Shown piece after piece: positions 1 to 64,000 of a stretch of DNA of 64,000 bases. How positions within the stretch are numbered: the first letter of the stretch is position 1; every line of letters starts with the position of its first letter. The stretch comes from Promethearchaeota archaeon (GTDB lineage Archaea; Asgardarchaeota; Lokiarchaeia; Sigyniarchaeales; SOKP01). The notes beneath the pieces were generated by a model. The model did no database searches, had not been told where the DNA came from, and worked only from the letters and a program-made list of their open reading frames with translations. The translations under genes were made by a program, and so were the position numbers. The stretch is from contig SHMW01000012.1 in NCBI GenBank assembly GCA_008080735.1, forward strand, positions 20,998-84,997, read 5' to 3'.

Positions 1-105
1 GCGTCTCTTGGGAGAAAAAACTTTTCCTATCTACCAGAAGACTATGAGTATGACGTAAAAGGCCTTCCAATGAGGATTGCCAAACCTCATTTCTTTGATA
101 GCTGA
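1..105 (+). CDS. 3' end of an unidentified protein (partial, ...LPMRIAKPHFFDS*)
   Basis: Frame is open from the window edge to TGA at 103-105 and converges on the next gene. Confidence 0.55.
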   Translation, partial: ASLGRKNFSYLPEDYEYDVKGLPMRIAKPHFFDS

Positions 106-122
106 GGTATGAGATGATGAGC

Positions 123-1190
123 TTAAAATTCTCTCTCTGCTACAAAATTCAGAAGAGTTTCGAAAAATTCCAATTCATCTTCATGGATTACACCTTTTAA
201 TCGATCTAAGGCTTCAACGGCTTCCTTATAATAAGATTTCGCTAATTCTCTACAAAATACGTCTGCTTTGGATTCCTTGAAAAGCTGCTTTACGAGTACT
301 ACTTCCTCATCAGTAATATTTTGTTTCTCTATGATTGATATTAATCTATTTCGTCTCTCATCGGATAATTTATTTAATGCTTCGATTAGTAAGCAAGTTT
401 TCTTTCCCTCTTTAATATCGGAATCGGTAGGCTTGCCCGTTTTTTTCTCATCTCCGAAGGTTCCAAGGATATCATCAATTATTTGAAAAATGATCCCCAA
501 ATTCATACCGTATGTACTTAGGGACTTCAGATATTCTTCCTCTACTTGTGCATAGACAGCGCCTATAAGAATGGATTTCTCAATCAATGCACCGGTTTTC
601 AGTGAAATCATCTGAATGTATTCATCCATAGTTAAATCCGTCTTATTTACGATATCAGTTTCTATTAATACCCCGTTGGCAATTTCTATAAAGGCTTTCT
701 TATATAAATCCACGCCCTTAATGTTTAGATTGCTACTGAAACCGTTATTCAGGTATGCTTCTAATCCCAGAAAAAATGCCGAATCACCACCAATAATACC
801 GATTGATGTCCCAAAATCTTCAGCTTTCATCTTTTTTAAGTTATATTTTTGATGATATTGGCGATACCTATAATGAAAAGAAGGTTCTCCCCTTCTTATT
901 TCGTCATTGTCAATAATATCATCATGTATGAGAGAAGCATTATGTAGAAATTCTGTCCCAACGCAAGGTGTTAGGATTTTATCATCTCTAGAATCTGAAA
1001 ATGCCATATAGGTTGCGATACATAAAAGTGGACGGATTCTTTTTCCCCCAGCTAAAAAATAGCTCTGGAGTTCTGTGTAATACTCTTTAAGAAATACATT
1101 ATCGACAGCTTCGATTTTTCTCTTATATATCGATCCTATGACTTGATTTATTTTTGGTTTATATTGCTTACTATATTCTATAAAATTCAT
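123..1190 (-). CDS. trans-polyprenyl diphosphate synthase (GGPP synthase/IdsA family)
   Basis: GGKRIRP, FARM LIHDDIID..RRG, LKTG, SARM FQIIDDILG, DIKEGKKT. Confidence 0.93.
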   Translation of the reverse strand: MNFIEYSKQYKPKINQVIGSIYKRKIEAVDNVFLKEYYTELQSYFLAGGKRIRPLLCIATYMAFSDSRDDKILTPCVGTEFLHNASLIHDDIIDNDEIRRGEPSFHYRYRQYHQKYNLKKMKAEDFGTSIGIIGGDSAFFLGLEAYLNNGFSSNLNIKGVDLYKKAFIEIANGVLIETDIVNKTDLTMDEYIQMISLKTGALIEKSILIGAVYAQVEEEYLKSLSTYGMNLGIIFQIIDDILGTFGDEKKTGKPTDSDIKEGKKTCLLIEALNKLSDERRNRLISIIEKQNITDEEVVLVKQLFKESKADVFCRELAKSYYKEAVEALDRLKGVIHEDELEFFETLLNFVAEREF

Positions 1191-1466
1191 GATTGTTGAT
1201 TATTCCTTCATTCTCAAATTAGAATTAAAAATTTACTTTATTTAATAACAGAATTCAAATTAAAAATAATATTAGAAATCTCAAATCTACTTAATTTATC
1301 ATTAATATTTGGAATCATATTGATGCTATAGATTTATATATCGCCTACTTTTTATTTGTTCCTATTTTGAGAAATAAAAACTGGTCTAAAGATTTTTTAT
1401 AAGATGAGTTGGATATTTTTTATTTAATAAATAATTAAGAAATTGATATCAATGAGTTGATGTGAA

Positions 1467-1751
1467 ATGCTTGATAAAATAAAATCAGATATGAAATATG
1501 ATGAGGAAGATGATATGATTTATAGAAATTATGAAACGATAAGAGAAACAATAAAAGGAATTATCGATATTTTCGAGATAAAAATAGCCAACGATGATTT
1601 CTTTTATCAAGCGGGTGTTGAAAATTTAAGGGCTCTGCATGAGTCTGTCATCGATATTTTAGAACTTTACAATTCCCCCATCAAAATTCAGAAAATGATT
1701 GAAGAAATTCGCTATAAAGAGAATCAGCTAACTAATAACAAGGGATTTTAA
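1467..1751 (+). CDS. hypothetical helical protein
   Basis: 94-aa ORF filling an intergenic space with typical composition. Confidence 0.7.
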   Translation: MLDKIKSDMKYDEEDDMIYRNYETIRETIKGIIDIFEIKIANDDFFYQAGVENLRALHESVIDILELYNSPIKIQKMIEEIRYKENQLTNNKGF

Positions 1752-1796
1752 TTACAATTTAAATAAATAAAAAGAAATTAATGAGATTAACCATTT

Positions 1797-4592
1797 TTAA
1801 ACTGTTCTCTCAAACTCTATTTGTATGGTTGCTATAACATGAGGATCTAAAGTTATTCTAATACTCTGATTTTTTATATCCTCTATTGTTGCTTTGATTA
1901 CATTTTTTGGCTCCTCTTCTAATAAATTCACAATAGTAGCATCTCGGATTTTAATAACATCATGAAAACGAATTACTCCATTTTCCATCTTATCTGACAA
2001 ATTATACGCTCTTAGTATAAGATTATTCCCTTTTTCGCTTTTTTTTATGGCAGAGATGAGGATCGCATCGTTATCAAGTTGAATAAAACTCATCTCATCC
2101 GGTAAATATCCTTCTGTTATTTCCTTATCTCCTCCTAAATACAAGGAGAGCGTTCCGCGGGGCTTTAAAACTACCTTATCTAAAAGCCTGATATTAGAAT
2201 CTGTCATAGAGGGAAATATGGGTAAGAGTTTATTGTTGAATTCTTTTCCGTATTTATGGATACTTGCTTGAAGCCAATCTGCTTTATCATTTTCAATAAC
2301 TAGTGAGAATTCAAAAATGTGGCTTCCTAAACATTGTGCACCGGGGGTATTCATTTCTGGACCTGCGTGGGAACTTCTCGTTTTAAAATCATCTCGAGAT
2401 AGCCACTCAACACATCTCAGTAGGGTAAGTGCCAAGGTTATCGTTCCATCATTATTTTTTATAGCTTCATATTCCGGCAAGCCCTTATTCAGAACTGCGA
2501 ATACTCGTTCATTATCACATAAAGCAACAAAATCTTTTTGATGATTAGTTGGTAATGGTTTTTGAACCCAATCTTCTGCATCTGGTAAATCTATATCCCT
2601 TTCTAAAACATGAAAATGCCCGTCCACATGCACTTTATCCGCCTTCATAGAAGAGGGAAATAAAACCCGAAGTCTATGGTCCCTGCTATTATTGAACATT
2701 TCAATTCGAAAATCAATTCTCTTAATACGTTCATAGAGCGTGATATATAATCTTAATGGATTATCTGTGAGAAAACTCTCCCGCTCGTATCTTTGTTCGG
2801 TCAGTGATACGGGGAGTTTGAGGTTCATTTCCATTTTCACAGTCTTTTGTGTAGGTCCATCGACCACATATTGCATCTCTGTTAGTTGTGCATCTTCAGT
2901 AGTATATTTCATATCAAACTGATTATCTTTTGGACCAGAAAAGTCATATTCATCCCCCCAATCGCCCACATCTTCAAATGCACAGATATCATTAAACCAT
3001 ATCCCACTACTTTTATCTAATACGTTAATTTTTCCTTCCGGATTTATATTAATCTGATAAAACTCATTTTGAAAAGTCTCTCCAATGACTCTATAAGACT
3101 CTTCTTTTTTAATAATCTTGGAAGGCTCTTCATCAGGATTAAGATAATAAGTCTTATAACCACACGCCGGAACTTCTGCCAAAAAACTAAAGCGTTTCGA
3201 AATATTCGTTTCTTGTGTATAGCGAGGCTCCTCTTTTATTAAATAGCCTTGATATTCAATCTCCTTTCCTGTATTATCTATTAACTTAAAATGCGAGGGA
3301 AATCCTTCACTTCCCTTTTTCGGGGTAATACCATTGAACTCAACAATATCTTTCCTTTTATAAGGTAGAGGATTATACACGACTAAAGGAATCCAATTAT
3401 TCATGTCATACTTATACTCAATTGACTCACTGAGATGAATTACAGAATTTTTAATAATTTCTTCTCCGATTTGCTCTGCCCAATCAAATCTGGTTCTCAT
3501 TTCTTCGTGAACTTGGTCAATAGAGCATCCACAGATTGAATCGTGAGGATGGTTTTTAATCAACCATTTCAAACCGGTTAAAATATAATCTTTGGGATAT
3601 TTTTCTGGTTGGTTTTTACTTAATATCCAAGTTAATGTGGCAAGAGGCTCGGTATATTTTTCATATAGATATTCTATCGCAGTATTTCTCTGTTTAATCC
3701 ACATACGTGCGGAAAAGACGCCTGAAAGTAGATGTGCATATTTTCCACCTCTAAGTTCTCCTTGAAAGTCCTTTAATTCCGGATTTGATTCCAATACTTT
3801 TTCTATATAGTATTCAAAGTCAGTTTGTATGATTTTCTTCTCTGGATTCGCCTCATTCCATTGTGAAATTATTTCTGGGATCTCTGGTTGTGCTTCATCG
3901 TGATCTGAACCATTATTAAGCAAAACATATGGTGTTGTAGTATAATTCTCCATTTGGTCAACTACACGTTTGATTTTTCTTAATGCTACCTTATACTGGC
4001 CATTTCGTTTTTTAGTATTTATATTCGCTATAGAGCCATAGCTCAGAAGTAAATGAATTGCGAGTATGGAAGTTGCTTCTCCTGGAGCTTTCCATCGGAA
4101 TTCTATATTTAAGTTGTTTTCCTCAAATTCATTTCCAAATCCCCTCCAGAAGATCACAGATGGAATTTCAAATCCTTTCAAAATTTGGGGAAGTTGACTA
4201 ATATGACCGAAAGGATCGGGGATATAACCCGCTTTCATAACTCTCCCCACTTTACGGGCAAAGTGATGCCCAATCATTAAATTACGTATAAGAGATTCCC
4301 CACTAATAAGGAATTCGTCGGGTAATATATACATCGGTCCAATAGATAAACGTCGCTCCTTTACATATTTCTCTATTTTCTCCTTATTTTCAGGACGAAC
4401 TTCGAGATAATCCTCAATGGGTATTGTTTGCCCATCAAATGTAAAACTATCGTAATCTGGATTAGTTTCCAGAATTTCTAATAGCTTATCGAACATAAGA
4501 ACTAATTCTGCTCGAAACTCTTGAAACGGAAGATACCACTCACGATCCCAATGGGTCTCAGGTACCAGAATTATTTTTTCTGCTTTTACCAT
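1797..4592 (-). CDS. glycoside hydrolase family 38 (alpha-mannosidase / mannosylglycerate hydrolase-like)
   Basis: THWDREWY, FDGQ, PDEFLISGESLIRNL, PDPFGH, HPHDSICGCSID. Confidence 0.95.
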   Translation of the reverse strand: MVKAEKIILVPETHWDREWYLPFQEFRAELVLMFDKLLEILETNPDYDSFTFDGQTIPIEDYLEVRPENKEKIEKYVKERRLSIGPMYILPDEFLISGESLIRNLMIGHHFARKVGRVMKAGYIPDPFGHISQLPQILKGFEIPSVIFWRGFGNEFEENNLNIEFRWKAPGEATSILAIHLLLSYGSIANINTKKRNGQYKVALRKIKRVVDQMENYTTTPYVLLNNGSDHDEAQPEIPEIISQWNEANPEKKIIQTDFEYYIEKVLESNPELKDFQGELRGGKYAHLLSGVFSARMWIKQRNTAIEYLYEKYTEPLATLTWILSKNQPEKYPKDYILTGLKWLIKNHPHDSICGCSIDQVHEEMRTRFDWAEQIGEEIIKNSVIHLSESIEYKYDMNNWIPLVVYNPLPYKRKDIVEFNGITPKKGSEGFPSHFKLIDNTGKEIEYQGYLIKEEPRYTQETNISKRFSFLAEVPACGYKTYYLNPDEEPSKIIKKEESYRVIGETFQNEFYQININPEGKINVLDKSSGIWFNDICAFEDVGDWGDEYDFSGPKDNQFDMKYTTEDAQLTEMQYVVDGPTQKTVKMEMNLKLPVSLTEQRYERESFLTDNPLRLYITLYERIKRIDFRIEMFNNSRDHRLRVLFPSSMKADKVHVDGHFHVLERDIDLPDAEDWVQKPLPTNHQKDFVALCDNERVFAVLNKGLPEYEAIKNNDGTITLALTLLRCVEWLSRDDFKTRSSHAGPEMNTPGAQCLGSHIFEFSLVIENDKADWLQASIHKYGKEFNNKLLPIFPSMTDSNIRLLDKVVLKPRGTLSLYLGGDKEITEGYLPDEMSFIQLDNDAILISAIKKSEKGNNLILRAYNLSDKMENGVIRFHDVIKIRDATIVNLLEEEPKNVIKATIEDIKNQSIRITLDPHVIATIQIEFERTV

Positions 4593-4759
4593 TCAATTTC
4601 AAACCTTTAAAGTAATTATTTAATGTAAAATGAATAAGACTATAAATCTATTCTTTCAAAATAATTTAAATGAAATCTAAGATCTTTACAAAATAGAGTG
4701 GATTACAAATTTTTATCGTTTAGTTTAATTCTTAATTAAGGAAATGAAGCTTGAAGAGC

Positions 4760-5221
4760 TTATTCGAAATCATTATCATCCAAATCAAGAATTACTCGTT
4801 TTTTATTCTTTTCCTCACTTATCGTGGCCCCTCCCTTTCCTAATTTCTCCACATCCTGGAATTCAACATTAGGGTTTAACATATCCATAAACTTCTTTTC
4901 TTCTTCGGTTGGTTGATACGGCTCTTTCATCATTTTATAAAATTCCTCTATCAATTCTTCATTTTGAGTATAACGTTTAGCTGTTTGTTTGAAAAACCAT
5001 CCAACGATTTTTTCCCATAGCTTTTTCAACCACCCTATCATCCCAGAAGATTTTTGTTTTTCGGTCTTTTGTTCCATACTTCTCCGATGCATCAGTTCTT
5101 GTTGAACATATTGAGCCCATTCTTCTCTGGGAATATTCATTCGTTTAAGCTCTTGTTTCATATCTCGTATTATTTCTCTTTCTTTCTCAGAAAGAGAAGA
5201 TTTGTGCTTATTTTTCGTCAT
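4760..5221 (-). CDS. hypothetical protein with a probable amphipathic helix (GMIGWLKKLWEKIVGWFF)
   Basis: 153-aa ORF. Confidence 0.75.
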   Translation of the reverse strand: MTKNKHKSSLSEKEREIIRDMKQELKRMNIPREEWAQYVQQELMHRRSMEQKTEKQKSSGMIGWLKKLWEKIVGWFFKQTAKRYTQNEELIEEFYKMMKEPYQPTEEEKKFMDMLNPNVEFQDVEKLGKGGATISEEKNKKRVILDLDDNDFE

Positions 5222-5328
5222 TTATTCTCGCATTTAATAATTAATTGAATCTAAAATAATTTTCCCATTAAATTAATTTATCAGATCGAAGAACGGTAAA
5301 TGAAAAGAAAAAATGGTAAAATAAGGAT

Positions 5329-6210
5329 TTAATTAAAATTTAGTGGTCTTTCTAGCGGCCCTTCTATTCCCAAACGCTTAGCGAATTTTCGCATAAATTC
5401 CCTTCGCGATTTTAAATACACTTCCAATAGGATCATAACGGGGATCATAAGTACTGTAATGATAATTGGCATTATTGGCAACATGATTGCAGCGATTATA
5501 AACCCCGGATTTGTAGGATCATTATATCTGCTTAATACATCCATTAGGAAAAAAACATAGGAAAAGACCACCCCTATACCAGCATAGCCTTTTAAGAGAT
5601 AATGATACCAGCTCCCCATAGAGCGAACCTCAATAGGTTCAATTGTATCCTTAACCTTTTGCTTGTTTGTGAATACAATCCCCGCATCTAATAAAAACCA
5701 GACTGGTGAGAAGATACCCATAGAAATGGCAGTCATATAAGGGATTAAAGACGCAAAACCTACAATTGGCCATAAGCTTTCACCCCCCCCACCTCCTAAA
5801 TATCCTGGAGATACAACAAAATTATATGCAAAATCGCTTATACCTAGTAAAAGAGCAAAATTTACTGCTAATAAAGCGGGAAATATACCTTTCCATATAT
5901 TTTTAAATTTTTCTGGTTTTTCTCTATGCTGTATGCCAAATTCCATTCTGAAACCAATTGTTTTTTTATAAAAGAACAGCATCAATGGGGCGAAAAGATA
6001 GCCCGGTAAAAACCCTCCTATTATCCCCCCGAGAGGAATAAGCAAAACAATAGCCATGATTTGTAAGATTAAAGTATTAAAGGGAAGTATGGTAGTCATT
6101 CGGTCTGCTCCGCCATCTGCCAGATAATTCAGAGGGATAAAGGGTATGGTAAAGAGAAGATAAATTGCCAAAAATATAATTATTGCTTTACGATATCTTT
6201 TAAGGTTCAT
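5329..6210 (-). CDS. polytopic membrane protein of unknown function
   Basis: About 6 hydrophobic segments; ATG at 6210 (MNLKRYRK) is preferred over the track start at 6291. Confidence 0.75.
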   Translation of the reverse strand: MNLKRYRKAIIIFLAIYLLFTIPFIPLNYLADGGADRMTTILPFNTLILQIMAIVLLIPLGGIIGGFLPGYLFAPLMLFFYKKTIGFRMEFGIQHREKPEKFKNIWKGIFPALLAVNFALLLGISDFAYNFVVSPGYLGGGGGESLWPIVGFASLIPYMTAISMGIFSPVWFLLDAGIVFTNKQKVKDTIEPIEVRSMGSWYHYLLKGYAGIGVVFSYVFFLMDVLSRYNDPTNPGFIIAAIMLPIMPIIITVLMIPVMILLEVYLKSRREFMRKFAKRLGIEGPLERPLNFN

Positions 6211-6345
6211 TTTTAAATTGTAACTCTGCTTTTTATAACAAATATATAAATTAGATATATTTAAATATCGTTTAACAAAACCCCATAGCAATAATTCTTG
6301 AAAATTGAAAAAAATTTTACCTCTTTTAAATTGGGAATATTTTGA

Positions 6346-7860
6346 TCAATCAAACAAATTCTTCCCCACAACACTTTTATGAGGTTCAATTCCAAGTAAA
6401 TATAACAAACTAGGAACCATATCAGTCGTTTTACAGTATTCACTCTCAAGATTTGGGATATCTCCACTCCCTCCTATAATAAAAGGAACATTCATAGATT
6501 TTCGTAAAGCAATATCATGAGAATAGAGATGCTCGTTCATTGTTTTACCATGCTCATAATTAAATGCATATTCGCCCAATGTTGATATTAACACATCAGA
6601 AGAGCGTGGATTTGTAAAAAACCGAGGTATTTGATCAATTATCATGGGAAAATCGATATCATATGTTTTTGCCAGCCATTGGTCTATAGAGTAATATTCT
6701 CCATCCAAAAGAGATTCAACTTTTTCATTATTTTGATATCCGAAAATATCCACCTCATCAATAATATATCTCGTTTTCATCCTTTTTCCCATATCTTTAT
6801 ATTCTATTGAAGCAGTGGAGATTTGACCCGTTCTGCTGTTTTTTCTTTTGATATGGATAATTCCTTGTTCAGGCGTATTTTCATCATCTCTAAAATACAT
6901 AAGCTTTATTCCAGGAATTTCCCATAGAACATCAAACAAATTTATCGACTTTTCGCTCCCTATAGAAGTAAACTTTTCCATTTGTCCTATATTCGGATGA
7001 TGGTTCCAATTATTTCCTGGAAAATTAAATGAACCAACACATCCAAAATTGGCATCAAAATCCCCCTTACCTGTTTTCGGATCATAAGGTTGCAATCCCT
7101 TTGATTCGAAAAATGGTTCCAAATCATATGACCTTTCCGCCTTATAATTCCCATGGTCCGAGATTATTCCAATTGCCGTAGAGTCATAATATCCTTCAGA
7201 TTTCAAAAAGTTAATAAGATTTCCCAGATATTCGTCGCATTTTAGAATTTCGTTAATATATTCAGGATGGTCAAAACCTCTCTCATGTAAGAGCTCGTCT
7301 GTTTTGGGAACGTATCCGACGGTAATTTTCGGTACTTCTTTTTCAGAGAAAAATTTTACGGGATTTTCGTAGGCATTTTGGATATTTTTAAATACATTTT
7401 CGGTATTAAACTTCTGAGGTGGGGAAAAATAGGATCCTCGAAACACGATATTAAGAGAGCTAAAAAAATTGCCTTCTCCTGCTTGTTCGAAAATGGTTTT
7501 TACATTTTTCCCCAAATCTCTACCGATTTTCCAGATATGGCTTCCGATTGAATAATTCCGGATAAATGGAGGTTTTTTTCCCTTTGAAGGTGGATCGCTC
7601 CGGGAAATCCAATGATATGCGGGGATACCACTCCCTTCTTCTGGATAATATCCCGAGTATGCTCCGGTAATAATATTCGGATAACACGGGAAGGTAACGC
7701 TGGGAAACGATGTTATGCAATTCTTACTGGATATGCCATTTTTTGCTAGGCTTGCAAAATGAGGTAACTTTCCTTTTTCCATTAACTCAAAAAATTGAGA
7801 TGATTTCACGTCATCTAAGATTAATAAAATTACTTGGTTAATTTTCGTTTGTTTTACCAT
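6346..7860 (-). CDS. alkaline phosphatase superfamily / nucleotide pyrophosphatase-phosphodiesterase
   Basis: LILDD, FPSVTFP..IITG (catalytic Thr), D..H..G, ISDHG, SHD, VPFII. Confidence 0.88.
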   Translation of the reverse strand: MVKQTKINQVILLILDDVKSSQFFELMEKGKLPHFASLAKNGISSKNCITSFPSVTFPCYPNIITGAYSGYYPEEGSGIPAYHWISRSDPPSKGKKPPFIRNYSIGSHIWKIGRDLGKNVKTIFEQAGEGNFFSSLNIVFRGSYFSPPQKFNTENVFKNIQNAYENPVKFFSEKEVPKITVGYVPKTDELLHERGFDHPEYINEILKCDEYLGNLINFLKSEGYYDSTAIGIISDHGNYKAERSYDLEPFFESKGLQPYDPKTGKGDFDANFGCVGSFNFPGNNWNHHPNIGQMEKFTSIGSEKSINLFDVLWEIPGIKLMYFRDDENTPEQGIIHIKRKNSRTGQISTASIEYKDMGKRMKTRYIIDEVDIFGYQNNEKVESLLDGEYYSIDQWLAKTYDIDFPMIIDQIPRFFTNPRSSDVLISTLGEYAFNYEHGKTMNEHLYSHDIALRKSMNVPFIIGGSGDIPNLESEYCKTTDMVPSLLYLLGIEPHKSVVGKNLFD

Positions 7861-8305
7861 GATAAATCAAGATAAATTTATAATAGTATTATAGTAATGC
7901 TTTAGATCTATAAAAAGATAAATCTTTCACTTCAAAGTTATAGGTATATATAATTTGGCAGCGCTAAAAATATAAGACATAGGAAAAAACAAAAGTGAAT
8001 TAAACCGATTATAGTATAAAATAGAAGTTTTCTAATCTTAAGATAATCCATTGTTTTTAGGTTTGTGTTCATTATAATCATCAAGCAGAAGGATTTGGTA
8101 TGATTTTAAGTGATGGCTTCTTTTCAATAATTTGAATCCATTTATACAGAAAAAGATTGTTTATAGAATATAGATATAGGTATATTGAATATATAGTTCA
8201 TTATCATATTATTCGTATTTTATCATAAGAATTTTTAAATCTCTGATATTTGAGCTTCATTTCTGTTGTAAATTTAATTAAAAATTGTAGATTTTACAGA
8301 TTGAT

Positions 8306-8782
8306 ATGAAAAAATTGTATATTCCAAACTGTGGAGAAATTTTGATTAGAAATATTTTGTTTGATGTGAATGGCACAATTCAGTTTTCAGGGAGTATTTC
8401 AAAAGACCTGATTCCCAAATTTCAAAAAATTAAAGAAATATATGATGTGTATTTAATCTCTGCTGATACACGTGGGAATTTAGAGGAACTTGCTAATCAA
8501 CTTCAAGTCAAATATATCAGAATTAATCCAAAAGAGATTTCAGAATCTCAAGCAAAAAATTATCAATTAGACAAATTAGGAAAAAATGAAACAATTGCTG
8601 TGGGGAATGGAAATAATGATTCTTTAATGCTGAAAAATGCCTTACTTGGAATCTTAATAATTGGCAATGAAGGCGCAACTAGAGAAAGTCTCTTTAATTC
8701 TGATTTGGTTTTCACAAATCCCATTGATGTTTTAGATTTCCTTATCGATGAAAAAGCAATAATAGGTACTTTGAGAAAATAA
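8306..8782 (+). CDS. HAD-family hydrolase (soluble P-type ATPase-like)
   Basis: FDVNGT, SADTRG, VGNGNND. Confidence 0.88.
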   Translation: MKKLYIPNCGEILIRNILFDVNGTIQFSGSISKDLIPKFQKIKEIYDVYLISADTRGNLEELANQLQVKYIRINPKEISESQAKNYQLDKLGKNETIAVGNGNNDSLMLKNALLGILIIGNEGATRESLFNSDLVFTNPIDVLDFLIDEKAIIGTLRK

Positions 8783-9018
8783 ATACCTAAAATTAGACCA
8801 CCTCAAAAAACTTTATTCTTATCCTATTTACTCCACCTTTTTGTGGGATATATAAAGACTTTATACCTATATTCAAATGATTGAGATTTTCTAATTTTTC
8901 TTTATTCTAATCAAATATCAAAGGTGAATTTAATAGAAGTAATTTTATTATAAATATATGACAATAATTTGGTATTTTCGAAATTAAGGGTGTAAAATAT
9001 CAGATTTCTACAAAAAAA

Positions 9019-10743
9019 TTGACTAAATGTCATGATTCATTAATGGCTAATTTGAATAATCAAAGCAAAGAACAGTATATTAAAAAGCTTGAAGCTTTAA
9101 ATAAAGAATTTGAATATAAAAACACTTTACTACAAATTCAAAATGCAATTAGTAAATTAGTAATGCTTAAAGAGGATACCAAAGAATTGATTAAGGAAGC
9201 GTGTAATCTTCTCTCATCGAATCAAATTTTCAGACTTTCATTTGTATTATTATATGATTCGAAACAAAATTTACATATTATAAAATGTTTTCAAGCCAAG
9301 GAGCAATTTTTTGGAGAATTAGAAAAAGCTTTAAAAGACGCCTATATTCCAAAATGCATTTCTAAAGCTTTAGATTCGAAAGAAAGTAAAATTATTGAAA
9401 ATGATTCGAAATTATGTAAAACCTGTAATCTAAAAAAATATAAAACGAATGAGTTAGTGAAAATCACCTCTTTAGAATATAATCAAAATTGTTATGGTTT
9501 TTTATTCACATATATTAAAGAAAATGGGTATAACTTCAATCGAATAGCTCAAAAATTAGATGAGATCTCAGAGGAGCTAGCATATGGAATTTATAATATT
9601 AATTCAGAAAAGGAAAAAATAATTTATGCGAAAAATCTGGAAAAGTCTGAGAAAAAATATCGCTTATTAAGCAACAGTGCAAAAGATTTGATTTATGCCC
9701 ATGATTTAGATGGCAAAATAATTTATGCGAATGAAGCCATGTTAAATTTTGTGGATTTAAAGAGAAAAGAACTAATTGGTCAAAATGTATTTGATTTGAC
9801 ACCCAATAAAGAAAAGGAATCAATGTTAAAAAGATCTAATTTGCGTCACTCAGGAAATAAAAGCCATCTTATTTATGAGATTGTTGCTAAAAAACCAAAT
9901 GGAGAGAAAATACCTCTAGAGGTGAATTCAGTTCCAATAATGGAAAATGGAGAAATCATTGGAATCCATTGTGTTGCGCGAGATATCTCTGAACGAAAAG
10001 AGGCAGAAAAAGCTCTAAAGAAGTCAAAACAAGAATATCAAAACGCATTTAATCGAGCTGAATTTTATAAAGACTTATTTGCTCACGATATTAGAAACAT
10101 ACTTCAGGGGATGTTAACTGGACTTCAATTAATAGAGTTTCAATTAAAACAAAATATAAATCAATCTGAAACAATAGAGAACTTGGGTACTGTAAAAGAT
10201 CAAATAGAAAGAGGACAAAGATTGGTATTAAATATTAAAAAACTCTCTCAAATTACTCACGACGATCTTGGATTAAAAAGCATGGAAATATTACCAATAT
10301 TGAACGAATGCGTGAATAATATTAAAAAAATATTCACTAAACGACCTATGACAATCAAGATTAACTGCGAAAACGAAGAGATAAGAATTAAGGCAAATGA
10401 ACTCTTAGGGGATTTATTTGAGAATTTAATTATAAACTCAATTAAACATAACAATAATGAACACATTGAAATAATGATTAACATAAGTGAGATTGAGCAA
10501 AAACAACAAAAATTTATAAGATTTGAATTTATCGATAACGCAATGGGTATCAAAGATTCACGCAAAGAAATTCTTTTTCAAAGAGCTTATTTTAAACGAA
10601 AAAAACATGAAGGATTGGGTTTAGGATTATCGTTAGTCAAGAGAATAATTGATTTATATAGAGGAAAAATTTGGGTAGAAAACCGAGTTAAAGAAGACCA
10701 TTCCAAAGGAAGTAAATTTATTTTTGAAATTCCTAAATTTTAA
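9019..10743 (+). CDS. GAF/PAS sensor histidine kinase
   Basis: PAS domain (DLDGKIIYAN...RDISERK), H-box AHDIRN, N-box NLIINSIKH, DNAMGI, GLGLGLS. Confidence 0.93.
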   Translation: MTKCHDSLMANLNNQSKEQYIKKLEALNKEFEYKNTLLQIQNAISKLVMLKEDTKELIKEACNLLSSNQIFRLSFVLLYDSKQNLHIIKCFQAKEQFFGELEKALKDAYIPKCISKALDSKESKIIENDSKLCKTCNLKKYKTNELVKITSLEYNQNCYGFLFTYIKENGYNFNRIAQKLDEISEELAYGIYNINSEKEKIIYAKNLEKSEKKYRLLSNSAKDLIYAHDLDGKIIYANEAMLNFVDLKRKELIGQNVFDLTPNKEKESMLKRSNLRHSGNKSHLIYEIVAKKPNGEKIPLEVNSVPIMENGEIIGIHCVARDISERKEAEKALKKSKQEYQNAFNRAEFYKDLFAHDIRNILQGMLTGLQLIEFQLKQNINQSETIENLGTVKDQIERGQRLVLNIKKLSQITHDDLGLKSMEILPILNECVNNIKKIFTKRPMTIKINCENEEIRIKANELLGDLFENLIINSIKHNNNEHIEIMINISEIEQKQQKFIRFEFIDNAMGIKDSRKEILFQRAYFKRKKHEGLGLGLSLVKRIIDLYRGKIWVENRVKEDHSKGSKFIFEIPKF

Positions 10744-10787
10744 AATAATTTGAGAAATAGATTCGGAAATTTAACCCGAGCAAGGCA

Positions 10788-10826
10788 TTCATCAAATAAA
10801 TCTGCAAATTTTCTTATTTGAATCAT
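10788..10826 (-). promoter_or_regulatory. eukaryote-like (Loki-type) SECIS element in the 3'UTR
   Basis: Minus strand reads AUGA-U-UCAAAUAA-GAAA-AUU-UGCA-GAU-UUAUUUGA-U-GA-A: tandem G.A core, perfect 8-bp helix, apical A-run and mini-stem, 8 nt after the stop. Confidence 0.78.
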
Positions 10827-10834
10827 CATTTTAA

Positions 10835-11761
10835 TTATTTTCCGCAATTTTTAGATCTTTGTTCATTGATTTTTATAAAGGCTTCTTCTTGTTGATTTCT
10901 AAGCTTAGACTTAACATTTCTATTGACTTGACTAAGAAATTTATAAGCACTTTTTTTGCCATGATTTATATTATCAAAAAGCTCCTCCTTACCCACTCCT
11001 CCTGAAATAGTGAGAGCGGTTTGAAACGTTTGCTGTGGTTCAAGCGTTTTAAATTCGATCTGTAGCGCTGACAATATTTCCGCGGGTTTATCGTGTAAGG
11101 TGCTGGAAAGATCTAATTTATCTTGATCTATATGGAAATCATTAGTCAACACCGTCTCGTAATTTGTAGAGCGGGATATAGGAGAAAATCCCGCATAGAG
11201 TCCGGTTTTGTCATATTGATAAATGATATCGTGTTCCTTATCATAACCAGATAAATCATTGTCAAATCCTTGTAGCCCGTTGATATCAAAGTCGAATACG
11301 AAATAGATATTAAAATCGATAAGATCATAATCAGAGATATTCTTGAAAGTGAAGAATGTATTTATGTAAGGTACCATTGGCTTTGAAAAGATATCTACAT
11401 ATAATCGAATATACGGGTTTTCTTTCTTAAAGTTTAATGGTTCCAAGTCGCCTTGATCTATCAATTTTTTCAAATATTCTTGAATATCAAAATCTAAGGT
11501 AATTCGGTCAATATGAGTGCCTTTTCTACTATTTACTAATTTATATATCGGGGTTGGCTCGATGTTTTTCAATATAACTGGAACAGTTCCAACTTTCTTA
11601 CCATGCATTTTGAAGCTAAACCATGGACCTGCATATTCTTGCTCAGTTAGATAAAGCAAATATTTTCCTTGGTAAGTCAGTTCCTTTAGCGAGAAGCCCA
11701 TAAGGTATCCAGAAGTATTTCAAGTGGCGAGTACGTCGTTGAATGAGACTTTTAAAACTAT
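10835..11761 (-). CDS. putative selenoprotein (Sec14) with a beta-sandwich fold resembling GH15 glucoamylase N-terminal domains; track ORF 10835..11701 is the truncated form
   Basis: SD GGAGG at 11772-11776, ATA at 11761, in-frame TGA at 11722-11720, continuous into the 288-aa ORF; SECIS follows the stop. CDS itself is near-certain, the Sec call is inferred. Confidence 0.75.
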
Positions 11762-11912
11762 TTTTTCTCAACCTCCATAATGTTAATTCATTACTATTAA
11801 ATGATTTATTCATAATAAAATTCTTAATTTTTTGAAAAATATAGATTGATCTGGTGGATAATGTGAAAATTCTAGTTAAGAATTAAAATTAGGATTTTTT
11901 AAAATGGAAAGT

Positions 11913-12878
11913 CTAGATCCTTTCTAAAAATTTATACGCGATATAAGAAAAGGCATCATTCACATTTTCTCCTGTCTTTGCTGAAGTGATAATATAATTA
12001 AAACCATGCTCATCTGCCGCGTTTCGTACATCCTCCTCGCTTATCACGATCTCATCGATCAGATCACTTTTATTGGCAACAATGATGATTGGGATACGAA
12101 TTTTTACTGATTCTTTAATATCTTCAACCCATTTTTCTACGTTTTCTAAGGTTTCTTTTCGTGTTCGATCCACGACTATCATGGCACAATTCGCCCCTTC
12201 ATAAAACCTTTTACGATATGGCGCAAGATTTTGCCCTCCCACATCCCAGATTATGAAATTAATCTTAGTCTTTTCACTTAAATCAACCACATGCTTTGTA
12301 ATATCGACACCAATCGTAGAAATATATTCATCCTTAAACTTGTTTTCGACAAATCGGCGAATTAAAGAAGTCTTGCCAACTTTCCAGTCTCCTGTTAAAA
12401 TGAGCTTTGTTGAATATTCCCCCTCTGGGAGCTTCCCGCCTCTTGTTTGAGACAAAACTTTAATGATTTGAGGGATCTCTGTAGATACATTTTCCTTTCC
12501 TCCAATTAATAGTTCCGCCTTCCCTGCCACATGCTCGGAAAGCACTTTTAATTCAATATCTCCTGTATCTGGGTTAGCAAGCGTCGTGAGGATCGTTTTT
12601 TCTCCTTGTGAACAAAACGAAAACTTCTTATCACCCGTAGTGGTGATATTGAAAAATGAGCTCTCTGTTCCAAATTCTCTTTTGATTCGTTCAATATATT
12701 CATCAAGGATGGCTGATAATACTCCAATAACGGTATCAGAGTTCTCTTGCGCTTCTTCTCTGGTCTCTGAAGCGATAATTAACCCATCCTTATCGACTAA
12801 AGCGACAGCGATGACTCCCTTCAAGCTATTCATATAATTATTTAATAAGGCATTGAGTTGCCGTTCCATTCTTATCAC
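11913..12878 (-). CDS. roadblock/LC7-domain + Rab-like small GTPase fusion
   Basis: N-term VIAVALVDKDGLIIAS; G1 GDWKVGKTS, G2 TIGVD, G3 WDVGGQ, G4 NKSD, G5 SAK; start may be ATG at 12869. Confidence 0.92.
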   Translation of the reverse strand: MIRMERQLNALLNNYMNSLKGVIAVALVDKDGLIIASETREEAQENSDTVIGVLSAILDEYIERIKREFGTESSFFNITTTGDKKFSFCSQGEKTILTTLANPDTGDIELKVLSEHVAGKAELLIGGKENVSTEIPQIIKVLSQTRGGKLPEGEYSTKLILTGDWKVGKTSLIRRFVENKFKDEYISTIGVDITKHVVDLSEKTKINFIIWDVGGQNLAPYRKRFYEGANCAMIVVDRTRKETLENVEKWVEDIKESVKIRIPIIIVANKSDLIDEIVISEEDVRNAADEHGFNYIITSAKTGENVNDAFSYIAYKFLERI

Positions 12879-13041
12879 AGATTTCTATTAACTCTTGTTA
12901 TAACTTTATTATTGAAATGATATTTAATAAAAATATCTATTTACTATTGTTAACTGCCTATCAAATAGGATACTTTTTTATGATTGTGGCAATATGATGA
13001 TAATACAACCTTTATTAATATCCCATACCTAACTAGAATGT

Positions 13042-13203
13042 ATGATAGGTTCATCACCTTCAAAATATGAAGATAATATCGCACAATTATTAGACCGTTC
13101 TATTATACTATTCAGACGAGTTGGGAATGATGAGCTTGCCGATAAATGGGACCGCATTTTGAAAAATTATCATATGAGTTTAAGAGAAAAAAGGCAAGGT
13201 TAG
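13042..13203 (+). CDS. small hypothetical protein (53 aa, MIGSSPSKYEDNIAQLL...)
   Basis: ATG..TAG ORF below the track cutoff, about 25 nt after TATA-like tttattaa, helical composition. Confidence 0.5.
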   Translation: MIGSSPSKYEDNIAQLLDRSIILFRRVGNDELADKWDRILKNYHMSLREKRQG

Positions 13204-13431
13204 GAAAATCAGCAATTGCTAAATCTTTATAATAGAGTTTAGAGTTTGCCGCTTTTTCAACTTGATTGAATATTTTGGTCTTAATCTTTTAATTTAGGAG
13301 AATAAATGTTTAAATCTCTTCCTTCAACAAAGTATTGAGCATGAACAAGGAAATTTGATTAAATAGAGAGCCTCATCGATTAGATTTCTTTCGCGCTTTT
13401 GAGAAATCCGAATAGATTACTTGAAAAATCA

Positions 13432-14370
13432 TCATCGATTAGATTTCATGGATAATTCATACGCCTTTTTTGTGAGCGTTTCATATATTTTTTCTATTAC
13501 AATCGCAAATGCTTTTGGATGTTCCAGATTTGGGGGAAGTCCCAGATTTTCTAACGTTTCTATTATTTTTCCCGGTTTTCGGAATTGGAAATCAATGTCC
13601 TCTAATTTGTCTTTTAATTGAGCCTTATCTCTAAATTCATTAATATTGATCATTGGAATATCAAAAGAGAACACTTTATCATTTTCCCGTTTTTCTTTTG
13701 TTATTTCACTCTCCTTATTCTCAATGGGTCCAACCTCCTTTCCTAATTTAAGTTCGGATAAAAGCTCCTTCTTTGTTTTTCCCCTCAATTTTAAGAGTAT
13801 TAAGGGTTTATAATCCACAACACGTGAGATATAGAGTATTGTTGCGGCGATATGTTTACAAGGAATCGCTTTATCGGGACAAGAACATGAAGCATTTAAC
13901 CCTTCGGACACATCGGGATAAAGCGAGTAATTATACTTCTCGAAAATATCTATAATATTTTCTGATAATTTACCCTCTAATAAATTAATTAAATTTAGAA
14001 TAGAATGAGAGAGCTCTTTAATGATACTTTTCCATCCCCCTTCGGGAATTTGCTTAAATTTAATTCTCACACGATAAGGGGTTGGTGCGGTTCCCTGGAC
14101 CATTGCGAAAATCTCTCCTTTGTTAATTCTTAAATTACTCAATCGCTCTTCATCCTCAGCGTACTGAATACCTCTTCTCATACGATAGGGACGTCCAATT
14201 TTGAGGATCGAATGGATCCACTGTTTTCCCCACGATGTTTTTGCATAATTCACTAAATCTCGCTTAATTTGCATAACTTCTTGGTGTTTCTTTTCTTTAT
14301 CCATCGCGTAATGCTTTTCTTTATCTGAACGTCTAAAATTCCTTCTTTCATTCATTTTTGATATCTTCAA
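13432..14370 (-). CDS. SWIM zinc-finger protein (partner of the SNF2 ATPase)
   Basis: R..RG..YA, VQGT..PY.V, CSCPD..PCKHIAA. Confidence 0.92.
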   Translation of the reverse strand: MKISKMNERRNFRRSDKEKHYAMDKEKKHQEVMQIKRDLVNYAKTSWGKQWIHSILKIGRPYRMRRGIQYAEDEERLSNLRINKGEIFAMVQGTAPTPYRVRIKFKQIPEGGWKSIIKELSHSILNLINLLEGKLSENIIDIFEKYNYSLYPDVSEGLNASCSCPDKAIPCKHIAATILYISRVVDYKPLILLKLRGKTKKELLSELKLGKEVGPIENKESEITKEKRENDKVFSFDIPMININEFRDKAQLKDKLEDIDFQFRKPGKIIETLENLGLPPNLEHPKAFAIVIEKIYETLTKKAYELSMKSNR

Positions 14371-14373
14371 ATT

Positions 14374-17300
14374 TTATTTACTTATTGATATTAGATCTTT
14401 GATTTTCTCATCGCTCAATTCTGATATCCATGATTCGCCGCTTGCAATTACCGCATCAGCTAATTCTTTTTTCTCTTGGATTAATTTATCAATCTTCTCT
14501 TCTATCGTATCTATTGTTATGAATTTGTAAACATTAACGGGTTCAGTTTGTCCGATACGATATGCGCGATCCGTGGCCTGTCTCTCCACTGCAGGATTCC
14601 ACCATCTGTCAATATGGAATACAGTATTTGCTCCCGTGAGATTTAAACCCGTTCCACCCGCTTTTAGTGATAAGATTAGGATTGGTGGGCTTCCTATAGA
14701 GTCCGATTGAAAGCTCTCAACTATAGTTTTTCTTTTCTCTGCCGGAACGCTTCCGTGGAAATATAGAATTGGAAAGTCGTACTTATACTGTAGAATGGTT
14801 TCTAGAATGTCACCCATTTGAGTAAATTGCGTAAATATGATGGCTTTTTCATTTTTGTCTATGACTTCATCGAGCATATCCAGTAATCGTTCGAGCTTAG
14901 GAGATTGAGATATAAAAGAATCATAATTTTCTTTCAAAATTTCATAAGTGAGTTTCTTGTGTAAATATTGATATGGGTGATTACAAATTTGTTTAAGTTT
15001 GGTAAGCATGCTCAATATCAAGATGCTTTTTCCTTGTTCTTTACTCTCTCCACTTTCAAATTTATTTAAAATATCGTTTACTAGCTCCTTATACAATTTT
15101 AGTTGCGTCTCACTCAGTTCTACATAAATTTTCATTTCATTCTTTTCAGGTAGATCTGATATGACAGATTTATCAGTTTTAACCCGCCGAAGAATGAAAG
15201 GAGAGATGATGGTCTTGAGCTTCTCAATTGCCTCCTTGTTATGGAAGCGCTCAATTGGGATGACAAACTCTTCCTGAAATTCTTTCCTGCTCCCCAGCAG
15301 CCCTGGATTCAAAAAGTTAAATAACGTCCAGAGTTCCATTAAACGATTTTCAATGGGAGTACCGCTCAAGCAGATGCGATATTGACTCTGCAGTTGGTAG
15401 ATTGCTTGAGTTTGCTGGGCCTCGTAATTCTTCATATTTTGTGATTCATCTACTATAACGCCGCTAAACGGGAGTGTCTTTAATAGGTCAACATCGTTCC
15501 GTATTGTTCCATAAGAAGTTAATATAATTTGATATTCTTGGAGATATGTGCCAATGTTTTTAGGATCTTTAATCCGATTTGGACCATGATGCATTTCAAC
15601 CGCTAAATCCGGACCAAACTTGTTAATCTCTCGCTTCCAATTATATAATACAGAAGTAGGACAAATTACCAGAACACTATTTAATTCCTCTCCATAGTTC
15701 TGTTTGAAATGTTGCAGTAGTGCGATTATTTGAATAGTTTTTCCCAATCCCATATCATCCGCTAGACACAAACCAAAATTAAGCGCACACATGTTTGTCA
15801 TCCATGTTAATCCAGTTTTTTGATATGGTCGTAATTCTCCCTCGAAATTTTCTGGTTGTGATACTTCCTCAAAATTCTGTAATGATTTAATCCTTGAGAC
15901 AATTTCCTCGAAATGCCCTTCAATAACGACTTCATAGGTCGGACCAGTTTCATCCACTCCAACTTTTCCGGCTAAACCTAGCTTTATTGCTTCCATATAA
16001 TTTATCTGACCTTCGGGTTGAGACAGCTTTCTTTTTACATCTGAATTTTCAAAAATCTGCTTTAAGTTAGCAACATCTCGATTATCCAAAAGGATCCATT
16101 CTCCTCGCCAATTAATCAAAGATTGTTCGTTTTCTAATAATTCGTTTAATTCTTCTTTAGATAGTGTTTCATCTCCGAGTTCGACCTCCCATTTGTACTT
16201 AATCATATCATTAATCTGGAACATAGACTTAGTAGAAGATGAGATTCCTTTGCGCTTTTTTTCCTTCTTAGAAGTAATCACCATCTTAGTGGAAAGTCTC
16301 TGCCTTCCCCCTTTCTTGAAAACATCGGGAAGTATGACATTAAATCCACTTTGTATCAATAAATCTTTCGGATAACCCAAAAAATTCATTACTTCTGAGG
16401 AGGAGAGTGCAATTGGTTTTGGATATGATCCATTTAAAGCTTGTCTACTTGGAGGGTAAATTTTCGAAATAGTTCCTAAACTTCTAAGAAGTATTTCGAT
16501 AAATTCCTCTTGTGAGTTAAAAGATTTTAAGAATTCCAATTCTTCACTTTTTTCTGACTCCCATAGCTCGGATAGAGTATATGATTTTCCACTTTTTTGA
16601 GAGTGCAGAATGGGTTGGAGTTGCCATTTTTCTTGATCCACATCGGGGTAATCTAACTTCAATCCTATTGTTAAACTATGTTTCAGAGTGGAAGTTTGAG
16701 CTATGTTTACCCAGTTTTTTATCAATTTTGGAATGATTGTTTCATGAAACTGGGTTATGGAAAAGTCATTTTCATCTTTTAATAGACTTTTGAGGAACTT
16801 ATAATCCCAGCTTAAACCAAATTCTCTGCGTTTTTCTTTCATTTTATCTATATTATAAAACTGAGAAAGTTCGCGAAAATTCGACTTTTTTAACATGGAT
16901 CGGATTAATAAATCTCCAATCGTGTCAATATAATCCGAAAAAAGATAGGAAGGATGCCACAGATTTTCTGTATAAATATCTTTTAGTCCAGATTCGGAAT
17001 TTCTAATAAAATTTCCGGGAATATTATATGCAAAATATGGTGCGTACTGTAAAATCTTTTGATAACGCTCGTGATCATAGTTGTCTTTGAGAATTAACCT
17101 CCAATGACCTGTAAATTTCTTTTCTGTTCTTTTTTCTAAAATTGGAACAAAATTTCCTCTATTTAAGAGTTCAAAGATCAATTTTGTTATTAATGCCCAA
17201 CTTCTAATCGAATCGGAATAATAAAATTCTAATTTTGAGTCATCTTTCTCGAAGATTTCCAATTGATTTAACATTTTTGAAGCGGGCAGTAATGGAAGTA

Positions 17301-17592
17301 TTTTTGCATCTACTTTTCTTATTAGAAAGTGCCCTTCATTTTGAGTATTCTCCGAAATAAAAGCCAGATTGACTTGACAGCTAAGTAATTTATCTAATGG
17401 GATCTCAGAGAAACATCGACCAATACTTTTTTCTAATTCTGTCACAGAATTGCCTTTTGATTGCCATAATATAAAAAAGCTTGCTTCAGATGGAATGTTT
17501 TTACTTTTTTCGGTTAAAATAAATTCGCTCCTTTCGTCATTCCAATACTCTGATGGGATATAAGTCAATTGAAGTTCGTTGATATTATTCAT
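14374..17592 (-). CDS. SNF2-family helicase/ATPase (YwqA/SSO1653-like)
   Basis: LRPYQ, LADDMGLGKT, DESQ, SGTPIENRL, LKAGGTGLNL, WWNPAVERQATDRAYRIGQ. Confidence 0.96.
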   Translation of the reverse strand: MNNINELQLTYIPSEYWNDERSEFILTEKSKNIPSEASFFILWQSKGNSVTELEKSIGRCFSEIPLDKLLSCQVNLAFISENTQNEGHFLIRKVDAKILPLLPASKMLNQLEIFEKDDSKLEFYYSDSIRSWALITKLIFELLNRGNFVPILEKRTEKKFTGHWRLILKDNYDHERYQKILQYAPYFAYNIPGNFIRNSESGLKDIYTENLWHPSYLFSDYIDTIGDLLIRSMLKKSNFRELSQFYNIDKMKEKRREFGLSWDYKFLKSLLKDENDFSITQFHETIIPKLIKNWVNIAQTSTLKHSLTIGLKLDYPDVDQEKWQLQPILHSQKSGKSYTLSELWESEKSEELEFLKSFNSQEEFIEILLRSLGTISKIYPPSRQALNGSYPKPIALSSSEVMNFLGYPKDLLIQSGFNVILPDVFKKGGRQRLSTKMVITSKKEKKRKGISSSTKSMFQINDMIKYKWEVELGDETLSKEELNELLENEQSLINWRGEWILLDNRDVANLKQIFENSDVKRKLSQPEGQINYMEAIKLGLAGKVGVDETGPTYEVVIEGHFEEIVSRIKSLQNFEEVSQPENFEGELRPYQKTGLTWMTNMCALNFGLCLADDMGLGKTIQIIALLQHFKQNYGEELNSVLVICPTSVLYNWKREINKFGPDLAVEMHHGPNRIKDPKNIGTYLQEYQIILTSYGTIRNDVDLLKTLPFSGVIVDESQNMKNYEAQQTQAIYQLQSQYRICLSGTPIENRLMELWTLFNFLNPGLLGSRKEFQEEFVIPIERFHNKEAIEKLKTIISPFILRRVKTDKSVISDLPEKNEMKIYVELSETQLKLYKELVNDILNKFESGESKEQGKSILILSMLTKLKQICNHPYQYLHKKLTYEILKENYDSFISQSPKLERLLDMLDEVIDKNEKAIIFTQFTQMGDILETILQYKYDFPILYFHGSVPAEKRKTIVESFQSDSIGSPPILILSLKAGGTGLNLTGANTVFHIDRWWNPAVERQATDRAYRIGQTEPVNVYKFITIDTIEEKIDKLIQEKKELADAVIASGESWISELSDEKIKDLISISK

Positions 17593-17660
17593 GGATTTGG
17601 CTCCAAGAGGTAATATTTAACTATTAATATAATATTCGGAATATCATTATAAAGGTTATT

Positions 17661-18248
17661 CTAAAGCGAACCTTTGGTTGATGGAATTTCATCTGAAACT
17701 ATTTTTTTTGCTTTTTTTATAGCTCTTGCCAACGATTTAAATGCGGCTTCCACTTTATGGTGTTGATCCATCCCATAAAGGATATGAAGATGTAAATTCA
17801 TTTTTGCGTTTTCTGCGAAAGAATTGAAAAAATGATATACGTCTTCTACTGCTACGTCTTCAATATCACATTCATTTAGTTGGAGATCCAAATCTAAAGC
17901 TTTACGCCCACTGAAGTCAATTACACATCTTGCTAAAGATTCGTCCATTGGAACAAATGCAGTACCATATCGGTTTAATCCCTTTTTATCTCCTAAAGCT
18001 TTAAGAATGCCCTGTCCAAGACTGATTCCTATATCTTCTATTATGTGATGAGTTAAATCTCCATCTGCTTTAACTTTTAAATCTATCTGAGAATGCTTTG
18101 CCAAAAGAGTGAGCATATGGTCCATAAAATTATAACTTGTATCAATCTCACTTTCTCCCGAACCATCAAGGTTCAGCTCTATTACAACTTGGGTCTCTTT
18201 TGTTTCCCTATTAATTTGAGCAGTTCGATCCATTTTTTTCGCGTCCAT
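17661..18248 (-). CDS. hisB: imidazoleglycerol-phosphate dehydratase
   Basis: RETKET, DHML, HHIIED, PMDESL, HHKVEA, PSTKGSL. Confidence 0.97.
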   Translation of the reverse strand: MDAKKMDRTAQINRETKETQVVIELNLDGSGESEIDTSYNFMDHMLTLLAKHSQIDLKVKADGDLTHHIIEDIGISLGQGILKALGDKKGLNRYGTAFVPMDESLARCVIDFSGRKALDLDLQLNECDIEDVAVEDVYHFFNSFAENAKMNLHLHILYGMDQHHKVEAAFKSLARAIKKAKKIVSDEIPSTKGSL

Positions 18249-18442
18249 AAAGATAATAATTATACTATCTATAATTCTTTATGATTTTTATCGGTTTTTT
18301 ATTTTAATAGATATATTAACTCAAATCTTATGAACTTATATTATCTTCTATCTAATTTTATTTTCCAAAAAACTCCATTATCCGATTTTACTAAGCCTAT
18401 TATTCATTCTTAAAACAAAATCTCTTCTATAAAAGTGTTGGA

Positions 18443-19591
18443 TTATCTGGTATAGTCTTTTATTACTTCTGAAATCATTTCGAGTTTTCGGATATTCCCA
18501 TTTGGAGGAAATTCATCAGAAACTCCTAATATTAATCGAGGGAAGAATAGATCGAGAACTTTTTTGGTAAAATCTAAGACTTGTTTATCAGAATATTCAT
18601 TCAAGAATAAAATTGAGGGGATCCCATCAAGTAAAATTTTCGATCCAATAGAATCTCTTAGCTCTTCCAAAGTAACATCCCCTTGAGGCTTAGCAGTTAA
18701 GGCTTCCAGTCCATCAAACGGAAGATCTTCTAGAAAAGGCAATAAATCTTTTAGAGAACCGTCCATATGAATATGGCTCATTATTCCTGCCTTATGTAGC
18801 TCTTTTACTCTTTTATTATAATATGGAACTAGATATTTTTTGAAATATGGAGGCGGAGAAAGATTTGCGTCAAGGTTTTCCCCAAAATTTATTATCTTCA
18901 ACGGGCTTTTATTGACCACATCAAAAATCTGATCATTCCAAGAATCAATAAAATTCATAAATTCTTCAATCTCTTTAGGATGTTTCCTTAAAAGCAAAAT
19001 CGTATTGACGAATCCTATATAATCAACGACTAACCGCATATAGGGGGATCGGGGGATATATTCGCTTATAACTCCGCTATCTCCCATCATTTCTTTTGCT
19101 TTCTCATAATTTTTATGATTAAACTGAAACGTGGAATTATCCAGAACTATTTTCATAATCTCAATGTCATCCAAGGATTTAATTGGATATTCTTGGATAT
19201 GAAAATGCTTTATTCTACTGGTAAGCTCTCCTTTAGGTGTTTTGAATATTTTAATGATTTCATTTCTATCTTTCCCTCGTTTGTTTTGGATTTCAACACC
19301 CGCGTCAGACTCTATAATTGTGTCGAAGAGTGAAATAAAATAGGTCTCGAAGACATATCTTGGACTAGCATTAAGCATATCATAGATTTCTTGTTGCGAT
19401 TTTCCATCATAATTCTCTGGGACGTGTTTCTTTTGACCACCCTTTTTACTCTTAAAAAACACTTTATTTTCATTATACCAATAATAAATACGAGGGCTAA
19501 ATACGATTTGATCAATTTTTTTACCTGAAAAAGTATTTAAAATTCTTTCTTTCGGACTTTTAGTCATAAGCAATAAATTTCTTTTGATCAT
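18443..19591 (-). CDS. uroporphyrinogen decarboxylase-like / MtaA-CmuA-like TIM-barrel protein
   Basis: ER.L..F, SP..FKKY..PYY, HIHMDG, ILGVSDE. Confidence 0.8.
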   Translation of the reverse strand: MIKRNLLLMTKSPKERILNTFSGKKIDQIVFSPRIYYWYNENKVFFKSKKGGQKKHVPENYDGKSQQEIYDMLNASPRYVFETYFISLFDTIIESDAGVEIQNKRGKDRNEIIKIFKTPKGELTSRIKHFHIQEYPIKSLDDIEIMKIVLDNSTFQFNHKNYEKAKEMMGDSGVISEYIPRSPYMRLVVDYIGFVNTILLLRKHPKEIEEFMNFIDSWNDQIFDVVNKSPLKIINFGENLDANLSPPPYFKKYLVPYYNKRVKELHKAGIMSHIHMDGSLKDLLPFLEDLPFDGLEALTAKPQGDVTLEELRDSIGSKILLDGIPSILFLNEYSDKQVLDFTKKVLDLFFPRLILGVSDEFPPNGNIRKLEMISEVIKDYTR

Positions 19592-19655
19592 TATTGATAA
19601 TTAATAAATTTTGAAAAATAGTTATCCAAAAAATAGTTTTTGTTTTCAAATAGAT

Positions 19656-21584
19656 CTATTCTATTGCTCTACTAATATATCTTAAGTGCCGATCTTTGAT
19701 ACCATAAAGAGAATAAACTAATCCATTAATTTTTTGTTGCCGTAAAGTCTGATTGGGCTTTTCCCGAGCAGGATTTAATAGAATTTGGATATTTTTACTT
19801 ATATCTTGGGCAATCGTTCTTTCAAATCTATTTTCGGCTATCTTGATAGGTAGGGATTTTATTTTTTCAATTAAAATACGCGGAAATAACTGCTTATACG
19901 ACCCAAACGACTTCAAAAAATAATAAGATAAAAGAGAGGAATTTATTAATCCAAGCAGATAAAAATTGTTAAATTCGGGCAGGGGGGACCTCAGAATCTT
20001 TAGATTATAGAAGCTTTGAGAGCATAAGGAGATATTAGGATCGTAGGCGGCACAAATAAGTCCATCTTGGCTAATTTGACGTATAATAATCCTCGCTTTA
20101 TAATTATCAAGATTTTTATACTGGATTCCTTTTTTTGTGATATTTATATTGGAATATTCGGTAATTCTATAACGTTTCATCGAATAAATATAGGGCAAAT
20201 ATTCAGATTTTTGTGCAGGTTTTGGAATCGAGTCTAAAATAATGCTCTCGATTGAATCGTCGCTAAATTTGGAACCGCAATCACTACAGACGGGTTTCTT
20301 AGTAGGTATTGGATAATATTTGTCGCAATTTCGACAATAAAAGATCTTTCCTTCCTTCGTAAGCTCAACTCCTCTATTTAACATTATCTCAAAATCTTCT
20401 TTTGAGTTAAGGATTTCAAGAGAAGCAAAATTAGAATTTAAATAGTCTATAATCTCAATATCCTTCTGATTTAAATTGATTAGGTATCGATAATTCCATT
20501 TTTGTAATTGGCTCTGGGGCAAAATATTAGTTTTTTCCCCCGCATCATTATGGAAATTAACCTCAATGGAATTGTTTTGTCTATTCTTCGAATTTTCTTC
20601 TCTTCTAAGAATTAGGATAAGATTTGAAACTATGCTATTTTCAAATTGGGAGCCAACAATATGAATCTTTTTGATTTCCGAAGTGTGGTAGATAAATTTC
20701 CTAATTACATGTCTGTTTGAAAGAGCTAATAATGAATCTGGAATAATATAACCCAATTTTCCACCATCTCGTAAATATTTGATCCCTAGTTCTAAAAAAA
20801 TTTGGTAATAATCATATTGTCCTGTGTTGGTCTCGAAATTATTAGACTGAATAATGTTTTTATGCTTTTGCGGAATATCTCTAATAAATAGGTAAGGAGG
20901 ATTTCCAACTACATACTCAAATTTCCTTGGAATTTCAACAAAATAATTATCAGTTATTAATCTGAGACTATTCAAGTTATAAACTTTAAATTGTGGGGGT
21001 GTGAAATCATTCAAATATGTTAACATCTGCCTATATAACTCAAATAATTGTAAATGGAAATTTATTTGGGCTAAAATACAGGCGGTGGGATTTATATCAA
21101 TTCCATAAATATTTTCTTTTATATCTTGAATAATCAGTTTTGTCTCTTCCAAACTTAACTCTGAAATTGCTTTTTTGTTGAAACGTTTCATATAAAAAGC
21201 GATTTTTCTTTGTATTGCAGTTATTAGAAAACTTCCTGAACCGCAACTTAGGTCTATTATTTTTTGATTTTCTATATTACTGTTCGGATGGAATCCACAC
21301 TCATCTAAAATAAATTCGACAAGTTTTTGAGGGGTATAGATTTCACCTTGCTTTTTTCTTTTAGAATACGAAACTTCTTTCTTGTAGATTATCCCAATAT
21401 CGTGAGGCTCATCATCTATGACTAATTTGGTTTCAGATGAATATAGATACTCTATAATTCTTTCAATGAGCGGGATATTTGCTTGATAATCCTTTATATT
21501 GGAGGATTTTCGATAATTTCGAATGATTTTAGGGATAATATCTTCCTCACATAAGTAAATAATTGCTTCGCGTATATTCATCAT
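19656..21584 (-). CDS. N6-adenine DNA methyltransferase (TaqI/Eco57I-like, gamma class)
   Basis: GEIYTP, DLSCGSGSFL, GIDIN, VGNPPY, TaqI-C-like tail LLGLINS. Confidence 0.92.
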   Translation of the reverse strand: MMNIREAIIYLCEEDIIPKIIRNYRKSSNIKDYQANIPLIERIIEYLYSSETKLVIDDEPHDIGIIYKKEVSYSKRKKQGEIYTPQKLVEFILDECGFHPNSNIENQKIIDLSCGSGSFLITAIQRKIAFYMKRFNKKAISELSLEETKLIIQDIKENIYGIDINPTACILAQINFHLQLFELYRQMLTYLNDFTPPQFKVYNLNSLRLITDNYFVEIPRKFEYVVGNPPYLFIRDIPQKHKNIIQSNNFETNTGQYDYYQIFLELGIKYLRDGGKLGYIIPDSLLALSNRHVIRKFIYHTSEIKKIHIVGSQFENSIVSNLILILRREENSKNRQNNSIEVNFHNDAGEKTNILPQSQLQKWNYRYLINLNQKDIEIIDYLNSNFASLEILNSKEDFEIMLNRGVELTKEGKIFYCRNCDKYYPIPTKKPVCSDCGSKFSDDSIESIILDSIPKPAQKSEYLPYIYSMKRYRITEYSNINITKKGIQYKNLDNYKARIIIRQISQDGLICAAYDPNISLCSQSFYNLKILRSPLPEFNNFYLLGLINSSLLSYYFLKSFGSYKQLFPRILIEKIKSLPIKIAENRFERTIAQDISKNIQILLNPAREKPNQTLRQQKINGLVYSLYGIKDRHLRYISRAIE

Positions 21585-21789
21585 TAATTCGAGATACTTT
21601 TGAAATAAACCATTAATCTATTAATTTTTCTCTCATTTTACATAATAAAGAATAAATTGTTCTTTAACTAATATTTAATCTAGCGACTCATCCAATCGAG
21701 GAAAAGAATATTTTTAATATATAAGAATATATTATCTTTGTCTAAGAATATTTTTTCCAAACAAACAATTTGTCGAGATAATCAGTTCA

Positions 21790-22896
21790 ATGATATTAAA
21801 TATTGTTTTAATCTCCATAGCTTGTGTCTTTTCAATCATTGGTTTAGTTTATCTCATACAAAATAGAGAAAAATACGTAATTGACAATACTGAAAAAATA
21901 TACATCTCATTATATTTAAGTTCAGAGACCTTATTCTTCATCTTTTTGAATTTGTCTTTCATAAGCGTGTTTCCAATCCGGGCGGTATTTATTTTCTGGA
22001 AGGTTTCAATTATGCTTAGAATTTTTAAGGTTGCATTTCTCAGTTCAATACATATCTATGTATTATTTAAAAATTATGTAAAATTTTTGCCCGCATTTAT
22101 ATACTCTTTTTTAGGAGGGATTATTGCGAGTTATTTGATTGTAGGAAATTGGTTTGATATTAATATCACGCAAGGACAATATCTTTTTACACTCAATAAC
22201 AATATTTTTTTTCTCTTGTTAATCTTCTTCTATATCTCAATTATCTTTTCCACGATTTTGGGTCAGATGAGAGGTGCTTCAAATATAAGCTTTAAAAAGA
22301 CCACTAATCTCGTCAGTATTATTCTATTTCACTTTTCCATCAATACATTAGTATATCTAACTTTCTTGACATTTCCTTCTACATATTTACGGTTTTTGTT
22401 TTCACTATTATTCTTAAGTTTCTTAGGTGTGTCAGTCTTCATTACCATTAAGGAATTTGATTTATTTGTAGTAGTAACAAATAAGATCTATGATTTTGTA
22501 ATCTTTCACAGATCTGGCGTATTATTGTTCTCATATAATTTTGAGGAAAATAAAGAAATTGATGATTCCCTATTGAAGGGGTCAATATTAATCGGTATTA
22601 ATCATATTCTTTCGAATTTTATTAACAAGAAAAGCAAATTAAATATTATTAAAATGAAAGAACGAGATATCATCTTTGAGTACGATGATAATTTTGGTTA
22701 TGCAATCTTAGTAATAGTCAGCCATCGCAATAAAATAGTAGAGAAGGCAGTAAACTTGTTTATGAAGGACTTTACAGAACATAATGGACAAATATTAGAA
22801 AAAATCAATAAACAGGCTCAATTAATAGATGTTTCGGCATTTAAAAATTCAAAAAAAATAATAGAACGATATTTTAAACCATATCTCACCATATAA
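21790..22896 (+). CDS. 7TM membrane protein with C-terminal longin-like domain
   Basis: 7 hydrophobic helices, then IFHRSGVLLFSY..LIGINHILSNF..IIFEY..GYAILVI. Confidence 0.75.
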   Translation: MILNIVLISIACVFSIIGLVYLIQNREKYVIDNTEKIYISLYLSSETLFFIFLNLSFISVFPIRAVFIFWKVSIMLRIFKVAFLSSIHIYVLFKNYVKFLPAFIYSFLGGIIASYLIVGNWFDINITQGQYLFTLNNNIFFLLLIFFYISIIFSTILGQMRGASNISFKKTTNLVSIILFHFSINTLVYLTFLTFPSTYLRFLFSLLFLSFLGVSVFITIKEFDLFVVVTNKIYDFVIFHRSGVLLFSYNFEENKEIDDSLLKGSILIGINHILSNFINKKSKLNIIKMKERDIIFEYDDNFGYAILVIVSHRNKIVEKAVNLFMKDFTEHNGQILEKINKQAQLIDVSAFKNSKKIIERYFKPYLTI

Positions 22897-22998
22897 AGTT
22901 TAATGGAACAGGTGTTAATTTAACAAAGTAAGGAATTTCATAAAAAATAACTTCTGTATAAATATATAAGCAATCAAGAGTTTAAGAATATTTAAAAG

Positions 22999-24117
22999 AT
23001 GTCTAATGGTGTAGTGATTTTATTCCTTATTGGATTAATTATATCTATCTCGATTAGTATCATTACATTGATCTATATAGCTTTTAATCGAGATAAATAT
23101 GGTATCAATACAATTCCATATTTGAATTCTCTTTCAATCAGTTTTATTGGAATAATATTTTCCTTATTTTTCTTTCTCTCTACCCAACTATTCTTTTCAG
23201 AGCCAGTAAATTTATTCCTATTCTATATAATGCTGATTTTTGAATGCATCTCCCTCCTAATTTATTGTCTAGCATTCAGTTTTTTAAGAAAATTTGGTCA
23301 TTTTCCTGTCTATATTTTTTTGATATTTATTGTCCTACTTAGTCTTTTAATAGGGATTTTAAATACCCCTCAGTCTATAGCCATAGAAATAAATATACTT
23401 CCTCAAATTAATTATTCAATAGCAATCCTTCCAAAGGTCTTAATTATAATTCTGAATATTTCTGGACTTTTTTATATCTATTATAAAACATATCAAATAT
23501 GGAAAGTTACTGATTATACATATTTCTTCTATAGGTTGATAGTATATCTTGGTATTTTATCAATTTCGATACTTATTTATTGTTTTTCCATTACTTTTGA
23601 TTCCTGGCTTTTAATTGATACATTCATTCTTTTCTTTTGGACATCTTTTGGGATGAAATGTTATATGGCAATATATTATCCAAAAATGTTTATTGCTTTA
23701 ACTAATAAGATCTATTTTATAAATATCTATCATAAAACAGGTGTGTTGCTGTATTCTTACCAATTCGAAAAGTCTGTTCCTCAAGAAGGGGACTCCTCTA
23801 TTTGGGGTAATATACTTATTGGACTCAATCATATTCTCTCTGAATTTATAAATAAAGATGATCAGATTGATGTATTACAAACTAAAAACGCAGAAATTGT
23901 TGTAAACTATAATAATGACTATGGGTTTGCTGTCCTCGTTATTACTAATCAAAGGAATTCACTTATAGAAAAAAATATGCGGGAATTAACTCAAGAGTTC
24001 GAAAAACGATATCAAAAAGAACTTTCTGAACTTTTAGATATTAACAGAATTATAAACGTTTCTGATTTTGAAGATGCGGATAGAATTATTGAAGAAAACT
24101 TTCAGCTTTTCTTATAA
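22999..24117 (+). CDS. 7TM membrane protein with C-terminal longin-like domain (paralog)
   Basis: Same architecture: IYHKTGVLLYSY..LIGLNHILSEF..IVVNY..GFAVLVI. Confidence 0.75.
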   Translation: MSNGVVILFLIGLIISISISIITLIYIAFNRDKYGINTIPYLNSLSISFIGIIFSLFFFLSTQLFFSEPVNLFLFYIMLIFECISLLIYCLAFSFLRKFGHFPVYIFLIFIVLLSLLIGILNTPQSIAIEINILPQINYSIAILPKVLIIILNISGLFYIYYKTYQIWKVTDYTYFFYRLIVYLGILSISILIYCFSITFDSWLLIDTFILFFWTSFGMKCYMAIYYPKMFIALTNKIYFINIYHKTGVLLYSYQFEKSVPQEGDSSIWGNILIGLNHILSEFINKDDQIDVLQTKNAEIVVNYNNDYGFAVLVITNQRNSLIEKNMRELTQEFEKRYQKELSELLDINRIINVSDFEDADRIIEENFQLFL

Positions 24118-24144
24118 GAATTATCACATTTCTGAAAAAGGTTT

Positions 24145-25743
24145 TTACCAATTTTCCTTATTTTTGAGTAATTTATAGATATAAGAATCCACCAATGCGT
24201 CCCAAGAAGCTACTATGATATTTCCATGAGCTCCAATGGTACCCCACGAGTCTTGCTTATCATAGGTCTCAGCCAATACTCGGACCTTTGATGCAGTACC
24301 CGCTTGATTAATAATTCTTACCTTGAAATCGCTCAATTTTATCTCCTTGATACTCGGGTAGAAATATACTAGCGCTTTTTTCAGAGCATTATCTAAAGCA
24401 TTCACGGGGCCGTTACCCTCTGCTGCGGTATGATACTCCTGTCCTTCCACCTTAACTTTGATTGTCGCCTCAGAAATTAAATTATCCTTATACATTTCTG
24501 TTAATACTCGAAATCCTTCTAATTCAAAGAATTTTTTACGATAATAATTAGGATCTTGAATGTTCATATCCATCCCTCTCATTAAAATTTCTAATGTCCC
24601 TTCTGCGCCTTCAAAAGAATACCCTTGATTTTCTTTTTCTTTAATGACCCTCAAAATCGCATTAACCTTTGGATTCGTCTCAGTAAGGGGAATATTAAAC
24701 TTCTCTGCCATATGGAGGATTGAGCTTTTTCCTGCCAATTCAGAGACTTTAATATTTCTATTGTTGCCAATTAATTCGGGATTGATGTGTTCGTAGGTTT
24801 TTAAGTTTTTTAACATAGCTGAGATGTGGACTCCGCCTTTATGGGAGAAGGCATTTTTTCCCACGAAGGGTTGGTCAGGTTGACCGGGAAGGTTTGCCAT
24901 CTCATAGATAAAATGAGATACCTCTGTAAGATTTTTGAGTTTATTCTCATCAATACAATCAACTTCCATTTTTAGTTTGAGAATAGGAATTATCGCAGTT
25001 AGATCTGTATTCCCACACCGTTCTCCAAAACCATTCATCGTTCCTTGGATTAGATCGACGCCTTCTCTCCATGCTTCAAGAGCGATTGCATTCGCAAGTC
25101 CTGAATCATTATGAGCATGAATCCCAAGGACCGTGTTTTTTATTTTCTCCTTAACATCATTCACAATCTCGCGTAATTCATAAGGTAAAATCCCTCCATT
25201 CGTATCACATAAAACAATCCATTTAGCTCCCGCGTCTCTAGCAGCTTCTAGACATTGTATTGCATATTGCTTATTGTTCTTATATCCGTCAAAAAAATGT
25301 TCCGCATCAAACATTACCTCAATTTCGTTTTCGATTAAATAGGAAATCGTGTCAGAAATCATGTTAAGGTTTTCTTCCAAAGTCGTTTCCAAAGCATCTT
25401 TGACATGTAAATCCCAAGTTTTTCCAAAAATCGTTGCATAATCTGTCCCCGTTTCGATGATTGCTTTAATACTATTATCTGCTTGAACCTTAGAACTCTT
25501 TCGTCTCGTGGCTCCAAATGGGAATATCTTTACATTTGTAAATTCCCTTTGGTTGATCCTCTGGAAAAATTCGATATCTTTCGGATTTGAACCCGGCCAC
25601 CCTGCTTCAATCATCGAGATACCGAGATCATTTATTATCCTTTCTAAGATTCTTAATTTATCTTCCATTGAGAAGGCGATCCCTGTTTTTTGACACCCTT
25701 CCCGTAATGTTGTATCATAGATAAGAGCTTCTCTTTTTTCCAT
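24145..25743 (-). CDS. cimA: citramalate synthase
   Basis: YDTTLREG, EAGWPGSNPKD, GKTWDLHV, FDAEHFFDGYK, LCDTNGG, HAHND, HKGGVH, GNGPVNALD. Confidence 0.93.
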   Translation of the reverse strand: MEKREALIYDTTLREGCQKTGIAFSMEDKLRILERIINDLGISMIEAGWPGSNPKDIEFFQRINQREFTNVKIFPFGATRRKSSKVQADNSIKAIIETGTDYATIFGKTWDLHVKDALETTLEENLNMISDTISYLIENEIEVMFDAEHFFDGYKNNKQYAIQCLEAARDAGAKWIVLCDTNGGILPYELREIVNDVKEKIKNTVLGIHAHNDSGLANAIALEAWREGVDLIQGTMNGFGERCGNTDLTAIIPILKLKMEVDCIDENKLKNLTEVSHFIYEMANLPGQPDQPFVGKNAFSHKGGVHISAMLKNLKTYEHINPELIGNNRNIKVSELAGKSSILHMAEKFNIPLTETNPKVNAILRVIKEKENQGYSFEGAEGTLEILMRGMDMNIQDPNYYRKKFFELEGFRVLTEMYKDNLISEATIKVKVEGQEYHTAAEGNGPVNALDNALKKALVYFYPSIKEIKLSDFKVRIINQAGTASKVRVLAETYDKQDSWGTIGAHGNIIVASWDALVDSYIYKLLKNKENW

Positions 25744-25796
25744 TGTTCTCTTTTTTTGAATTATTTAATTGATATAAATTTTTTACAGAAATTTTA

Positions 25797-25836
25797 AACA
25801 ATAAGAATCGAACAGAAAAGAAAAGTCGAAAAAGAG
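25797..25836 (-). terminator. U-rich tract between the leader peptide and cimA (candidate conditional terminator)
   Basis: Minus strand CTCTTTTTCGACTTTTCTTTTCTGTTCGATTCTTATTGTT, about 20 nt after the leader stop. Confidence 0.5.
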
Positions 25837-25857
25837 TTTAAAATTTCTTTTATGAAA

Positions 25858-25914
25858 TTAAATAATCCCAATAATAATAATAAATGATTCCTTTGGAATT
25901 ATTTTATGTTTCAT
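25858..25914 (-). CDS. Ile-rich leader peptide MKHKIIPKESFIIIIGII
   Basis: ATG..TAA; 8 of 18 codons are Ile, 6 of the last 7 are ATT; 114 nt upstream of cimA. Confidence 0.75.
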   Translation of the reverse strand: MKHKIIPKESFIIIIGII

Positions 25915-25938
25915 AGTTATTAAAGAAAAAGAACCTTT

Positions 25939-25956
25939 TCTTTAAATTTTTTTCTA
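25939..25956 (-). promoter_or_regulatory. BRE/TATA promoter of the cimA leader transcript
   Basis: AGAAAAAAA-TTTAAA ending 26 nt before the leader ATG. Confidence 0.5.
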
Positions 25957-26059
25957 GGACTAAAATTGTTAATTTTAGATGCATTTTTAAATGCATAAAA
26001 ATCTTTAAACGGAAAAAACTTCATTAAATAATTAGAATAGCGAAAATTATTTCTAAAAA

Positions 26060-26659
26060 ATGAGTCCATTAAAGTACTGCCCGAAATGTGGCTCGGAGAT
26101 TGAAGACCCCGATCAAAAGTTCTGTAAAACTTGTGGAGCAGATTTGAAAGCTAGAGAAGCCCAAGAGACACCATCTCCCATGAGAATTGAACGAAAGGTA
26201 GAGCCTGCCGTCAAATTGCAGCCCGAATATGGTGGTTTTTGGGAACGCTTTGCAGCATTTATCATTGATTTTATTATTTTAAGGATAATTTCTGAGATCA
26301 TTCTCTCTTTGATTAATTTACCACTATTGCTGGCAGATCCCGTCGGATATTTGTTAGACGTACGACTAATTTTTAATAGAAATCTGTTTGATTGGGGTAT
26401 TGGTTTCCTATATTTCTGGATTTTGGAAGCGTATAATCAAGGACAGACTTTAGGAAAAATGGCGCTTCATTTACGCACTGTTGATGAGGATACTTTAGAA
26501 GTTGCTAAGCCTGTGAATTATGCTGTAAATAACCTCGCAAAACCGTCTTTATTCCTAATCCTAGATCTAATTATCGGATTCTTGGTAAGCGAAGGTGATC
26601 TCAAAAATAGATTCAGGGTACTCCAAGATCTTTCCCATACCGTAGTCATTAAAGAATAA
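26060..26659 (+). CDS. zinc-ribbon + RDD family membrane protein
   Basis: CPKCG..FCKTCG; FWERFAAFIID, GQTLGKM. Confidence 0.9.
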   Translation: MSPLKYCPKCGSEIEDPDQKFCKTCGADLKAREAQETPSPMRIERKVEPAVKLQPEYGGFWERFAAFIIDFIILRIISEIILSLINLPLLLADPVGYLLDVRLIFNRNLFDWGIGFLYFWILEAYNQGQTLGKMALHLRTVDEDTLEVAKPVNYAVNNLAKPSLFLILDLIIGFLVSEGDLKNRFRVLQDLSHTVVIKE

Positions 26660-26799
26660 AATTACTAATATCTTTTTTCCTTCTAATCTATTTTAATTTC
26701 TTTCATTTTTGATCATTATATTCGAGAAAATTATTTAAATACGAATTTCCTTAAGCTTAATGATAACAAATAATATTTAAAAAATAGGAGGGGTTTTTT

Positions 26800-27015
26800 A
26801 TAGAAAACCAAAAAATTATTGAGGATACAGAATGGGCGAATGATTGGAAAATTATAGTGGATATTTTTGATCTAATAGACCAATTTAAACATAAATTTGA
26901 GCAATTAGACGTGTCGTATCTTCGGGAGTTGCAGCAAGAGATTATAATCTTAAATCTCGAAAAATATGCGTGGTCTTTACAGAATTATATAGTTGAAAAA
27001 TATTCAGAAAAATAA
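26800..27015 (+). CDS. small hypothetical protein (71 aa) with ATA start, missed by the track
   Basis: SD AGGAGG at 26786-26791, ATA at 26800, in-frame TAG at 26785 excludes an upstream ATG; ENQKIIEDTEWANDWK...YSEK*. Confidence 0.7.
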   Translation: MENQKIIEDTEWANDWKIIVDIFDLIDQFKHKFEQLDVSYLRELQQEIIILNLEKYAWSLQNYIVEKYSEK

Positions 27016-27026
27016 TATACAATAAT

Positions 27027-27803
27027 TTATCTTATCTCTCTCTTCTTCTTTTTAGGTTTTTCTTCATCCAACTCTTTTTCCAGGTCAGATTCTTGAATTA
27101 TTTTTGCTTTTCCATCTTTTTCTTTAAGCAACTCTGTGAGAATCACATTATTAAAGGAGAATAACATTCTGGGGATATAACCCGCCGCCAAATAGCTTCC
27201 GTCTTCGATATCACTTTCTAAAGGGAACAATTGCTTTTCTTTTATCGTGCTTCCCATATAGTCTCTATCATACTCTTTGTAGCCATAAATCTTGTTTTTA
27301 ACGATAACCATCTTTCGTTCAAAGCCTTCGGGGAGTCCAGCTTTTTCTAACACTAATAATATCTTTTCTCGTGAAAGAGAATCAAGTAGTTCAATATCTT
27401 CTTGGCTACCTTCATATGAGGGACCTTCTTGAATTGTTTCATAGTCGATTTCCTCCTCGAGACCAACCATTATTTTAAACGCCATTGTTTCATCACCTTC
27501 ATCCACTGCAGTAATCTTGTAAGAGATCCCATGCTCGTCTCGTACTTTCGGGGCGATTTTTGCTGCGATAAACTTCATTCTGGTGGTAACATTATTTCCA
27601 TGCCACACCCACACCCTATATCGCTTCGGGTCTACAAAAAGAAGTACAAAATCAGAATCAAGAAGTTCGTATAGCTCTAAATCTTCATCAAACTGAAGTT
27701 CTTGAAATTCTTGGAGTTCATCATTAAATTGGAATACAATTGGTTCTTCTTCCTCAATTTCGGGAATCTGACCTTTCTCACTGTTTTCTCTTTGATTGGA
27801 CAT
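27027..27803 (-). CDS. gelsolin-homology domain protein
   Basis: LDSDFVLLFVD....VWVWHG......KFIA......VDEGDET..F matches the gelsolin repeat signature. Confidence 0.75.
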   Translation of the reverse strand: MSNQRENSEKGQIPEIEEEEPIVFQFNDELQEFQELQFDEDLELYELLDSDFVLLFVDPKRYRVWVWHGNNVTTRMKFIAAKIAPKVRDEHGISYKITAVDEGDETMAFKIMVGLEEEIDYETIQEGPSYEGSQEDIELLDSLSREKILLVLEKAGLPEGFERKMVIVKNKIYGYKEYDRDYMGSTIKEKQLFPLESDIEDGSYLAAGYIPRMLFSFNNVILTELLKEKDGKAKIIQESDLEKELDEEKPKKKKREIR

Positions 27804-27911
27804 CGTTACGTATTATTTGTTTCTTGCACATTTAATATTAATCTTGTATAAAATAATTTACTCTTCACATTAATCGCATAATTCTCAACTTCACCCATTA
27901 GAAAAATTGAG

Positions 27912-27996
27912 TGCGGGAAGGGAGATTTGAACTCCCGAACCCCTACGGGACTGGATTCTGAGTCCAGCGCCTTTGGCCAAACTTGGCGATTCCCGC
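27912..27996 (-). tRNA. tRNA-Leu(CAG)
   Basis: Acceptor GCGGGAA/TTCCCGC+A, anticodon arm CTGGA-CTCAGAA-TCCAG, long variable arm, GTTCAAATC; no intron, CCA not encoded. Confidence 0.97.
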
Positions 27997-28112
27997 GTGA
28001 TTATAATATCTTTTCGATATGATTAGGTAATTAATATTTAAACTCCTAAAAAAAGCTTAGTAGTTATAGAATTCAGTGAAATTATGATCTAGTATTTTTA
28101 GATGGATATATT

Positions 28113-30275
28113 CTAATGAATTTCCAATTTTTTACTACATTTAGGGCAATATAACGGTAGTTCCTCCTCGCACGGTTCCAATTGGTCATGATCGATTAAT
28201 TGTCTCCAGCAGACTAATTTATCATCTTGTTTAATCATATCTCTCCCATGATGTTGGGGAAGAATTCTTTTTGTCTTACAATTTTCGCAAATTATCGTCT
28301 TAACATCATTTTCTAAAGTTTTTGTTGAGATTTCTTGAAATTTTGATTTATATCGAAATATTCGCATTCCATTTAATAACACGAATAGAGACACCCCCAT
28401 ATCCCCAATTCCAACAGCTAACCACAATGTCATAAATCCAAGTACTGTAAGGAAAGCAAATGATAATTTCACGATAATTGACGTCCAAATGTTTTGCTTT
28501 ATAATTTTATTAGTTTTTTTGGTAATATCTATATAAGTAAGAAGTTTCGTAAGATCATCATTTATAATGACAATATCGGCGGTTTCCAACGTTAAATCCG
28601 TTGCAGAAGCTCCAATCGCAATCCCCAAATCTGCTGAGGCTAAGGCAGGAGCATCATTAATTCCATCTCCGACCATCGCTACTCCACGGGAGTTGTTTTT
28701 AATAGATTCGATCTGTTCTATCTTTTGATTTGGCAAGAGACTACCTTGCACATCCTCAATATCTAAACAGCCACCAATTGTATTACACGCCATTTGAGTA
28801 TCCCCTGAAATCATAGTAGTCGAATAACCGCGCTCTTTGAGCCCTTTGATGAGAATCGGTGCAGATACTCTCAACAAATCTCTGATCGTTATGATCCCCA
28901 CTAAGGTTTTATCATTTCCGATAAGAACGGGAAGTGTGCCATTCTCTTTTATATCAGTTAGATTAGTCTCGGGGATTTCCAATTTTAATTCTTGGAAAAA
29001 TTTCTCACTCCCTGCATAAAAAATTTCATTATTGATATATCCTTTAATTCCTCTGCCCGTTATAATTTCAAAATCTTCTACCTCATAGAAATTTGTGCGT
29101 AAACCTTTCGCGTAGTTGACTATCGCTTGTCCGATGGGATGCTCGGATAATCGCTCTAAGCTTGCAGCTATCTTCAAAACCTCCTCCTTATCCTTATCAT
29201 GAAAAGATCTTATCTCATATACTTTAAGTTTGCCCTCCGTGAGTGTTCCGGTCTTATCGAAGGCGAAAGTCTCGATATCATTGACCAGTTCAATAAAGCG
29301 ATTTCCCTTTACTAATATCCCCTCTTTTGCTAGTTTTGTTAATGAAACGACATTTGCTAAGGGAGTAGATAATGTCAATGCACACGGACACGATACAACT
29401 AGTAAAATTAAGCCTCGATAAAACCAGTCCGTAAAATTAAGGTTAAATAATAAAGTTGGGATCAGTATAACTAATAGAGATGCAATGAGAATAGAGGGAG
29501 TATAATAGCGCGCAAATTTTTCAATGAATTTTTCTTTTCGGCTTTTATTTTGTTGAGCATATTGGATAGTTTTAGCGATTTGAGCAATCACAGTATCATT
29601 ACTTTCGCGTGTGACTCTTATATCGACAAAACTCTCTGAATTTATACTTCCCGCAAATACTTCTGCCCCATTCTCTTTAAAGACTGGAATGGATTCTCCG
29701 GTAATTGCGCTCTCATCAAAATAGGATTCACCCTTTTCGATCATACCATCAAGCGGGACTTTCATAGCAGGTTTTATTCCAATAATTTCGCCTGCTTTAA
29801 CTTCTTTAGAGGGAATGTTTAGATACCCTCCAGCTGTCTTCACCAATGCCTCATCAGGAGCCAGTTCCAAAATCTCTCTAATGGCATTCCTTGATTTATC
29901 TGTAGTAAGTTCTTCTAAATGTTCAGCTATCGCATACAATAGGATTGCTGTGGCGCCTTCTTGTCCATGAAATATGAAAAAGGACGCAACAGCTGCGATC
30001 ACCATCAATAAATTAGCAGTAATGCGCTTTTCCTTGACATTTTCTATAGTTTCCTTTATCACTTCATAGCAGGAAAAAATGATTGAGATAATTGCCAAAA
30101 CTTGGCTTATAAAGAGATAATCCAAGAAAAACTCAATTAAAATTGAGCCTAATATGAATATAGCTGAAAAACCAATAAAATACCAAAAATATTCACCAAA
30201 AAATGATTTTTCATGGTGGTGGTGACCCAACTCATATGCAGAACAATGGGAACAAGAAGGTGATCCTTTAGTCAT
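28113..30275 (-). CDS. heavy-metal P1B-type ATPase (Zn/Cd/Pb, ZntA/CadA-like)
   Basis: TGES, SCPC, DKTGT, SEHP, GDGINDAP, Lys in TM7, Asp-x-Gly in TM8; N-terminal CxxC+His tract. Confidence 0.94.
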   Translation of the reverse strand: MTKGSPSCSHCSAYELGHHHHEKSFFGEYFWYFIGFSAIFILGSILIEFFLDYLFISQVLAIISIIFSCYEVIKETIENVKEKRITANLLMVIAAVASFFIFHGQEGATAILLYAIAEHLEELTTDKSRNAIREILELAPDEALVKTAGGYLNIPSKEVKAGEIIGIKPAMKVPLDGMIEKGESYFDESAITGESIPVFKENGAEVFAGSINSESFVDIRVTRESNDTVIAQIAKTIQYAQQNKSRKEKFIEKFARYYTPSILIASLLVILIPTLLFNLNFTDWFYRGLILLVVSCPCALTLSTPLANVVSLTKLAKEGILVKGNRFIELVNDIETFAFDKTGTLTEGKLKVYEIRSFHDKDKEEVLKIAASLERLSEHPIGQAIVNYAKGLRTNFYEVEDFEIITGRGIKGYINNEIFYAGSEKFFQELKLEIPETNLTDIKENGTLPVLIGNDKTLVGIITIRDLLRVSAPILIKGLKERGYSTTMISGDTQMACNTIGGCLDIEDVQGSLLPNQKIEQIESIKNNSRGVAMVGDGINDAPALASADLGIAIGASATDLTLETADIVIINDDLTKLLTYIDITKKTNKIIKQNIWTSIIVKLSFAFLTVLGFMTLWLAVGIGDMGVSLFVLLNGMRIFRYKSKFQEISTKTLENDVKTIICENCKTKRILPQHHGRDMIKQDDKLVCWRQLIDHDQLEPCEEELPLYCPKCSKKLEIH

Positions 30276-30438
30276 TTTCTCTGTGTTATTTAGCTTTTTA
30301 AGATTATAAAATGCACTTTTTATTATCTATAATATTATTCAAGAGTTTGATATTTCAACGATGAGAGTTAAGCACGAAAAATTTTAAATTATAAACAGAT
30401 TGAAAATTAACTTCCGAATTAAATTATGAGGGATAAAT

Positions 30439-31335
30439 TTACTTGATGACGTATTTTAATTTCAGTCCTTCTTCCTCTTCAAGGTCTAACTCTTTTCTGA
30501 TTGCATTTCGAATCAAATATCCTCCCACATGAAGGACAGAATCTCTTAATATCGGATCTTGGTCCATTGAAGCATTACAAGGATATGCATGGTGAGCTGA
30601 GCTAATCATCTCATTTAATGATTTCTTGTTTGCTTTTCCATTAATGAAGTATTTTCCCTTCAATTTTTGAACAATATAATAAGTAGATCCGCAAGGTGCA
30701 CTCCTTATTACACACGCATCCTCAATTGCCTTTCCGCTTTTATCTAATTTAAAAGATATCTTTGGTTTTCCAATCTGAAAATAATTAACAAATTTATTTA
30801 TGTTGTCGTGTTCATGAGTTAGATTAAAACCGGCTTTATTATATTGATCTTCCTCTGTACTGAGCGAGCAGAAAGGCTTAGGAAATGCCGCCTGAATACC
30901 AACCTCTTCAAATGCCTCCAGTACTTGCTTTTGTAATCCTGGAGGAACCCATTTTGGGTCTTCGATTGGCACGATAACACCTTTTATATCTGAATCTTTC
31001 AGTAATTCGGGCAAGCCCGCCAATAAATCTTCATGGATGCCAATTACCAATAAATATTCTAAGGGAGGGAGATCTTTAGGTAGATATTGAACGGGATCAT
31101 CTATAAATTGCGGGAGATTTTGTCCTATTTGTTTATAATAGAAAATATTATTTGAAAAGCTCTCCAGCCCTTTTCTACACTCATCGCATTTTACTTTCTG
31201 TTCTAATTCTTCGCACGCCGTACAAAATTCATCATGGTTGACTAAATGTCCTACAAATTTCTTGGTCAAGTCTAATGTATCTGGATCTGAGCCATATAGA
31301 ACTCCCAATTTATAAAATGCGTTTTCTCTCTTCAT
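30439..31335 (-). CDS. DUF166-family protein
   Basis: IHEDL, PKPFCSL, RSAPCGST, HAYPCNAS. Confidence 0.75.
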   Translation of the reverse strand: MKRENAFYKLGVLYGSDPDTLDLTKKFVGHLVNHDEFCTACEELEQKVKCDECRKGLESFSNNIFYYKQIGQNLPQFIDDPVQYLPKDLPPLEYLLVIGIHEDLLAGLPELLKDSDIKGVIVPIEDPKWVPPGLQKQVLEAFEEVGIQAAFPKPFCSLSTEEDQYNKAGFNLTHEHDNINKFVNYFQIGKPKISFKLDKSGKAIEDACVIRSAPCGSTYYIVQKLKGKYFINGKANKKSLNEMISSAHHAYPCNASMDQDPILRDSVLHVGGYLIRNAIRKELDLEEEEGLKLKYVIK

Positions 31336-31522
31336 TTTTTTATTTTAATATTTTTCTCTTTTTAATCTAATGACATCTTAAAATAAAGTTTGCCCATTTA
31401 TAATCCTAATTTCGAACATGTTCACTTAAGTGCCTCATAAATTTATAAATAAGCATATATAAAAATTTCAATTCTTATATCTTAAAAATAGAGATATACT
31501 ATTTGGTGAACATCTGATACAA

Positions 31523-32362
31523 ATGGACATCGAACATAGATATAAAATGATTTTTTTGAGTCTCCCCGATAAGATTTCTAAAATTGTTGGGGATCTCGAT
31601 ACTATAAAGGTCGAGCGCTTGAATAGTAAGAAGAATCTAGTTTTTGACCTTTCTGTTGAAGATTCTTCAGACACTCTTCAGAAAGACTATATTTTAAAAT
31701 ACTATCGAACTAAAAATGCGGATATAGAATTTACTACTCTTTCACACTTATATAAGCAAGGGCTTGATGTCCCCTCTGTGATCTCTTATGAAAAACCTTT
31801 CCTTTTGCTTGAGAAAATAGATGGAATTAATTTATGCGATTTTATTAATGAACCTCTCCACAAGATAAGTGAAATATCTGAGCTTGAGTCTGAAATGCGC
31901 AAAAAAATTATTAAAAGTATAGATATGCTTGCCAGCTGGCTCACTGACCTTCATAAGCGCAATATTATCACTCATAAAGATTTGGAGAAAACAATCGTAC
32001 TTAACAAGGGAGATACGCGTCTTCGGGATTTTATCATTCAAATGGACAATAAAATGGTCTATGGACTAGATTTTGAGGAAGCGTATGAAGGGAACCATAT
32101 AGATGATCTTGCGTGGATTTGTTGTTCTCTTATTGATACTAAACCCGGTTTATTTGAACTAGACGAGCCATATCATAAAATTGAATTGATGAATGAGTTT
32201 TTAAAACACTATTATAAAATAAATAATGATTTTACATTTTCCTTCAGTTATTTCGCGGAAGCATTGATAAACAACCTGAATATCGTTATTAAGCGACGGG
32301 GGTTAAATGTTGGGAAACTAGATAAAAAACGAATTCTAAACAATATTACAAGCAACTTTTAA
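31523..32362 (+). CDS. atypical protein/small-molecule kinase-like protein (RIO/Bud32/APH-like)
   Basis: ILKYY, E..L, GLDVP, LLLEKIDG, GDTRLRDF, LDFEE, DLA. Confidence 0.75.
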   Translation: MDIEHRYKMIFLSLPDKISKIVGDLDTIKVERLNSKKNLVFDLSVEDSSDTLQKDYILKYYRTKNADIEFTTLSHLYKQGLDVPSVISYEKPFLLLEKIDGINLCDFINEPLHKISEISELESEMRKKIIKSIDMLASWLTDLHKRNIITHKDLEKTIVLNKGDTRLRDFIIQMDNKMVYGLDFEEAYEGNHIDDLAWICCSLIDTKPGLFELDEPYHKIELMNEFLKHYYKINNDFTFSFSYFAEALINNLNIVIKRRGLNVGKLDKKRILNNITSNF

Positions 32363-32508
32363 AGACTTAACCCATGATCTATTTACACAATCATATAATC
32401 CATATCAAAATTTTAAAACTGAACAAATATTTACCTTAAGCACTAAATGTTTTATATCCTCATCACCATAAAATTATTAATATAGAAAATTAACAAGATC
32501 CAAAAAAA

Positions 32509-33264
32509 ATGAGTGGAAATATAACTGATTCAAAAACCGCTATTAAGAAAATTCTCTTATTAGTAGATGAAATAAAAGGTATCAATTCAGATTCGATTCC
32601 CAAACTAACAGACCAACCTAATAAATTATTGGAAACGGTAGAAGCCTTTGAAGCAGAAAAAACGGCCGATTTAAACACGATTGAATCTAACTCCGATGAA
32701 ATTACCTCCTTAAAAAATAAAATAACTCAAAACAAGCGAGACATCGTTAAATTAAATGAAGATATTGACGATCTTAATGCTAAACGTCAAGAATATTTGG
32801 ATAAGATACAACAAGTTCAAAATAAGCTCACAGAAGTTCGTGAAGAAATTAAGAGTAAAACCAATGAATATAATTCGAGGAGCGATCGTTTGAAAGAATT
32901 GGAAGAAACCATCGCAGAACTGAAAATTGAACAAGATAAATTTGATGAAAAAATCGCCAAATTACAAAGTGAGCTCGAAGATACATATCTCAATCGACAA
33001 GCATTCGTAGAGAATTATGAAAACCGAGTGGAGGCAATGAATTTGTTGATTCAGAAGGATTATATTCAATCTGATCAGATTAAGTTGATCAAGGCACTCC
33101 AAAAAGACGCTGCGTTAGAGTTGAAGAATATTCTTGTCGCGATAGATTTACGAGAAGATAAAGCCGATAAAATCTTGAAAAAGATGGTTCAGCAGAATGG
33201 ACCCATTGAATATAATGAGGAAGCTGGAACTGTTAAACTACTAGAGGAGGTGGATTTCAAATGA
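32509..33264 (+). CDS. long coiled-coil protein with C-terminal winged-helix-like domain
   Basis: About 140 aa of heptad pattern, then HTH plus beta-wing IEYNEEAGTVKL. Confidence 0.75.
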   Translation: MSGNITDSKTAIKKILLLVDEIKGINSDSIPKLTDQPNKLLETVEAFEAEKTADLNTIESNSDEITSLKNKITQNKRDIVKLNEDIDDLNAKRQEYLDKIQQVQNKLTEVREEIKSKTNEYNSRSDRLKELEETIAELKIEQDKFDEKIAKLQSELEDTYLNRQAFVENYENRVEAMNLLIQKDYIQSDQIKLIKALQKDAALELKNILVAIDLREDKADKILKKMVQQNGPIEYNEEAGTVKLLEEVDFK

Positions 33265-33998
33265 GTTCTCCTAAAGAAATTCTGAGCTTGATTGAACAAT
33301 TTGAAAACGTCTTTGATACGTATCAACGCTCCTTACAGAAAAATTTTGATGAGATTATCCAGAATGTGAGCAACATCTGGAAGAATATGAAAGCGGAGCA
33401 AGAAGAGGTTGAGAAGTTGGCTGAGACCATTCGTCAACAAAATTCCGAGCTAACTGAATTGAAAACCGAATCAAATGAATTGGATAAACAAATCGGAGAT
33501 TTGAAAGCGAAGAAGGAGGAATTAAATACAAAAATTCTTGACTTAAAAAGTACTTTGGAACGCAATACAAATGAACTTAAAAAGCCTGAATTTGAATTAC
33601 AGACCTTGACCTCAAATTTGAACTCTGTCAATGAGAAAATTCAAGAAAAAGAGCAGCAAAAAGCAGAATTAGATCAAAAGAAACTTGACAATGAACAGAA
33701 GGAAAAAGAACTGAAATCCAGCTACTCCGATGAAAAAATGGAAGAATTGGAGAAAAAACTCGATAGGGTGAAGCAAGAGCATTTCTTCAGCTCATTCTTG
33801 ATTGAAAACTCTGATGAAAATATCCCTGAAGTGGATATCCTTGCTAGTATTATGTCCGAAGGGGGGCAAGCAAATATGGACGACCTCAAAAAGCAACTCG
33901 ACGTACCTCCTATCATGGCCGTTAGAACGATTAAACAGTTAGCGGTAAAGGGGATCATCAATCTGAACGAAGACACGAACCAGATTACAATGGTATAA
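33261..33998 (+). CDS. long coiled-coil protein with C-terminal winged-helix domain
   Basis: ATGA overlap with the previous gene, SD GAGGAGGTGG; DLKKQLDVPPIMAVRTIKQLAVKGIINL. Confidence 0.8.
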   Translation: MSSPKEILSLIEQFENVFDTYQRSLQKNFDEIIQNVSNIWKNMKAEQEEVEKLAETIRQQNSELTELKTESNELDKQIGDLKAKKEELNTKILDLKSTLERNTNELKKPEFELQTLTSNLNSVNEKIQEKEQQKAELDQKKLDNEQKEKELKSSYSDEKMEELEKKLDRVKQEHFFSSFLIENSDENIPEVDILASIMSEGGQANMDDLKKQLDVPPIMAVRTIKQLAVKGIINLNEDTNQITMV

Positions 33999-34298
33999 CC
34001 ATACTTACATGTTTTATTTTTAATTTTTTTTGATACTCAAATTTTACTCAATTTATTTTTCATAACCTTCCTTAATTAATTCTTTTACCATGATTTTTTG
34101 ATGCTTATCACAGAGGGAATTCATATCATCATTTTTCATAAAAATTTTCCATTCCCCTCCATTTTTCTCAATGAACTTTATTATTAAGACTCTCTCCTCC
34201 TTTAATTTAGATCTCACCTCTAAATAGTTAGTCTCAAGGTTTTCTTGGTATTGATAAGAAAATCAAGAATAAAAAGCAAAAATGGTATTATGTCTTTA

Positions 34299-35636
34299 TT
34301 AGGATTTAAGGCTCTGAAAGAATTTTCTTACCTTCTTTTTAGATATAGTCTTGGTTTTAAGAGAAAGACGTCGTAACTTTCCGAGTTTTCTTAAGCTTCT
34401 TATATCATTAAAAGGATTATTTTCCAGATTGAGGTACTCAAGATTCTTTAGTTTATTCAATTTATTCAATCCGCTGATGTTATGTATCGCATTGAACTTG
34501 AGATTAAGAAAATATAAATTCTTTAGCTTACTAAGCCCTTCTATCTTCGAAATATTATTCCATTCCAAATTTAGAACTTCTAAATTTTGGAGATGAGGTA
34601 ATCCCTTAATCTTTGAGACAAGATTATATTGTAGGTGGAGCTCCTTTAAATTACGGAGATTGTCTAACCCATCTATCTCGGAAATAAGATTGCATTTCAA
34701 GATTAATATCTCCAATTTTGAGAGATGGTCTAACCCTTGTATTTTTCTCAGATTGTTATACTCGAAATCCACTCGTTTTAAATTTTGTAGATTTTCCAAG
34801 TGATTGATCTGCTTTAATTTACATCCGCTAATTACAAGTATCTCCAATTTGGTAAAGTTCTTAATGATTTCTAATTCCATGTGGGGATTATTCTCGATGA
34901 CAAGAGTTCTCAGCTCTTTAAATTTATTCAGACAGTCAAGCTCTATTTCGCCCGAAATTCCTAACCCCTCTAAGCTTGTTAACTCTTTTAAGCCGTTTAT
35001 CTCGCTTAATCTTTTTCTCTTGATGGGATATAAACTTAGTTTTGAAATAAATCCCTCTTTTACCTCATAAAAAGCGATTTCATTCCTCTTCAACAGATGG
35101 TCAATAAACTTGAAATTGTGGAGCATGGATATTAATTGATTTAGGGAGAACTCTGTATAATCGGTTTTGGAAAATATAGTTCTTAATTCTCCTATATAAT
35201 AGTGAATGGGATAGATATCTCTCCTTTTGAGGATTTCTTTAATTTCTCTGATGACAAATGAACGAGTCAATTCTGTATCTCTTTGCTTTAAAAGTTCAAA
35301 TATGCTGTAAAAAAAGTCTGGGGATGATTCCATTCGCAAAGCCCATCTTAAGGCGGTTAAGCCTTTTTTTAAATAGGTTTTCACGATCATTTCAGCACTA
35401 AGCCTTCTCAGATTTCTATCCGAATCCGAAATTAGAATGTTTTCAAGTAATAGAAAGAGATTTATATTTTTAACATCTATTTTCTGAATGATCTCGAGGC
35501 TCTTACTTCTTATATCTGGGTTATTACTATGTTCGATATATGAACGTAATAAATCTAATGCTGTCGTTTCCTTTAAAGCACCATCCTTATATTTCCGATA
35601 AATCTCCACCGGCTTTTGTATACTCAGAATAATCAC
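34299..35636 (-). CDS. leucine-rich repeat protein (SDS22-like) with N-terminal HEAT-like region
   Basis: Tandem LxxLxxLxLxxNxIxxIxGL repeats. Confidence 0.92.
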   Translation of the reverse strand: MIILSIQKPVEIYRKYKDGALKETTALDLLRSYIEHSNNPDIRSKSLEIIQKIDVKNINLFLLLENILISDSDRNLRRLSAEMIVKTYLKKGLTALRWALRMESSPDFFYSIFELLKQRDTELTRSFVIREIKEILKRRDIYPIHYYIGELRTIFSKTDYTEFSLNQLISMLHNFKFIDHLLKRNEIAFYEVKEGFISKLSLYPIKRKRLSEINGLKELTSLEGLGISGEIELDCLNKFKELRTLVIENNPHMELEIIKNFTKLEILVISGCKLKQINHLENLQNLKRVDFEYNNLRKIQGLDHLSKLEILILKCNLISEIDGLDNLRNLKELHLQYNLVSKIKGLPHLQNLEVLNLEWNNISKIEGLSKLKNLYFLNLKFNAIHNISGLNKLNKLKNLEYLNLENNPFNDIRSLRKLGKLRRLSLKTKTISKKKVRKFFQSLKS

Positions 35637-35770
35637 AATTGGATGTGTGAATCTTTAGTTAAATGCCTATGTCGGTTCTTCAAAAATTTACATCACAATT
35701 AATATAAAATTATTATGTGAAAAAATTTTATGGCTTATTTTTTTGGCTATTTTTGGGAAATATTTCTAAT

Positions 35771-36961
35771 CTATTGAATTCGATCAGCAACAATGTCTTC
35801 AATATTCAATACTTTTATCTCTTTATTCATTTTTTGTATAGCTAAGTTGAGTTGATTCTTACAAAATACACAAGAAGTAGCAATTATTTCTGCTCCTGTT
35901 TTGAGCGCCTCTTTAATACGGATTTTCGCTATTTCTAATGAATCCTCTGGAAAACCTGCTTTAAAACCCCCTCCAGCCCCACAACATATAGCTTCCTGTC
36001 TAGTATGTTCCATTTCTATCAATTTGACGGCAGGGATGGCATTTAAAATCTTCCTTGGTTCATCATAAATTCCCATATGCCGTCCTAAATGACAAGGATC
36101 GTGGTAAGTAATTTTTTTTGGCCATTTTTTAAAATCAATTTCTTTTTTTTTTAATTTATCAACTATAAATTCTGATAAATGAATAAGTTGAAAGGGTAGT
36201 TGTGACTCTGTAAATTTACCCCAATCATTTTTAGCTGTTTTATAGCAACCAGCACAATTAAAAATAATTTTTTTAACTCCCCTTTCCTTAAGAGTATTGA
36301 TGTTTTGTTTGATATAATCTTCCAAGTGAAATTCAATTAACTGATTTTCATAACTAAAAGTTAAATCCACTAATCCAGTTCTCAAATAAGGGCTTCCGCA
36401 ACAATATTCATCTTCCTTTAATAATACAAATCCCTCTTTTAGTATTTTAGATAAAATCTTCGCCGTATTGATAGCGCATTCTTTAGCTCTATAGGATGAT
36501 GTACAGCCTACGAAATATGCATATTTGCCTGAAGATGTAATATTTAACTCCTTATTCATCCATATCATTCTATTTTGCTGTGGTTCTCCATAAGGATTTT
36601 TATTCTCGACTAAATAAGGAATAAATTTATTTTGTTTGTCAATTGTTCTCTTCGCCTTATTAATAATGTCTTTACGTATCTTTTCGAGAATTTCTACATA
36701 ATCTAATTCAATAGGACATATTTCTTCGCATCGTTTACAAGTTGTACAAAAAGCGATCATTTCAATAAAATCTCCCGAAAATTTTAAGCCCTCTTCAATA
36801 AAAGTTCGTAAAATTCTCATTCTCCCACCAGCAAATTTGCTTTCCTTTCTTGAAATTAAATAAGTGGGGCAGACTTCTCTACACATTGAACAATTACTGC
36901 ATAATTTGATATAATCCTCATAATCAGAAATCTTTAGTTTTTTTTTAATCACCATTCTCAA
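35771..36961 (-). CDS. (Fe-S)-binding oxidoreductase subunit (GlcF/HdrD-like, CCG domains)
   Basis: Two CxxCxxCxxxCP motifs, CCG, YHDPCHLGR, CCGAGGG. Confidence 0.92.
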   Translation of the reverse strand: MRMVIKKKLKISDYEDYIKLCSNCSMCREVCPTYLISRKESKFAGGRMRILRTFIEEGLKFSGDFIEMIAFCTTCKRCEEICPIELDYVEILEKIRKDIINKAKRTIDKQNKFIPYLVENKNPYGEPQQNRMIWMNKELNITSSGKYAYFVGCTSSYRAKECAINTAKILSKILKEGFVLLKEDEYCCGSPYLRTGLVDLTFSYENQLIEFHLEDYIKQNINTLKERGVKKIIFNCAGCYKTAKNDWGKFTESQLPFQLIHLSEFIVDKLKKKEIDFKKWPKKITYHDPCHLGRHMGIYDEPRKILNAIPAVKLIEMEHTRQEAICCGAGGGFKAGFPEDSLEIAKIRIKEALKTGAEIIATSCVFCKNQLNLAIQKMNKEIKVLNIEDIVADRIQ

Positions 36962-36985
36962 CCCATAATCTTAATTTAATTCGTT

Positions 36986-38476
36986 TTATTCAACTTTATT
37001 CTCAAATATTGGAAATATTTTTTCCATACCCAGTTTTACAGCCATTTTCCTCCAAAACAAGTTTAATTCAAAAATACTGTTGATACGTCTGTATGAAGTA
37101 AACGAATTTATAAGCTTATTGGGGTTTAAAATATATTGAGGATCATATTGCTTTTTTTGTGTTATTAGTTTTTCTTTCTTTTTTGGCTCGAATTTATCCA
37201 AATAGATGCTATTATATAATCCATAATCATATAATTCACCCAGATTATTTTGATATGCAAATTTTACAATTCGATGCAATATGCCTTTACTTGAAAGGAA
37301 ATGAACTATAAAATCATTATTGGTGAAGGTAAATAAGACTAATCTTACTTCATTTTTGTTCCCTAAAACCCCAATAAAACCTTCATTTAAATTTCTCTGT
37401 TTAGATAATTCTCTGAATCTTGTTAAAATTATTGCTGTATATTTAATTTTGATTAAAAAACTCTGCAACATTAAAACTGGTATATCTTTCTTTAAGCGCA
37501 TCTCATCTTTCAAAATATTTTGCCACATTTCATTGGAGATATCATCTTCAATTGATACTATATCATATTTTTGGTTACTAGATGAGATGATCTTTTGAAT
37601 ATCTTCTCTTAGTCTTTCATTTTCAATTACCAAAAGGCAATAGTACTCAAAATTTGCAGTATCATACAATTTTTGAAAATAATTTCTATCAAAAAAACTA
37701 AGATAATAAATCTCTTCCTTTTCCTTAAATTTCTCAATAAAATCTACTAGATTTGTAAATTCTTTAAATCCATATAATAAAGAAATTTTTTGACGTTTTT
37801 TACTCAATTTAAAAGTGACTTCTATTATGATAGCAAATAATCCATATGTGCCAATAAATACATTAAATTCCTCTGGGCTTTTGAGGTGTTTCAGACCTTC
37901 ACTAGGACTAATAACTTTTAACTCAAGAATGTGTTTTGAAAAACTATTATGCTTTAAAGTACCAATTCCAATTGATCCTTTTGTATTTAGCCACCCACCT
38001 ATTGTAGCAGAAAGAGCGCTAGAAGAAATGGAAGGGATTTCTAAATTTTCTTCGTCTAAATATTCCACTAATTTTCCCAGATTCACACCGGCTTGAGCAG
38101 TAAGAGTATTTCTGTTTTTATTTAATTCAAATTTATTGAGGGTTTTTAAATCTAATACAACATCTCCCATTGAAGGTACACTGGAACCATAATATCCTGT
38201 TCCTCCACCCCTAATCGTAATTGGAACATTATATTGGATTGCTAAATTAACTATTATTTTAATTTGATCTGCACTTTTCGGCCAAATAACTATTCGGGCA
38301 ATGTAATCTTCTTTCCAGCGCCAGTGGTAGAATGGAATACCAGATAAATCTCCGCTGACACTAATACGTTCAATTAATGATTCTGAAAATTCTATTGGAT
38401 TTAAAGATTCTAATTCTTTTTTGAAACTCTTGAAATCAGGTTTTTCAGGTATATATTTTTGTGATTTCTTAAACAA
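36986..38476 (-). CDS. FAD-binding oxidoreductase (GlcD/D-lactate dehydrogenase-like)
   Basis: P..RGGGTG..G, AQAGV, ATIGGW, GTYG..IIEV, DP..ILNP. Confidence 0.88.
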   Translation of the reverse strand: MFKKSQKYIPEKPDFKSFKKELESLNPIEFSESLIERISVSGDLSGIPFYHWRWKEDYIARIVIWPKSADQIKIIVNLAIQYNVPITIRGGGTGYYGSSVPSMGDVVLDLKTLNKFELNKNRNTLTAQAGVNLGKLVEYLDEENLEIPSISSSALSATIGGWLNTKGSIGIGTLKHNSFSKHILELKVISPSEGLKHLKSPEEFNVFIGTYGLFAIIIEVTFKLSKKRQKISLLYGFKEFTNLVDFIEKFKEKEEIYYLSFFDRNYFQKLYDTANFEYYCLLVIENERLREDIQKIISSSNQKYDIVSIEDDISNEMWQNILKDEMRLKKDIPVLMLQSFLIKIKYTAIILTRFRELSKQRNLNEGFIGVLGNKNEVRLVLFTFTNNDFIVHFLSSKGILHRIVKFAYQNNLGELYDYGLYNSIYLDKFEPKKKEKLITQKKQYDPQYILNPNKLINSFTSYRRINSIFELNLFWRKMAVKLGMEKIFPIFENKVE

Positions 38477-39383
38477 GTCCTACACCCCAATAAATAATTC
38501 CAAATATAAAGTTAAATCCCCAAGATCCCAATGCTATATATCCTGAAGGTCTATGTCGTATCCCGCTCAAACCCTTTAATGCGCCATATACACAAGCAAC
38601 AAAACCTACCGAACCCAAAACTATATGAATAAGATGCCATATATCCACGAATAATGTAGTTGTCCAAAATACGATCAAATCAATTGATTCTGGGATAATA
38701 GAAATAAGATTTATAGATGACAGAACTAAAGCAAATGCCGAAAGCCTCCCATGCGTTTTAATATACTTTCTATAATCAATTTCTGATACGATCGTCGCTA
38801 TTGATAAAGAAACTATAGCAATCGCTCCCAAATAGATATTATAATGATCTAACAGAGCGCCAAAAAATCGTGCAATATAATCAAAAATACTTGCTTGATC
38901 AACAATGATATTAAATACGATATAAGCAATATAAGGCTTGCCCGTTCCATCGTGAATCCCTTCAGGACTTCTCACATAAAATAAGATATCATAAATACCC
39001 CTCTGTTTGGGACTCGTTATCGTAAAATTTACGGATATGCTATTTGCTGTGCCATTTCCATCATAAATTGAATTATCTGGTATATAATCCGAGGGATGTG
39101 CAGTAAATTTATTATTATCAACTGAAATACTATTAAATTCTAGAATGGCACCTGTTCCTCCACCTTCCATTTTTATTGTAAAGTTTTGATTCGGATCTAC
39201 GGTTATAGATGTAGCAGATTCTGTTTTAATATGATATTCACCCGAAATATGACAATTATCGTTTGGATCATCATCGGGAGTAGAATATCCTTTTTTTGAA
39301 AATAAAAGTAGTATGAGCAAAATTATTGTTATTGATAAGAAAATTCTCTTTTTTAAGAATGCTTTAGGACACTTATTGTACAT
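38469..39383 (-). CDS. secreted beta-domain + 4-TM His-containing (cytochrome b-like) membrane protein
   Basis: Signal peptide, DNCH, beta-rich ectodomain, TM helices with KTHG, HLIH, RHR. Confidence 0.55.
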   Translation of the reverse strand: MYNKCPKAFLKKRIFLSITIILLILLLFSKKGYSTPDDDPNDNCHISGEYHIKTESATSITVDPNQNFTIKMEGGGTGAILEFNSISVDNNKFTAHPSDYIPDNSIYDGNGTANSISVNFTITSPKQRGIYDILFYVRSPEGIHDGTGKPYIAYIVFNIIVDQASIFDYIARFFGALLDHYNIYLGAIAIVSLSIATIVSEIDYRKYIKTHGRLSAFALVLSSINLISIIPESIDLIVFWTTTLFVDIWHLIHIVLGSVGFVACVYGALKGLSGIRHRPSGYIALGSWGFNFIFGIIYWGVGLV

Positions 39384-39438
39384 TTTTACGAATGAATGAG
39401 GTTTTAATATAGAAAAATATCCAATTAGTCTAATTAAT

Positions 39439-39462
39439 CCTTATGAATTTGTTAACATAACG
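39439..39462. promoter_or_regulatory. ModE-like palindrome 1 CCTTATG-N10-CATAACG
   Basis: One of four 24-bp copies, upstream of the leftward operon. Confidence 0.7.
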
Positions 39463-39605
39463 AGATTAATTAATTTTCTTATTAAATTAGTAATCTAGGT
39501 GGTTCTCTATTTGAATCTTATCTCTAAAAATATCACTATAAAAAGATGTTTTTCTCTAATTTGGAAATTTTCTAAAGTTTTGTAATATTCTGACCTAAAT
39601 TAAAG

Positions 39606-39629
39606 CATTATGTTCATTTATACATAACA
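39606..39629. promoter_or_regulatory. ModE-like palindrome 2 CATTATG-N10-CATAACA
   Basis: Directly abuts TTTTAAA upstream of 39681. Confidence 0.7.
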
Positions 39630-39680
39630 TTTTTAAATTTCTCTACCCTATTATTTCTAGAATTTATATACAAATTTTTA

Positions 39681-41183
39681 GTGAAAAAAATGGAAACAAA
39701 AGATGGAATTATTGGAGTTTTAATAATTGCCATAGTAGGATTATCAGGTGGCTTAGGATTTATCTTAATAAATCCTCCAACTACCACTACTCCGGGGGGA
39801 CCCGATCAACCGATAGTCTACGATTCAGCACTTCCTGATGATTGGAGTAGTGCACCAAATGCTTCATATTTCACATTTAATAATCAAACGGATAGCGATA
39901 TACAAGTATCACTGGAAGAAATATTAGATGCCGTTAGAAGTCTAGAAGTCAATGGGGAGTACTCTTGGGAAGGGGGAATTGAAGTCAGAACTATAGTGGA
40001 TCCTGATTCTGGAATGTATATTGCCGGAATAGCTATCACAGACCTATTATTTCATCTAAATACGCATTTTCCAGGTGATATAGAGTTCCTTGGTAAAAAA
40101 GATGATTACGGTCAACAAGCTAAATTCACAACTTCGGCAAAGCAAATAATTGAAAAACTTGAAGATGGTGAAGAAGATATTTTAATCGCCATCGCAGTAA
40201 ATAAAGAATGGTTGAGAGATTCTCCTTTATCTGAGTGGGGAGATTTTGCGCTTGTTGGAGAAGGTATGAATACAATTAAGGAATTAGATGAGGTTAATGT
40301 TCTGAACAATTGGACTTTACCTATTAAGGTAGATGGGAATGTGGTTTACGAATTACAACCCCAAAATATAACCAGTTATACAGATACTATTCCATATTAT
40401 GCCTATGATCGGACTGATGATTGGAGCATTAATAGAAGTTATTGGGGAATGAACATATCTCGTATTTGTGATTGGTTAGATCTTAACGAATCTGTTTATT
40501 TTGAACTTAAAGGAAGATCAGCAGATGGTTGGGCAACACCAACAGGTAGGACTGATTATACAGGAGGGCGGAGAGGCTGGAAAACAAGTGAAGTTTATGA
40601 CGGATTAGAATATGATTCGGAATATTGGTCCTATGTAAATGAAACTGATACTTACGATGGGGATCCTTTACCCGCAGAACTTGGGGGTAAACCATTGTTA
40701 CTTGCTTATGCTCACCAACTTCATGGGGAGATTGATACCCAATCTGGAGATACGAACCCACCTTGGCCTGCTAGAAAAAAGCTTGGGATGTTAAGTGGTC
40801 CATATAAAGTTTTTGCAGGGGGTCAAGATAGAGGCGCTCAAGTTAAATATATTTCCTCTATCGAAATCTATACAGTATTAGCCTATTGGGACTCAAACGT
40901 CACCTTTGTAGGAAGTGGTAAAGATGCAACTCCAACCTTAAATGTATCGGACTCAATACAGTTTAACTGGACGGGCAGTGCAGTATTTAATTCAACATTA
41001 GACTTTCAATGGTGGTTCAATTCTTCAAGTACTTCATATAACTCAACTGAGAAGCATCCTGTAATTACTTTTGATACACCTGGTACATATACTATCACCT
41101 TGACGGTTTTTGATGCCCTTGGTAATAAAAATACCCAAAAAACAGGATACTGGGATAGATTCGTTGTAGAAGACAATACCTGA
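39681..41183 (+). CDS. membrane-anchored surface protein with two sulfite-oxidase-like (Oxidored_molyb-like) domains and a C-terminal PKD domain
   Basis: N-term TM; YWGMNI..RSADGW..LLLAY..GPYKV..VKYISSIEI and a degenerate first copy; PKD WWF..HP..FDTPGTYTITLTV; start may be ATG at 39690. Confidence 0.65.
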   Translation: MKKMETKDGIIGVLIIAIVGLSGGLGFILINPPTTTTPGGPDQPIVYDSALPDDWSSAPNASYFTFNNQTDSDIQVSLEEILDAVRSLEVNGEYSWEGGIEVRTIVDPDSGMYIAGIAITDLLFHLNTHFPGDIEFLGKKDDYGQQAKFTTSAKQIIEKLEDGEEDILIAIAVNKEWLRDSPLSEWGDFALVGEGMNTIKELDEVNVLNNWTLPIKVDGNVVYELQPQNITSYTDTIPYYAYDRTDDWSINRSYWGMNISRICDWLDLNESVYFELKGRSADGWATPTGRTDYTGGRRGWKTSEVYDGLEYDSEYWSYVNETDTYDGDPLPAELGGKPLLLAYAHQLHGEIDTQSGDTNPPWPARKKLGMLSGPYKVFAGGQDRGAQVKYISSIEIYTVLAYWDSNVTFVGSGKDATPTLNVSDSIQFNWTGSAVFNSTLDFQWWFNSSSTSYNSTEKHPVITFDTPGTYTITLTVFDALGNKNTQKTGYWDRFVVEDNT

Positions 41184-41296
41184 TGAGGCAATTATTTTAA
41201 AAATACCTAAAAACAATATCTATTAATATTTTTTTTTAGCTTTTGTTCATTATTAAAAAATTAATCATATGATAGAGAAAAAAACCCTTTAAAAAA

Positions 41297-42181
41297 ATGG
41301 AAAAAAAAGAATTCATTAGATATATCTCCTTGTTTCTTTTAGGCTTATTCTTTATTCTCTCGGTAGTTGAAACATCATATGCATATTATGGTGAAGGGGA
41401 TTGCGCACATGAACATGAAATTGTTTATATCGATGTTCCCCTCGATTCAGATGCTAATATTATTTTGGATGGAAATCCCACTGAAAATTTTTGGAAGAAA
41501 GAATCAAATCAAAAGGGAAATATGCTTATTAAATTATCCGAAAGGAAGATAGGAACAGAAATTCCCGAGATTCATAACTTAAATATCACCTTTATAATGA
41601 ATGATAATTACATATATATTTTATGTATATGGGAAGATTCTACTCCGGAATTTGAGGATGGTAATTTCAAGGATGGATTGGCCTTTTGTTGGAATATCAA
41701 TGCTCCAAATTTTTCCGCTTATTATGCACAGAATGATATGAATACAGCTAATATGGGTGGAGGGAGAGTTGATGCGTGGAGATGGAATTATGATGATCTG
41801 AATAGTCGAGGAGAGGTTCATTACGTATTAGATGACTGTTTTGATGATGAGGGATGGATTAGTCCTAGTGAGCCTGGAAGAGATATAAAAGCAGCTTATA
41901 ATTATTCTGAGACAGATAAGTCATATTATTTAGAAATTGAGCGAAAACTCATTACGGGAGAGATCTTTGATGTACAGTTTGGCGACAAAAAAGCATATAA
42001 GTTTAATTTAGCTCTTTTCAACGATAATCAATACGAAGATCATGCAATTTCATGGACCTATGCCTTAGATTTAGGTGAAGATAATCTAATTTCTGGCTTC
42101 TTTATTACTTTAATAGCAAGTTCAATGATAGTAGTTCTTATAATAATCTCAATTTATATAATTAGACAAAAAATAGATTAA
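41297..42181 (+). CDS. secreted DOMON-like (ethylbenzene dehydrogenase heme-b subunit-like) protein with C-terminal anchor
   Basis: LDG...W, YIYILCIWED, DGLAFCW, M..G..DAWRW, YLEIERKL, distal His; ISGF+TM tail. Confidence 0.65.
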   Translation: MEKKEFIRYISLFLLGLFFILSVVETSYAYYGEGDCAHEHEIVYIDVPLDSDANIILDGNPTENFWKKESNQKGNMLIKLSERKIGTEIPEIHNLNITFIMNDNYIYILCIWEDSTPEFEDGNFKDGLAFCWNINAPNFSAYYAQNDMNTANMGGGRVDAWRWNYDDLNSRGEVHYVLDDCFDDEGWISPSEPGRDIKAAYNYSETDKSYYLEIERKLITGEIFDVQFGDKKAYKFNLALFNDNQYEDHAISWTYALDLGEDNLISGFFITLIASSMIVVLIIISIYIIRQKID

Positions 42182-42188
42182 ATCAGAA

Positions 42189-42740
42189 ATGGAAACGAGA
42201 AATTTTTATATTTTAGTTGCCTCGATTGCTGTGGGTCTTGCATCTTTTTGGCTTACGATATATGCAATTGTTACTTTAGATGTTGATATATTCCAAGACC
42301 CAAATACAATACAAATAAAAGGGAATGGAATCAATGGAGAAATTACATTATCAGTAAACGAATTATCATCCGATCCCTATCAGCAAGTTAAAGATAAAAC
42401 TTTTACAATTAAGAATAAATATGAAAGAGTCTATTATAATACATTTACGGGAGTTTCGTTATGGAGTATAATAGAGCAGAATCAACATCTTTTACTTAAA
42501 GATCCCTCTGAACTGACATTTTTATTTAAAGCAAGAGATGCCTATCAATCACCAAAACCGTTAAATTTATCGATCGCACAAAATAATCCTACATTGGTCA
42601 TCCTAGCATATTTAGAGGATGGATATCCTCTATTCGAAGATGGACCCATTAGAGCTATAATAGACCAATCTGTAGTTCCCGAAGATGAATATTCTTCTCA
42701 ATACACTGTAAAATATATGGCTTCAGTAATCATCGAATAA
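42189..42740 (+). CDS. membrane-anchored sulfite-oxidase-fold (Oxidored_molyb-like) protein
   Basis: FTGVSLWSII, F.ARDAY, ILAY.EDG.PL..DGPIR, VKYMASV; no Cys in the protein. Confidence 0.75.
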   Translation: METRNFYILVASIAVGLASFWLTIYAIVTLDVDIFQDPNTIQIKGNGINGEITLSVNELSSDPYQQVKDKTFTIKNKYERVYYNTFTGVSLWSIIEQNQHLLLKDPSELTFLFKARDAYQSPKPLNLSIAQNNPTLVILAYLEDGYPLFEDGPIRAIIDQSVVPEDEYSSQYTVKYMASVIIE

Positions 42741-42770
42741 ACTAAATCAATTTTTATGTAATAAAAAAAC

Positions 42771-43400
42771 TTGATGATGGATATGAGTGAAGAGCAGAAA
42801 TTTATAAAAAACAAAAACGGGATGTACAAAGAAACTGGTTTTTCAACGAATCTAAGAAAACTTACAAATTTAGATTTACTCTACTCAACAATAATTGGTG
42901 TTATGGGAGGTATAATATCCAGTCTCATTCCATTCAGTCTGTTAATAAAGGTTTGGTATCCTTTAACGGGTGGGACGCAATTAATCAGCGGACACCATGT
43001 CATTTGGGCATCAATCATATACGGTCTTACAAAAAAAAAAACTAATATTATGATTACTATGCTCTCGAAAGGACTTCTAGAATTTTTATTTGGGGATGTT
43101 TGGGGATTATTGATTATTTTTGTGAATCTAATGGAAGGATTTTTCCTAGCACTCGGATTTTTTTTGATGGAAAGATTAGGAGAGGGTGAAACTAAATTAG
43201 GTTGGGGGATTGCTGGAGGTTTTGGAAATTTCTTCCAAGCACCATTTTTTTGGATCATCAATCAAAGATGGTTTTTACATTGGAGCCTATGGATTCTTTC
43301 CTTTATATTTGCCTTCATTTCAGGTATTCTCATAGTTGGTGTCTTGGGAAGAGCGGTTAAGAATACCTTAATAAAAGCAGGCGTTCCAACAACATTTTAG
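42771..43400 (+). CDS. ECF transporter S component (YkoE-like)
   Basis: About 6 TM, GLLEFLFG..WG, KAGV tail; directly upstream of ECF A and T. Confidence 0.8.
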   Translation: MMMDMSEEQKFIKNKNGMYKETGFSTNLRKLTNLDLLYSTIIGVMGGIISSLIPFSLLIKVWYPLTGGTQLISGHHVIWASIIYGLTKKKTNIMITMLSKGLLEFLFGDVWGLLIIFVNLMEGFFLALGFFLMERLGEGETKLGWGIAGGFGNFFQAPFFWIINQRWFLHWSLWILSFIFAFISGILIVGVLGRAVKNTLIKAGVPTTF

Positions 43401-43403
43401 CGG

Positions 43404-45200
43404 GTGGAGATATCAATCTCAGACTCAAATATTTCTCTTTTTTTTGATAAATTTTCCTTTATTTACGGAAAAGATAGGTCCCAGAAGCCAGCAGTTTCCA
43501 ATATATCATTCAATTTAAAAGAAGGGGAGGTTTTGATTTTAGCGGGGTCGAGCGGAAGTGGAAAATCCACTATATCATTTGCGATGAATGGGATGATCCC
43601 GTGGAGAATTAAAGGATTTGCCAAGGGAGATGTGCAAGTATTTGGAAAAAGTATCTGGGATTATGATTTTATGGAATTAAGCAAAACGGTTGGATTAGTG
43701 AAGCAAAATCCATTAGAACAGCTAGTAACTTTCACCGTAAAAGACGAGATCGCGTTTGGACTTGAAAATCTTAAATACCCAGAAGGAGAAATTGAAGATC
43801 GAATTAAGAATATCGCAGAATTTATGGGGATTTCGCATCTTTTAGACCGAGATATAGACCAGTTGAGCGGTGGTCAAAAGCAACTTACGATCCTAAGCTC
43901 GTTTTTAGTAATGGATCCAAAAATCTTAATCCTTGACGAGCCGATTGCGTTTTTAGACCAGAATTCGGAAAGTCTCTTATTAGACAGGTTGAAAAAATTA
44001 GTTGAATCGAAATATCATAACCTTACACTCGTTATAATTGAACATAGACTGTCCCGAGTGATAGATATCGCTGATAAAATTATCATTTTGAGAGATGACG
44101 GAAAAATTGCGTTGATGGGGGATGTAAATAAGGTATTAAGAGAAAATTTTAACCAATTGAGAAATTGTAATGTCCGTGTTCCATGGTTATATAATATTTT
44201 CGACCATTATGGAAATAGAGCTCATCCAGCGTCTTTTACGGAGGCTCTCAAATTAATTGAGACATTAAATAAAAATCAGCTGCACAAACTCAAACAGATT
44301 CTTATTGACAATGAGATAAAGCCAATCCATCTTAATAAATTCAGTGATTTTGATGAGATTATTGAATTTGAGAATCTCTACATTGAAAGTCTTAAAGATC
44401 AAATATCTGAGCAAGACAACGGACAAAATGGAAAACCCAAAGAGGAGAGAATAATCCTAGAGACGAAAAATCTAAGTTTCGAATATCCAAATACAGACAT
44501 AAAGGCAATTCAAAATCTTACGATAAAAATTAAAGACGGAGATTTTATCGGATTAATTGGTCCAAATGGTTCGGGCAAAACGACTTTGCTCTACTTACTT
44601 GCGGGATTATATGAGCCCGTTTTTGGTGAGATATTCTATAAAGACCAAAATATTAGCGACTTGGATCAATATGAATATGCGAAAAAAATTGGATTCATTT
44701 TTCAGAATCCCGAGAGCATGATCTTCAAGAGCACGATAAAAGATGAGCTCTTATACGGTCCGCGGAATTTTAATATTGAAGACCAGATCAAAGATGATTA
44801 TTTATTTAAACTGGTTAATTTAATTGGAAATGAAAGTCCAGATAAAAATCCTTCCAATTTAAGCTGGGGGCAAAAGCGCAGATTGAACTTAAGTTCTGTG
44901 TTTATTTACAATCCCGATATAATATTATTAGACGAGCCCTTCATCGGACAAGACCAAAAAACCATCGAGGAATTGATTGAGACGTTATTTATTGAAAACA
45001 AACGCGGAAAGACGATTATCATCTCTTCACATGATTATCATTTACTCCTAAAATATACTAAGAAGATTATGGAGCTGAATGAGGATGGTACATTGAGGGA
45101 TTACGACTTGAACGGTAATTATTTCACGCGACACCAGAATTTAGGCCCTATTCTATTATTAGATAAAATTAATCAGCAATTAAGCCAAAAGGACGGATAA
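43404..45200 (+). CDS. ECF transporter fused double ATPase (A-A')
   Basis: GSSGSGKST / GPNGSGKTT, QNP, LSGGQKQ / LSWGQKRR, LDEP twice. Confidence 0.93.
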   Translation: MEISISDSNISLFFDKFSFIYGKDRSQKPAVSNISFNLKEGEVLILAGSSGSGKSTISFAMNGMIPWRIKGFAKGDVQVFGKSIWDYDFMELSKTVGLVKQNPLEQLVTFTVKDEIAFGLENLKYPEGEIEDRIKNIAEFMGISHLLDRDIDQLSGGQKQLTILSSFLVMDPKILILDEPIAFLDQNSESLLLDRLKKLVESKYHNLTLVIIEHRLSRVIDIADKIIILRDDGKIALMGDVNKVLRENFNQLRNCNVRVPWLYNIFDHYGNRAHPASFTEALKLIETLNKNQLHKLKQILIDNEIKPIHLNKFSDFDEIIEFENLYIESLKDQISEQDNGQNGKPKEERIILETKNLSFEYPNTDIKAIQNLTIKIKDGDFIGLIGPNGSGKTTLLYLLAGLYEPVFGEIFYKDQNISDLDQYEYAKKIGFIFQNPESMIFKSTIKDELLYGPRNFNIEDQIKDDYLFKLVNLIGNESPDKNPSNLSWGQKRRLNLSSVFIYNPDIILLDEPFIGQDQKTIEELIETLFIENKRGKTIIISSHDYHLLLKYTKKIMELNEDGTLRDYDLNGNYFTRHQNLGPILLLDKINQQLSQKDG

Positions 45201-45204
45201 TCCA

Positions 45205-46080
45205 ATGCCAAAAAAGAACGAATTTTTAGATAACAAAACCTACACTTTTACCTACTATCCTGGGGACTCACTTCTTCATAAATTAAATCCATTATCCAAA
45301 TTAGTGTTTTTGCTACTTCTCACAATCTTGATCTTTTTTATTAGAAGCTTAATTCTTTTCGCAGTAATAACTTTATCCATAATCTTAATCGCGTTAGCCA
45401 GTGGAATCTCACTGCGAAATTTAGCGAAAAAATTACGCTTCATTATAATTGTAATGATCTTTAGCGTTTTTCTAAATATATTTTTCAACGCCATACCTCA
45501 AGAACAAGAGCAGGTGCTCTTTTATCTATTTGGCGTGCAATTTTTACCGATTCGACGATTGGCGGTATATTATGCGATGAAAGCATTTTTGATCGTCATC
45601 ACGCTTTTTACATCCTCTATAATTTATACAAACACCACATTAATGAAAGATTTTGCTTATTCTCTCATGAGTTTGAACATTCCATATAAATTTAGTTTTG
45701 ATTTTATGGTGGGAATACGCTACCTCCCATTAATCGAAAAGGAGGCAAAAACAATTGCTCTGGCACAAAAAGCGAGAGGTTTTGGTCGCGAAAAGGTGAA
45801 TTCAATCAAAAAAGCCTATAACTTTGTCATGGAACGATTAATTTCTACTTTAGTCTCTATTCTTCGAAAAGGACATATTACTTCAATTTCCATGGAAAAT
45901 CGTTGTTTCGGTATCTATAAAACCCGTACAAACCTCACGAAAGTCCCATTTAAAAAAAAGGATTATGGATTTATTATTTTCTGTATTTTATTATTTAGTT
46001 TTATATCTCTCTATATCTTTAGGATTATTCCTTTACCAACTTTCCCTTCATTATATAATATTTTTAAAAATTTATTCTAA
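45205..46080 (+). CDS. ECF transporter T component
   Basis: S.LHKLNPLSKL, RYLP, AQKARG, SMENRCF. Confidence 0.93.
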   Translation: MPKKNEFLDNKTYTFTYYPGDSLLHKLNPLSKLVFLLLLTILIFFIRSLILFAVITLSIILIALASGISLRNLAKKLRFIIIVMIFSVFLNIFFNAIPQEQEQVLFYLFGVQFLPIRRLAVYYAMKAFLIVITLFTSSIIYTNTTLMKDFAYSLMSLNIPYKFSFDFMVGIRYLPLIEKEAKTIALAQKARGFGREKVNSIKKAYNFVMERLISTLVSILRKGHITSISMENRCFGIYKTRTNLTKVPFKKKDYGFIIFCILLFSFISLYIFRIIPLPTFPSLYNIFKNLF

Positions 46081-46152
46081 ATTAACTCCTAATATGGATA
46101 TTAGATAATTTCTAAATAAATTTGTTTTAAAATTCAATTAAGGATTTATTGG

Positions 46153-46176
46153 CGTTATGTTTATAAGTACATATCA
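46153..46176. promoter_or_regulatory. ModE-like palindrome 3 CGTTATG-N10-CATATCA
   Basis: Upstream of tupA; spacer contains TATA-like TTTATAAG. Confidence 0.72.
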
Positions 46177-46214
46177 ACTAAAATACATACAAATTTCACA
46201 AAAATTACTTTTAG

Positions 46215-47252
46215 TTGAGAAATATGAAAACAATACCTAATCAAAATATTAAAATGGTAAGCAGAGAAGGTGCGAAGGGATTTATCCTTGACCACAAAAA
46301 AGCTCTAGCAGTAATTGCAATTTTAGCGGTTGCTGGAATTACAACGGGATTTATAGTTTTTGAATTTACTCGTTCTGAACAAAGAATGATCCTAGCAACA
46401 ACCACATCGACCTATGATTCTGGATTACTTGATGTTCTACTTCCTGAGTTTACAGAGAGCACTGGTATTCAAGTAGATGTCGTATCAGTTGGGACAGGTC
46501 AAGCGCTCGAAAATGGTCGGCAAGGAAACTGTGATATGATCCTCGTTCATGCACGCTCACGTGAGGACCAATTTGTTGCAGAAAAATATGGAATCCATAG
46601 AACTTGTGTGATGTATAATGATTTCGTTCTTGTTGGACCAGATAGTGATCCTGCTGGAGTTTTAGACCCAAGCATCAATATAACCGATGCATTCAAAAGA
46701 ATTTATAACGGCGGTGATGAGGGAAATACAACCTTTCATTCGCGTGGAGATGATTCAGGGACTCATACAAAAGAAAAAGCTTTATGGGCTGCAGCAGGGT
46801 ATGATTATACAGCTGAAATTAATATTCCTGAAAATACATGGTATGAGGCACATGGAGCGGGAATGGGAGATACTCTTGTCTTTACAGATCAAGATCCTGA
46901 AGGTAATGGTTATACTTTAGCAGACAGAGGTACTTGGCTATCCACGAAGGCGAATCTAGATTTAATATTGGTTTATAATAGCACAGAAGTAGAATTGCTG
47001 AATCCATATGGGGCAATCCCAATAGATCCGTGGACTCATTCACATGTAAAATACACCTTTGCTCTTAAATTAACCGCGTTTTTAGTTTCACAAAAGGGTC
47101 AAAACATGATTGGAAATTATACTGTTAGTGGAGAGGTACTTTTTACTCCATGTTTTGGAATTTGTAATCATACTCATGATTGCCCGACGACTCAAGAAGA
47201 GATTGACTTTTGGACCAGATATAACGGTGGATTCACTCAACCCGCTCCTTAA
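46215..47252 (+). CDS. tupA: tungstate ABC transporter substrate-binding protein
   Basis: LATTTSTYDSGLL, GTGQAL, VHA, MYNDF, SRGDDSGTH. Confidence 0.95.
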   Translation: MRNMKTIPNQNIKMVSREGAKGFILDHKKALAVIAILAVAGITTGFIVFEFTRSEQRMILATTTSTYDSGLLDVLLPEFTESTGIQVDVVSVGTGQALENGRQGNCDMILVHARSREDQFVAEKYGIHRTCVMYNDFVLVGPDSDPAGVLDPSINITDAFKRIYNGGDEGNTTFHSRGDDSGTHTKEKALWAAAGYDYTAEINIPENTWYEAHGAGMGDTLVFTDQDPEGNGYTLADRGTWLSTKANLDLILVYNSTEVELLNPYGAIPIDPWTHSHVKYTFALKLTAFLVSQKGQNMIGNYTVSGEVLFTPCFGICNHTHDCPTTQEEIDFWTRYNGGFTQPAP

Positions 47253-47353
47253 ATGCCTAAATAAAAAGCAAGCATAATTAAATTAGTCTAAATTTTTTTT
47301 TAAATTATTATAATATATTTTCTACCAAACAAAACTTAAAAAAAGGATCAAAA

Positions 47354-48049
47354 ATGGGAAATGACTTAATTGAAGGAATTGTTCAAGCGTTTATCTTATT
47401 ATTTACATTTGATAGTCAAGTTTGGGGGATAATGTGGCTTTCCATAAGAGTTTCATTAACTTCTATTTTTTTCGCATCACTAATGGGAATTCCGATAGGC
47501 TCTTTTATCGGACTGAGAAAGTTTAGGGGGAAATCCTTTCTTACCAACATTATCAATACCTTTATGGGGTTTCCACCAGTTGTTATGGGGCTCATCGTTT
47601 TTTTCCTTCTTTCGCGAAGTGGGCCTCTTGGGAATCTTGGGTTGTTATATTCACCCACAGCAATGATTGTAGCTCAAATGTTTTTAGCAACCCCAATTGT
47701 TACTGGTACAACAAAAGCAGCCATAGAAAGCATAGACCCAAATCTAAAACAGACCGTTATTTCCTTAGGGGCCACAGAAACCCAACTTTGGTGGCAACTG
47801 ATAAAAGAATCGAGAAGATCAATAATTGCGGGGATATTAGTCGGTTTCGGGCAAATTATTTCGGAAGTAGGCGCAGTTTTGCTTGTAGGAGGTAATATCG
47901 AGGGATATACGAGAACATTTACAACAGCAATAGTGTTAAATACCAGAATGGGTCAATTTGGAATGGCTATAGCTTTAGGTTCAATTCTAATACTTATTAC
48001 ATTCATATTAAATTATGCATTAACCTACCTACAAACCAGAGAGGATTAA
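47354..48049 (+). CDS. tupB: tungstate ABC transporter permease
   Basis: MGFPPVVMGL, SRSGPLG, SEVGA..VGGNI..TR. Confidence 0.94.
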   Translation: MGNDLIEGIVQAFILLFTFDSQVWGIMWLSIRVSLTSIFFASLMGIPIGSFIGLRKFRGKSFLTNIINTFMGFPPVVMGLIVFFLLSRSGPLGNLGLLYSPTAMIVAQMFLATPIVTGTTKAAIESIDPNLKQTVISLGATETQLWWQLIKESRRSIIAGILVGFGQIISEVGAVLLVGGNIEGYTRTFTTAIVLNTRMGQFGMAIALGSILILITFILNYALTYLQTRED

Positions 48050-48050
48050 A

Positions 48051-49142
48051 TTGAGTATAATTCAAGTGAATAATTTAAGTAAAACCTTTAACTCAAATAG
48101 TGAATCTTCTCAGCCCGTCCTTTCTGATATTAATTTTTCGGTAAGAAAAGGTGAATGTTTTACCATAATTGGGCCTAATGGAAGTGGCAAGAGTACGCTA
48201 TTAAGTATCATGGGACTATTAATCCCTCCCACCGAAGGACAAGTAATTTATAGGGATAAGGATATCACCGCATTAAGTAAGTATGAAAAGGTAATGGTGC
48301 GTAGAAACTTTTCCTTTGTTCGACAAAAACCCGTAGTTTTAGATACGTCAGTATATAATAATATTTCCTATGGTTTGAAAGTGAGAGATTTTAAGAGATC
48401 TGAGATCGATAAACGAGTGAAAGCAATAATAGACAAAGTTGGTCTTAATGGATTTGAAGATCAAAATGCGCGTTCGCTTTCTGGTGGAGAAATGCAACGA
48501 GTCGCAATTGCGATGAATTTTGTTTTAGAGCCAGAAATATATTTTTTAGATGAGGTATCTGCAAATCTCGATCCTAAAAATGTTGCATTGTTGGAGAATT
48601 TTATCAATGAAATTAAAAATACAAAAAATAAGACTATTGTTATGTCAACACACGACAAGATGGAAGCAATAAAGTTTTCTGATAGAATTGCCGTATTAAG
48701 GGACGGAAAAATATCTCAAATCGGGGATGTTAATGAGATATTCACCTCTCCCAAAGACGAGTATGCTGCGGTTTTTGTTGGATATGAAAATGTATTTTCT
48801 GGCACTGCCAAATATAATGAAACGCTACAATTGACGGAAATCCAAATAGATAACATATCCTTAAATGTTGCTGCTCAAGCGGATGGAGAGGTAAAAGCAT
48901 TGATAAAGCCAGAAAGTATAGGACTATCAAAGGAAAAAGCCTCTGAAACTAGCTATCAAAACTCGATCCATGCTACAATAACAGAAATACGTGAACTAGG
49001 AAACACATATCATATATTAGCAAAATCAGGTTCAATTGAGTTATTAGCATCAATTACCAAACTCTCTTTTCAAGAGCTAAAATTAGAGAGAGGTTCAAAT
49101 ATATATCTTAACTTTAAAGCGACTGATATAAAACTATTATAG
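48051..49142 (+). CDS. tupC: tungstate ABC transporter ATPase with TOBE domain
   Basis: GPNGSGKST, LSGGEMQR, C-terminal TOBE FKAT. Confidence 0.9.
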   Translation: MSIIQVNNLSKTFNSNSESSQPVLSDINFSVRKGECFTIIGPNGSGKSTLLSIMGLLIPPTEGQVIYRDKDITALSKYEKVMVRRNFSFVRQKPVVLDTSVYNNISYGLKVRDFKRSEIDKRVKAIIDKVGLNGFEDQNARSLSGGEMQRVAIAMNFVLEPEIYFLDEVSANLDPKNVALLENFINEIKNTKNKTIVMSTHDKMEAIKFSDRIAVLRDGKISQIGDVNEIFTSPKDEYAAVFVGYENVFSGTAKYNETLQLTEIQIDNISLNVAAQADGEVKALIKPESIGLSKEKASETSYQNSIHATITEIRELGNTYHILAKSGSIELLASITKLSFQELKLERGSNIYLNFKATDIKLL

Positions 49143-49304
49143 ATGAGTGATAGGACGATTTTATTTTTCTTTTAGAGCAGATACGTATTAATAATCTCTT
49201 CATTTTATTTTGTTTTTAGCTAATTTGGAAAATCATTATCTTTCTTAATATTATTATGAATAAAGACAAATTATTTAAGATAATTTTAAATTTCTAACAT
49301 AGGA

Positions 49305-49328
49305 CGATATGTTTTTAGTAGTATATCG
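49305..49328. promoter_or_regulatory. ModE-like palindrome 4 CGATATG-N10-TATATCG
   Basis: Lies between TTTTAAA (49284-49290) and the moaC start. Confidence 0.72.
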
Positions 49329-49351
49329 TTCAAAAATTCCTAAACAATGTT

Positions 49352-49786
49352 ATGATTGATATTTCTAATAAAAATGTTGTGATTCGAGAAGCCCGCGCAT
49401 CTGGTAAAATTGTCCTACAAGAGAGTACCATAGAAAGAATCAAAAACAACAATGTCCAGAAGGGGGATGTTATAACCATCGCGCGTATTGCGGGAACGAA
49501 CGCCGTTAAAAAGGTACCCGATTTAATTCCGCTATGTCACCCAATTCCGATAACGGGGACTTCGATAGAATTTGAATTTATAGACTCCAATACAATTAAA
49601 GTGATATGCACAGTTAAAGGTATCTGGAAAACCGGTGTAGAAATGGAGGCTTTAACGGGGCTGAATGTGGCACTCTTGAATATTTGGGATTTAGTAAAAA
49701 TGTATGAAAAAGATGAGAATGGTCAATATCCTTCCGCAAGAATAACCGACATTATAGTAGAACAAAAAATCAAAAAACCTGCCTAA
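49352..49786 (+). CDS. moaC: cyclic pyranopterin monophosphate synthase
   Basis: MIDISNK..REARA, LIPLCHP, TGVEMEAL. Confidence 0.96.
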   Translation: MIDISNKNVVIREARASGKIVLQESTIERIKNNNVQKGDVITIARIAGTNAVKKVPDLIPLCHPIPITGTSIEFEFIDSNTIKVICTVKGIWKTGVEMEALTGLNVALLNIWDLVKMYEKDENGQYPSARITDIIVEQKIKKPA

Positions 49787-49792
49787 TAAAAT

Positions 49793-50713
49793 ATGAAAGA
49801 TAAATGCGAGAGAGAAATAAAACATATCCGCCTCTCAGTAACCGAGAAGTGCGAATATAATTGTATATATTGCGATAAAGAGGGATTTATTCCTAAGAAT
49901 AATGAGCTCAGTGTTAATGAAATAATCAAATTAACTCGTTTACTCGCCGAGGTTTTGGAAGTGTCTCGGATAAAACTTACGGGGGGCGAACCGCTCTGTC
50001 GTGAAGAGATAGTCGAAATTGTTCAAGGCATCAAAGATTTAGGTTTGTATGATGATATTTCTATGACCACTAACGGATATTTGCTCCTTGAAAAAGCTGA
50101 AGCCCTTCATAATGCGGGATTGGATAGAATTAATGTCTCCTTACCGTCTCTGAATCGTGAGAGCTATAAAAAAATAACGGGCTCAGATGGGTTAAATAGA
50201 GTTATACAAGGTATTAAGAAGGCAACCCAAGTAGGATTAATTCCGATTAAAATAAATTATGTCGTGCTCAAGGGAATAAACGACACTGAATTAGAGAATA
50301 TGATTGAATTTTCGGCGAAAAATAATGTAGTTTTACAATTAATTGAGCTTCATGCACGATCTGATGCTGTGGGAAAACAAAAAGAATTTTATGAGCGATA
50401 TCATGTCGATTTAGAGGAGAAGATTTATGAACTCGAAGACAGGGCGTTTGACGTAAAAGTCCGAGGGACAATGCAAAATCGTAAGGTGATTTTTTTGCCA
50501 AATGGCGCGATTATTGAGGCAATTCATCCAGGTCACGATTTTTGTATGGGATGTACCAAACTTCGGGTTGGCTGCGATGGAAATGTGTTCGGGTGTTTAT
50601 ATCGAGCCGATTCTGGCAAGAATGTGAAAGACGACCTACAAGGGGAATGTTCTGTAGCCCAATTCAGAAATGCTATAAAACATGTTGTACATTCTCGGGA
50701 ACCTTATTATTAG
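49793..50713 (+). CDS. moaA: GTP 3',8-cyclase (radical SAM)
   Basis: CxxxCxxC, TGGEP, FCxxC.KLR...G...GCL. Confidence 0.95.
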   Translation: MKDKCEREIKHIRLSVTEKCEYNCIYCDKEGFIPKNNELSVNEIIKLTRLLAEVLEVSRIKLTGGEPLCREEIVEIVQGIKDLGLYDDISMTTNGYLLLEKAEALHNAGLDRINVSLPSLNRESYKKITGSDGLNRVIQGIKKATQVGLIPIKINYVVLKGINDTELENMIEFSAKNNVVLQLIELHARSDAVGKQKEFYERYHVDLEEKIYELEDRAFDVKVRGTMQNRKVIFLPNGAIIEAIHPGHDFCMGCTKLRVGCDGNVFGCLYRADSGKNVKDDLQGECSVAQFRNAIKHVVHSREPYY

Positions 50714-50731
50714 AATAGAGGTGTTGTAAAC

Positions 50732-51013
50732 TTGGTTGAAGTGTTATATTTTGCTGATTTTAAAAGCATCACGAATAAAGAGAAAGAACATTTCAATTTG
50801 CATGAAAAAAAATCGCTGATGGACTTAGTGAGGCAACTTACTGACAAATATCCGAAACTTGGACAAATTCTTTTGGATCCAAATCATCAAGAAATTAAAA
50901 AAACAATCTCGATTGCGATCAATCACTCTATCATAGATCGCCATGAAATAGATACATATAAACTTGAAAATGAAGATAAAGTTGCATTTTTATTACCAGT
51001 CTCCGGAGGTTAA
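50732..51013 (+). CDS. moaD: MoaD/SAMP ubiquitin-like sulfur carrier
   Basis: VLYFA, C-terminal PVSGG. Confidence 0.92.
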   Translation: MVEVLYFADFKSITNKEKEHFNLHEKKSLMDLVRQLTDKYPKLGQILLDPNHQEIKKTISIAINHSIIDRHEIDTYKLENEDKVAFLLPVSGG

Positions 51014-51022
51014 ATAAGAAAC

Positions 51023-51469
51023 ATGAGTAGAGAAGGCAAAGCAATTGAATCAGGAATTTATCAGAAAGGTGAGGTAAATTTTCCGATGATTATTGAGGCA
51101 ATCAAGACCAACAAAGAAATAAAGAAAGCGGGTTCAATATTATCCTTCAATGGAATTGTTCGAGAGACCGCAAAAGACGGTCAACCTGTAGAGGGTCTTA
51201 CCATTGATGCCTACACCGAGTTAGCAAACGAATCAATCGAAAAAATTTGTAGCGAGATTACGCAAATGGAAGGAATTATTGATATAAAGATTATTCATCT
51301 AAAGGGAAAATTTGATATCTCCGAGGATCTGGTGTATGTTGTAGTCGCATCTGCTCATCGAGATGAGGGTTTTGAAGCTCTAAGGACGGCAGTGGAGCGT
51401 TATAAATCCGAAATCGAAGTATGGAAACGAGAAGAGCTCTTAGATGGTTCTTCAGAATGGACTCATTAA
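51023..51469 (+). CDS. moaE: molybdopterin synthase catalytic subunit
   Basis: F.GIVR, SAHR..F, K....WKRE. Confidence 0.93.
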   Translation: MSREGKAIESGIYQKGEVNFPMIIEAIKTNKEIKKAGSILSFNGIVRETAKDGQPVEGLTIDAYTELANESIEKICSEITQMEGIIDIKIIHLKGKFDISEDLVYVVVASAHRDEGFEALRTAVERYKSEIEVWKREELLDGSSEWTH

Positions 51470-51532
51470 AATCCCAAGATCTTAATATATTATAAGTAGA
51501 AGATATAAATCTATTTGTCAAATATATTCTAA

Positions 51533-52783
51533 ATAGAACGTTTAAGGCGATTCAAGATTAAATTTTTAAAAACTATTTCTGTGGATAAATTTAGAACTCT
51601 TCTAAAAGAATTACCTGCATTAGAATTGGGAGTCGAACAGCTTGATTTAGAACAGAGCTTTAACAGAAAGATAGCAGAAGATATCAAAAGCCCAATTGAT
51701 GTGCCGCATTTTCGTAAATCTCGTATGGATGGGTTTGCGGTACGAGCACAAGATACATTCGGGGCGGAAGAGGATAATTTGATTCCACTCACGCAAGTTG
51801 AGGTTATTGAAGCGGGTGATATCCCACAAAAATCGCTAAAAGAAGGACAATGCGCATATGTCGCTACTGGTGCTGCAATTCCCGAAGGGGCGGATGCAGT
51901 GGTTATGGTGGAATATTCCGAAAAGAAAGATGACAAAATTCTCATATCGAAAGCAGTCACCCCTACAACTCATATAGTAGAGATTGGACACGATGTGAAT
52001 AGGGGAGATATAATAATAGAAAAGAACACTCTAATTGACCTTCCTACGATGGGGATTCTCGCGGCATGTGGAATTACGACTGTCCCGGTATACCAAAAAC
52101 CGAAAATAAGCTTAATGAGTACTGGGAGCGAACTTGTGACTCATAAAGTTTCAGAATTAGAGGTTGGACAGATCTACGACATCAATTCAATTGTGTTAAA
52201 ACAAGCGATATCAAATACAGGTTCGGAAGTAGATTACCTTGGAATTGTGAAGGATCATTTTGAGGAATTGAAGCATAGAATCGATCAAGGTCTCAAAGAA
52301 AACGATATTGTGATTTTATCTGGCGGGACTTCAAAGGGTGAAGGTGATTTAGGCGTACGAGTGTTAGATACTTTCGAAAATATCGAAGTTCAAGTACACG
52401 GAATCAAGATTAAGCCTGGGAAACCGCTAATTTTTGCAAAACTCGAAAAGAAAATTATTTTCATCCTTCCGGGATATCCAACCTCCGCCTTAAGTTGTTT
52501 CTATGTGTTCATTGATGATTTTTTACGTCGATTGTCGGGATATCCACTAAGAGCTAAAAATGCAGAAGAATTAGAACTCGGGGAACGGATTTACAGCCCT
52601 ATAGGGAGATATCATTTTAAGGCGGTCGAGTTGAGGGATGTTGACGGCGTGCGGAAGATCTTCCCTATCAAAACGGGCTCAGAAGCCATCAGCACCTTGT
52701 TCTATTCGGATGGCTACATTGAAATTGAAGAATTAGAAGAAATAGTAGAAAAAGGAGACAAAAAAGTCTTTTATACATATTAA
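51533..52783 (+). CDS. moeA: molybdopterin molybdo/tungstotransferase (copy 1); probable ATA start at 51533 (track start 51581)
   Basis: SRMDGFAV, TGAAIPEGADAV, SGGTSKG, KPGKP, LPGYP. Confidence 0.93.
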   Translation: MERLRRFKIKFLKTISVDKFRTLLKELPALELGVEQLDLEQSFNRKIAEDIKSPIDVPHFRKSRMDGFAVRAQDTFGAEEDNLIPLTQVEVIEAGDIPQKSLKEGQCAYVATGAAIPEGADAVVMVEYSEKKDDKILISKAVTPTTHIVEIGHDVNRGDIIIEKNTLIDLPTMGILAACGITTVPVYQKPKISLMSTGSELVTHKVSELEVGQIYDINSIVLKQAISNTGSEVDYLGIVKDHFEELKHRIDQGLKENDIVILSGGTSKGEGDLGVRVLDTFENIEVQVHGIKIKPGKPLIFAKLEKKIIFILPGYPTSALSCFYVFIDDFLRRLSGYPLRAKNAEELELGERIYSPIGRYHFKAVELRDVDGVRKIFPIKTGSEAISTLFYSDGYIEIEELEEIVEKGDKKVFYTY

Positions 52784-52813
52784 TTACTTCGTTTAGAGGT
52801 TGATCAAAAAATT

Positions 52814-53356
52814 ATGAAAGTACATGAAGAACATAAGCATGAGGCGGATAAGAAGAAAAAATTGAGAATTGCGCTCATTATTGTCAGCACTTCGAGGTTC
52901 GAAGAATTGGAAACCCAAAAGGAAACTACTGATGAGACCATCCCTTTGGTTCAAGAACTACTCTATAAAGAAGCAAAAATCTCGCTCAAAGAAACTATGA
53001 TTATTCCGGATTCAGCGGATCATGTTGAGGCCGCTTTAATCGACTATTTAGAAGATAAGAATATTGATGCTATCATCTATAGCGGAGGTACGGGATTATC
53101 ACCAAAAGATATCACCTATGAGACAATTAAGCCAAAATTCGAAAAGATCATTCCCGGATTTGGGGAATTGTTTCGATATCTCTCATATAAAGAGATTGGC
53201 TCATCTGCGATGCTTTCAAGGGCGATTGGCGGCAAAATCGGCAATAAGGCAGTATTTTTGTTGCCCGGATCTCCTAATGCGGTTAAGTTGGCATTAAGTG
53301 ATCTCATTTTACCTGAACTGGCCCATATGTCATATTTAATTACCAAAAAAGAGTGA
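52814..53356 (+). CDS. moaB: molybdopterin adenylyltransferase (MoaB/MogA family)
   Basis: GGTGLSPKDIT, PGFGELFR, AMLSRA, LPGSP. Confidence 0.94.
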   Translation: MKVHEEHKHEADKKKKLRIALIIVSTSRFEELETQKETTDETIPLVQELLYKEAKISLKETMIIPDSADHVEAALIDYLEDKNIDAIIYSGGTGLSPKDITYETIKPKFEKIIPGFGELFRYLSYKEIGSSAMLSRAIGGKIGNKAVFLLPGSPNAVKLALSDLILPELAHMSYLITKKE

Positions 53357-54618
53357 GGAGTATGGTCGAGCGACTTAGAAAAATAGGATTTGCGAAACTC
53401 ACATCTGTAGAAGATGCCTTAGAAAAATTGTTTTCCAACATAAAATTTCTAGAGGGCGAGAGCATTGAGACACCGAAGGCTTTAAACCGGATCATTTCTG
53501 ATGATATAAAGAGTCAAATAAATGTACCTGGGTTTGATAAATCAGCCATGGATGGCTATGCCGTGTTTGCTGAAGATACCTTCGGAGCGTCTACAAGTAA
53601 TCCGAAATATGTCAAAAAAGTTGGGAAAATAGAAATTGGAGAGGATTCCGATTTGGAACTTAAAAAAGGCGAAGCTATACGTATTTCCACCGGCGCAATG
53701 ATTCCCAACGGAGCGGATGCCGTAGTCAAGATTGAAGACACAGATATTGACGAGAATGATAAGATTAGTATTTTTAATCCCGTGGCCCCCGGTAAAAACG
53801 TGGCAAAAGAGGGAGAGGATATTCAAAAAGGTAATGTAATTCTCGAGAAAGGCACGGAACTAAAAGCGGAACATATAGCCCTCCTCTGTTCCCAAGGAAT
53901 AGATAAGATCGAGGTTCGGAAGAAACCGAACATATCTGTGTTTGCTACAGGTGATGAATTAGTCGAGATTGGCAACCCCTTAGGGAAAAGCCAGATTTAT
54001 AATTCCAACACTCCAATGATCGCCAACTTAGTTCGAACCTATGGTGGAGAAGTTGTTTTGGAAACTACACTTAAGGACGATAAATCTATTATTATTCAAA
54101 ATTTAAATGAGGCTCTGAAAAATTCAGATATCGTACTATTTACAGGTGGCACGTCTGTCGGTACGCAAGATTATCTTCCCGAAGTAGTCAATGATCATGC
54201 GGAAATTCTTACTCACGGCGTTGCCATGCGACCTGGAGAGCCAATCTTAATGGCGCATAAGAACGATAAGTTAATATTCTGCTTGCCCGGTACTCCCGTC
54301 GCAGCATATGTAGGGTTTATTAAATTTGCAGGTCCCGCACTCCGTAAGATGATGGATGCTAAAAATACCGATCCCAGGAAAGAGCTCATCGCCGAGATGG
54401 ATAAAGATATACCGGTGTCTCGAATGGGATATCTCCATTACTTAAGGGTTCAATTGGAACGGAAAGAGGAAGATAAGATTATTGCAAGTTCAGTTCGATT
54501 AAAGGGTTCCGGGATTATAACTTCACTAACTAAAAGTGATGGAATCGTAGAAATCTCAAAAGAGCAAGAAGGGATAAAAGCTGGAGAAAAAGTAATAGTA
54601 AAAATTCTACCAAGCTGA
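53353..54618 (+). CDS. moeA: molybdopterin molybdo/tungstotransferase (copy 2)
   Basis: SAMDGYAV, TGA.IP.GADAV, GGTSVG, LPGTP; start may be ATG at 53362. Confidence 0.94.
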   Translation: MRSMVERLRKIGFAKLTSVEDALEKLFSNIKFLEGESIETPKALNRIISDDIKSQINVPGFDKSAMDGYAVFAEDTFGASTSNPKYVKKVGKIEIGEDSDLELKKGEAIRISTGAMIPNGADAVVKIEDTDIDENDKISIFNPVAPGKNVAKEGEDIQKGNVILEKGTELKAEHIALLCSQGIDKIEVRKKPNISVFATGDELVEIGNPLGKSQIYNSNTPMIANLVRTYGGEVVLETTLKDDKSIIIQNLNEALKNSDIVLFTGGTSVGTQDYLPEVVNDHAEILTHGVAMRPGEPILMAHKNDKLIFCLPGTPVAAYVGFIKFAGPALRKMMDAKNTDPRKELIAEMDKDIPVSRMGYLHYLRVQLERKEEDKIIASSVRLKGSGIITSLTKSDGIVEISKEQEGIKAGEKVIVKILPS

Positions 54619-55045
54619 TCTAACTATTTCGAGTTAATAATTTCCATAGATTTACATTATTTTTATTCAATGGAATTTTTAATCGACTGTCTCCTTTTCA
54701 TGAGAGAGTAACTCATTAATTTTCCTTTCGAGCATAGGTATTTTGGTTTTTAATACTTCCCAAACAATATCATAATCCACATTAAAATATAATGTTAAGA
54801 TCTCCCAAATAATCCTTAATCAATGCTTCTACATTTTTATTGCAATTAATTTCACGAAATTTGTTCATTTTTATTTTAGTTTCTTTCAAGATTTCAATAT
54901 TAATTATTGGTATTTTTCTATTAAAAGATAAATCTCTCTCACTATTATTATTTAATCAACCTAAAATATTGAATAGAGTATAAAAAATTGTGATTCTATA
55001 AAACATATAAATCAATTTTTTTTGAGATGCTTCATTTAAAAAAAT

Positions 55046-55924
55046 GTGGGAAATATGGTCAAATCTGTTGAAGCCATTAAGGAAATACAAGAAAAATTTT
55101 CAATCATCGGAAGAGAAGATGAATTAAAAAAGATTATTCTGGCACATTCTATCGGCAAAAATATCTTGATTGAGGGTGAAGTTGGTGTTGGTAAGACCAC
55201 GCTTGCGCGTGGAGTTGCGTCTTATTTTGATGCTGATTTTTACCGTATCGATTGTAGTGAAGATACGTTAACTCATAACCTCGTCGGCTATTGGGACCCT
55301 CCGTTAGTAATTTCAAAGGGATATGTCGAGGATTCCTATCGATATGGACCTTTAGCTTCTGCCATGCTCGATGGAGGCTGTCTTTTTATCAATGAAATTA
55401 ATCGGATGCCAGAGATTACTCAAAATGCACTTCTGACTGCATTAGATGAGAAGATTTTGAAAATTCCGAAACTTAAAACCATTCATGCCTCGAAGGATTT
55501 CTTCACCATCGCGACCCTAAATCCATCAGCTCATATCGGAGTCACGGTTTTGGGAGAAGCTATAAAGGACAGATTCGTCTGGATTAAGTTGGATTATCAG
55601 AAACCTGAAGAAGAGCGACAAATCATTATTCAGGAAGCGGAATTAAATAGCGGAAATGCGGATGATTTGGCGATGCTGTCTCAAAGGATTATTCACCAAA
55701 CCCGAAATAATACCTCTATTCGCAGAGGCAGTTCCATTCGTGGTGGGATCGATTTAGCGGCGATCATGAATCAGCATGATGATATCAAGAGCTCTAAGAA
55801 CTGGGTTGAGGCGGCGATCATGGCGTTATATAATAAAATAGAGCTCGAGGATGGCATCTCACGGACTAAACCAGAGGTAATCTCTGAAATTGTTCTGGCA
55901 GTGCTAAACAATTCGGATTTTTAA
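55046..55924 (+). CDS. MoxR-family AAA+ ATPase
   Basis: GEVGVGKT, FINEINR, QNALL, ATLNP, DRF, SIRG. Confidence 0.92.
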   Translation: MGNMVKSVEAIKEIQEKFSIIGREDELKKIILAHSIGKNILIEGEVGVGKTTLARGVASYFDADFYRIDCSEDTLTHNLVGYWDPPLVISKGYVEDSYRYGPLASAMLDGGCLFINEINRMPEITQNALLTALDEKILKIPKLKTIHASKDFFTIATLNPSAHIGVTVLGEAIKDRFVWIKLDYQKPEEERQIIIQEAELNSGNADDLAMLSQRIIHQTRNNTSIRRGSSIRGGIDLAAIMNQHDDIKSSKNWVEAAIMALYNKIELEDGISRTKPEVISEIVLAVLNNSDF

Positions 55925-55967
55925 TAATCGATGATTTCTCTGAGGTCGACACCGAGGAGGAGGAGAA
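55915..55967 (+). other. candidate -1 programmed frameshift signal (G_GAU_UUU_UAA plus downstream structure)
   Basis: Slippery run at the MoxR stop; the -1 frame is open into the VWA gene. Confidence 0.55.
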
Positions 55968-55995
55968 GGCTAAGCGCTTACAAGTCAAAAAAACA

Positions 55996-57042
55996 ATGGT
56001 TCCAACCGATAAGGAGATTTTAAAATATGAAATAATCAAAAAAAAGAAGAAAAAACCCGATTATTACGAGCATATGGCCCACAGTCTTGATTACAAAGAA
56101 ATAAAAGATCTAACCTATTTAGCTATTGAACATAAAAACTTAGAAGCGATCCGCGGGATGCTTAAATCCAATGTATATGCCGCAACCGATGCATTAGACT
56201 GTCGGGAAGGTGTGGAATTTTTTTCAGAAAAAGCAGAAGAGGCGCCCGAGGTTATGCCTGAGATCTACTTTTTTATCCGGCGTCCTATTTCTGAAAAATA
56301 TAAACGGATTTTTCGCCGTTTAGCCCGACAGAGTATTCTTCGCACGTCCCTTAAAATCACAAGTCGGGGATTACGTGGATATAAAAAGAAAACAGTGCCA
56401 TATTACCATTTAGGAATGGCTGATTTCGATTTAGATGAAACCATACAGCACAATCCGCTAAAGATTCGTGAAAAAACGCTTAATTATCAAGATATTTACG
56501 GAATAAAGCGACAGAGAGAAAAAAGAAAAGTGGCTTTAGTGCTCGATACGAGCGGAAGTATGTATGGCAGACTTCTCCTTAATGCTGCTCTTACTACTTC
56601 TGTTCTTGCATACAATATGGAAAAAGAAGATTTCTCAATTATCCTATTTAATTCGACTGCAATGGTCTTGAAGGATATGAAAGAGGAAAAAGAAGTGGAG
56701 AAGATTGTCGATGAGATACTGGATTCAGAGGCAGTTGGGTTTACAAATATTCACATAGGCCTTGATAAAGGGCTCAAACAATTACAAAAAGTGAAGCGAA
56801 AAGCTAAAAATCAGTTCGGGATATTGATTTCGGACGGAAATTATAACAGAGGCGAAAATCCCATAAAGCTTGCCAGAAAATTTCCTAAACTCCACGTGAT
56901 TGGAATGCCCCCTGATAACGATGCGGATAGAGGAATTGAGATGTGTAAAGAGATCGCGAAAGCGGGAGGCGGAAAGTTCTATGCGGTTAATGATTTCAAA
57001 GAAATCCCTCGCGCTTTAATTGAACTTCTTTCTCAAACGTGA
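55996..57042 (+). CDS. VWA-domain protein (CoxE/ChlD-C-like); frame is open upstream to 55888
   Basis: MIDAS DTSGSM, TNI..GL, ISDG. Confidence 0.92.
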   Translation: MVPTDKEILKYEIIKKKKKKPDYYEHMAHSLDYKEIKDLTYLAIEHKNLEAIRGMLKSNVYAATDALDCREGVEFFSEKAEEAPEVMPEIYFFIRRPISEKYKRIFRRLARQSILRTSLKITSRGLRGYKKKTVPYYHLGMADFDLDETIQHNPLKIREKTLNYQDIYGIKRQREKRKVALVLDTSGSMYGRLLLNAALTTSVLAYNMEKEDFSIILFNSTAMVLKDMKEEKEVEKIVDEILDSEAVGFTNIHIGLDKGLKQLQKVKRKAKNQFGILISDGNYNRGENPIKLARKFPKLHVIGMPPDNDADRGIEMCKEIAKAGGGKFYAVNDFKEIPRALIELLSQT

Positions 57043-57453
57043 GCTATACTAGTTTTTATTTTTAAATCCATGCCTATATGAAAAACTTCCTTTTGGATTT
57101 ATTCGACTGTTATTCCCGCACTTAATCAAACCGTGAGTTTAATGAAAGACCCGATCTATCGGATTGATGTGGCTCATACTTCAATGGGATATTCGCAAGT
57201 GCCGACAACGAGTTATATTCTTTCAAATTGATCCCAAAGATTGATAATTTTTACGTTAATCGAAATATTTACTAAAGATTCTATTCAAATCAATTTTAAA
57301 TCCCACGGATAATTCTAAATGTGTCATTATACAATTTCACGATTTTCCCATTTTGGAAAGACTTTAAAGTATCTATTGTTATTACATTACTACGAATTTG
57401 TAGAATAAATCAAATTCAGTGTATAAGGATATTTTAATAGAAACTTGACTTAA

Positions 57454-60255
57454 ATGTTTTTAATTAGAATGATAAAAATGCTTAATATGCATAGAAAAAG
57501 ATTCAAAACTATTTTTGGATTAACATTTTTGCTACTAGTTCTTTTTTCAGCTTTCAGTTGTATATTTTTTCCTACAGAATTCACTGAAACATCTGAAGAT
57601 AAAGATGGATATCAAGATAATGAAAATTTGATTCACACTTCGATTTCAGAAAAATGGAATAATTCATGGGGATCAAGCGAATCGGATATTGCAAGTGATA
57701 TTGTTTTAGACTCTCAAGGAAATGCATATATGATTGGCTCCTCAGATGATCCCTATAATATAAGTATCGTTAAATATGATAATAAAGGCAATGAATTATG
57801 GAGCGAATCATTTGATGGTCCTGCTGGAGGATATGATACGGGTAATGCTATTGCTTTAAGTTCTGATGAAAATTATGTATACATAACAGGTTGGGTTTAT
57901 GGAGGATCTAATTGGCATACTCAATTAGTTAAATATTCAGAAGATGGAATACATCAGTGGAATAGAACATGGGGAGATGATTATTCATATACTACTCAAG
58001 GATATTCAGTTGTCGTAAACTCTACAGGACATGTGTTTGTAGGAGGTAGGAACGGTACATTTAGTGGGTTTATCACATGTTATGATTCACTGGGTAACAA
58101 TATTAAAAATAAAAGTCTCTCTTCACTTGATATCTCCTCCGTTTCTGATATGGTTATAGATTCAGCTGATAATATCTATATAACTCGAGGAAAACCATCG
58201 AACACTGTGATCGCTAAGTATAATTCTCTACTAGAACTACAGTGGAATGAAACTTTCAACCCTGAGAGTATAGATTTTGAAAATTCAAATCCTACAGCTA
58301 TGAGTATTGATACTCAAGATAATATATATATTTCTGGATATGTCTGGAATAATTCAGATTATTATTGGCATGTTATGAAATACAACTCCAGTGGAAATCA
58401 TCTATATAACAAAACAATCATAAAAAATCCTACAGGTGAAGATACTGAAAGATCTGCTAAAGATATTACGATTGATAAAAACGAGAATATTTTTTTAATT
58501 GGAACTTGCAATGGCAGTAATTTTGAATCTGATAAAGATATAATGATTATTAAATGTGATAAGGAGGGTAATTATTTATATAATTGGACTTGGGATAGTG
58601 GAGATATTGATCAAGGAAAAGGTTTAGCTTACGATCCAGATGGTTATATAACCGCTTGTGGTGATCAGAACTCGACTCAAGCAGATCCAGATGGGGAAGA
58701 CTTTGTTATTATAAAATTTTCGTTGATACCTCAAAATTTCTCCTTATCCATAGACAATTTAGCTCCTGGCACTTATGACGAAGATGGCAATATCACCTTA
58801 GATTGGTCTGATAATGATGCTCTTAATGCGGATAATTATACAATATATAACTCTACCTCCTACATTATAGAAATAAATTCCAGTCTTGAGTATAACGCAG
58901 AGGGCATAACCAATACAACATTCTCAATAGAGAATCTTACAGACGGGACATATTATTATAAGGTCCAAGCATTTAACGACTATGGGAATTCCACATCCAA
59001 TTGCATGGAGGTTGTTATCGGGAGAACTCCCGGAGCCTTTTCTGTCTCAGAGAATTCCACCAAACCGTATGATCCCGATGGAATTTTTTGGTTGAATTGG
59101 ACTAGCTCTGAAAATGCTGAAGAGTATGCAATTTATTATGACACTTCTGACATTTCTGATTTTTCCACAGCAATTCTTTATGAGGATGAAATTACCGGAA
59201 CAACAGCAAAGATTAATATGACGACGCTTGGAAATGGGTTATGGTATTTTACCGTGGTTGCGAATAATAGCTTTCAACAAGGGTATTCAGAGACCCAAGC
59301 TGAAAATAACATCAATGTTTCAATAGGAATTCCACCAGAGAATGTGACTCTCTTTTCTGAGGATGCTGAAGAATATGAAGATGGGATTTTCAATCTCAAC
59401 TGGACGAATACTATCTATGCGGATAATTACAGTCTTTATTGGTCCCTCTCCGAGATATCGAACGTCGAGGAATCTGATGTATATTTGTTATATAATGGTA
59501 CCGAGTTAAGTTATTATCTCGATAGAATCTTGGAAGAAGACGACAAATATTATTATTTTTTGGTCGTCTCAGAAAATCAATTCGGAACCAATTCTTCAAA
59601 TTGCCTTAATATCACAGTAGGCTATCCTGGGGAACTACCTGCCTCCTTTAGCCTCTCATCAAATGATGCAGGATCGCCCGATCTAGATGGTGAGTTTACT
59701 TTAAATTGGAGTGGAAGCACTCACGCAGACAATTATACGCTCTATTGGTCGCTTTCTCCCATTACAGATATAAACAATCCCCAAGTGAAGGAATTATACA
59801 GCGGTGAATCACAGAACTATGAAGTGAAAGAATCTATGGGCTTTATGGATGACATATACTACTTTAAGGTAATAGCAGGGAATCAATTTGGTACTACTGA
59901 ATCAAATAGCTTTTCCGTTACTGTAGGGTATCCTGATGACGAAAATGGAGGGTTGCCGTGGTGGCTACAAGCGATCTTTACGGGCATGATAAGTGCTGCC
60001 GCGGGATTAGTAATAAAAATCTCTTATAGTCGATATAAAAAGCGAAAAGAATTATTAGAGGAGATCTCGAGCAAATTAGATAAGATAGACAATATCGAAC
60101 AATTCCTCAAGCAGAGATTAGGCTATGAAGAATGGCAGAAATTGCAGGCGCCTCTCAATGAGTACAAAAAGCAGAAGATAACAGAAAAAGAACTGATAAA
60201 AACGGCGAAGAAAGAATTGGGAGACAGATTCATGGATATTTTCAAAAATAGATAA
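57454..60255 (+). CDS. large cell-surface protein: beta-propeller repeats + four FN3-like repeats + TM + cytoplasmic tail
   Basis: D..GN.YI.G / IVKYD..G...W repeats; four DG.F.LNW...A.NY.LY repeats; many NxS/T sites; true start may be 57478 or 57487. Confidence 0.85.
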   Translation: MFLIRMIKMLNMHRKRFKTIFGLTFLLLVLFSAFSCIFFPTEFTETSEDKDGYQDNENLIHTSISEKWNNSWGSSESDIASDIVLDSQGNAYMIGSSDDPYNISIVKYDNKGNELWSESFDGPAGGYDTGNAIALSSDENYVYITGWVYGGSNWHTQLVKYSEDGIHQWNRTWGDDYSYTTQGYSVVVNSTGHVFVGGRNGTFSGFITCYDSLGNNIKNKSLSSLDISSVSDMVIDSADNIYITRGKPSNTVIAKYNSLLELQWNETFNPESIDFENSNPTAMSIDTQDNIYISGYVWNNSDYYWHVMKYNSSGNHLYNKTIIKNPTGEDTERSAKDITIDKNENIFLIGTCNGSNFESDKDIMIIKCDKEGNYLYNWTWDSGDIDQGKGLAYDPDGYITACGDQNSTQADPDGEDFVIIKFSLIPQNFSLSIDNLAPGTYDEDGNITLDWSDNDALNADNYTIYNSTSYIIEINSSLEYNAEGITNTTFSIENLTDGTYYYKVQAFNDYGNSTSNCMEVVIGRTPGAFSVSENSTKPYDPDGIFWLNWTSSENAEEYAIYYDTSDISDFSTAILYEDEITGTTAKINMTTLGNGLWYFTVVANNSFQQGYSETQAENNINVSIGIPPENVTLFSEDAEEYEDGIFNLNWTNTIYADNYSLYWSLSEISNVEESDVYLLYNGTELSYYLDRILEEDDKYYYFLVVSENQFGTNSSNCLNITVGYPGELPASFSLSSNDAGSPDLDGEFTLNWSGSTHADNYTLYWSLSPITDINNPQVKELYSGESQNYEVKESMGFMDDIYYFKVIAGNQFGTTESNSFSVTVGYPDDENGGLPWWLQAIFTGMISAAAGLVIKISYSRYKKRKELLEEISSKLDKIDNIEQFLKQRLGYEEWQKLQAPLNEYKKQKITEKELIKTAKKELGDRFMDIFKNR

Positions 60256-60437
60256 ACACGATAAGCTTTTTTTTCTTATTTTTTCTTATTATTTTTATTT
60301 AATCTATTTATTTTTTCAGAATTAATTAGGGATTAATAACCCTTTTTGGTTATAATTATTAAAAATTTAAACCCTTCTATCTTTTTTAATCATAGAGCCT
60401 TAGATATCTTCTATCAAAATCGGATTCACATTAAAAA

Positions 60438-61775
60438 ATGGTGCGCCCACCCACAGATTCAAACATCTGTCTACGCTGCAAGGGGGGAAAACTCCTCTGT
60501 GGCAAAAAAGCATGTCCAATTCTTCTTAAAAAATCAGTGCTCAAATCAATTATTCCATTCGATGTGGGTAAATCACTCAAGAATGTAGAATTATTCGGAG
60601 CAAGCCCTCCTGGCTTCTTTGTCGGACGCTATAACTATCCGAAAGTTGCGGTGGGTCCGATGATTCCCTTTTCCGAATTCTCCAAACAAAAATTTTCAAC
60701 GAAAGCCGACCATCATATTCTGGATGCGCCCGAACTCTGGTTTGGTAAAGAGTTGACCGATATCATTCAGTACAGGAGTAATTTGGTACGGAGTAATTTC
60801 AAAGTGAATGTAAAGTTAGGAGAGCAGACCATTAAAAACAAACCCTCGCTAAAAGAACAGAGATTATTGGATCGCTCGCAACTCCTTTCAATGGCGTCTC
60901 AGCCAACCGATACCGAAACACAGTTCGGCAAGCTTAGCCTACGGATGATGCTGGATAACCACTCCTTACCCATGGGACCATCTGGCTATACTGATAAGAT
61001 ACGAATCACTGAAAATGTGAAAGTCCATCCAAAAGTGGATTATTGCGTCGCCGATACCGATCTGAAAGCTCAAGATGCCGTAGCAGAGAAGCTTTACATG
61101 GAAGGAAATGTGTCCTTATCAACGATACAGCGGGTTTTTTCGGCGGGTTTGTTAGGAGAAAAGAAGCGGCGAAAATTGGTACCGACCCGATGGACTATAA
61201 CCGCGGTGGACGATATCATTTCAAAGAAATTGATTGAGGAGATTAAAACTTTCCCCGAAATCAATGAATATCAAATATTTGAGTCAGCTTATTTGGATAA
61301 CCATTTCCGCATTCTGTTATTTCCCGGGAAATTTGCATTCGAAATGAATGAGGTATGGGCTCCCAATTCGTTATGGAATGTCTCACCTGACGGAGAAAGT
61401 CTTAGTGTGAAGCCCCAAATTATGACCGACTATGAATTTTATCGAGGGCGGAAGAATTATGCGAGCAATATTACGGGAGCTTATTATGCGGCGCGAAAAT
61501 CAGTCTGCGAGTATTTGCATAAAATTCGCCGTCAAGCTCGGATCATCATCTTTCGGGAGGTTTCTTCTGGTTATATAGTGCCTCTGGGCGTATGGGTCAT
61601 TCGAGAGACAGTAAAAAATGCATTGGTTGACCCTAAACCCATCGTTCTTGATAATTTTGAAGAGGCAATCTTAAAACTCGGTCAAGGCTTATTAGTAAAC
61701 CAAGAAGAGTGGGAACATAACAGTAAACTGATTAATTTCATTAGAAATCAGAGAACAATTGATGATTTTTTATAA
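60438..61775 (+). CDS. nreA: Nre-family DNA repair protein
   Basis: CxxCKG..LCG..CP, SPP..FVG..YP.V..GP, LVPTRWTITAVD, C-terminal PIP box QRTIDDFL. Confidence 0.92.
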   Translation: MVRPPTDSNICLRCKGGKLLCGKKACPILLKKSVLKSIIPFDVGKSLKNVELFGASPPGFFVGRYNYPKVAVGPMIPFSEFSKQKFSTKADHHILDAPELWFGKELTDIIQYRSNLVRSNFKVNVKLGEQTIKNKPSLKEQRLLDRSQLLSMASQPTDTETQFGKLSLRMMLDNHSLPMGPSGYTDKIRITENVKVHPKVDYCVADTDLKAQDAVAEKLYMEGNVSLSTIQRVFSAGLLGEKKRRKLVPTRWTITAVDDIISKKLIEEIKTFPEINEYQIFESAYLDNHFRILLFPGKFAFEMNEVWAPNSLWNVSPDGESLSVKPQIMTDYEFYRGRKNYASNITGAYYAARKSVCEYLHKIRRQARIIIFREVSSGYIVPLGVWVIRETVKNALVDPKPIVLDNFEEAILKLGQGLLVNQEEWEHNSKLINFIRNQRTIDDFL

Positions 61776-61859
61776 TATTACTATAACTGGATGGAAATAA
61801 ACAATTGAACATTCTAAATCTCTAAATAAAAAAAAAAATTTATAATAATAATAATAAAA

Positions 61860-62699
61860 TCAAATTTGGTGTTTTCGCTTTATGAGAATAATTGTTCCAA
61901 CGATTGATAATGCTGCTATTCCAAGGAATATAGGAATTTCATAACCGGGAATCCCCCCATTCTGAACTTCAAATTTGTAAACAGTTTTGCCATTCTCATT
62001 GACTATTTCATAGCTAGTCAGAACTCCGTTTTCATCATAGGACCAAGTTTCTACACAATCTGCTGAGAAATACATGTTGGTATAGATATATTCTCCATCC
62101 CATGCATTGTGTACTATTTTTCTGCCTGGAGTAGTCCAATTCTCTCTCCAAATCAGATTTTCGTCATCAAGATATTCTGCTGGCTGTGATGGTAATTTTC
62201 CAAGAAAATATCCCACATTTCCATTTAAATCATATGCGGATTTTAAATATGTCAAATTGCCAGGATTCTCTTGTTCATAGCTCGTTAAATTTAGGGGATT
62301 TTTCAGCACGTACTGAATATTTATACCTCCAGTGGGTGTTACTGGAAATGAGCCCGTAGTCCAATTCCATATTTGCATAGAAATATTACAGATAGGCCAA
62401 TCACCACCTGAATCTTTGAAATAGTCTGTCTTATTTATCTTAATCACAACAGATTTCTGTTTTGCATTTAGGATGTGGGAATTTTGCCCGTAAAGATATT
62501 GTATATGAGTTGACCAATTTTCACCTAGAACATCTTTGAGACCATTTTCGTCAACGACCGTTACTTCTGAAACTTTAGTATATCCAACAGAAATATTTGG
62601 ACAATCATAAATAGTTGCTCTGACTTGTATTAAAGGAGTGAAAAAAGCTAACCCAAACAATAAAAGAAATCCAATTAATACAATCTGCTTGTTTTTCAT
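61860..62699 (-). CDS. secreted protein with Loki-CTERM-like C-terminal anchor
   Basis: Signal peptide; IPGY + TM + KRK tail. Confidence 0.8.
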   Translation of the reverse strand: MKNKQIVLIGFLLLFGLAFFTPLIQVRATIYDCPNISVGYTKVSEVTVVDENGLKDVLGENWSTHIQYLYGQNSHILNAKQKSVVIKINKTDYFKDSGGDWPICNISMQIWNWTTGSFPVTPTGGINIQYVLKNPLNLTSYEQENPGNLTYLKSAYDLNGNVGYFLGKLPSQPAEYLDDENLIWRENWTTPGRKIVHNAWDGEYIYTNMYFSADCVETWSYDENGVLTSYEIVNENGKTVYKFEVQNGGIPGYEIPIFLGIAALSIVGTIILIKRKHQI

Positions 62700-63069
62700 A
62701 ATTTGTACTCAATTTTTTTATATGTTTTTGAATTTCTAACAAAAATGTATAGTAGATGTGTTTTTTGAATATTTAAAACTATCTAATTAGTATGATTTTT
62801 TCATTCAAATGTTTACAATACTCCTATAGAATCACAAGGATTAGACGTTTCGTCTCTATATGGAGTATTAAACGATATTGCTGAGTTGCTTATTAATTTC
62901 TTAGCAGAACTATGTTAATAAGTGATGGAGATATAGTTTTTAAAATTCCATAATTCGTGAACACAATCTTTTTAAGAACAGATGAGTAAATATTATTGTT
63001 TACCAAAATTTACACTAAATCAATTTTAAACCTATAAAATACAAATTAAAGTGTAAGAGGGAAAAAATC

Positions 63070-64000
63070 GTGAAAAACAAAACTGAAACGAGACAAGACG
63101 CAATGATAGAACTCGATGGTGTTCCTTCCGCAGAGGAGCAACCGCTTGTATTTATGCCTCGATTTAAACAACCCATAAGTGGTCTTCTCGCCCTCATCTT
63201 CGTTGGGATCTTATCGCTAGTTACGTGGTGGATCTTTTTTGACTCCCGTTGGCATGATCCTCGTATAGTACATTACGCCTCATTAATCGGTGGATTTGGG
63301 CTTCTGGGTGTGGTTTGGGCTATATGGTTCGAAAACTGGCCTTATTACAAAAAATTTAAAAAACCTTGGATGATTGGAATTTTAGGAACGGCGATTAATT
63401 TTGCTATAGCATTCTTATTCACATTTGTTTTACTTCCAGTATTCAATATGTTTTATCCCCCTTCAGTTCAAAATCCAGATCCTTATTTATCGTGGTATAT
63501 TGGAGCATCCATATTTGGATCCTTAAGCGGTTCAGGGTTCTCATTTGCCGTCTTAATTCTGGCTGGTTCAATGTATTGGCCAGTATTTAAGCTAAAGCAA
63601 CCAAAACGCGGAATTATCCTATGGATCATGGGAGCAATCATCACAATTTTTGTTTGGTCAATATTGTTCTACCCCGCGGGTAATCCTGAGGCAGCGGGTG
63701 AAGCCACTGTCGTATTCAGACAATATGCATATTCATTAGGGTGGACCCAATGGTTGATCTTTTTCTCCTTATTGACTCAATTAGTTTATGAATATTGGCC
63801 ATGGAGTTCTCTAGCTACTAAGCAACCATATATTGGAATACTATGCTTTCTATTTTGTGCTATAGCAGGCTATATTATGTCTATGATATTCCCCTTCATT
63901 ATTGGAGCTGTATTTGATCCTATCTTTTTAGCTGCTGGGGGTGATATAGTTGACGAAATTGTTCAATTCAAAGGATGGTATGTAATGTCAATTTCATATG
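63070..64000 (+). CDS. polytopic membrane protein, possible permease (partial, runs off the window)
   Basis: GTG at 63070; many TM helices with repeated WP-x(4-6)-(K/Q)P-xx-G motifs. Confidence 0.75.
   Translation, partial: MKNKTETRQDAMIELDGVPSAEEQPLVFMPRFKQPISGLLALIFVGILSLVTWWIFFDSRWHDPRIVHYASLIGGFGLLGVVWAIWFENWPYYKKFKKPWMIGILGTAINFAIAFLFTFVLLPVFNMFYPPSVQNPDPYLSWYIGASIFGSLSGSGFSFAVLILAGSMYWPVFKLKQPKRGIILWIMGAIITIFVWSILFYPAGNPEAAGEATVVFRQYAYSLGWTQWLIFFSLLTQLVYEYWPWSSLATKQPYIGILCFLFCAIAGYIMSMIFPFIIGAVFDPIFLAAGGDIVDEIVQFKGWYVMSISY

Follow-up and report, generated by a model that had tools for sequence, protein, structure and literature searches.

A probable selenoprotein family, previously unlisted, on a predicted beta-supersandwich scaffold in Asgard archaea

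Five selenoprotein families have been described in Lokiarchaeota (Mariotti 2016). Seven are now listed for the Asgard archaea as a whole, namely SelD, VhuU/FrhA, HdrA, VhuD/FrhD, PrxL, AhpF-N and a DsbA-like family (PMC4989117, PMC11227280). They were found mostly by homology to selenoproteins already known, and all are shared with bacteria or methanogens (PMC11227280, Huang 2024). For prokaryotes in general, Table 1 of a 2026 review lists 119 families (PMC13188914). The gene studied here belongs to a family that matches none of the seven Asgard or 119 prokaryotic families (PMC11227280, PMC13188914). Pfam, NCBIfam and PDB sequence searches with its protein returned nothing significant, no counterpart turned up among bacterial or methanogen selenoproteins, and further searching of the literature outside subscription papers yielded no description of the family. 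This agrees with an earlier note on the same DNA, which had claimed that the protein resembles no known Loki selenoprotein. The recoding system is a known one; the family and its scaffold are previously unlisted.

The window, the whole stretch of 64,000 nucleotides that was analysed, comes from contig SHMW01000012.1 of a Promethearchaeota genome and carries the gene on its minus strand (Table 1). Gene neighbours and relatives point to Lokiarchaeia/Promethearchaeota. The ATG at which the gene is called (11701) is codon 21 of a longer frame that opens with ATA and contains a single in-frame TGA. Public gene calls for the family also begin at this Met21 (P0001, P0006), and the database label is that of an N-truncated hypothetical protein. 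The Shine-Dalgarno-like motif, ATA, TGA, reading frame and single Cys had all been described in the earlier note, and the description proved correct when the minus strand was re-read.

Table 1 Features of the locus in window positions, and of related loci where a locus name is given
Feature	Position	Strand	Basis or remark
Shine-Dalgarno-like GGAGG	11772..11776	-	Sequence; 10 nt ahead of the ATA
Probable non-canonical ATA start codon	11759..11761	-	Orthologue comparison
In-frame TGA, predicted selenocysteine 14 (codon 14)	11720..11722	-	TGA in 35/35 family orthologues; aligns to Cys codons
Full CDS, ATA to TAA (10837-10835), 308 codons/aa	10835..11761	-	Predicted beta-supersandwich (residues ~1-256), two linker-type helices and C-terminal tail
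Conserved acidic motif D157-F-D159-x-x-G162 ... D169 ... Q182-Y-D184	11210..11293	-	Invariant or near-invariant columns
Cys306, sole Cys in the protein; candidate resolving partner of Sec14	10844..10846	-	Orthologue conservation
Eukaryote-like SECIS core: AUGA, 8-bp upper helix, adenine-rich loop, GA	10788..10826	-	Model, position, conservation
Small 3' side hairpin	10774..10786	-	Alignment and model match, predicted in fold; common to PrxL, VhuD and VhuU SECIS of the genome
Roadblock/LC7 domain fused to Rab-like small GTPase, 321 aa, upstream neighbour	11913..12878	-	Pfam
Frameshifting inserts, genus g11	L093:1248-1279, L094:389-417, L095:406-436, L096:1253-1280, L097:388-418		

The in-frame TGA is conserved throughout the family of the host genome (f1). 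An orthologue occurs in 34 of the 36 other f1 genomes; every one has a single in-frame TGA, and it lies at codon 14. TGA occupies this codon in all 35 f1 orthologues. Differences among orthologues in codons 2-13 fall at codon positions 1, 2 and 3 with frequencies of 0.34, 0.19 and 0.64, close to the pattern of codons 21-40 (0.27, 0.16 and 0.54) and unlike the 5' UTR (0.61, 0.61 and 0.59). As in the remainder of the gene, changes ahead of the TGA are concentrated at third positions, and this variation is of the coding type. In ten loci of a second family (f2), codon 14 is TGT or TGC and forms the second Cys of a CxxC motif; it is never TGG. Two single-contig f2 genomes both carry the Cys form, which may have helped the family to escape notice. 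Nor is this a Trp code, because TGA is an ordinary stop in the host genome, where it terminates 292 of 1679 long ORFs. The earlier note had proposed a selenoprotein here, and its proposal is supported by the conserved sequence upstream of the TGA, by the alignment of that codon with TGA or Cys codons, with coding sequence on either side, and, as described below, by a conserved hairpin and by the Sec machinery of the genome.

Across the wider family, all 37 aligned members have Cys or Sec at position 14, the sole chalcogen site that they all keep. The motif is CxxU in genus g8 of f1, in f3, f4 and f28 and in Thorarchaeia, and CxxCxxC in another group. A further Cys is found in every lineage, at a site that varies: Cys11 alone in Thorarchaeia and f28, Cys306 alone in 31 of the 35 f1 members, and both in g8, f2 and f4. 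Cys306 is near-invariant in f1, f2 and f4 and is missing from Thorarchaeia, from f28 and from the CxxCxxC group, and Cys11 has been lost in most of f1, the lineage of the window included. In the three f28 loci (L098, L099 and L107), the frame ahead of CxxU reads G-U-U-C, which could represent additional Sec residues or untranslated sequence.

The host genome encodes the components needed to read UGA in this way. SelD (whose own gene contains a TGA), SepSecS and EFSec were identified, together with a PSTK homologue whose match (E 2e-52) is below the curated cut-off. A tRNA-Sec with a UCA anticodon lies about 0.9 kb upstream of SepSecS (G000:C15:60231-60370, minus strand). It was located with the tRNA of a congener as query, and four congeners have a tRNA-Sec match. 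ARAGORN and Rfam missed it because it is interrupted by two introns, one of 22 nt in the anticodon loop and one of 29 nt in the T loop.

The 3' UTR contains a hairpin whose AUGA begins at 10826, 8 nt past the stop codon. Its helix pairs 10821-10814 with 10799-10792, its A-rich loop is 14 nt long (most orthologues have a type II mini-stem) and the GA is at 10790-10789. The earlier note had recognized this element as a eukaryote-like SECIS, and its core and position stand, but the small 3' side hairpin had been overlooked. We built a covariance model from seven SECIS of the host genome only (two PrxL, four VhuD and one VhuU), and this model scores the hairpin at 43.4 bits (E ~4e-9), the best in the 64 kb, with the runner-up at 18.3 bits. 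The model also detects a hairpin in the equivalent position downstream of 34 of 35 f1 TGA orthologues, versus 0 of 10 Cys orthologues. Over 31 copies, which are related to one another, 97% of the helix cells are paired and four of the eight pairs show compensatory change. None of 500 shuffles reached these values for cells paired and covariation score, and slid registers were at most 58% paired. The folding energy is no better than that of shuffles (z +1.0), and the bare SECIS pattern matches 153 times in the genome versus 79-92 times in shuffles, about 1.8-fold. Because neither of these discriminates, the assignment relies on the model, the position and the conservation of the element. Rfam gave no match to a SECIS family, only three chance matches. 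The second-best match to our model (22558-22623, minus strand; 18 bits, E 0.015) lies opposite an ORF and is probably due to chance.

More distant relatives have other 3' elements, and the f1-trained model does not score the hairpins of Thorarchaeia, f4 or f28. In six Thorarchaeia-type loci, read by eye, the UGA stop falls within an AUGA that opens a hairpin of different sequence, and in five of the six the loop reads GUAAA. No recognizable SECIS was found within 400 nt of the stop in three f4 orthologues with TGA. What the f4 3' UTRs (L036, L041 and L047) have in common is a GC-rich hairpin of another kind, which lies about 8 nt past the stop and is possibly a variant insertion signal. A conserved 3' hairpin that does not fit the f1 model is likewise present in the three f28 loci.

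Several other frames of the host genome may also encode selenoproteins. A HesB-like frame with an S-U-x4-C motif precedes a SECIS of 28 bits (L074:2196-2582:+, G000:C89). Homologues that contain a TGA occur in 8 of 12 f1 genomes, and many of them are arranged as tandem pairs; this is probably another unlisted Asgard selenoprotein. A frame guessed from its sequence to be ubiquitin- or MoaD-like (L077:308-793:-, G000:C7) contains G-C-U-U followed by about 30 codons and a SECIS of 30 bits, with matches in 16 of 20 relatives from four families, nearly all of which have two TGAs. A zinc-ribbon frame of about 39 codons (CxxC ... CxxU) adjoins two PrxL selenoprotein genes and lies before a SECIS of 56 bits (L069, about 1750-1880, minus strand; G000:C10). 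Finally, a short hydrophobic frame with G-U-A-C lies before a SECIS of 64 bits (L076:2143-2355:+, G000:C102) and is a candidate small membrane selenoprotein.

A search of a 400-genome sample of the phylum found the gene in 123 of 134 f1 genomes (92%), 11 of 14 f2, 4 of 4 f4 and 5 of 5 f28 genomes, nearly always in single copy. It was also present in 69 of the 89 genomes of a group dominated by f31; we assign f31 to Thorarchaeia on the grounds that its orthologues cluster with Thorarchaeota proteins from NCBI. No copy was found in families f8-f20 among the genomes searched, and the Atlas feature search returned only Promethearchaeota and Thorarchaeota clusters. In a tree rooted with secreted homologues, Sec forms occupy three deep branches and Cys forms occur only within the Lokiarchaeia branch (support only 94/91), for a total of three changes. 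The topology fits an old Sec with two reversions to Cys, although the deep forks are weakly resolved. Genus g8, with its CxxU motif, is sister to the remaining f1 (support 100/99); on this topology the loss of Cys11 is apparently a derived state.

Five full-length f1 matches lacked a TGA call. All belong to genus g11, and each contains an insert of 28-32 nt one base past the UGA (Table 1). In each insert a 4-bp helix can form at the centre, accompanied by two 3-nt bulges and an intron hairpin; the helix between the exons is weak. If both bulges are cut behind their second base, the predicted product has U-N-x-x-G-Y and a frame of 305-307 aa in all five cases, and from their sequences we classify the inserts as tRNA-type bulge-helix-bulge introns. 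Because the predicted splicing restores exactly the frame upstream of the Sec codon, these introns provide independent support for the coding nature of that segment. The gene in the window itself has no intron. Considering the conserved codon, the 3' UTR SECIS, EFSec and tRNA-Sec together, we conclude that the UGA at codon 14 is almost certainly read as Sec.

The start codon is less conventional. Position 1 is an Ile codon in 23 orthologues, which are kin and not independent; it is ATA in 21 of them and ATC in two, compared with a genome-wide ATA share of 29% of Ile codons. In L025 and most Cys-type orthologues position 1 is ATG, other orthologues have ATG or GTG at or beside it, and in most orthologues a Shine-Dalgarno-like motif lies 8-12 nt ahead of codon 1. 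This comparative evidence strongly suggests AUA initiation. Translation would very probably proceed from the ATA, hence with low output, and would depend on selenium. A scan for sigma-70 promoters, a consensus unsuited to archaea, stayed at chance level.

The predicted structure places the protein on a scaffold shared with carbohydrate-active enzymes. The AlphaFold2 model is of high confidence (pLDDT 92.5, pTM 0.90; pLDDT 90.7 for a Cys-type orthologue). Its closest structural counterpart is the beta-supersandwich, with linker, at the N-terminus of GH15, GH94 and GH116 enzymes (Z 18-20, rmsd 2.5-3.4 over 214-238 residues), which bears out the earlier guess of a sandwich of the GH15 N-terminal type. 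The catalytic (alpha/alpha)6 barrel is absent: beyond the sandwich there are two helices, the protein finishes at residue 308, and all orthologues stop there. Modelling thus shows a stand-alone, non-catalytic beta-supersandwich with linker helices of the GH15/GH94 type. The first strand begins at residue 3, residues 3-14 form the first strands of the fold, and no signal peptide is evident. The tail is the least confident part of the model (pLDDT 68-73). In the Cys-type model, isolated beta-bridges with unreported partners occur at residue 17, beside the CxxC, and at residue 312, beside the last Cys, and could weakly hint at docking of the tail. Two other assignments were considered and rejected. 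An aldose 1-epimerase (galactose mutarotase) has a weaker structural match (Z 12-13), and no His or Glu, the catalytic residues of such enzymes, reaches 85% conservation among 37 members. A thioredoxin-fold selenoprotein such as PrxL, DsbA or SelW would be alpha/beta and have its motif where a helix begins, but the model consists almost entirely of beta structure and places the motif in a beta-hairpin.

Distant sequence matches cover residues 120-270 and are modules of large, often secreted proteins with PKD, CARDB, S8 and transglutaminase domains. The conserved acidic motif (Table 1) is in this shared stretch and may be a ligand or Ca2+ site.

Directly upstream, on the same strand, the gene for a Roadblock-Rab fusion accompanies the selenoprotein gene at 33 of the 34 f1 loci that could be assessed and at 8 of the 9 f2 loci, a pairing absent in f3, f4 and Thorarchaeia loci. 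The fusion protein is 45-68% identical across most f1 and f2 loci, and the gene pair is kept across the two families although the selenoproteins are only ~25% identical. Counting against a functional link, GTPase genes of MK-D1 are reportedly not as a rule in operons with their regulators (PMC10933270). From synteny, a functional link between the selenoprotein and the Roadblock-Rab GTPase is conceivable. A complex prediction for a Cys-type orthologue and its Roadblock-Rab neighbour, with Zn and GTP included, scored 0.00 and counts neither way. No recurrent redox partner gene was found beside the selenoprotein orthologues in the loci compared. Elsewhere on the minus strand of the window (13432-17592) are genes for a SWIM-type zinc-finger protein and, directly after it, a SNF2-family helicase, by motif reading, an ordinary prokaryotic pair.

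Our best guess at function, offered tentatively, is that this is a cytoplasmic selenoprotein acting as a selenol-thiol redox switch. Sec14 would sit in an exposed N-terminal hairpin and be the reactive centre, and oxidation would join it in a selenenyl-sulfide bond to a resolving Cys, which would be Cys11 in the CxxU forms and the C-terminal Cys306 in the lineage of the window. A Sec14-Cys306 bond, as a candidate redox pair, would tether the C-terminal helix to the edge of the sandwich. This could alter the binding of a ligand, either a glycan or a partner protein, at the acidic motif, so that the redox state would be passed on as a signal and not serve bulk catalysis. A reactive Sec with a resolving Cys is the best reading because one chalcogen is fixed while the second Cys moves among positions 11, 17 and 306. 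A regulatory switch is favoured over both a metal site and an enzyme because there are no catalytic residues and no redox neighbours.

Sec14 and the Cys residues could instead coordinate a metal or metalloid (Zn, an Fe–S cluster, As or Hg) through three ligands of a single chain or four of a dimer. The site would then serve a structural, carrier or sensing role. The CxxU-G of Thorarchaeia resembles a zinc knuckle, and both this CxxCG-like knuckle and the motif of the CxxCxxC group would suit a metal site as well as a redox pair. Three chalcogens are kept in g8, f2 and f4, and CxxCxxC appears where the C-terminal Cys is missing. Only two chalcogens are present, however, in 31 of 35 f1 members, that of the window included, and in all Thorarchaeia examined, and no conserved His is available to complete the site, which makes this alternative rather unlikely.

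A true oxidoreductase on a new scaffold would use Sec14 to reduce a peroxide, a disulfide or an oxidized substrate bound by the sandwich, and the resolving Cys would recycle the Sec. Such an enzyme would be in line with most characterized selenoproteins, which are thiol oxidoreductases with CxxU or UxxC (PMC13188914). The retention of Sec on three deep branches also suggests a rate advantage. We nevertheless consider an enzyme unlikely, given that the protein has neither a thioredoxin fold nor another known redox fold, that no redox partner recurs nearby, and that the weak start codon points to low abundance.

A split glycoside hydrolase or phosphorylase, in which this protein would be the regulatory half and would associate in trans with a barrel encoded elsewhere, is very improbable. 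The fold is exactly the N-terminal domain and linker of GH15/GH94, and one family member has a weak TIGR01577 match (E 0.0018), but a search of the 93%-complete genome for catalytic domains of the GH15 or GDE_C type found none, and the one GH94 that it encodes is a frame of 921 aa, which leaves room for an N-domain of its own. The idea that the TGA is a real stop before a gene starting at Met21, or is read as Trp, draws on the public gene calls and on the f4 orthologues without a recognizable SECIS, and is scarcely credible against the coding-type variation upstream, the alignment of TGA with Cys and never TGG, its use as a stop, the presence of SECIS in step with TGA, the five frameshifting introns that restore the upstream frame and the place of residues 3-14 in the fold.

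Returning to the redox switch, one could combine the evidence into a bolder picture, which we regard as improbable as a whole: an ancient, Asgard-specific selenoprotein whose fold is of the sugar-binding type would use selenium to switch in response to redox state or metal, would regulate the neighbouring Roadblock-Rab GTPase and would be expressed through three gates, namely the AUA start, UGA recoding and, in some lineages, tRNA-type intron splicing at the Sec codon. If true, it would link selenium and redox state to eukaryote-like signalling.

Compared with known systems, the gene resembles those with lokiSECIS or eSECIS-like elements in having an in-frame UGA at a Cys-equivalent site and, just past the stop, an AUGA/GA core with a stem of ~9 bp and apical adenines. 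Its type II mini-stem is like that of selD, for which this form has mainly been reported (PMC11227280), and in the Thorarchaeia orthologues the stop overlaps the AUGA and the loop starts with GUAAA, as in Thor frhA (PMC4989117, PMC11227280). It differs from the seven Asgard families in its unrelated protein and its ATA start. The GH15 glucoamylase/glucodextranase structures (1lf6, 1ulv), the GH94 phosphorylases (2cqs, 1v7v) and GH116 have the same fold over residues 1-282, at 10-14% identity, and are unlike the selenoprotein in that the latter is stand-alone and has an N-terminal CxxU-type motif and a C-terminal Cys. Likewise, the wider family shares CxxU, and probably a Sec with a resolving Cys, with the CxxU/UxxC thiol-oxidoreductase selenoproteins (thioredoxin fold, SelW-like, GrdA), but it lacks the thioredoxin fold, and the lineage of the window lacks the first Cys and has its only Cys 292 residues away. 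A bulge-helix-bulge intron is known in the crenarchaeal cbf5 pre-mRNA; the inserts of the five g11 orthologues are like it in the 4-bp central helix and two 3-nt bulges and unlike it in their weak exon-exon helix and their location one base past the Sec codon, adding a case of an mRNA intron at such a codon. The family occurs in 92% of the genomes searched from its own family and in most of the Thorarchaeia searched, on a scaffold listed for no selenoprotein, and its matched orthologues of the Sec and Cys types, some followed by a SECIS and others not, could serve as a test set for how an eSECIS works without SBP2.

Follow-up and report, generated by a model that had tools for sequence, protein, structure and literature searches.

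Described systems

Prokaryotes are thought to make the pyranopterin cofactors of molybdenum and tungsten (Moco and Wco) in-house. A survey counted 310 prokaryotes that have molybdoenzymes and lack the complete pathway; the explanations it proposed were biosynthetic parts yet to be discovered or enzymes that work without Mo, and uptake was not among them (PMC6147048). A literature search, with thin coverage of subscription journals, turned up no description of a prokaryotic importer, ECF or otherwise, for either cofactor. The locus considered here joins parts that each resemble a characterized system.

The closest characterized relative of its extracellular domains is the pterin-binding protein PruR (Atu3496; PDB 7kos/7kou, 7kom, 7kp2, 7rkb) (PMC11194511). 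Both are exported, stand-alone versions of the sulfite oxidase fold without the Mo-ligating Cys, and the Asn/Tyr pterin motif of PruR becomes Asp117/Tyr119 here, where pterin binding is predicted. In PruR the hairpin is truncated and bears a PW motif, and the partner is a c-di-GMP enzyme (in a DcpA-type receptor operon) or a kinase; the domains here, in contrast, have a hairpin about five residues longer, carry Asn/Thr (or Arg) at the Cys position, are membrane-anchored and multi-domain, and are partnered by an importer in a Mo/W regulon. With the enzymes MsrP/YedY (1xdq), SorA (2blf), SorT and SoxC they share the Moco-binding domain fold, the full-length hairpin and a G-P-x-R motif, but not the ligating Cys, the Tat signal, the dimerization domain, or an MsrQ or cytochrome c partner.

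The importer recalls YkoEDC of Bacillus subtilis, a group I ECF thiamine importer (YkoE, PDB 5EDL; PMC5037267): S, fused A-A' and T are encoded in one operon, S belongs to PF09819, and the position of E77 is often kept. Where YkoEDC has a THI riboswitch, this importer has a ModE-type DNA operator; it also comes with sulfite-oxidase-fold domains outside the cell, either tethered or fused, and its distribution complements that of moa genes. The operator, RTTATGT-N8-RCATAAY, is the motif bound by ModE of Methanosarcina acetivorans, where it likewise precedes Mo/W transport and metalloenzyme genes (PMC12327845). Finally, one protein resembles the haem b DOMON subunits of the EbdC/NxrC type (PF09459; 7b04_C).

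The locus

The window, 64,000 nt of a Lokiarchaeia genome, had been read from its sequence alone as holding a system in which proteins of the Moco-binding fold capture pterin cofactor outside the cell and hand it to an ECF transporter. The six ORFs of that reading are all present on the + strand, with spacers of 113, 7, 30, 3 and 4 nt; the cassette ends 134 nt before tupA.

39439-39462, no strand: second, weaker ModE-type palindrome (13.8 bits), between the cassette and the divergent gene 38469-39383
39606-39629, no strand: ModE-type operator of the cassette, a perfect RTTATGT-N8-RCATAAY, 52 nt before the start codon (20.7 bits)
39681-41183, + strand: membrane-anchored surface protein, 500 aa (TM 10-28, two fold domains, Cys-less at the ligand place, and PKD)
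41297-42181, + strand: DOMON (EB_dh, EbdC/NxrC-like) protein, signal/TM anchor and C-terminal TM (PF09459, E 1e-10)
42189-42740, + strand: single Cys-less sulfite-oxidase/PruR-fold domain, 183 aa, N-terminal TM
42771-43400, + strand: ECF S component, YkoE-like clade (PF09819, E 2.7e-7; 5edl, E 0.076)
43404-45200, + strand: fused ECF ATPases A-A' (TIGR04521, E 7e-99; TIGR04520, E 1e-93)
45205-46080, + strand: ECF T component, CbiQ (PF02361, E 5e-23)
46153-46176, no strand: ModE-type operator of tupABC (23.5 bits)
46215-49142, + strand: tupABC tungstate ABC transporter (NF041772, E 9e-52), a co-regulated neighbour
49305-49328, no strand: weak ModE-type operator before moaC (12.0 bits), kept before moaC in relatives
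49352-54618, + strand: moaC-moaA-moaD-moaE-moeA-moaB-moeA, de novo pyranopterin synthesis and metal insertion

A divergent FAD/Fe-S operon, considered as a further part of the cassette, was ruled out: it is not adjacent in relatives. Repeat-finder, sigma-70 promoter and terminator scans gave results at chance level only, and an Rfam search found a riboswitch neither in the window nor in the archaeal loci.

Extracellular domains

The sequence-only reading assigned three sulfite-oxidase-like domains to two membrane-anchored proteins. AF2 with Foldseek, the check it proposed, together with structure alignment and profile-profile comparison, confirms the fold, and the reading stands. For the 42189 protein, the AF2 model (pLDDT 91) has only PruR, sulfite oxidase and MsrP structures as top Foldseek matches (7kom, E 3.4e-7); it aligns to SorA with VIA Z 15.3 (rmsd 2.1 Å, 129 residues) and to sulfite oxidase family structures with Z 11-15 (rmsd 2.1-2.5 Å), the next unrelated fold reaching Z 5.0. 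The family profile finds PruR as its best PDB match (E 3.6e-11), and 42 of 61 homologues match PF00174 at E<=0.1. The 39681 protein (single TM, 14 N-x-S/T sequons) has two such domains, at about residues 57-210 and 208-400, which match the 42189 family in profile-profile comparison at 96% and 97% (E 1.5e-9 and 4.3e-11). Domain 1 also aligns structurally to PruR (Z 10.3-10.5, rmsd 2.3-2.5 Å); the fold of domain 2 is a profile assignment, because AF2 pLDDT there is below 50, and the model of the full protein is poor (pLDDT 54, whole-chain Foldseek TM <0.25, domain 2 unmodelled). Pfam/NCBIfam searches and phmmer against the PDB miss the window's own domains of this fold, which homologues, profiles and structure detect; hhalign of domain 1 directly against the canonical enzymes gave no match. 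Residues 419-488 form a C-terminal PKD domain that had gone unmentioned.

The earlier statement that the 42189 protein has no Cys, and the 39681 protein one that is off the ligand position, is correct. MsrP Cys146 corresponds to Ile74-Asn76 of the former (register uncertain by two residues) and to Arg244 of the latter, whose Cys263 sits in the following helix. Column 76 in the 61 homologues is Asn (46), Thr (14) or Lys (1), the Mo-ligating Cys in none; across the wider family only 11 of 359 domains have a Cys within three positions of the ligand site. Conversely, the pterin-contacting N102 and Y104 of PruR correspond to D117 (61/61) and Y119 (59/61), which align to the N-D-Y motif of 7kom. The hairpin equals that of MsrP in length and has no PW motif. 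No twin-arginine motif precedes the N-terminal TM of either protein. Canonical, Cys-bearing PF00174 proteins are present separately in these genomes.

The importer

The importer was described as complete, and so it is: S, T and ATPase genes lie in one dedicated operon, there are two ATPase domains, and T is of the CbiQ/EcfT kind, all of which marks it by sequence as a group I ECF transporter, with ATP-driven uptake predicted. The gene order is kept in nearly all complete loci. Within the S clade K60, Q70, E122, N153 and Q156 are invariant, and H75/H76 are found in 30 of 31. Unlike YkoE, and in an alignment that is weak, S has His76 (30/31) for W49 and Glu122 (31/31) for Q95; E77 is kept in 23 of 31. 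No TPP riboswitch occurs in the window or in 18 loci; the control element is a ModE-type site instead. The comparison with thiamine and cobalamin genes that the sequence-only reading called for shows S tracking W/Mo regulation and loss of moa, not those genes. In other Asgard families, S is fused through a TM to a pterin-fold domain of the 42189 type (12 of 13 loci checked).

Regulation

TTATGT-N8-ACATAA, at 39608-39627, is the sole perfect copy in the 4.1 Mb genome. A matrix trained on the tupA and moaC sites of relatives only finds an operator before 32 of 36 cassettes, against 0.2 in shuffles and 5 of 1200 control ORFs. Genome-wide, the best sites precede tupA, five AORs and, strongest of all, a second S paralogue adjoining fwdD-fwdB. 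The operator said to be common to cassette, tup and moa is thus there, and predicts their co-regulation through a ModE-type site. The candidate regulator differs from ModE: it is a bare HTH protein of 120 aa (TIGR00637, E 9e-12, below cut-off) in which no Mop domain was detected.

Distribution

The complementary distribution of the cassette and MoaC/MoeA is the strongest evidence on function. Of the relatives, 51 are at least 80% complete: the cassette occurs without MoaC/MoeA in 21 of these, MoaC/MoeA without the cassette in 23, both together in 5 and neither in 2, these last two with cassette genes at contig edges. A phylum-wide sample (n=151) has S-like genes in 56 genomes, MoeA in 67 and both in 3, with about 31 having neither by these queries. 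Fisher P values (1e-7; 5e-15) are overstated, because the genomes are mostly MAGs and related. The pattern is not a single event, because at least eight genera (g2, g3, g5, g11, g14, g39, g53, g58) contain members that differ from one another. Weak S matches in G011, G014, G039 and G041, and the S of G045, have no SUOX-fold neighbour within the short loci examined and are left out of the cassette counts.

MoeA and MoaC are both absent from 22 of 29 cassette genomes. The cassette, PF00384 enzymes and 6-7 AOR_C matches are all present in three single-contig genomes (G044, G050, G055), where profile searches for MoaA_C, MoaC, MoaE, MoeA, TupA, WtpA and SBP_bac_11 gave no match. The W-pterin ligands are intact in the AORs checked: the best AOR in each of eight moa-less genomes keeps R76, N93, R182, E313, D343 and H448 (P. 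furiosus numbering) and all four Fe-S Cys. Cassette and tup-moa also alternate in place: the slot flanked by a coiled-coil pair and MoxR-vWA is occupied either by tup-moa or by the cassette, the latter alone, with moa or with a moaD-moaB remnant; tupABC fills it in cassette-less relatives, and in this window cassette and tup-moa stand side by side. Only this genome, among 61, has both the cassette and TupA. Adjacency to tup and moa, noted earlier, holds in this window and is exceptional among relatives, where mutual exclusion is the informative pattern.

What is imported

The reading that best fits, at a probability of about 0.7, is that the cassette's dedicated group I ECF importer takes up a metal-loaded pyranopterin, likeliest Wco (or Moco) or a metal-MPT form. 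It probably serves as a salvage alternative to tungstate uptake and de novo synthesis, the cofactor being taken up ready-made, since among relatives the importer almost always replaces the synthesis genes; this genome, so read, is facultative, able both to make and to scavenge. The earlier proposal of extracellular capture and hand-over to the ECF is supported, pterin binding and transport being predicted; its choice of cofactor or precursor as cargo can be narrowed to the former, because MoeA is lost together with MoaA/C/E, which a cPMP or MPT precursor fits worse.

Sequence statistics indicate that a ModE-type repressor site co-regulates the cassette with tup, moa and AOR genes, so that the cassette would be on at Mo/W shortage. 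The ectodomains, tethered by Sec-type TM anchors, would bind the cofactor reversibly outside the cell, in a pterin pocket without the ligating Cys, and shield its oxygen-labile dithiolene; the domain beside S may then pass it to S, as S-domain fusions and a weak complex prediction suggest. ATP-driven, T-coupled toppling of S is the established ECF mechanism: hydrolysis by A-A' would topple S and release the cofactor inside, where apo-AORs and Fwd/Fdh-type enzymes could be loaded. Most speculatively, the haem-DOMON protein, where present, might keep the cofactor in a usable redox state. Against cofactor import count the lability of free Moco and Wco, the five to seven genomes that retain both cassette and moa systems, and PruR itself, which binds small non-Moco pterins and acts as a signalling partner (PMC11194511).

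Two alternatives keep the Mo/W connection and change the cargo, and both are unlikely. In one, the cassette is an ECF substitute for TupABC/WtpABC that imports tungstate or molybdate, free or chelated, the ectodomains binding oxyanion or a pterin metallophore. Its near-exclusion with TupA and its ModE-type control, typical of oxyanion transporters, would suit this, as would the conserved Lys/His of S, group I ECFs including Ni/Co importers; so would the gene set of G005 (92%, 10 contigs), which has cassette and moa and no TupA, WtpA or ModA-like match, and probably that of G003, likewise without a recognized oxyanion-binding protein. But free metal has no known route to cofactor in the 22 genomes without MoeA and MoaC, G000, G004 and G022 still have a distinct oxyanion ABC system as well as the cassette, and the ectodomains conserve pterin-contacting residues. 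In the other, the cargo is a metal-free precursor or breakdown product (cPMP, MPT, oxidized forms) or a simple pterin, synthesis being completed inside by unrecognized enzymes. The pterins that PruR binds are metal-free, Moco is far less stable than cPMP, and moaD and a MoaB-like gene remain behind the cassette in some moa-less loci; yet those remnant loci also lack a MoeA or MoaC match, the closed cassette-only genomes have no MoaE, MoeA or oxyanion-binding proteins, and the hairpin is not shortened as it is in PruR.

The remaining two separate the ectodomains or the importer from the cofactor, and are more improbable still. The sequence-only reading offered as its own alternative an extracellular MsrPQ-like redox module. 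In this or another redox module, the sulfite-oxidase-fold proteins would be enzymes coupled to the haem-DOMON protein, and the ECF, although in their operon, would import a vitamin without relation to them. The DOMON protein does retain its Met and His, and the divergent FAD/Fe-S/His-bearing membrane operon uses the same upstream region. Against this alternative, ligand Cys, twin-arginine signal (MsrP has one) and MsrQ are all absent, the DOMON gene is dispensable, S is elsewhere fused to a pterin-fold domain, relatives do not have the divergent operon next to their cassettes, and the genomes have their own canonical PF00174 proteins. Least likely is that S serves a common importer of thiamine/HMP (YkoE) or another B vitamin, its Mo/W links being historical: PF09819 and the sole PDB sequence match both point to YkoE and Glu77 is often kept, but the thiamine-stacking Trp is His, Gln95 is Glu, the TPP riboswitch is missing, and the ModE-type operator, the moa exclusion and the second S copy beside fwdDB under the strongest operator go unexplained.

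Implications

A wider proposition is fairly likely, though less so than the import itself: that uptake of intact W/Mo cofactor is a widespread, undescribed prokaryotic trait; that Wco/Moco auxotrophy, with dependence on cofactor released by neighbours, is found in many Asgard archaea and probably in the cultured Lokiarchaeia too; that the pyranopterin cofactor is a shared 'vitamin' like B12; and that part of the orphan molybdoprotein problem is so explained. Given a concrete importer, cross-feeding of cofactor can be tested directly; the import reading also predicts that slow-growing syntrophic Asgard archaea depend on a specific nutrient, which is relevant to culturing. For ECF transporters the cargo would be a new class of substrate and the ectodomains a tethered capture layer, and the Cys-less sulfite oxidase fold would have a second function besides PruR signalling; stable cofactor-binding domains could serve as Moco carriers.

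The DOMON-like protein noted earlier, 41297, is identified by PF09459 and is a plausible accessory redox helper, because its probable haem ligands are kept: His249 in 44 of 44 homologues and Met153 in 36 of 44, in the expected motifs (Met153 in Met-Gly...D-x-W-x-W) and in alignment to 7b04_C. It differs from the EbdC/NxrC type in being membrane-tethered and optional, in having no DMSO-reductase catalytic subunit encoded alongside, and in an additional invariant D-C-x3-H motif. Several cassettes lack its gene, as do the other Asgard loci that were checked, and the protein does not make the cassette an MsrPQ.

A clostridial locus with domains homologous to the ectodomains bears on cofactor import in both directions: against it, no ECF gene lies within 7 kb; in its favour, their operon there sits behind two Moco/Wco riboswitches.

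The cassette as a proposed cofactor importer

One way to understand the cassette is as an importer of molybdo/tungsto-pterin cofactor. The sequence-only reading had proposed that surface proteins capture cofactor or precursor outside the cell and hand it to an ECF transporter; we support this at a probability of roughly 0.7, from the complementary distribution of cassette and moa genes, surface domains that lack the ligand Cys and keep the pocket, fusions of the S component, and ModE-type operators. The cassette would then be comparable in function to group I ECF importers of vitamins, supplemented by PruR-like domains for capture; its S component is not a YkoE, and its surface domains belong neither with MsrP/SorA nor with PruR proper. 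A literature search found no description of such a cofactor import system. Uptake was not put forward in the survey that counted 310 prokaryotes with orphan molybdoproteins (PMC6147048), and ECF goes unmentioned in a survey of Asgard transporters (PMC7997004).

Layout of the locus

Homologue names point to Lokiarchaeia/Promethearchaeota as the origin of the window, which is part of a single contig of 85 kb in a MAG that is 93% complete and 7% contaminated; GC is even throughout the cassette locus. Gene coordinates agree with the proposed co-directional run of six genes:

39681-41183, +, 500 aa, membrane-anchored protein with two sulfite-oxidase/PruR (SUOX)-fold domains and a PKD domain
41297-42181, +, 294 aa, DOMON protein (PF09459)
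42189-42740, +, 183 aa, single SUOX-fold domain with N-terminal TM
42771-43400, +, 209 aa, ECF S component
43404-45200, +, 598 aa, ECF A-A'
45205-46080, +, 291 aa, ECF T

Gaps of 3-30 nt link the last five genes. Directly 3' lie tupABC, whose own 134 nt leader contains an operator, and then moaC-A-D-E-moeA-moaB-moeA.

In many Lokiarchaeia the slot for W/Mo genes is edged upstream by a kinase-like gene with two coupled coiled-coil/winged-helix genes (31523-33998 in the window) and downstream by MoxR-vWA (55046-57042). A divergent run of three genes (35771-39383, -) is an insertion here and does not adjoin the cassette in relatives; it encodes a 304-aa protein that matches no family and has an exported domain plus C-terminal TMs bearing His, then a GlcD-like FAD oxidoreductase and a GlcF-like CCG/Fe-S protein, and the run starts 56 nt from an operator at 39439. 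Further out are a DUF166-family gene (30439-31335, -), frequently close to the cassette and present too in two Thorarchaeota-type loci (L123, L130), and a tRNA gene (27912-27996, -). The first moeA (51533-52783) seems to begin 5' of its first ATG/GTG/TTG, and the A-A' ORF of several relatives likewise has no standard start ahead of Walker A; these ORF starts suggest non-canonical start codons in this lineage.

Import or synthesis

The strongest evidence is distribution. Counting a cassette as S plus a SUOX-fold match, and synthesis as a MoaC or MoeA family match, 29 of 61 genomes have the cassette, 33 have synthesis and 60 have AOR. Among genomes at least 80% complete, 5 have both, 21 the cassette only, 23 synthesis only and 2 neither; both of the latter have cassette genes at contig ends. 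Only the source genome of the window, among the 61, combines cassette and TupA. A phylum-wide sample (n=151) gave 56 with S-like genes, 67 with MoeA, 3 with both and 31 with neither. Kin are not independent, but at least eight genera have members on both sides of this divide. Such a distribution would be expected if a single nutrient were either salvaged or synthesised.

G044, G050 and G055, each a single contig, combine the cassette with PF00384 enzymes and 6-7 matches to AOR; searches for MoaA_C, MoaC, MoaE, MoeA, TupA, WtpA and SBP_bac_11 found nothing in them where control searches were positive. Their best AORs are full-length proteins in which the tested pterin-, W- and Fe-S-contacting residues are intact. 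In one family of relatives (f1), a single slot between the coiled-coil gene pair and MoxR-vWA holds variable content: operator-tupABC-moa; operator-cassette; cassette-moa; cassette with a moaD-moaB remnant, in genomes with no MoaC/MoeA elsewhere; or, in the window, all. At L068, L077, L094 and L100, T is followed by moaD and by a moaB that is degenerate, and the genomes concerned have no MoaC/MoeA match; these genes may be remnants or may have a role in maturing imported cofactor. Some of these loci have an additional canonical-looking, Cys-bearing PF00174 membrane protein.

Loss of pterin synthesis goes together with loss of the metal insertase and the oxyanion importers, so the imported substrate should bring pterin and metal with it; candidate forms are mono-MPT-W, bis-PPT and nucleotide forms. 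A less likely rival view gives the cassette a role in metal import, which would suit G005 (92%, 10 contigs) and probably G003, which keep moa and cassette and have no oxyanion-binding protein matched; imported cofactor could supply metal there as well.

Surface domains without the Mo ligand

Three Oxidored_molyb-like domains in two membrane-anchored proteins were predicted, and the fold bears this out, for domain 2 of 39681 by profile evidence only. Of 61 homologues of 42189, 42 have a weak PF00174 match. Its AF2 model (pLDDT 91) finds only PruR, sulfite oxidases and MsrP by Foldseek at E<=0.001; VIA gives Z 15.3 against SorA (rmsd 2.1 A, 129 residues), 13-14 against PruR and 5 for the next fold. 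A broader family profile matches PruR 7kom (E 3.6e-11) and SorA (1e-9). Each half of 39681 matches the profile of the 42189 family at 96-97% probability; residues 57-210 of 39681 superpose on PruR at Z 10.3-10.5 (rmsd 2.3-2.5 A). A PKD domain follows the SUOX-fold domains in 39681 and a few homologues. SUOX-fold repeats also occur in many proteins of 900-2600 aa, and at clostridial locus L126 (5266-16225) S-layer proteins carry as many as eight Cys-less repeats (2250 aa), and an FMN_bind fusion occurs as well.

Cys is absent from the Mo-ligand position, as had been noticed: the counterpart of MsrP Cys146 is Asn76 or Ile74 in 42189, depending on the alignment, and Arg244 in 39681, whose Cys263 lies in the following helix and is replaced by Ile in 4 of 16 homologues. 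Cys at the ligand position occurs in none of the 61 close homologues of 42189, and a Cys within three positions in only 11 of 359 family domains. Sulfite oxidase with this Cys changed to Ser or Ala still holds cofactor, with activity gone; 3hbg and 3hbq, among the Foldseek matches, are such mutants. The equivalents of PruR Asn102 and Tyr104 are conserved (Asp117, 61/61; Tyr119, 59/61), and the hairpin exceeds that of PruR by about five residues and is not shorter than in MsrP. In PruR, Tyr104 sandwiches the pterin, Asn102 hydrogen-bonds it and a truncated hairpin excludes Moco (PMC11194511). The pocket would thus still be pyranopterin-sized, and unable to make the catalytic Mo-Cys bond. Since 39681 and 42189 have no twin-arginine signal and one N-terminal TM each, and 39681 is acidic and carries 14 sequons, both are probably exported unfolded and loadable only outside the cell.

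The DOMON protein, confirmed as PF09459, has Met153 within a motif aligning with NxrC; His249, Cys131 and a D-C-x3-H motif are invariant (n=44). It is probably a b-type haem protein. It is accessory, since about seven Lokiarchaeia cassettes and all 13 loci examined from other Asgard families lack it.

The ECF module

S is a distant relative of YkoE, which contacts thiamine through Trp49, Glu77 and Gln95 (PMC5037267); in S these are His, partly retained Glu, and Glu, and the clade has invariant residues of its own (Lys60, Gln70, Glu122, Asn153, Gln156). The S tree broadly tracks host families. Of 13 distant Asgard loci, 12 encode S as a fusion to a SUOX-fold domain, joined by a single additional TM that follows basic residues, with further SUOX-fold genes and A-A'/T adjoining. 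A predicted complex of S with 42189 scored 0.50, against 0.00 for the best control and with one run of three at 0.00; the runs agree in at least 78% of contacts, and partner pLDDT is at least 78. In the benchmark, 58 of 80 solved pairs and 2 of 110 mismatched ones reached the mark; scores at or below 0.60 include only 7 of those solved pairs and both mismatches, and the model carries little weight next to the natural fusions.

Family f2 (L046-L049) joins A-A' and T in one protein of 850-875 aa. The highest-scoring operator of the genome controls a second, stand-alone S paralogue (64-68% identical; L136:3504-4130, G000:C49:25503-26129) that is divergent from fwdD-fwdB; in G022, fwdDB lies within a duplicated cassette.

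Regulation

M. acetivorans ModE binds RTTATGT-N8-RCATAAY (PMC12327845); the site at 39607-39628 fits, as the sole perfect core genome-wide. With a matrix whose training set was limited to sites upstream of tupA/wtpA/moaC in 13 relatives, 46153, 39606, 39439 and 49305 score highest in the window, so the operator said to be shared by cassette (39606), tup (46153) and moa (49305) holds up. The matrix also detects a site upstream of 32 of 36 cassettes, compared with 0.2 in shuffles (at most 2) and 5 of 1200 control ORFs. Genome-wide it points to the second S paralogue, five AORs, Fe-ADH and mvhD; the operators before the last two are strong (L137:537-1946; L138:2121-2609), which suggests that the regulon takes in AOR partners. 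An HTH-only ModE-like gene is present in the source genome and flanks the cassette in G057; the ModE-like products of L051 (1474-1836, -) and L045 (242-625, -) are winged-helix proteins, 120-127 aa long, in which no Mop domain was detected.

Clostridial genome CP020559 (L126) adds regulatory evidence of an independent kind for the SUOX-fold domain family: an operon of homologous domains, with no ECF within the locus, lies behind two tandem Moco/Wco riboswitches; a third precedes moeA.

Follow-up and report, generated by a model that had tools for sequence, protein, structure and literature searches.

Several described systems come close to the gene pair analyzed here. In the Mg/Co chelatases one locus, fs-chlD, gives both an AAA+ subunit and, by a -1 shift, an AAA+-linker-VWA subunit, as outlined by Antonov et al. 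2013 (cited in PMC5009743) and in PMC9227772; archaeal examples, from Methanocaldococcus, are among those described. In a second group, CbbQ-CbbO, NorQ-NorD, CoxD-CoxE and RavA-ViaA, the gene for an AAA_3/AAA_5 ATPase precedes that for a VWA protein whose MIDAS is intact, and each of these separate genes has its own start. In archaea, cellular -1 frameshifting has been shown experimentally for one gene, fucA1, and is inferred for the chelatase gene chlD (2021 review, PMC8211752). Among viruses, pea enation mosaic virus (PEMV) uses the heptamer G_GAU_UUU with a nearby stop, and its frameshifting requires this stop 3 nt downstream (PMC5009743).

We analyzed a window of 64,000 nucleotides from a Promethearchaeota archaeon (contig SHMW01000012.1), in which a MoxR-type AAA+ ATPase gene and a VWA gene overlap in a way that suggests recoding. 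All features discussed lie on the forward strand. The ATPase ORF, which defines the 0 frame, runs from ATG 55055 (with a GTG upstream at 55046) to 55924 and ends in TCG GAT TTT TAA (55913-55924). A second TAA follows directly (55925-55927), and these tandem stops (55922-55927) mark the end of the ATPase-only product. The VWA gene occupies the -1 frame, which is open from 55888. Both the 3' end and the open -1 frame had been noted in an earlier sequence-only reading of this DNA, and both were confirmed. A TGA in the -1 frame (55885-55887) sets the 5' limit of the region in which a shift could occur. From there the -1 frame encodes ...GF LIIDDFSEVDTEEEEKAKRLQVKKT ahead of its first ATG (55996-55998), which is the annotated start and lacks conservation; ATG, GTG and TTG are all absent from the VWA frame between 55888 and 55996. 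In the -1 continuation (55921-57042, stop at 57040-57042) an acidic linker (LIIDDFSEVDTEEEE...) leads into an N-terminal region resembling CoxE, followed by the VWA domain, whose MIDAS motif is intact (DTSGS, 56545-56559). The predicted ATPase-VWA fusion is approximately 660 aa long and would have a mass of about 75 kDa. Its predicted junction peptide is ...VLNNSDF-LIIDDFSEVDTEEEEK in the window and ...DF-SIIDDFSE... in most family members.

Profile searches place both proteins in the MoxR/VWA group. The ATPase passes the Pfam cut-offs for AAA_3 (70 bits against 27) and AAA_5 (69.8 bits against 22) and is followed by the VWA gene, an arrangement that is a feature of the MoxR family. The VWA ORF matches Pfam VWA (40.4 bits, cut-off 23.8), VWA_2 and VWA_CoxE, the last with 25.0 bits and thus slightly under its cut-off of 26.4; its invariant residues are D220, S222, S224, T286 and D316. 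In the ATPase, Walker A reads GEVGVGKT (55175-55198), and Walker B is unusual (LFINEINR, with Asn replacing Asp), the motif FINE(I/L)NR being present throughout the family. This Walker B sets the window gene apart from the known MoxR/VWA pairs, as does the outright fusion of the two genes in some lineages; in the window the pair is joined by putative recoding rather than encoded by genes with separate starts. The closest solved structures to the ATPase are MoxR 2r44, NorQ and CbbQ. The best matches in an NCBIfam search, GvpN and MadB, were both under their own cut-offs. Midasin was also considered as the closest relative and rejected: its 115-bit top PDB match sums six AAA modules, and its best single module reaches 36 bits, less than the 56 bits of MoxR 2r44.

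The conceptual fusion has a ChlD/BchD-like architecture (AAA+, acidic linker, VWA with MIDAS), and the sequence-only reading had likened the pair to chlD-type chelatases. That comparison stands as an analogy. Against a cut-off of 779 for TIGR02442, the cobaltochelatase model, the two window proteins reach 21 and 28 bits, and the window locus is absent from the genome's matches to TIGR02031, the ChlD model. A genuine, unsplit ChlD-like gene (658 aa, 440 bits on TIGR02031) adjoins CobN elsewhere in the genome. By these model scores the window gene is an analogue of ChlD and not a homologue. It resembles fs-chlD in the proposed -1 shift where the AAA+ module is about to end, the 0-frame stop just after the site and a candidate downstream structure. 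The differences are that it belongs to another protein family, that its proposed shift site is a U-rich NNU_UUY instead of A_AAA_AAR, and that no CobN or ChlH partner is present at the window locus. The same reading had connected the pair with the Moco cluster, in the manner of CoxD/CoxE. A moeA gene does lie upstream, in the window across an AT-rich gap of 430 nt, but only in 25 of 80 family loci, and no CO dehydrogenase genes were seen; the link to Moco and CoxDE thus appears weak.

For a comparison of junctions we pooled 35 order-level loci, 79 more from named Promethearchaeota MAGs, 27 from 14 further Asgard families and 4 from Thermoproteota. The resulting set holds 132 distinct junctions from 18 Asgard families and 4 Thermoproteota genomes; the related genomes among them are non-independent samples. 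One of the families, f2, includes genomes that are complete in a single contig, with 4.4 and 6.0 Mb. In all 132 distinct split, overlapping junctions the VWA frame is -1 with respect to the ATPase, despite indels in the linker. In 74 junctions the -1 frame opens only 4 to 13 nt upstream of where the shift codon ends, which pins the shift to the U-run. Codon-position entropy shows that variability in the -1 frame is far greater at third positions than at first and second ones, and that this already applies to the linker, ahead of every start codon. In other archaea natural in-frame fusions of 600 to 720 aa exist, which are colinear with the window genes across the junction.

The proposed shift site in the window is G_GAU_UUU (55915-55921), with GAU (55916-55918) in the P-site and UUU (55919-55921) in the A-site. 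A 0-frame NNU_UUY lies 0 or 1 codon before the stop in 129 of the 132 junctions, with the stop following the shift codon directly in 28 cases and after one codon in 101. Of the two window stops the second is the conserved one; at the position of the first (TAA 55922) most relatives have CAA or CAG. Heptamer counts over the 132 junctions are 74 for G_GAT_TTT, 18 for A_AAT_TTT, 16 for A_GAT_TTT and 7 for T_TTT_TTC, besides others. The P-site amino acid varies, yet the third base of its codon is always U/T across eight codons (GAT, AAT, CAT, CGT, GGT, CTT, CCT and TTT), GC-rich lineages included. Many lineages carry canonical heptamers (A_AAU_UUU, U_UUU_UUC, G_GGU_UUU, C_CCU_UUU, A_AAU_UUC). The window heptamer does not follow the canonical X_XXY_YYZ: re-pairing would be perfect in the A-site and partial in the P-site. 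At the shift site the window differs from its closest relatives by a C to T substitution, without an indel. The -1 phase in 132 of 132 junctions together with the conserved U-run shift site is far beyond chance. Thus the alignment of orthologous junctions and the naturally fused versions, which had been named as ways to check a -1 frameshift here, both speak strongly in its favour.

The heptamer of the window had also been put forward as a viral slippery site, and it is indeed identical to that of PEMV RNA2 (G_GAU_UUU_UGG_UAG), where the 0-frame stop lies one codon downstream (PMC5009743), as it does in 101 of the 132 junctions. PEMV differs in being a viral, eukaryotic system with a long-distance RNA interaction, whereas the window stop is directly adjacent (UUU UAA). 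Within archaea, Saccharolobus solfataricus fucA1 (A_AAA_AAU; PMC8211752) is similar as a cellular gene whose two ORFs lie in the 0 and -1 frames and which has a heptamer together with a putative stem-loop. There, however, the split is limited to a few strains and relatives are unsplit; here it is conserved phylum-wide, and the 0 frame alone already encodes a complete protein.

Directly 3' of the shift site lies a near-invariant block, TAATCGATGATTTCTC (55925-55940). In 83 distinct family sequences its positions are conserved to 90% or more, or fully invariant, even where a change would be synonymous in the -1 frame, and third-position entropy is 0-0.33 compared to 1-1.9 elsewhere. The minimum-free-energy fold contains a candidate stimulatory hairpin (55935-55962; UUUCUCU/GGAGGAG with an inner GGU/ACC stem), which begins 13 nt after the shift site and matches the hairpin at 55936-55961 of the sequence-only reading. 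Its energy in the window is no better than that of shuffled sequences (z = -0.16), with values of -1.5 to -1.8 in relatives; overall the hairpin has modest support. A stem between UCGAU (55928) and GUCGA (55945), suggested earlier as part of a pseudoknot, can be drawn in that both sequences are present, but it is specific to the window and not conserved, since relatives vary in the partner region (alignment columns 33-41). In most members of the window family (f1) the hairpin is part of a longer, bulged stem-loop that begins 6 nt after UUU. This composite helix is 91% paired, against 29-58% in slid controls, and 5 of its pairs show compensatory changes. For the family alignment RNAalifold yields a weak consensus (-2.55 kcal/mol), and most sequences folded singly are not significantly more stable than their shuffles. 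A scan of 55700-56200 against Rfam gave just a chance lncRNA match (E = 0.32).

Structure is found at the same place in other families. Family f2 has a covarying helix (GC10/UA3/CG1), and in most others a hairpin occurs 0-11 nt after the shift codon, mostly at 2-10, with z down to -3.7. In many of these families the hairpin is kink-turn-like, as defined by a C-helix, a 3-nt bulge and tandem sheared G.A/A.G pairs (GA-[helix]...[helix]-NNN-GA). When the C-stem must have 4 bp or more, this signature is present in 22 of 45 junctions outside the window family, compared to 9 of 900 shuffles. The f17/f14-type element reads GA-[GGGAAUUC...GAAUUCCC]-GAU-GA and that of the window family UCGAUGA...AAGAGAUU. 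The latter can alternatively be represented as a kink-turn of box C/D-like type (UCGAUGA ... AAGA-GAUU), which is 91% paired without covariation; in the window itself the element is weak, with a C-helix of just 2 bp.

From the conserved phase, shift site and stop position, the coding character of the -1 frame, the natural fusions and the fact that no start codon is conserved, we consider it likely that the ATPase and VWA genes are one recoded gene, expressed by programmed -1 ribosomal frameshifting. Most ribosomes would translate the ATPase and terminate at TAA 55922, which gives a MoxR-type protein of approximately 289 aa. A fraction would slip back one base at G_GAU_UUU, where tRNA-Phe would re-pair from UUU to the overlapping UUU and tRNA-Asp, in part, from GAU to GGA. 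Shifted ribosomes would go on in the -1 frame via the acidic linker into the CoxE-like VWA/MIDAS domain and so make the fusion. The adjacent 0-frame stop and the structured RNA just downstream probably boost the rate of slipping. We infer both the ribosomal shifting and its purpose from comparative sequence data. By analogy with ChlI/ChlD or CbbQ6:CbbO1, the purpose is likely to fix the ratio of free ATPase to VWA-carrying subunits in a hexamer.

A rival reading has two separate genes, with the VWA protein started independently by termination-reinitiation at AUA 55924-55926 or from a start not far downstream, for instance ATG 55996. In families f29 and f20 the two genes are indeed separate in the ordinary way, and an ATG lies 10-13 nt past the stop. 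We nevertheless regard this reading as improbable. The -1 codon that overlaps the stop is ATA in 76 of 132 junctions and TTG or GTG in 8, and for those subsets coupled re-initiation is possible; in another 48 it is TTA, GTA or CTA, so that no start-like codon is conserved. The ATG at 55996 is present in the window, but 60 of 83 family members have Glu in this alignment column. The first canonical start of the VWA frame is scattered from +17 to +323 nt past the ATPase stop, and no VWA initiation codon is conserved across the 132 junctions. Neither of the two independent starts that the earlier reading had offered as refutations, ATA 55924 and ATG 55996, thus holds up. There is also no Shine-Dalgarno-like sequence upstream of the window junction, and the linker ahead of the starts evolves as coding sequence. 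Separate genes would moreover leave the invariant wobble U, the canonical heptamers, the strict -1 phase and the downstream hairpins unexplained. Two further candidates in this region were compared by eye and set aside: a small 0-frame ORF from ATG 55931, past the stop, varies in length and sequence among relatives, and pairing of the conserved block (GAUGAU, SD-like) with the 16S 3' end has one mismatch and no well-placed start.

The in-frame fusions of other lineages, and the VWA ORFs of 293-367 aa that gene callers annotate in the databases, would also fit an ancient fusion gene that was split by a one-base deletion, with the halves now acting as two proteins, the VWA part starting wherever a start is available and no recoding taking place. 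This is very unlikely, as a neutral break would not retain the heptamer at synonymous sites, a stop 0-1 codon downstream, the linker's coding signature ahead of all starts or a structured element, all of which persist across 18 Asgard families and Thermoproteota. The same two products could finally arise from transcriptional slippage on the T-run, which is present, or from a translational hop from GAU 55916 to GAU 55930 or 55933, for which the window family has matching codons to leave from and to land on, since its -1 frame contains GAU_UU again 17 nt downstream. Efficient slippage by RNA polymerase needs a run of about 8-9 or more, however, and the run counts just 4-5 U in most lineages. The repeated GAU is missing from other families, which keep NNU_UUY and the -1 phase. 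We find either route scarcely credible. Programmed -1 frameshifting is therefore retained as the preferred explanation of the gene pair.

A more far-reaching proposal joins two claims, that the stimulator is a kink-turn bound by the ribosomal protein L7Ae and that the cassette is the most widely conserved archaeal cellular frameshift. This combination is possible yet rather doubtful. If true, archaea would have their first -1 frameshift signal of natural origin that depends on a protein, and the ratio of ATPase to fusion would be tied to free L7Ae and hence to the state of ribosome or sRNP assembly. The cassette would then predate the split between Asgard archaea and Thermoproteota, or have spread between both groups.

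Our search of the literature on MoxR, VWA and Asgard frameshifting found no prior description. With 18 Asgard families, the cassette would be a second and much broader archaeal case of cellular -1 frameshifting, and one from the prokaryotes most closely related to eukaryotes. Hundreds of ORFs annotated as 'VWA domain-containing protein' with arbitrary starts would be corrected as well. Together, the chelatases and this MoxR-like family suggest that recoding to set the ratio of an AAA+ subunit to its VWA adaptor is a recurrent solution.

The first gene of the pair is an AAA+ ORF of MoxR type (Pfam AAA_3/AAA_5) that runs from 55046 (GTG), or more likely from 55055 (ATG), to 55924. At its 3' end it reads AAT TCG GAT TTT TAA, with a second TAA directly after. 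The second gene, a VWA ORF (Pfam VWA/VWA_2, with a VWA_CoxE match near threshold), has its annotated start at ATG 55996, ends at 57042 and lies in the -1 frame relative to the AAA+ ORF; its MIDAS motif (DTSGS...T...D) is intact and invariant. The -1 frame has a TGA at 55885-55887 and is open from 55888, giving an overlap of 34 nt with the ATPase, and no ATG, GTG or TTG occurs in the VWA frame from 55888 up to 55996. The sequence-only reading had proposed a -1 programmed frameshift here, at G_GAU_UUU (55915-55921), and on rechecking the window all its sequence details were correct. A 0-frame ATG 6 nt after the ATPase stop also opens a 30-codon Arg-rich ORF (MISLRSTPRRRRR..., 55931-56023), which is probably no gene, because its length and sequence differ among relatives (read by eye).

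Orthologous junctions were gathered from four families of the window's order (35 loci), from named MAGs (another 79 loci; the close relatives among them are Promethearchaeota/Promethearchaeia (Lokiarchaeia) MAGs, which makes the source an Asgard archaeon), from three extra genomes of family f2 and from a further 20 Asgard families (36 loci). Collapsed, they give 132 distinct junctions, four of them from Thermoproteota. At every junction with split, overlapping genes the VWA ORF lies in -1 phase to the ATPase, and a 0-frame NNU_UUY codon pair lies near the stop in 132/132; the stop follows this pair immediately in 28 junctions, one codon on in 101 and farther away in 3. The most common heptamer is G_GAT_TTT (74), followed by A_AAT_TTT (18), A_GAT_TTT (16), T_TTT_TTC (7), A_AAT_TTC (3) and G_GGT_TTT (2), with C_CCT_TTT, C_CAT_TTT and others being rarer. 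Slippery motif and -1 phase are both conserved in the alignment of orthologous junctions that the sequence-only reading had called for. The codon preceding UUU can be GAT, AAT, CAT, CGT, GGT, CTT, CCT or TTT, so the amino acid is free, but its wobble base is always U, in GC-rich lineages too. Judged from the aligned sequences, the constraint acts on nucleotides, precisely as expected of a slippery site. The -1 frame of 74 junctions opens at most 12 nt (minimally 4) before the end of the shift codon, which makes a shift upstream of the U-run impossible there. Three loci of the Asgard families f22 (L162, L163) and f21 (L164) were left out of the 132 junctions: measured from the stop of the ATPase frame, VWA had a +1 phase there, and no conserved start codon was found nearby. 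ORF-end detection, broken genes or a genuine +1 arrangement may account for this.

The main alternative is that the VWA protein is initiated independently, at ATG 55996 or at ATA 55924. Neither start is conserved: the alignment column of ATG 55996 is Glu in 60/83 members of f1, the window's own family, and the -1 codon overlapping the stop is ATA in only 76 of the 132 junctions (TTA in 22, GTA in 16, CTA in 10, TTG in 7 and GTG in 1), so that an AUA start is not conserved. Across the orthologous junctions the first canonical start in the VWA frame is scattered from +17 to +323 nt past the ATPase stop, and as a result the database gene calls of the VWA ORFs vary from 293 to 367 aa. Upstream of most of these starts sits an acidic linker with a coding pattern in the -1 frame. 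For the four split Thermoproteota loci examined, L173-L176 (genomes G446, G372, G324 and G407), translational coupling of the TTGA type is an alternative, since their -1 codon over the stop is TTG. All four have GAA_AAT_TTT_TGA and a VWA frame in -1 phase, and about 7 nt farther on a hairpin of 8 bp rich in GC (CCUCCCUC-UGGC-GAGGGAGG); they seem to be close relatives. Thermoproteota carry the family in only 8/251 sampled genomes.

Naturally fused versions, another expectation under a frameshift, were found and are colinear through the junction. Bathyarchaeia, Njordarchaeales, Methylarchaceae and others encode AAA+ and VWA in a single ORF of 600-720 aa that is 43-50% identical to the ATPase, and Asgard families f21 (L165) and f22 (L161, L166) have in-frame fusions of about 590-730 aa. 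The fused proteins align straight across the junction, several with DFF or NFF against DF-L/S or DFF in the predicted shift product. Ordinary separate genes, with an ATG 10-13 nt past the stop and without the linker, are seen in the Asgard families f29 (L141, L168) and f20 (L160). Three architectures (frameshifted, fused and separate) exist on this evidence, with the putative frameshift form dominant in Asgard (18 families). At the corresponding position, some f29 and f22 genes retain a GTTTTTTCG run. In public databases the orthologous VWA ORFs go under 'VWA domain-containing protein' or 'Mg-chelatase subunit ChlD', and the ATPase and fusions sometimes under 'gas vesicle protein GvpN'; a frameshift is mentioned in none of the names that the protein searches listed.

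Downstream of the site, 83 distinct f1 sequences hardly vary in the 16 nt past the first stop (TAATCGATGATTTCTC, 55925-55940), synonymous sites included, and hardly vary either at the synonymous sites of two GAG codons farther downstream. The UCGAU/GUCGA pairing and pseudoknot suggested by the sequence-only reading are not conserved in the f1 alignment. A bulged stem-loop (alignment columns 16-19/52-55 and 25-34/42-51) that starts 6 nt after UUU is 91% paired against 29-58% in slid controls, with compensatory changes at five pairs, at an unremarkable folding energy (z = -0.16 for the window, -1.5 to -1.8 for relatives). For the window's own genus, where the outer helix is degenerate, there remains a hairpin at 55935-55962, which lies 13 nt from the site. 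The short helix that flanks GA...GAUGA shows covariation in f2 (GC 10, UA 3, CG 1; 79% paired against 24-46%). A hairpin also follows the shift codon in most other families; its first paired base is 0-11 nt (mostly 2-10) away, and z reaches -3.7. Outside f1, 22/45 junctions show a kink-turn signature (GA-[stem of at least 4 bp]-loop-[stem]-RAU-GA), against 9/900 shuffles. In f1, a box C/D-like kink-turn can be drawn from the block UCGAUGA and AAGA-GAUU downstream of it, which would explain the invariance of the 'bulge' GAUGA; this drawing shows no covariation in f1, and the C-helix of the window has only 2 bp.

The ATPase is classed as MoxR-type, and its closest solved structures are MoxR 2r44, NorQ and CbbQ; midasin was discarded as nearest structure, the top match being an artefact of multi-domain summation. 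AAA+ Walker B motifs normally hold a Mg-binding Asp. Here the motif (window 55370-55400) reads LFINEINR, with Asn at that position. Because the variant hhFINE(I/L)NR is kept by the natural fusions as well as by each of the 35 orthologues from the order, it marks the family.

Frameshifted chlD yields AAA+ alone plus AAA+-linker-VWA after a -1 shift (PMC5009743, PMC9227772), and the parallel drawn with it by the sequence-only reading stands as far as this logic goes. The window pair itself does not belong to ChlD, since it reaches 21-28 bits with the NCBIfam chelatase models, whose cut-offs are 500-780. In the same genome, on another contig, C54 (L036, L117), an unsplit ChlD-like gene with an open frame of 658 aa (440 bits with TIGR02031) stands directly behind CobN (1270 aa), and contig C101 carries a second one of 741 aa, so true chelatase subunits are encoded elsewhere and are not frameshifted. 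Pea enation mosaic virus, too, has the window's heptamer with a stop close by (G_GAU_UUU_UGG_UAG), and there frameshifting needs the stop itself (PMC5009743). A 2021 review of archaeal recoding gives fucA1 as the sole demonstrated -1 frameshift in a cellular archaeal gene (PMC8211752), and in the literature on MoxR, VWA, Asgard or Lokiarchaeota frameshifting we found no description of the present case.

A link with molybdenum cofactor (Moco) synthesis, proposed by analogy with CoxD/CoxE, is weak. The Moco genes moaA, moaE, two moeA and mog lie upstream of the AAA+ gene, and an SBBP-repeat protein and an archaeal Nre gene downstream of the VWA gene; of 80 f1 loci, 25 have moeA upstream and 17 have Nre downstream, and the neighbours of the one Thermoproteota fused homologue inspected are unrelated. 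Between moeA and the AAA+ gene lies a very AT-rich region of 430 nt (54619-55045) without ORFs of at least 60 aa. A TATA-like ATATAAAT about 40 nt upstream of the gene start suggests a separate, possibly leaderless transcription unit.

Summarizing, a -1 programmed frameshift at the AAA+/VWA junction is strongly supported by the comparative evidence, and we consider it likely that the pair is joined in this way. If ChlI/ChlD and CbbQ/CbbO are a guide, the fusion would put a limited number of VWA adaptors on the ATPase hexamer. The case adds to a known kind of recoding, with a conservation that is unusually wide for archaea.
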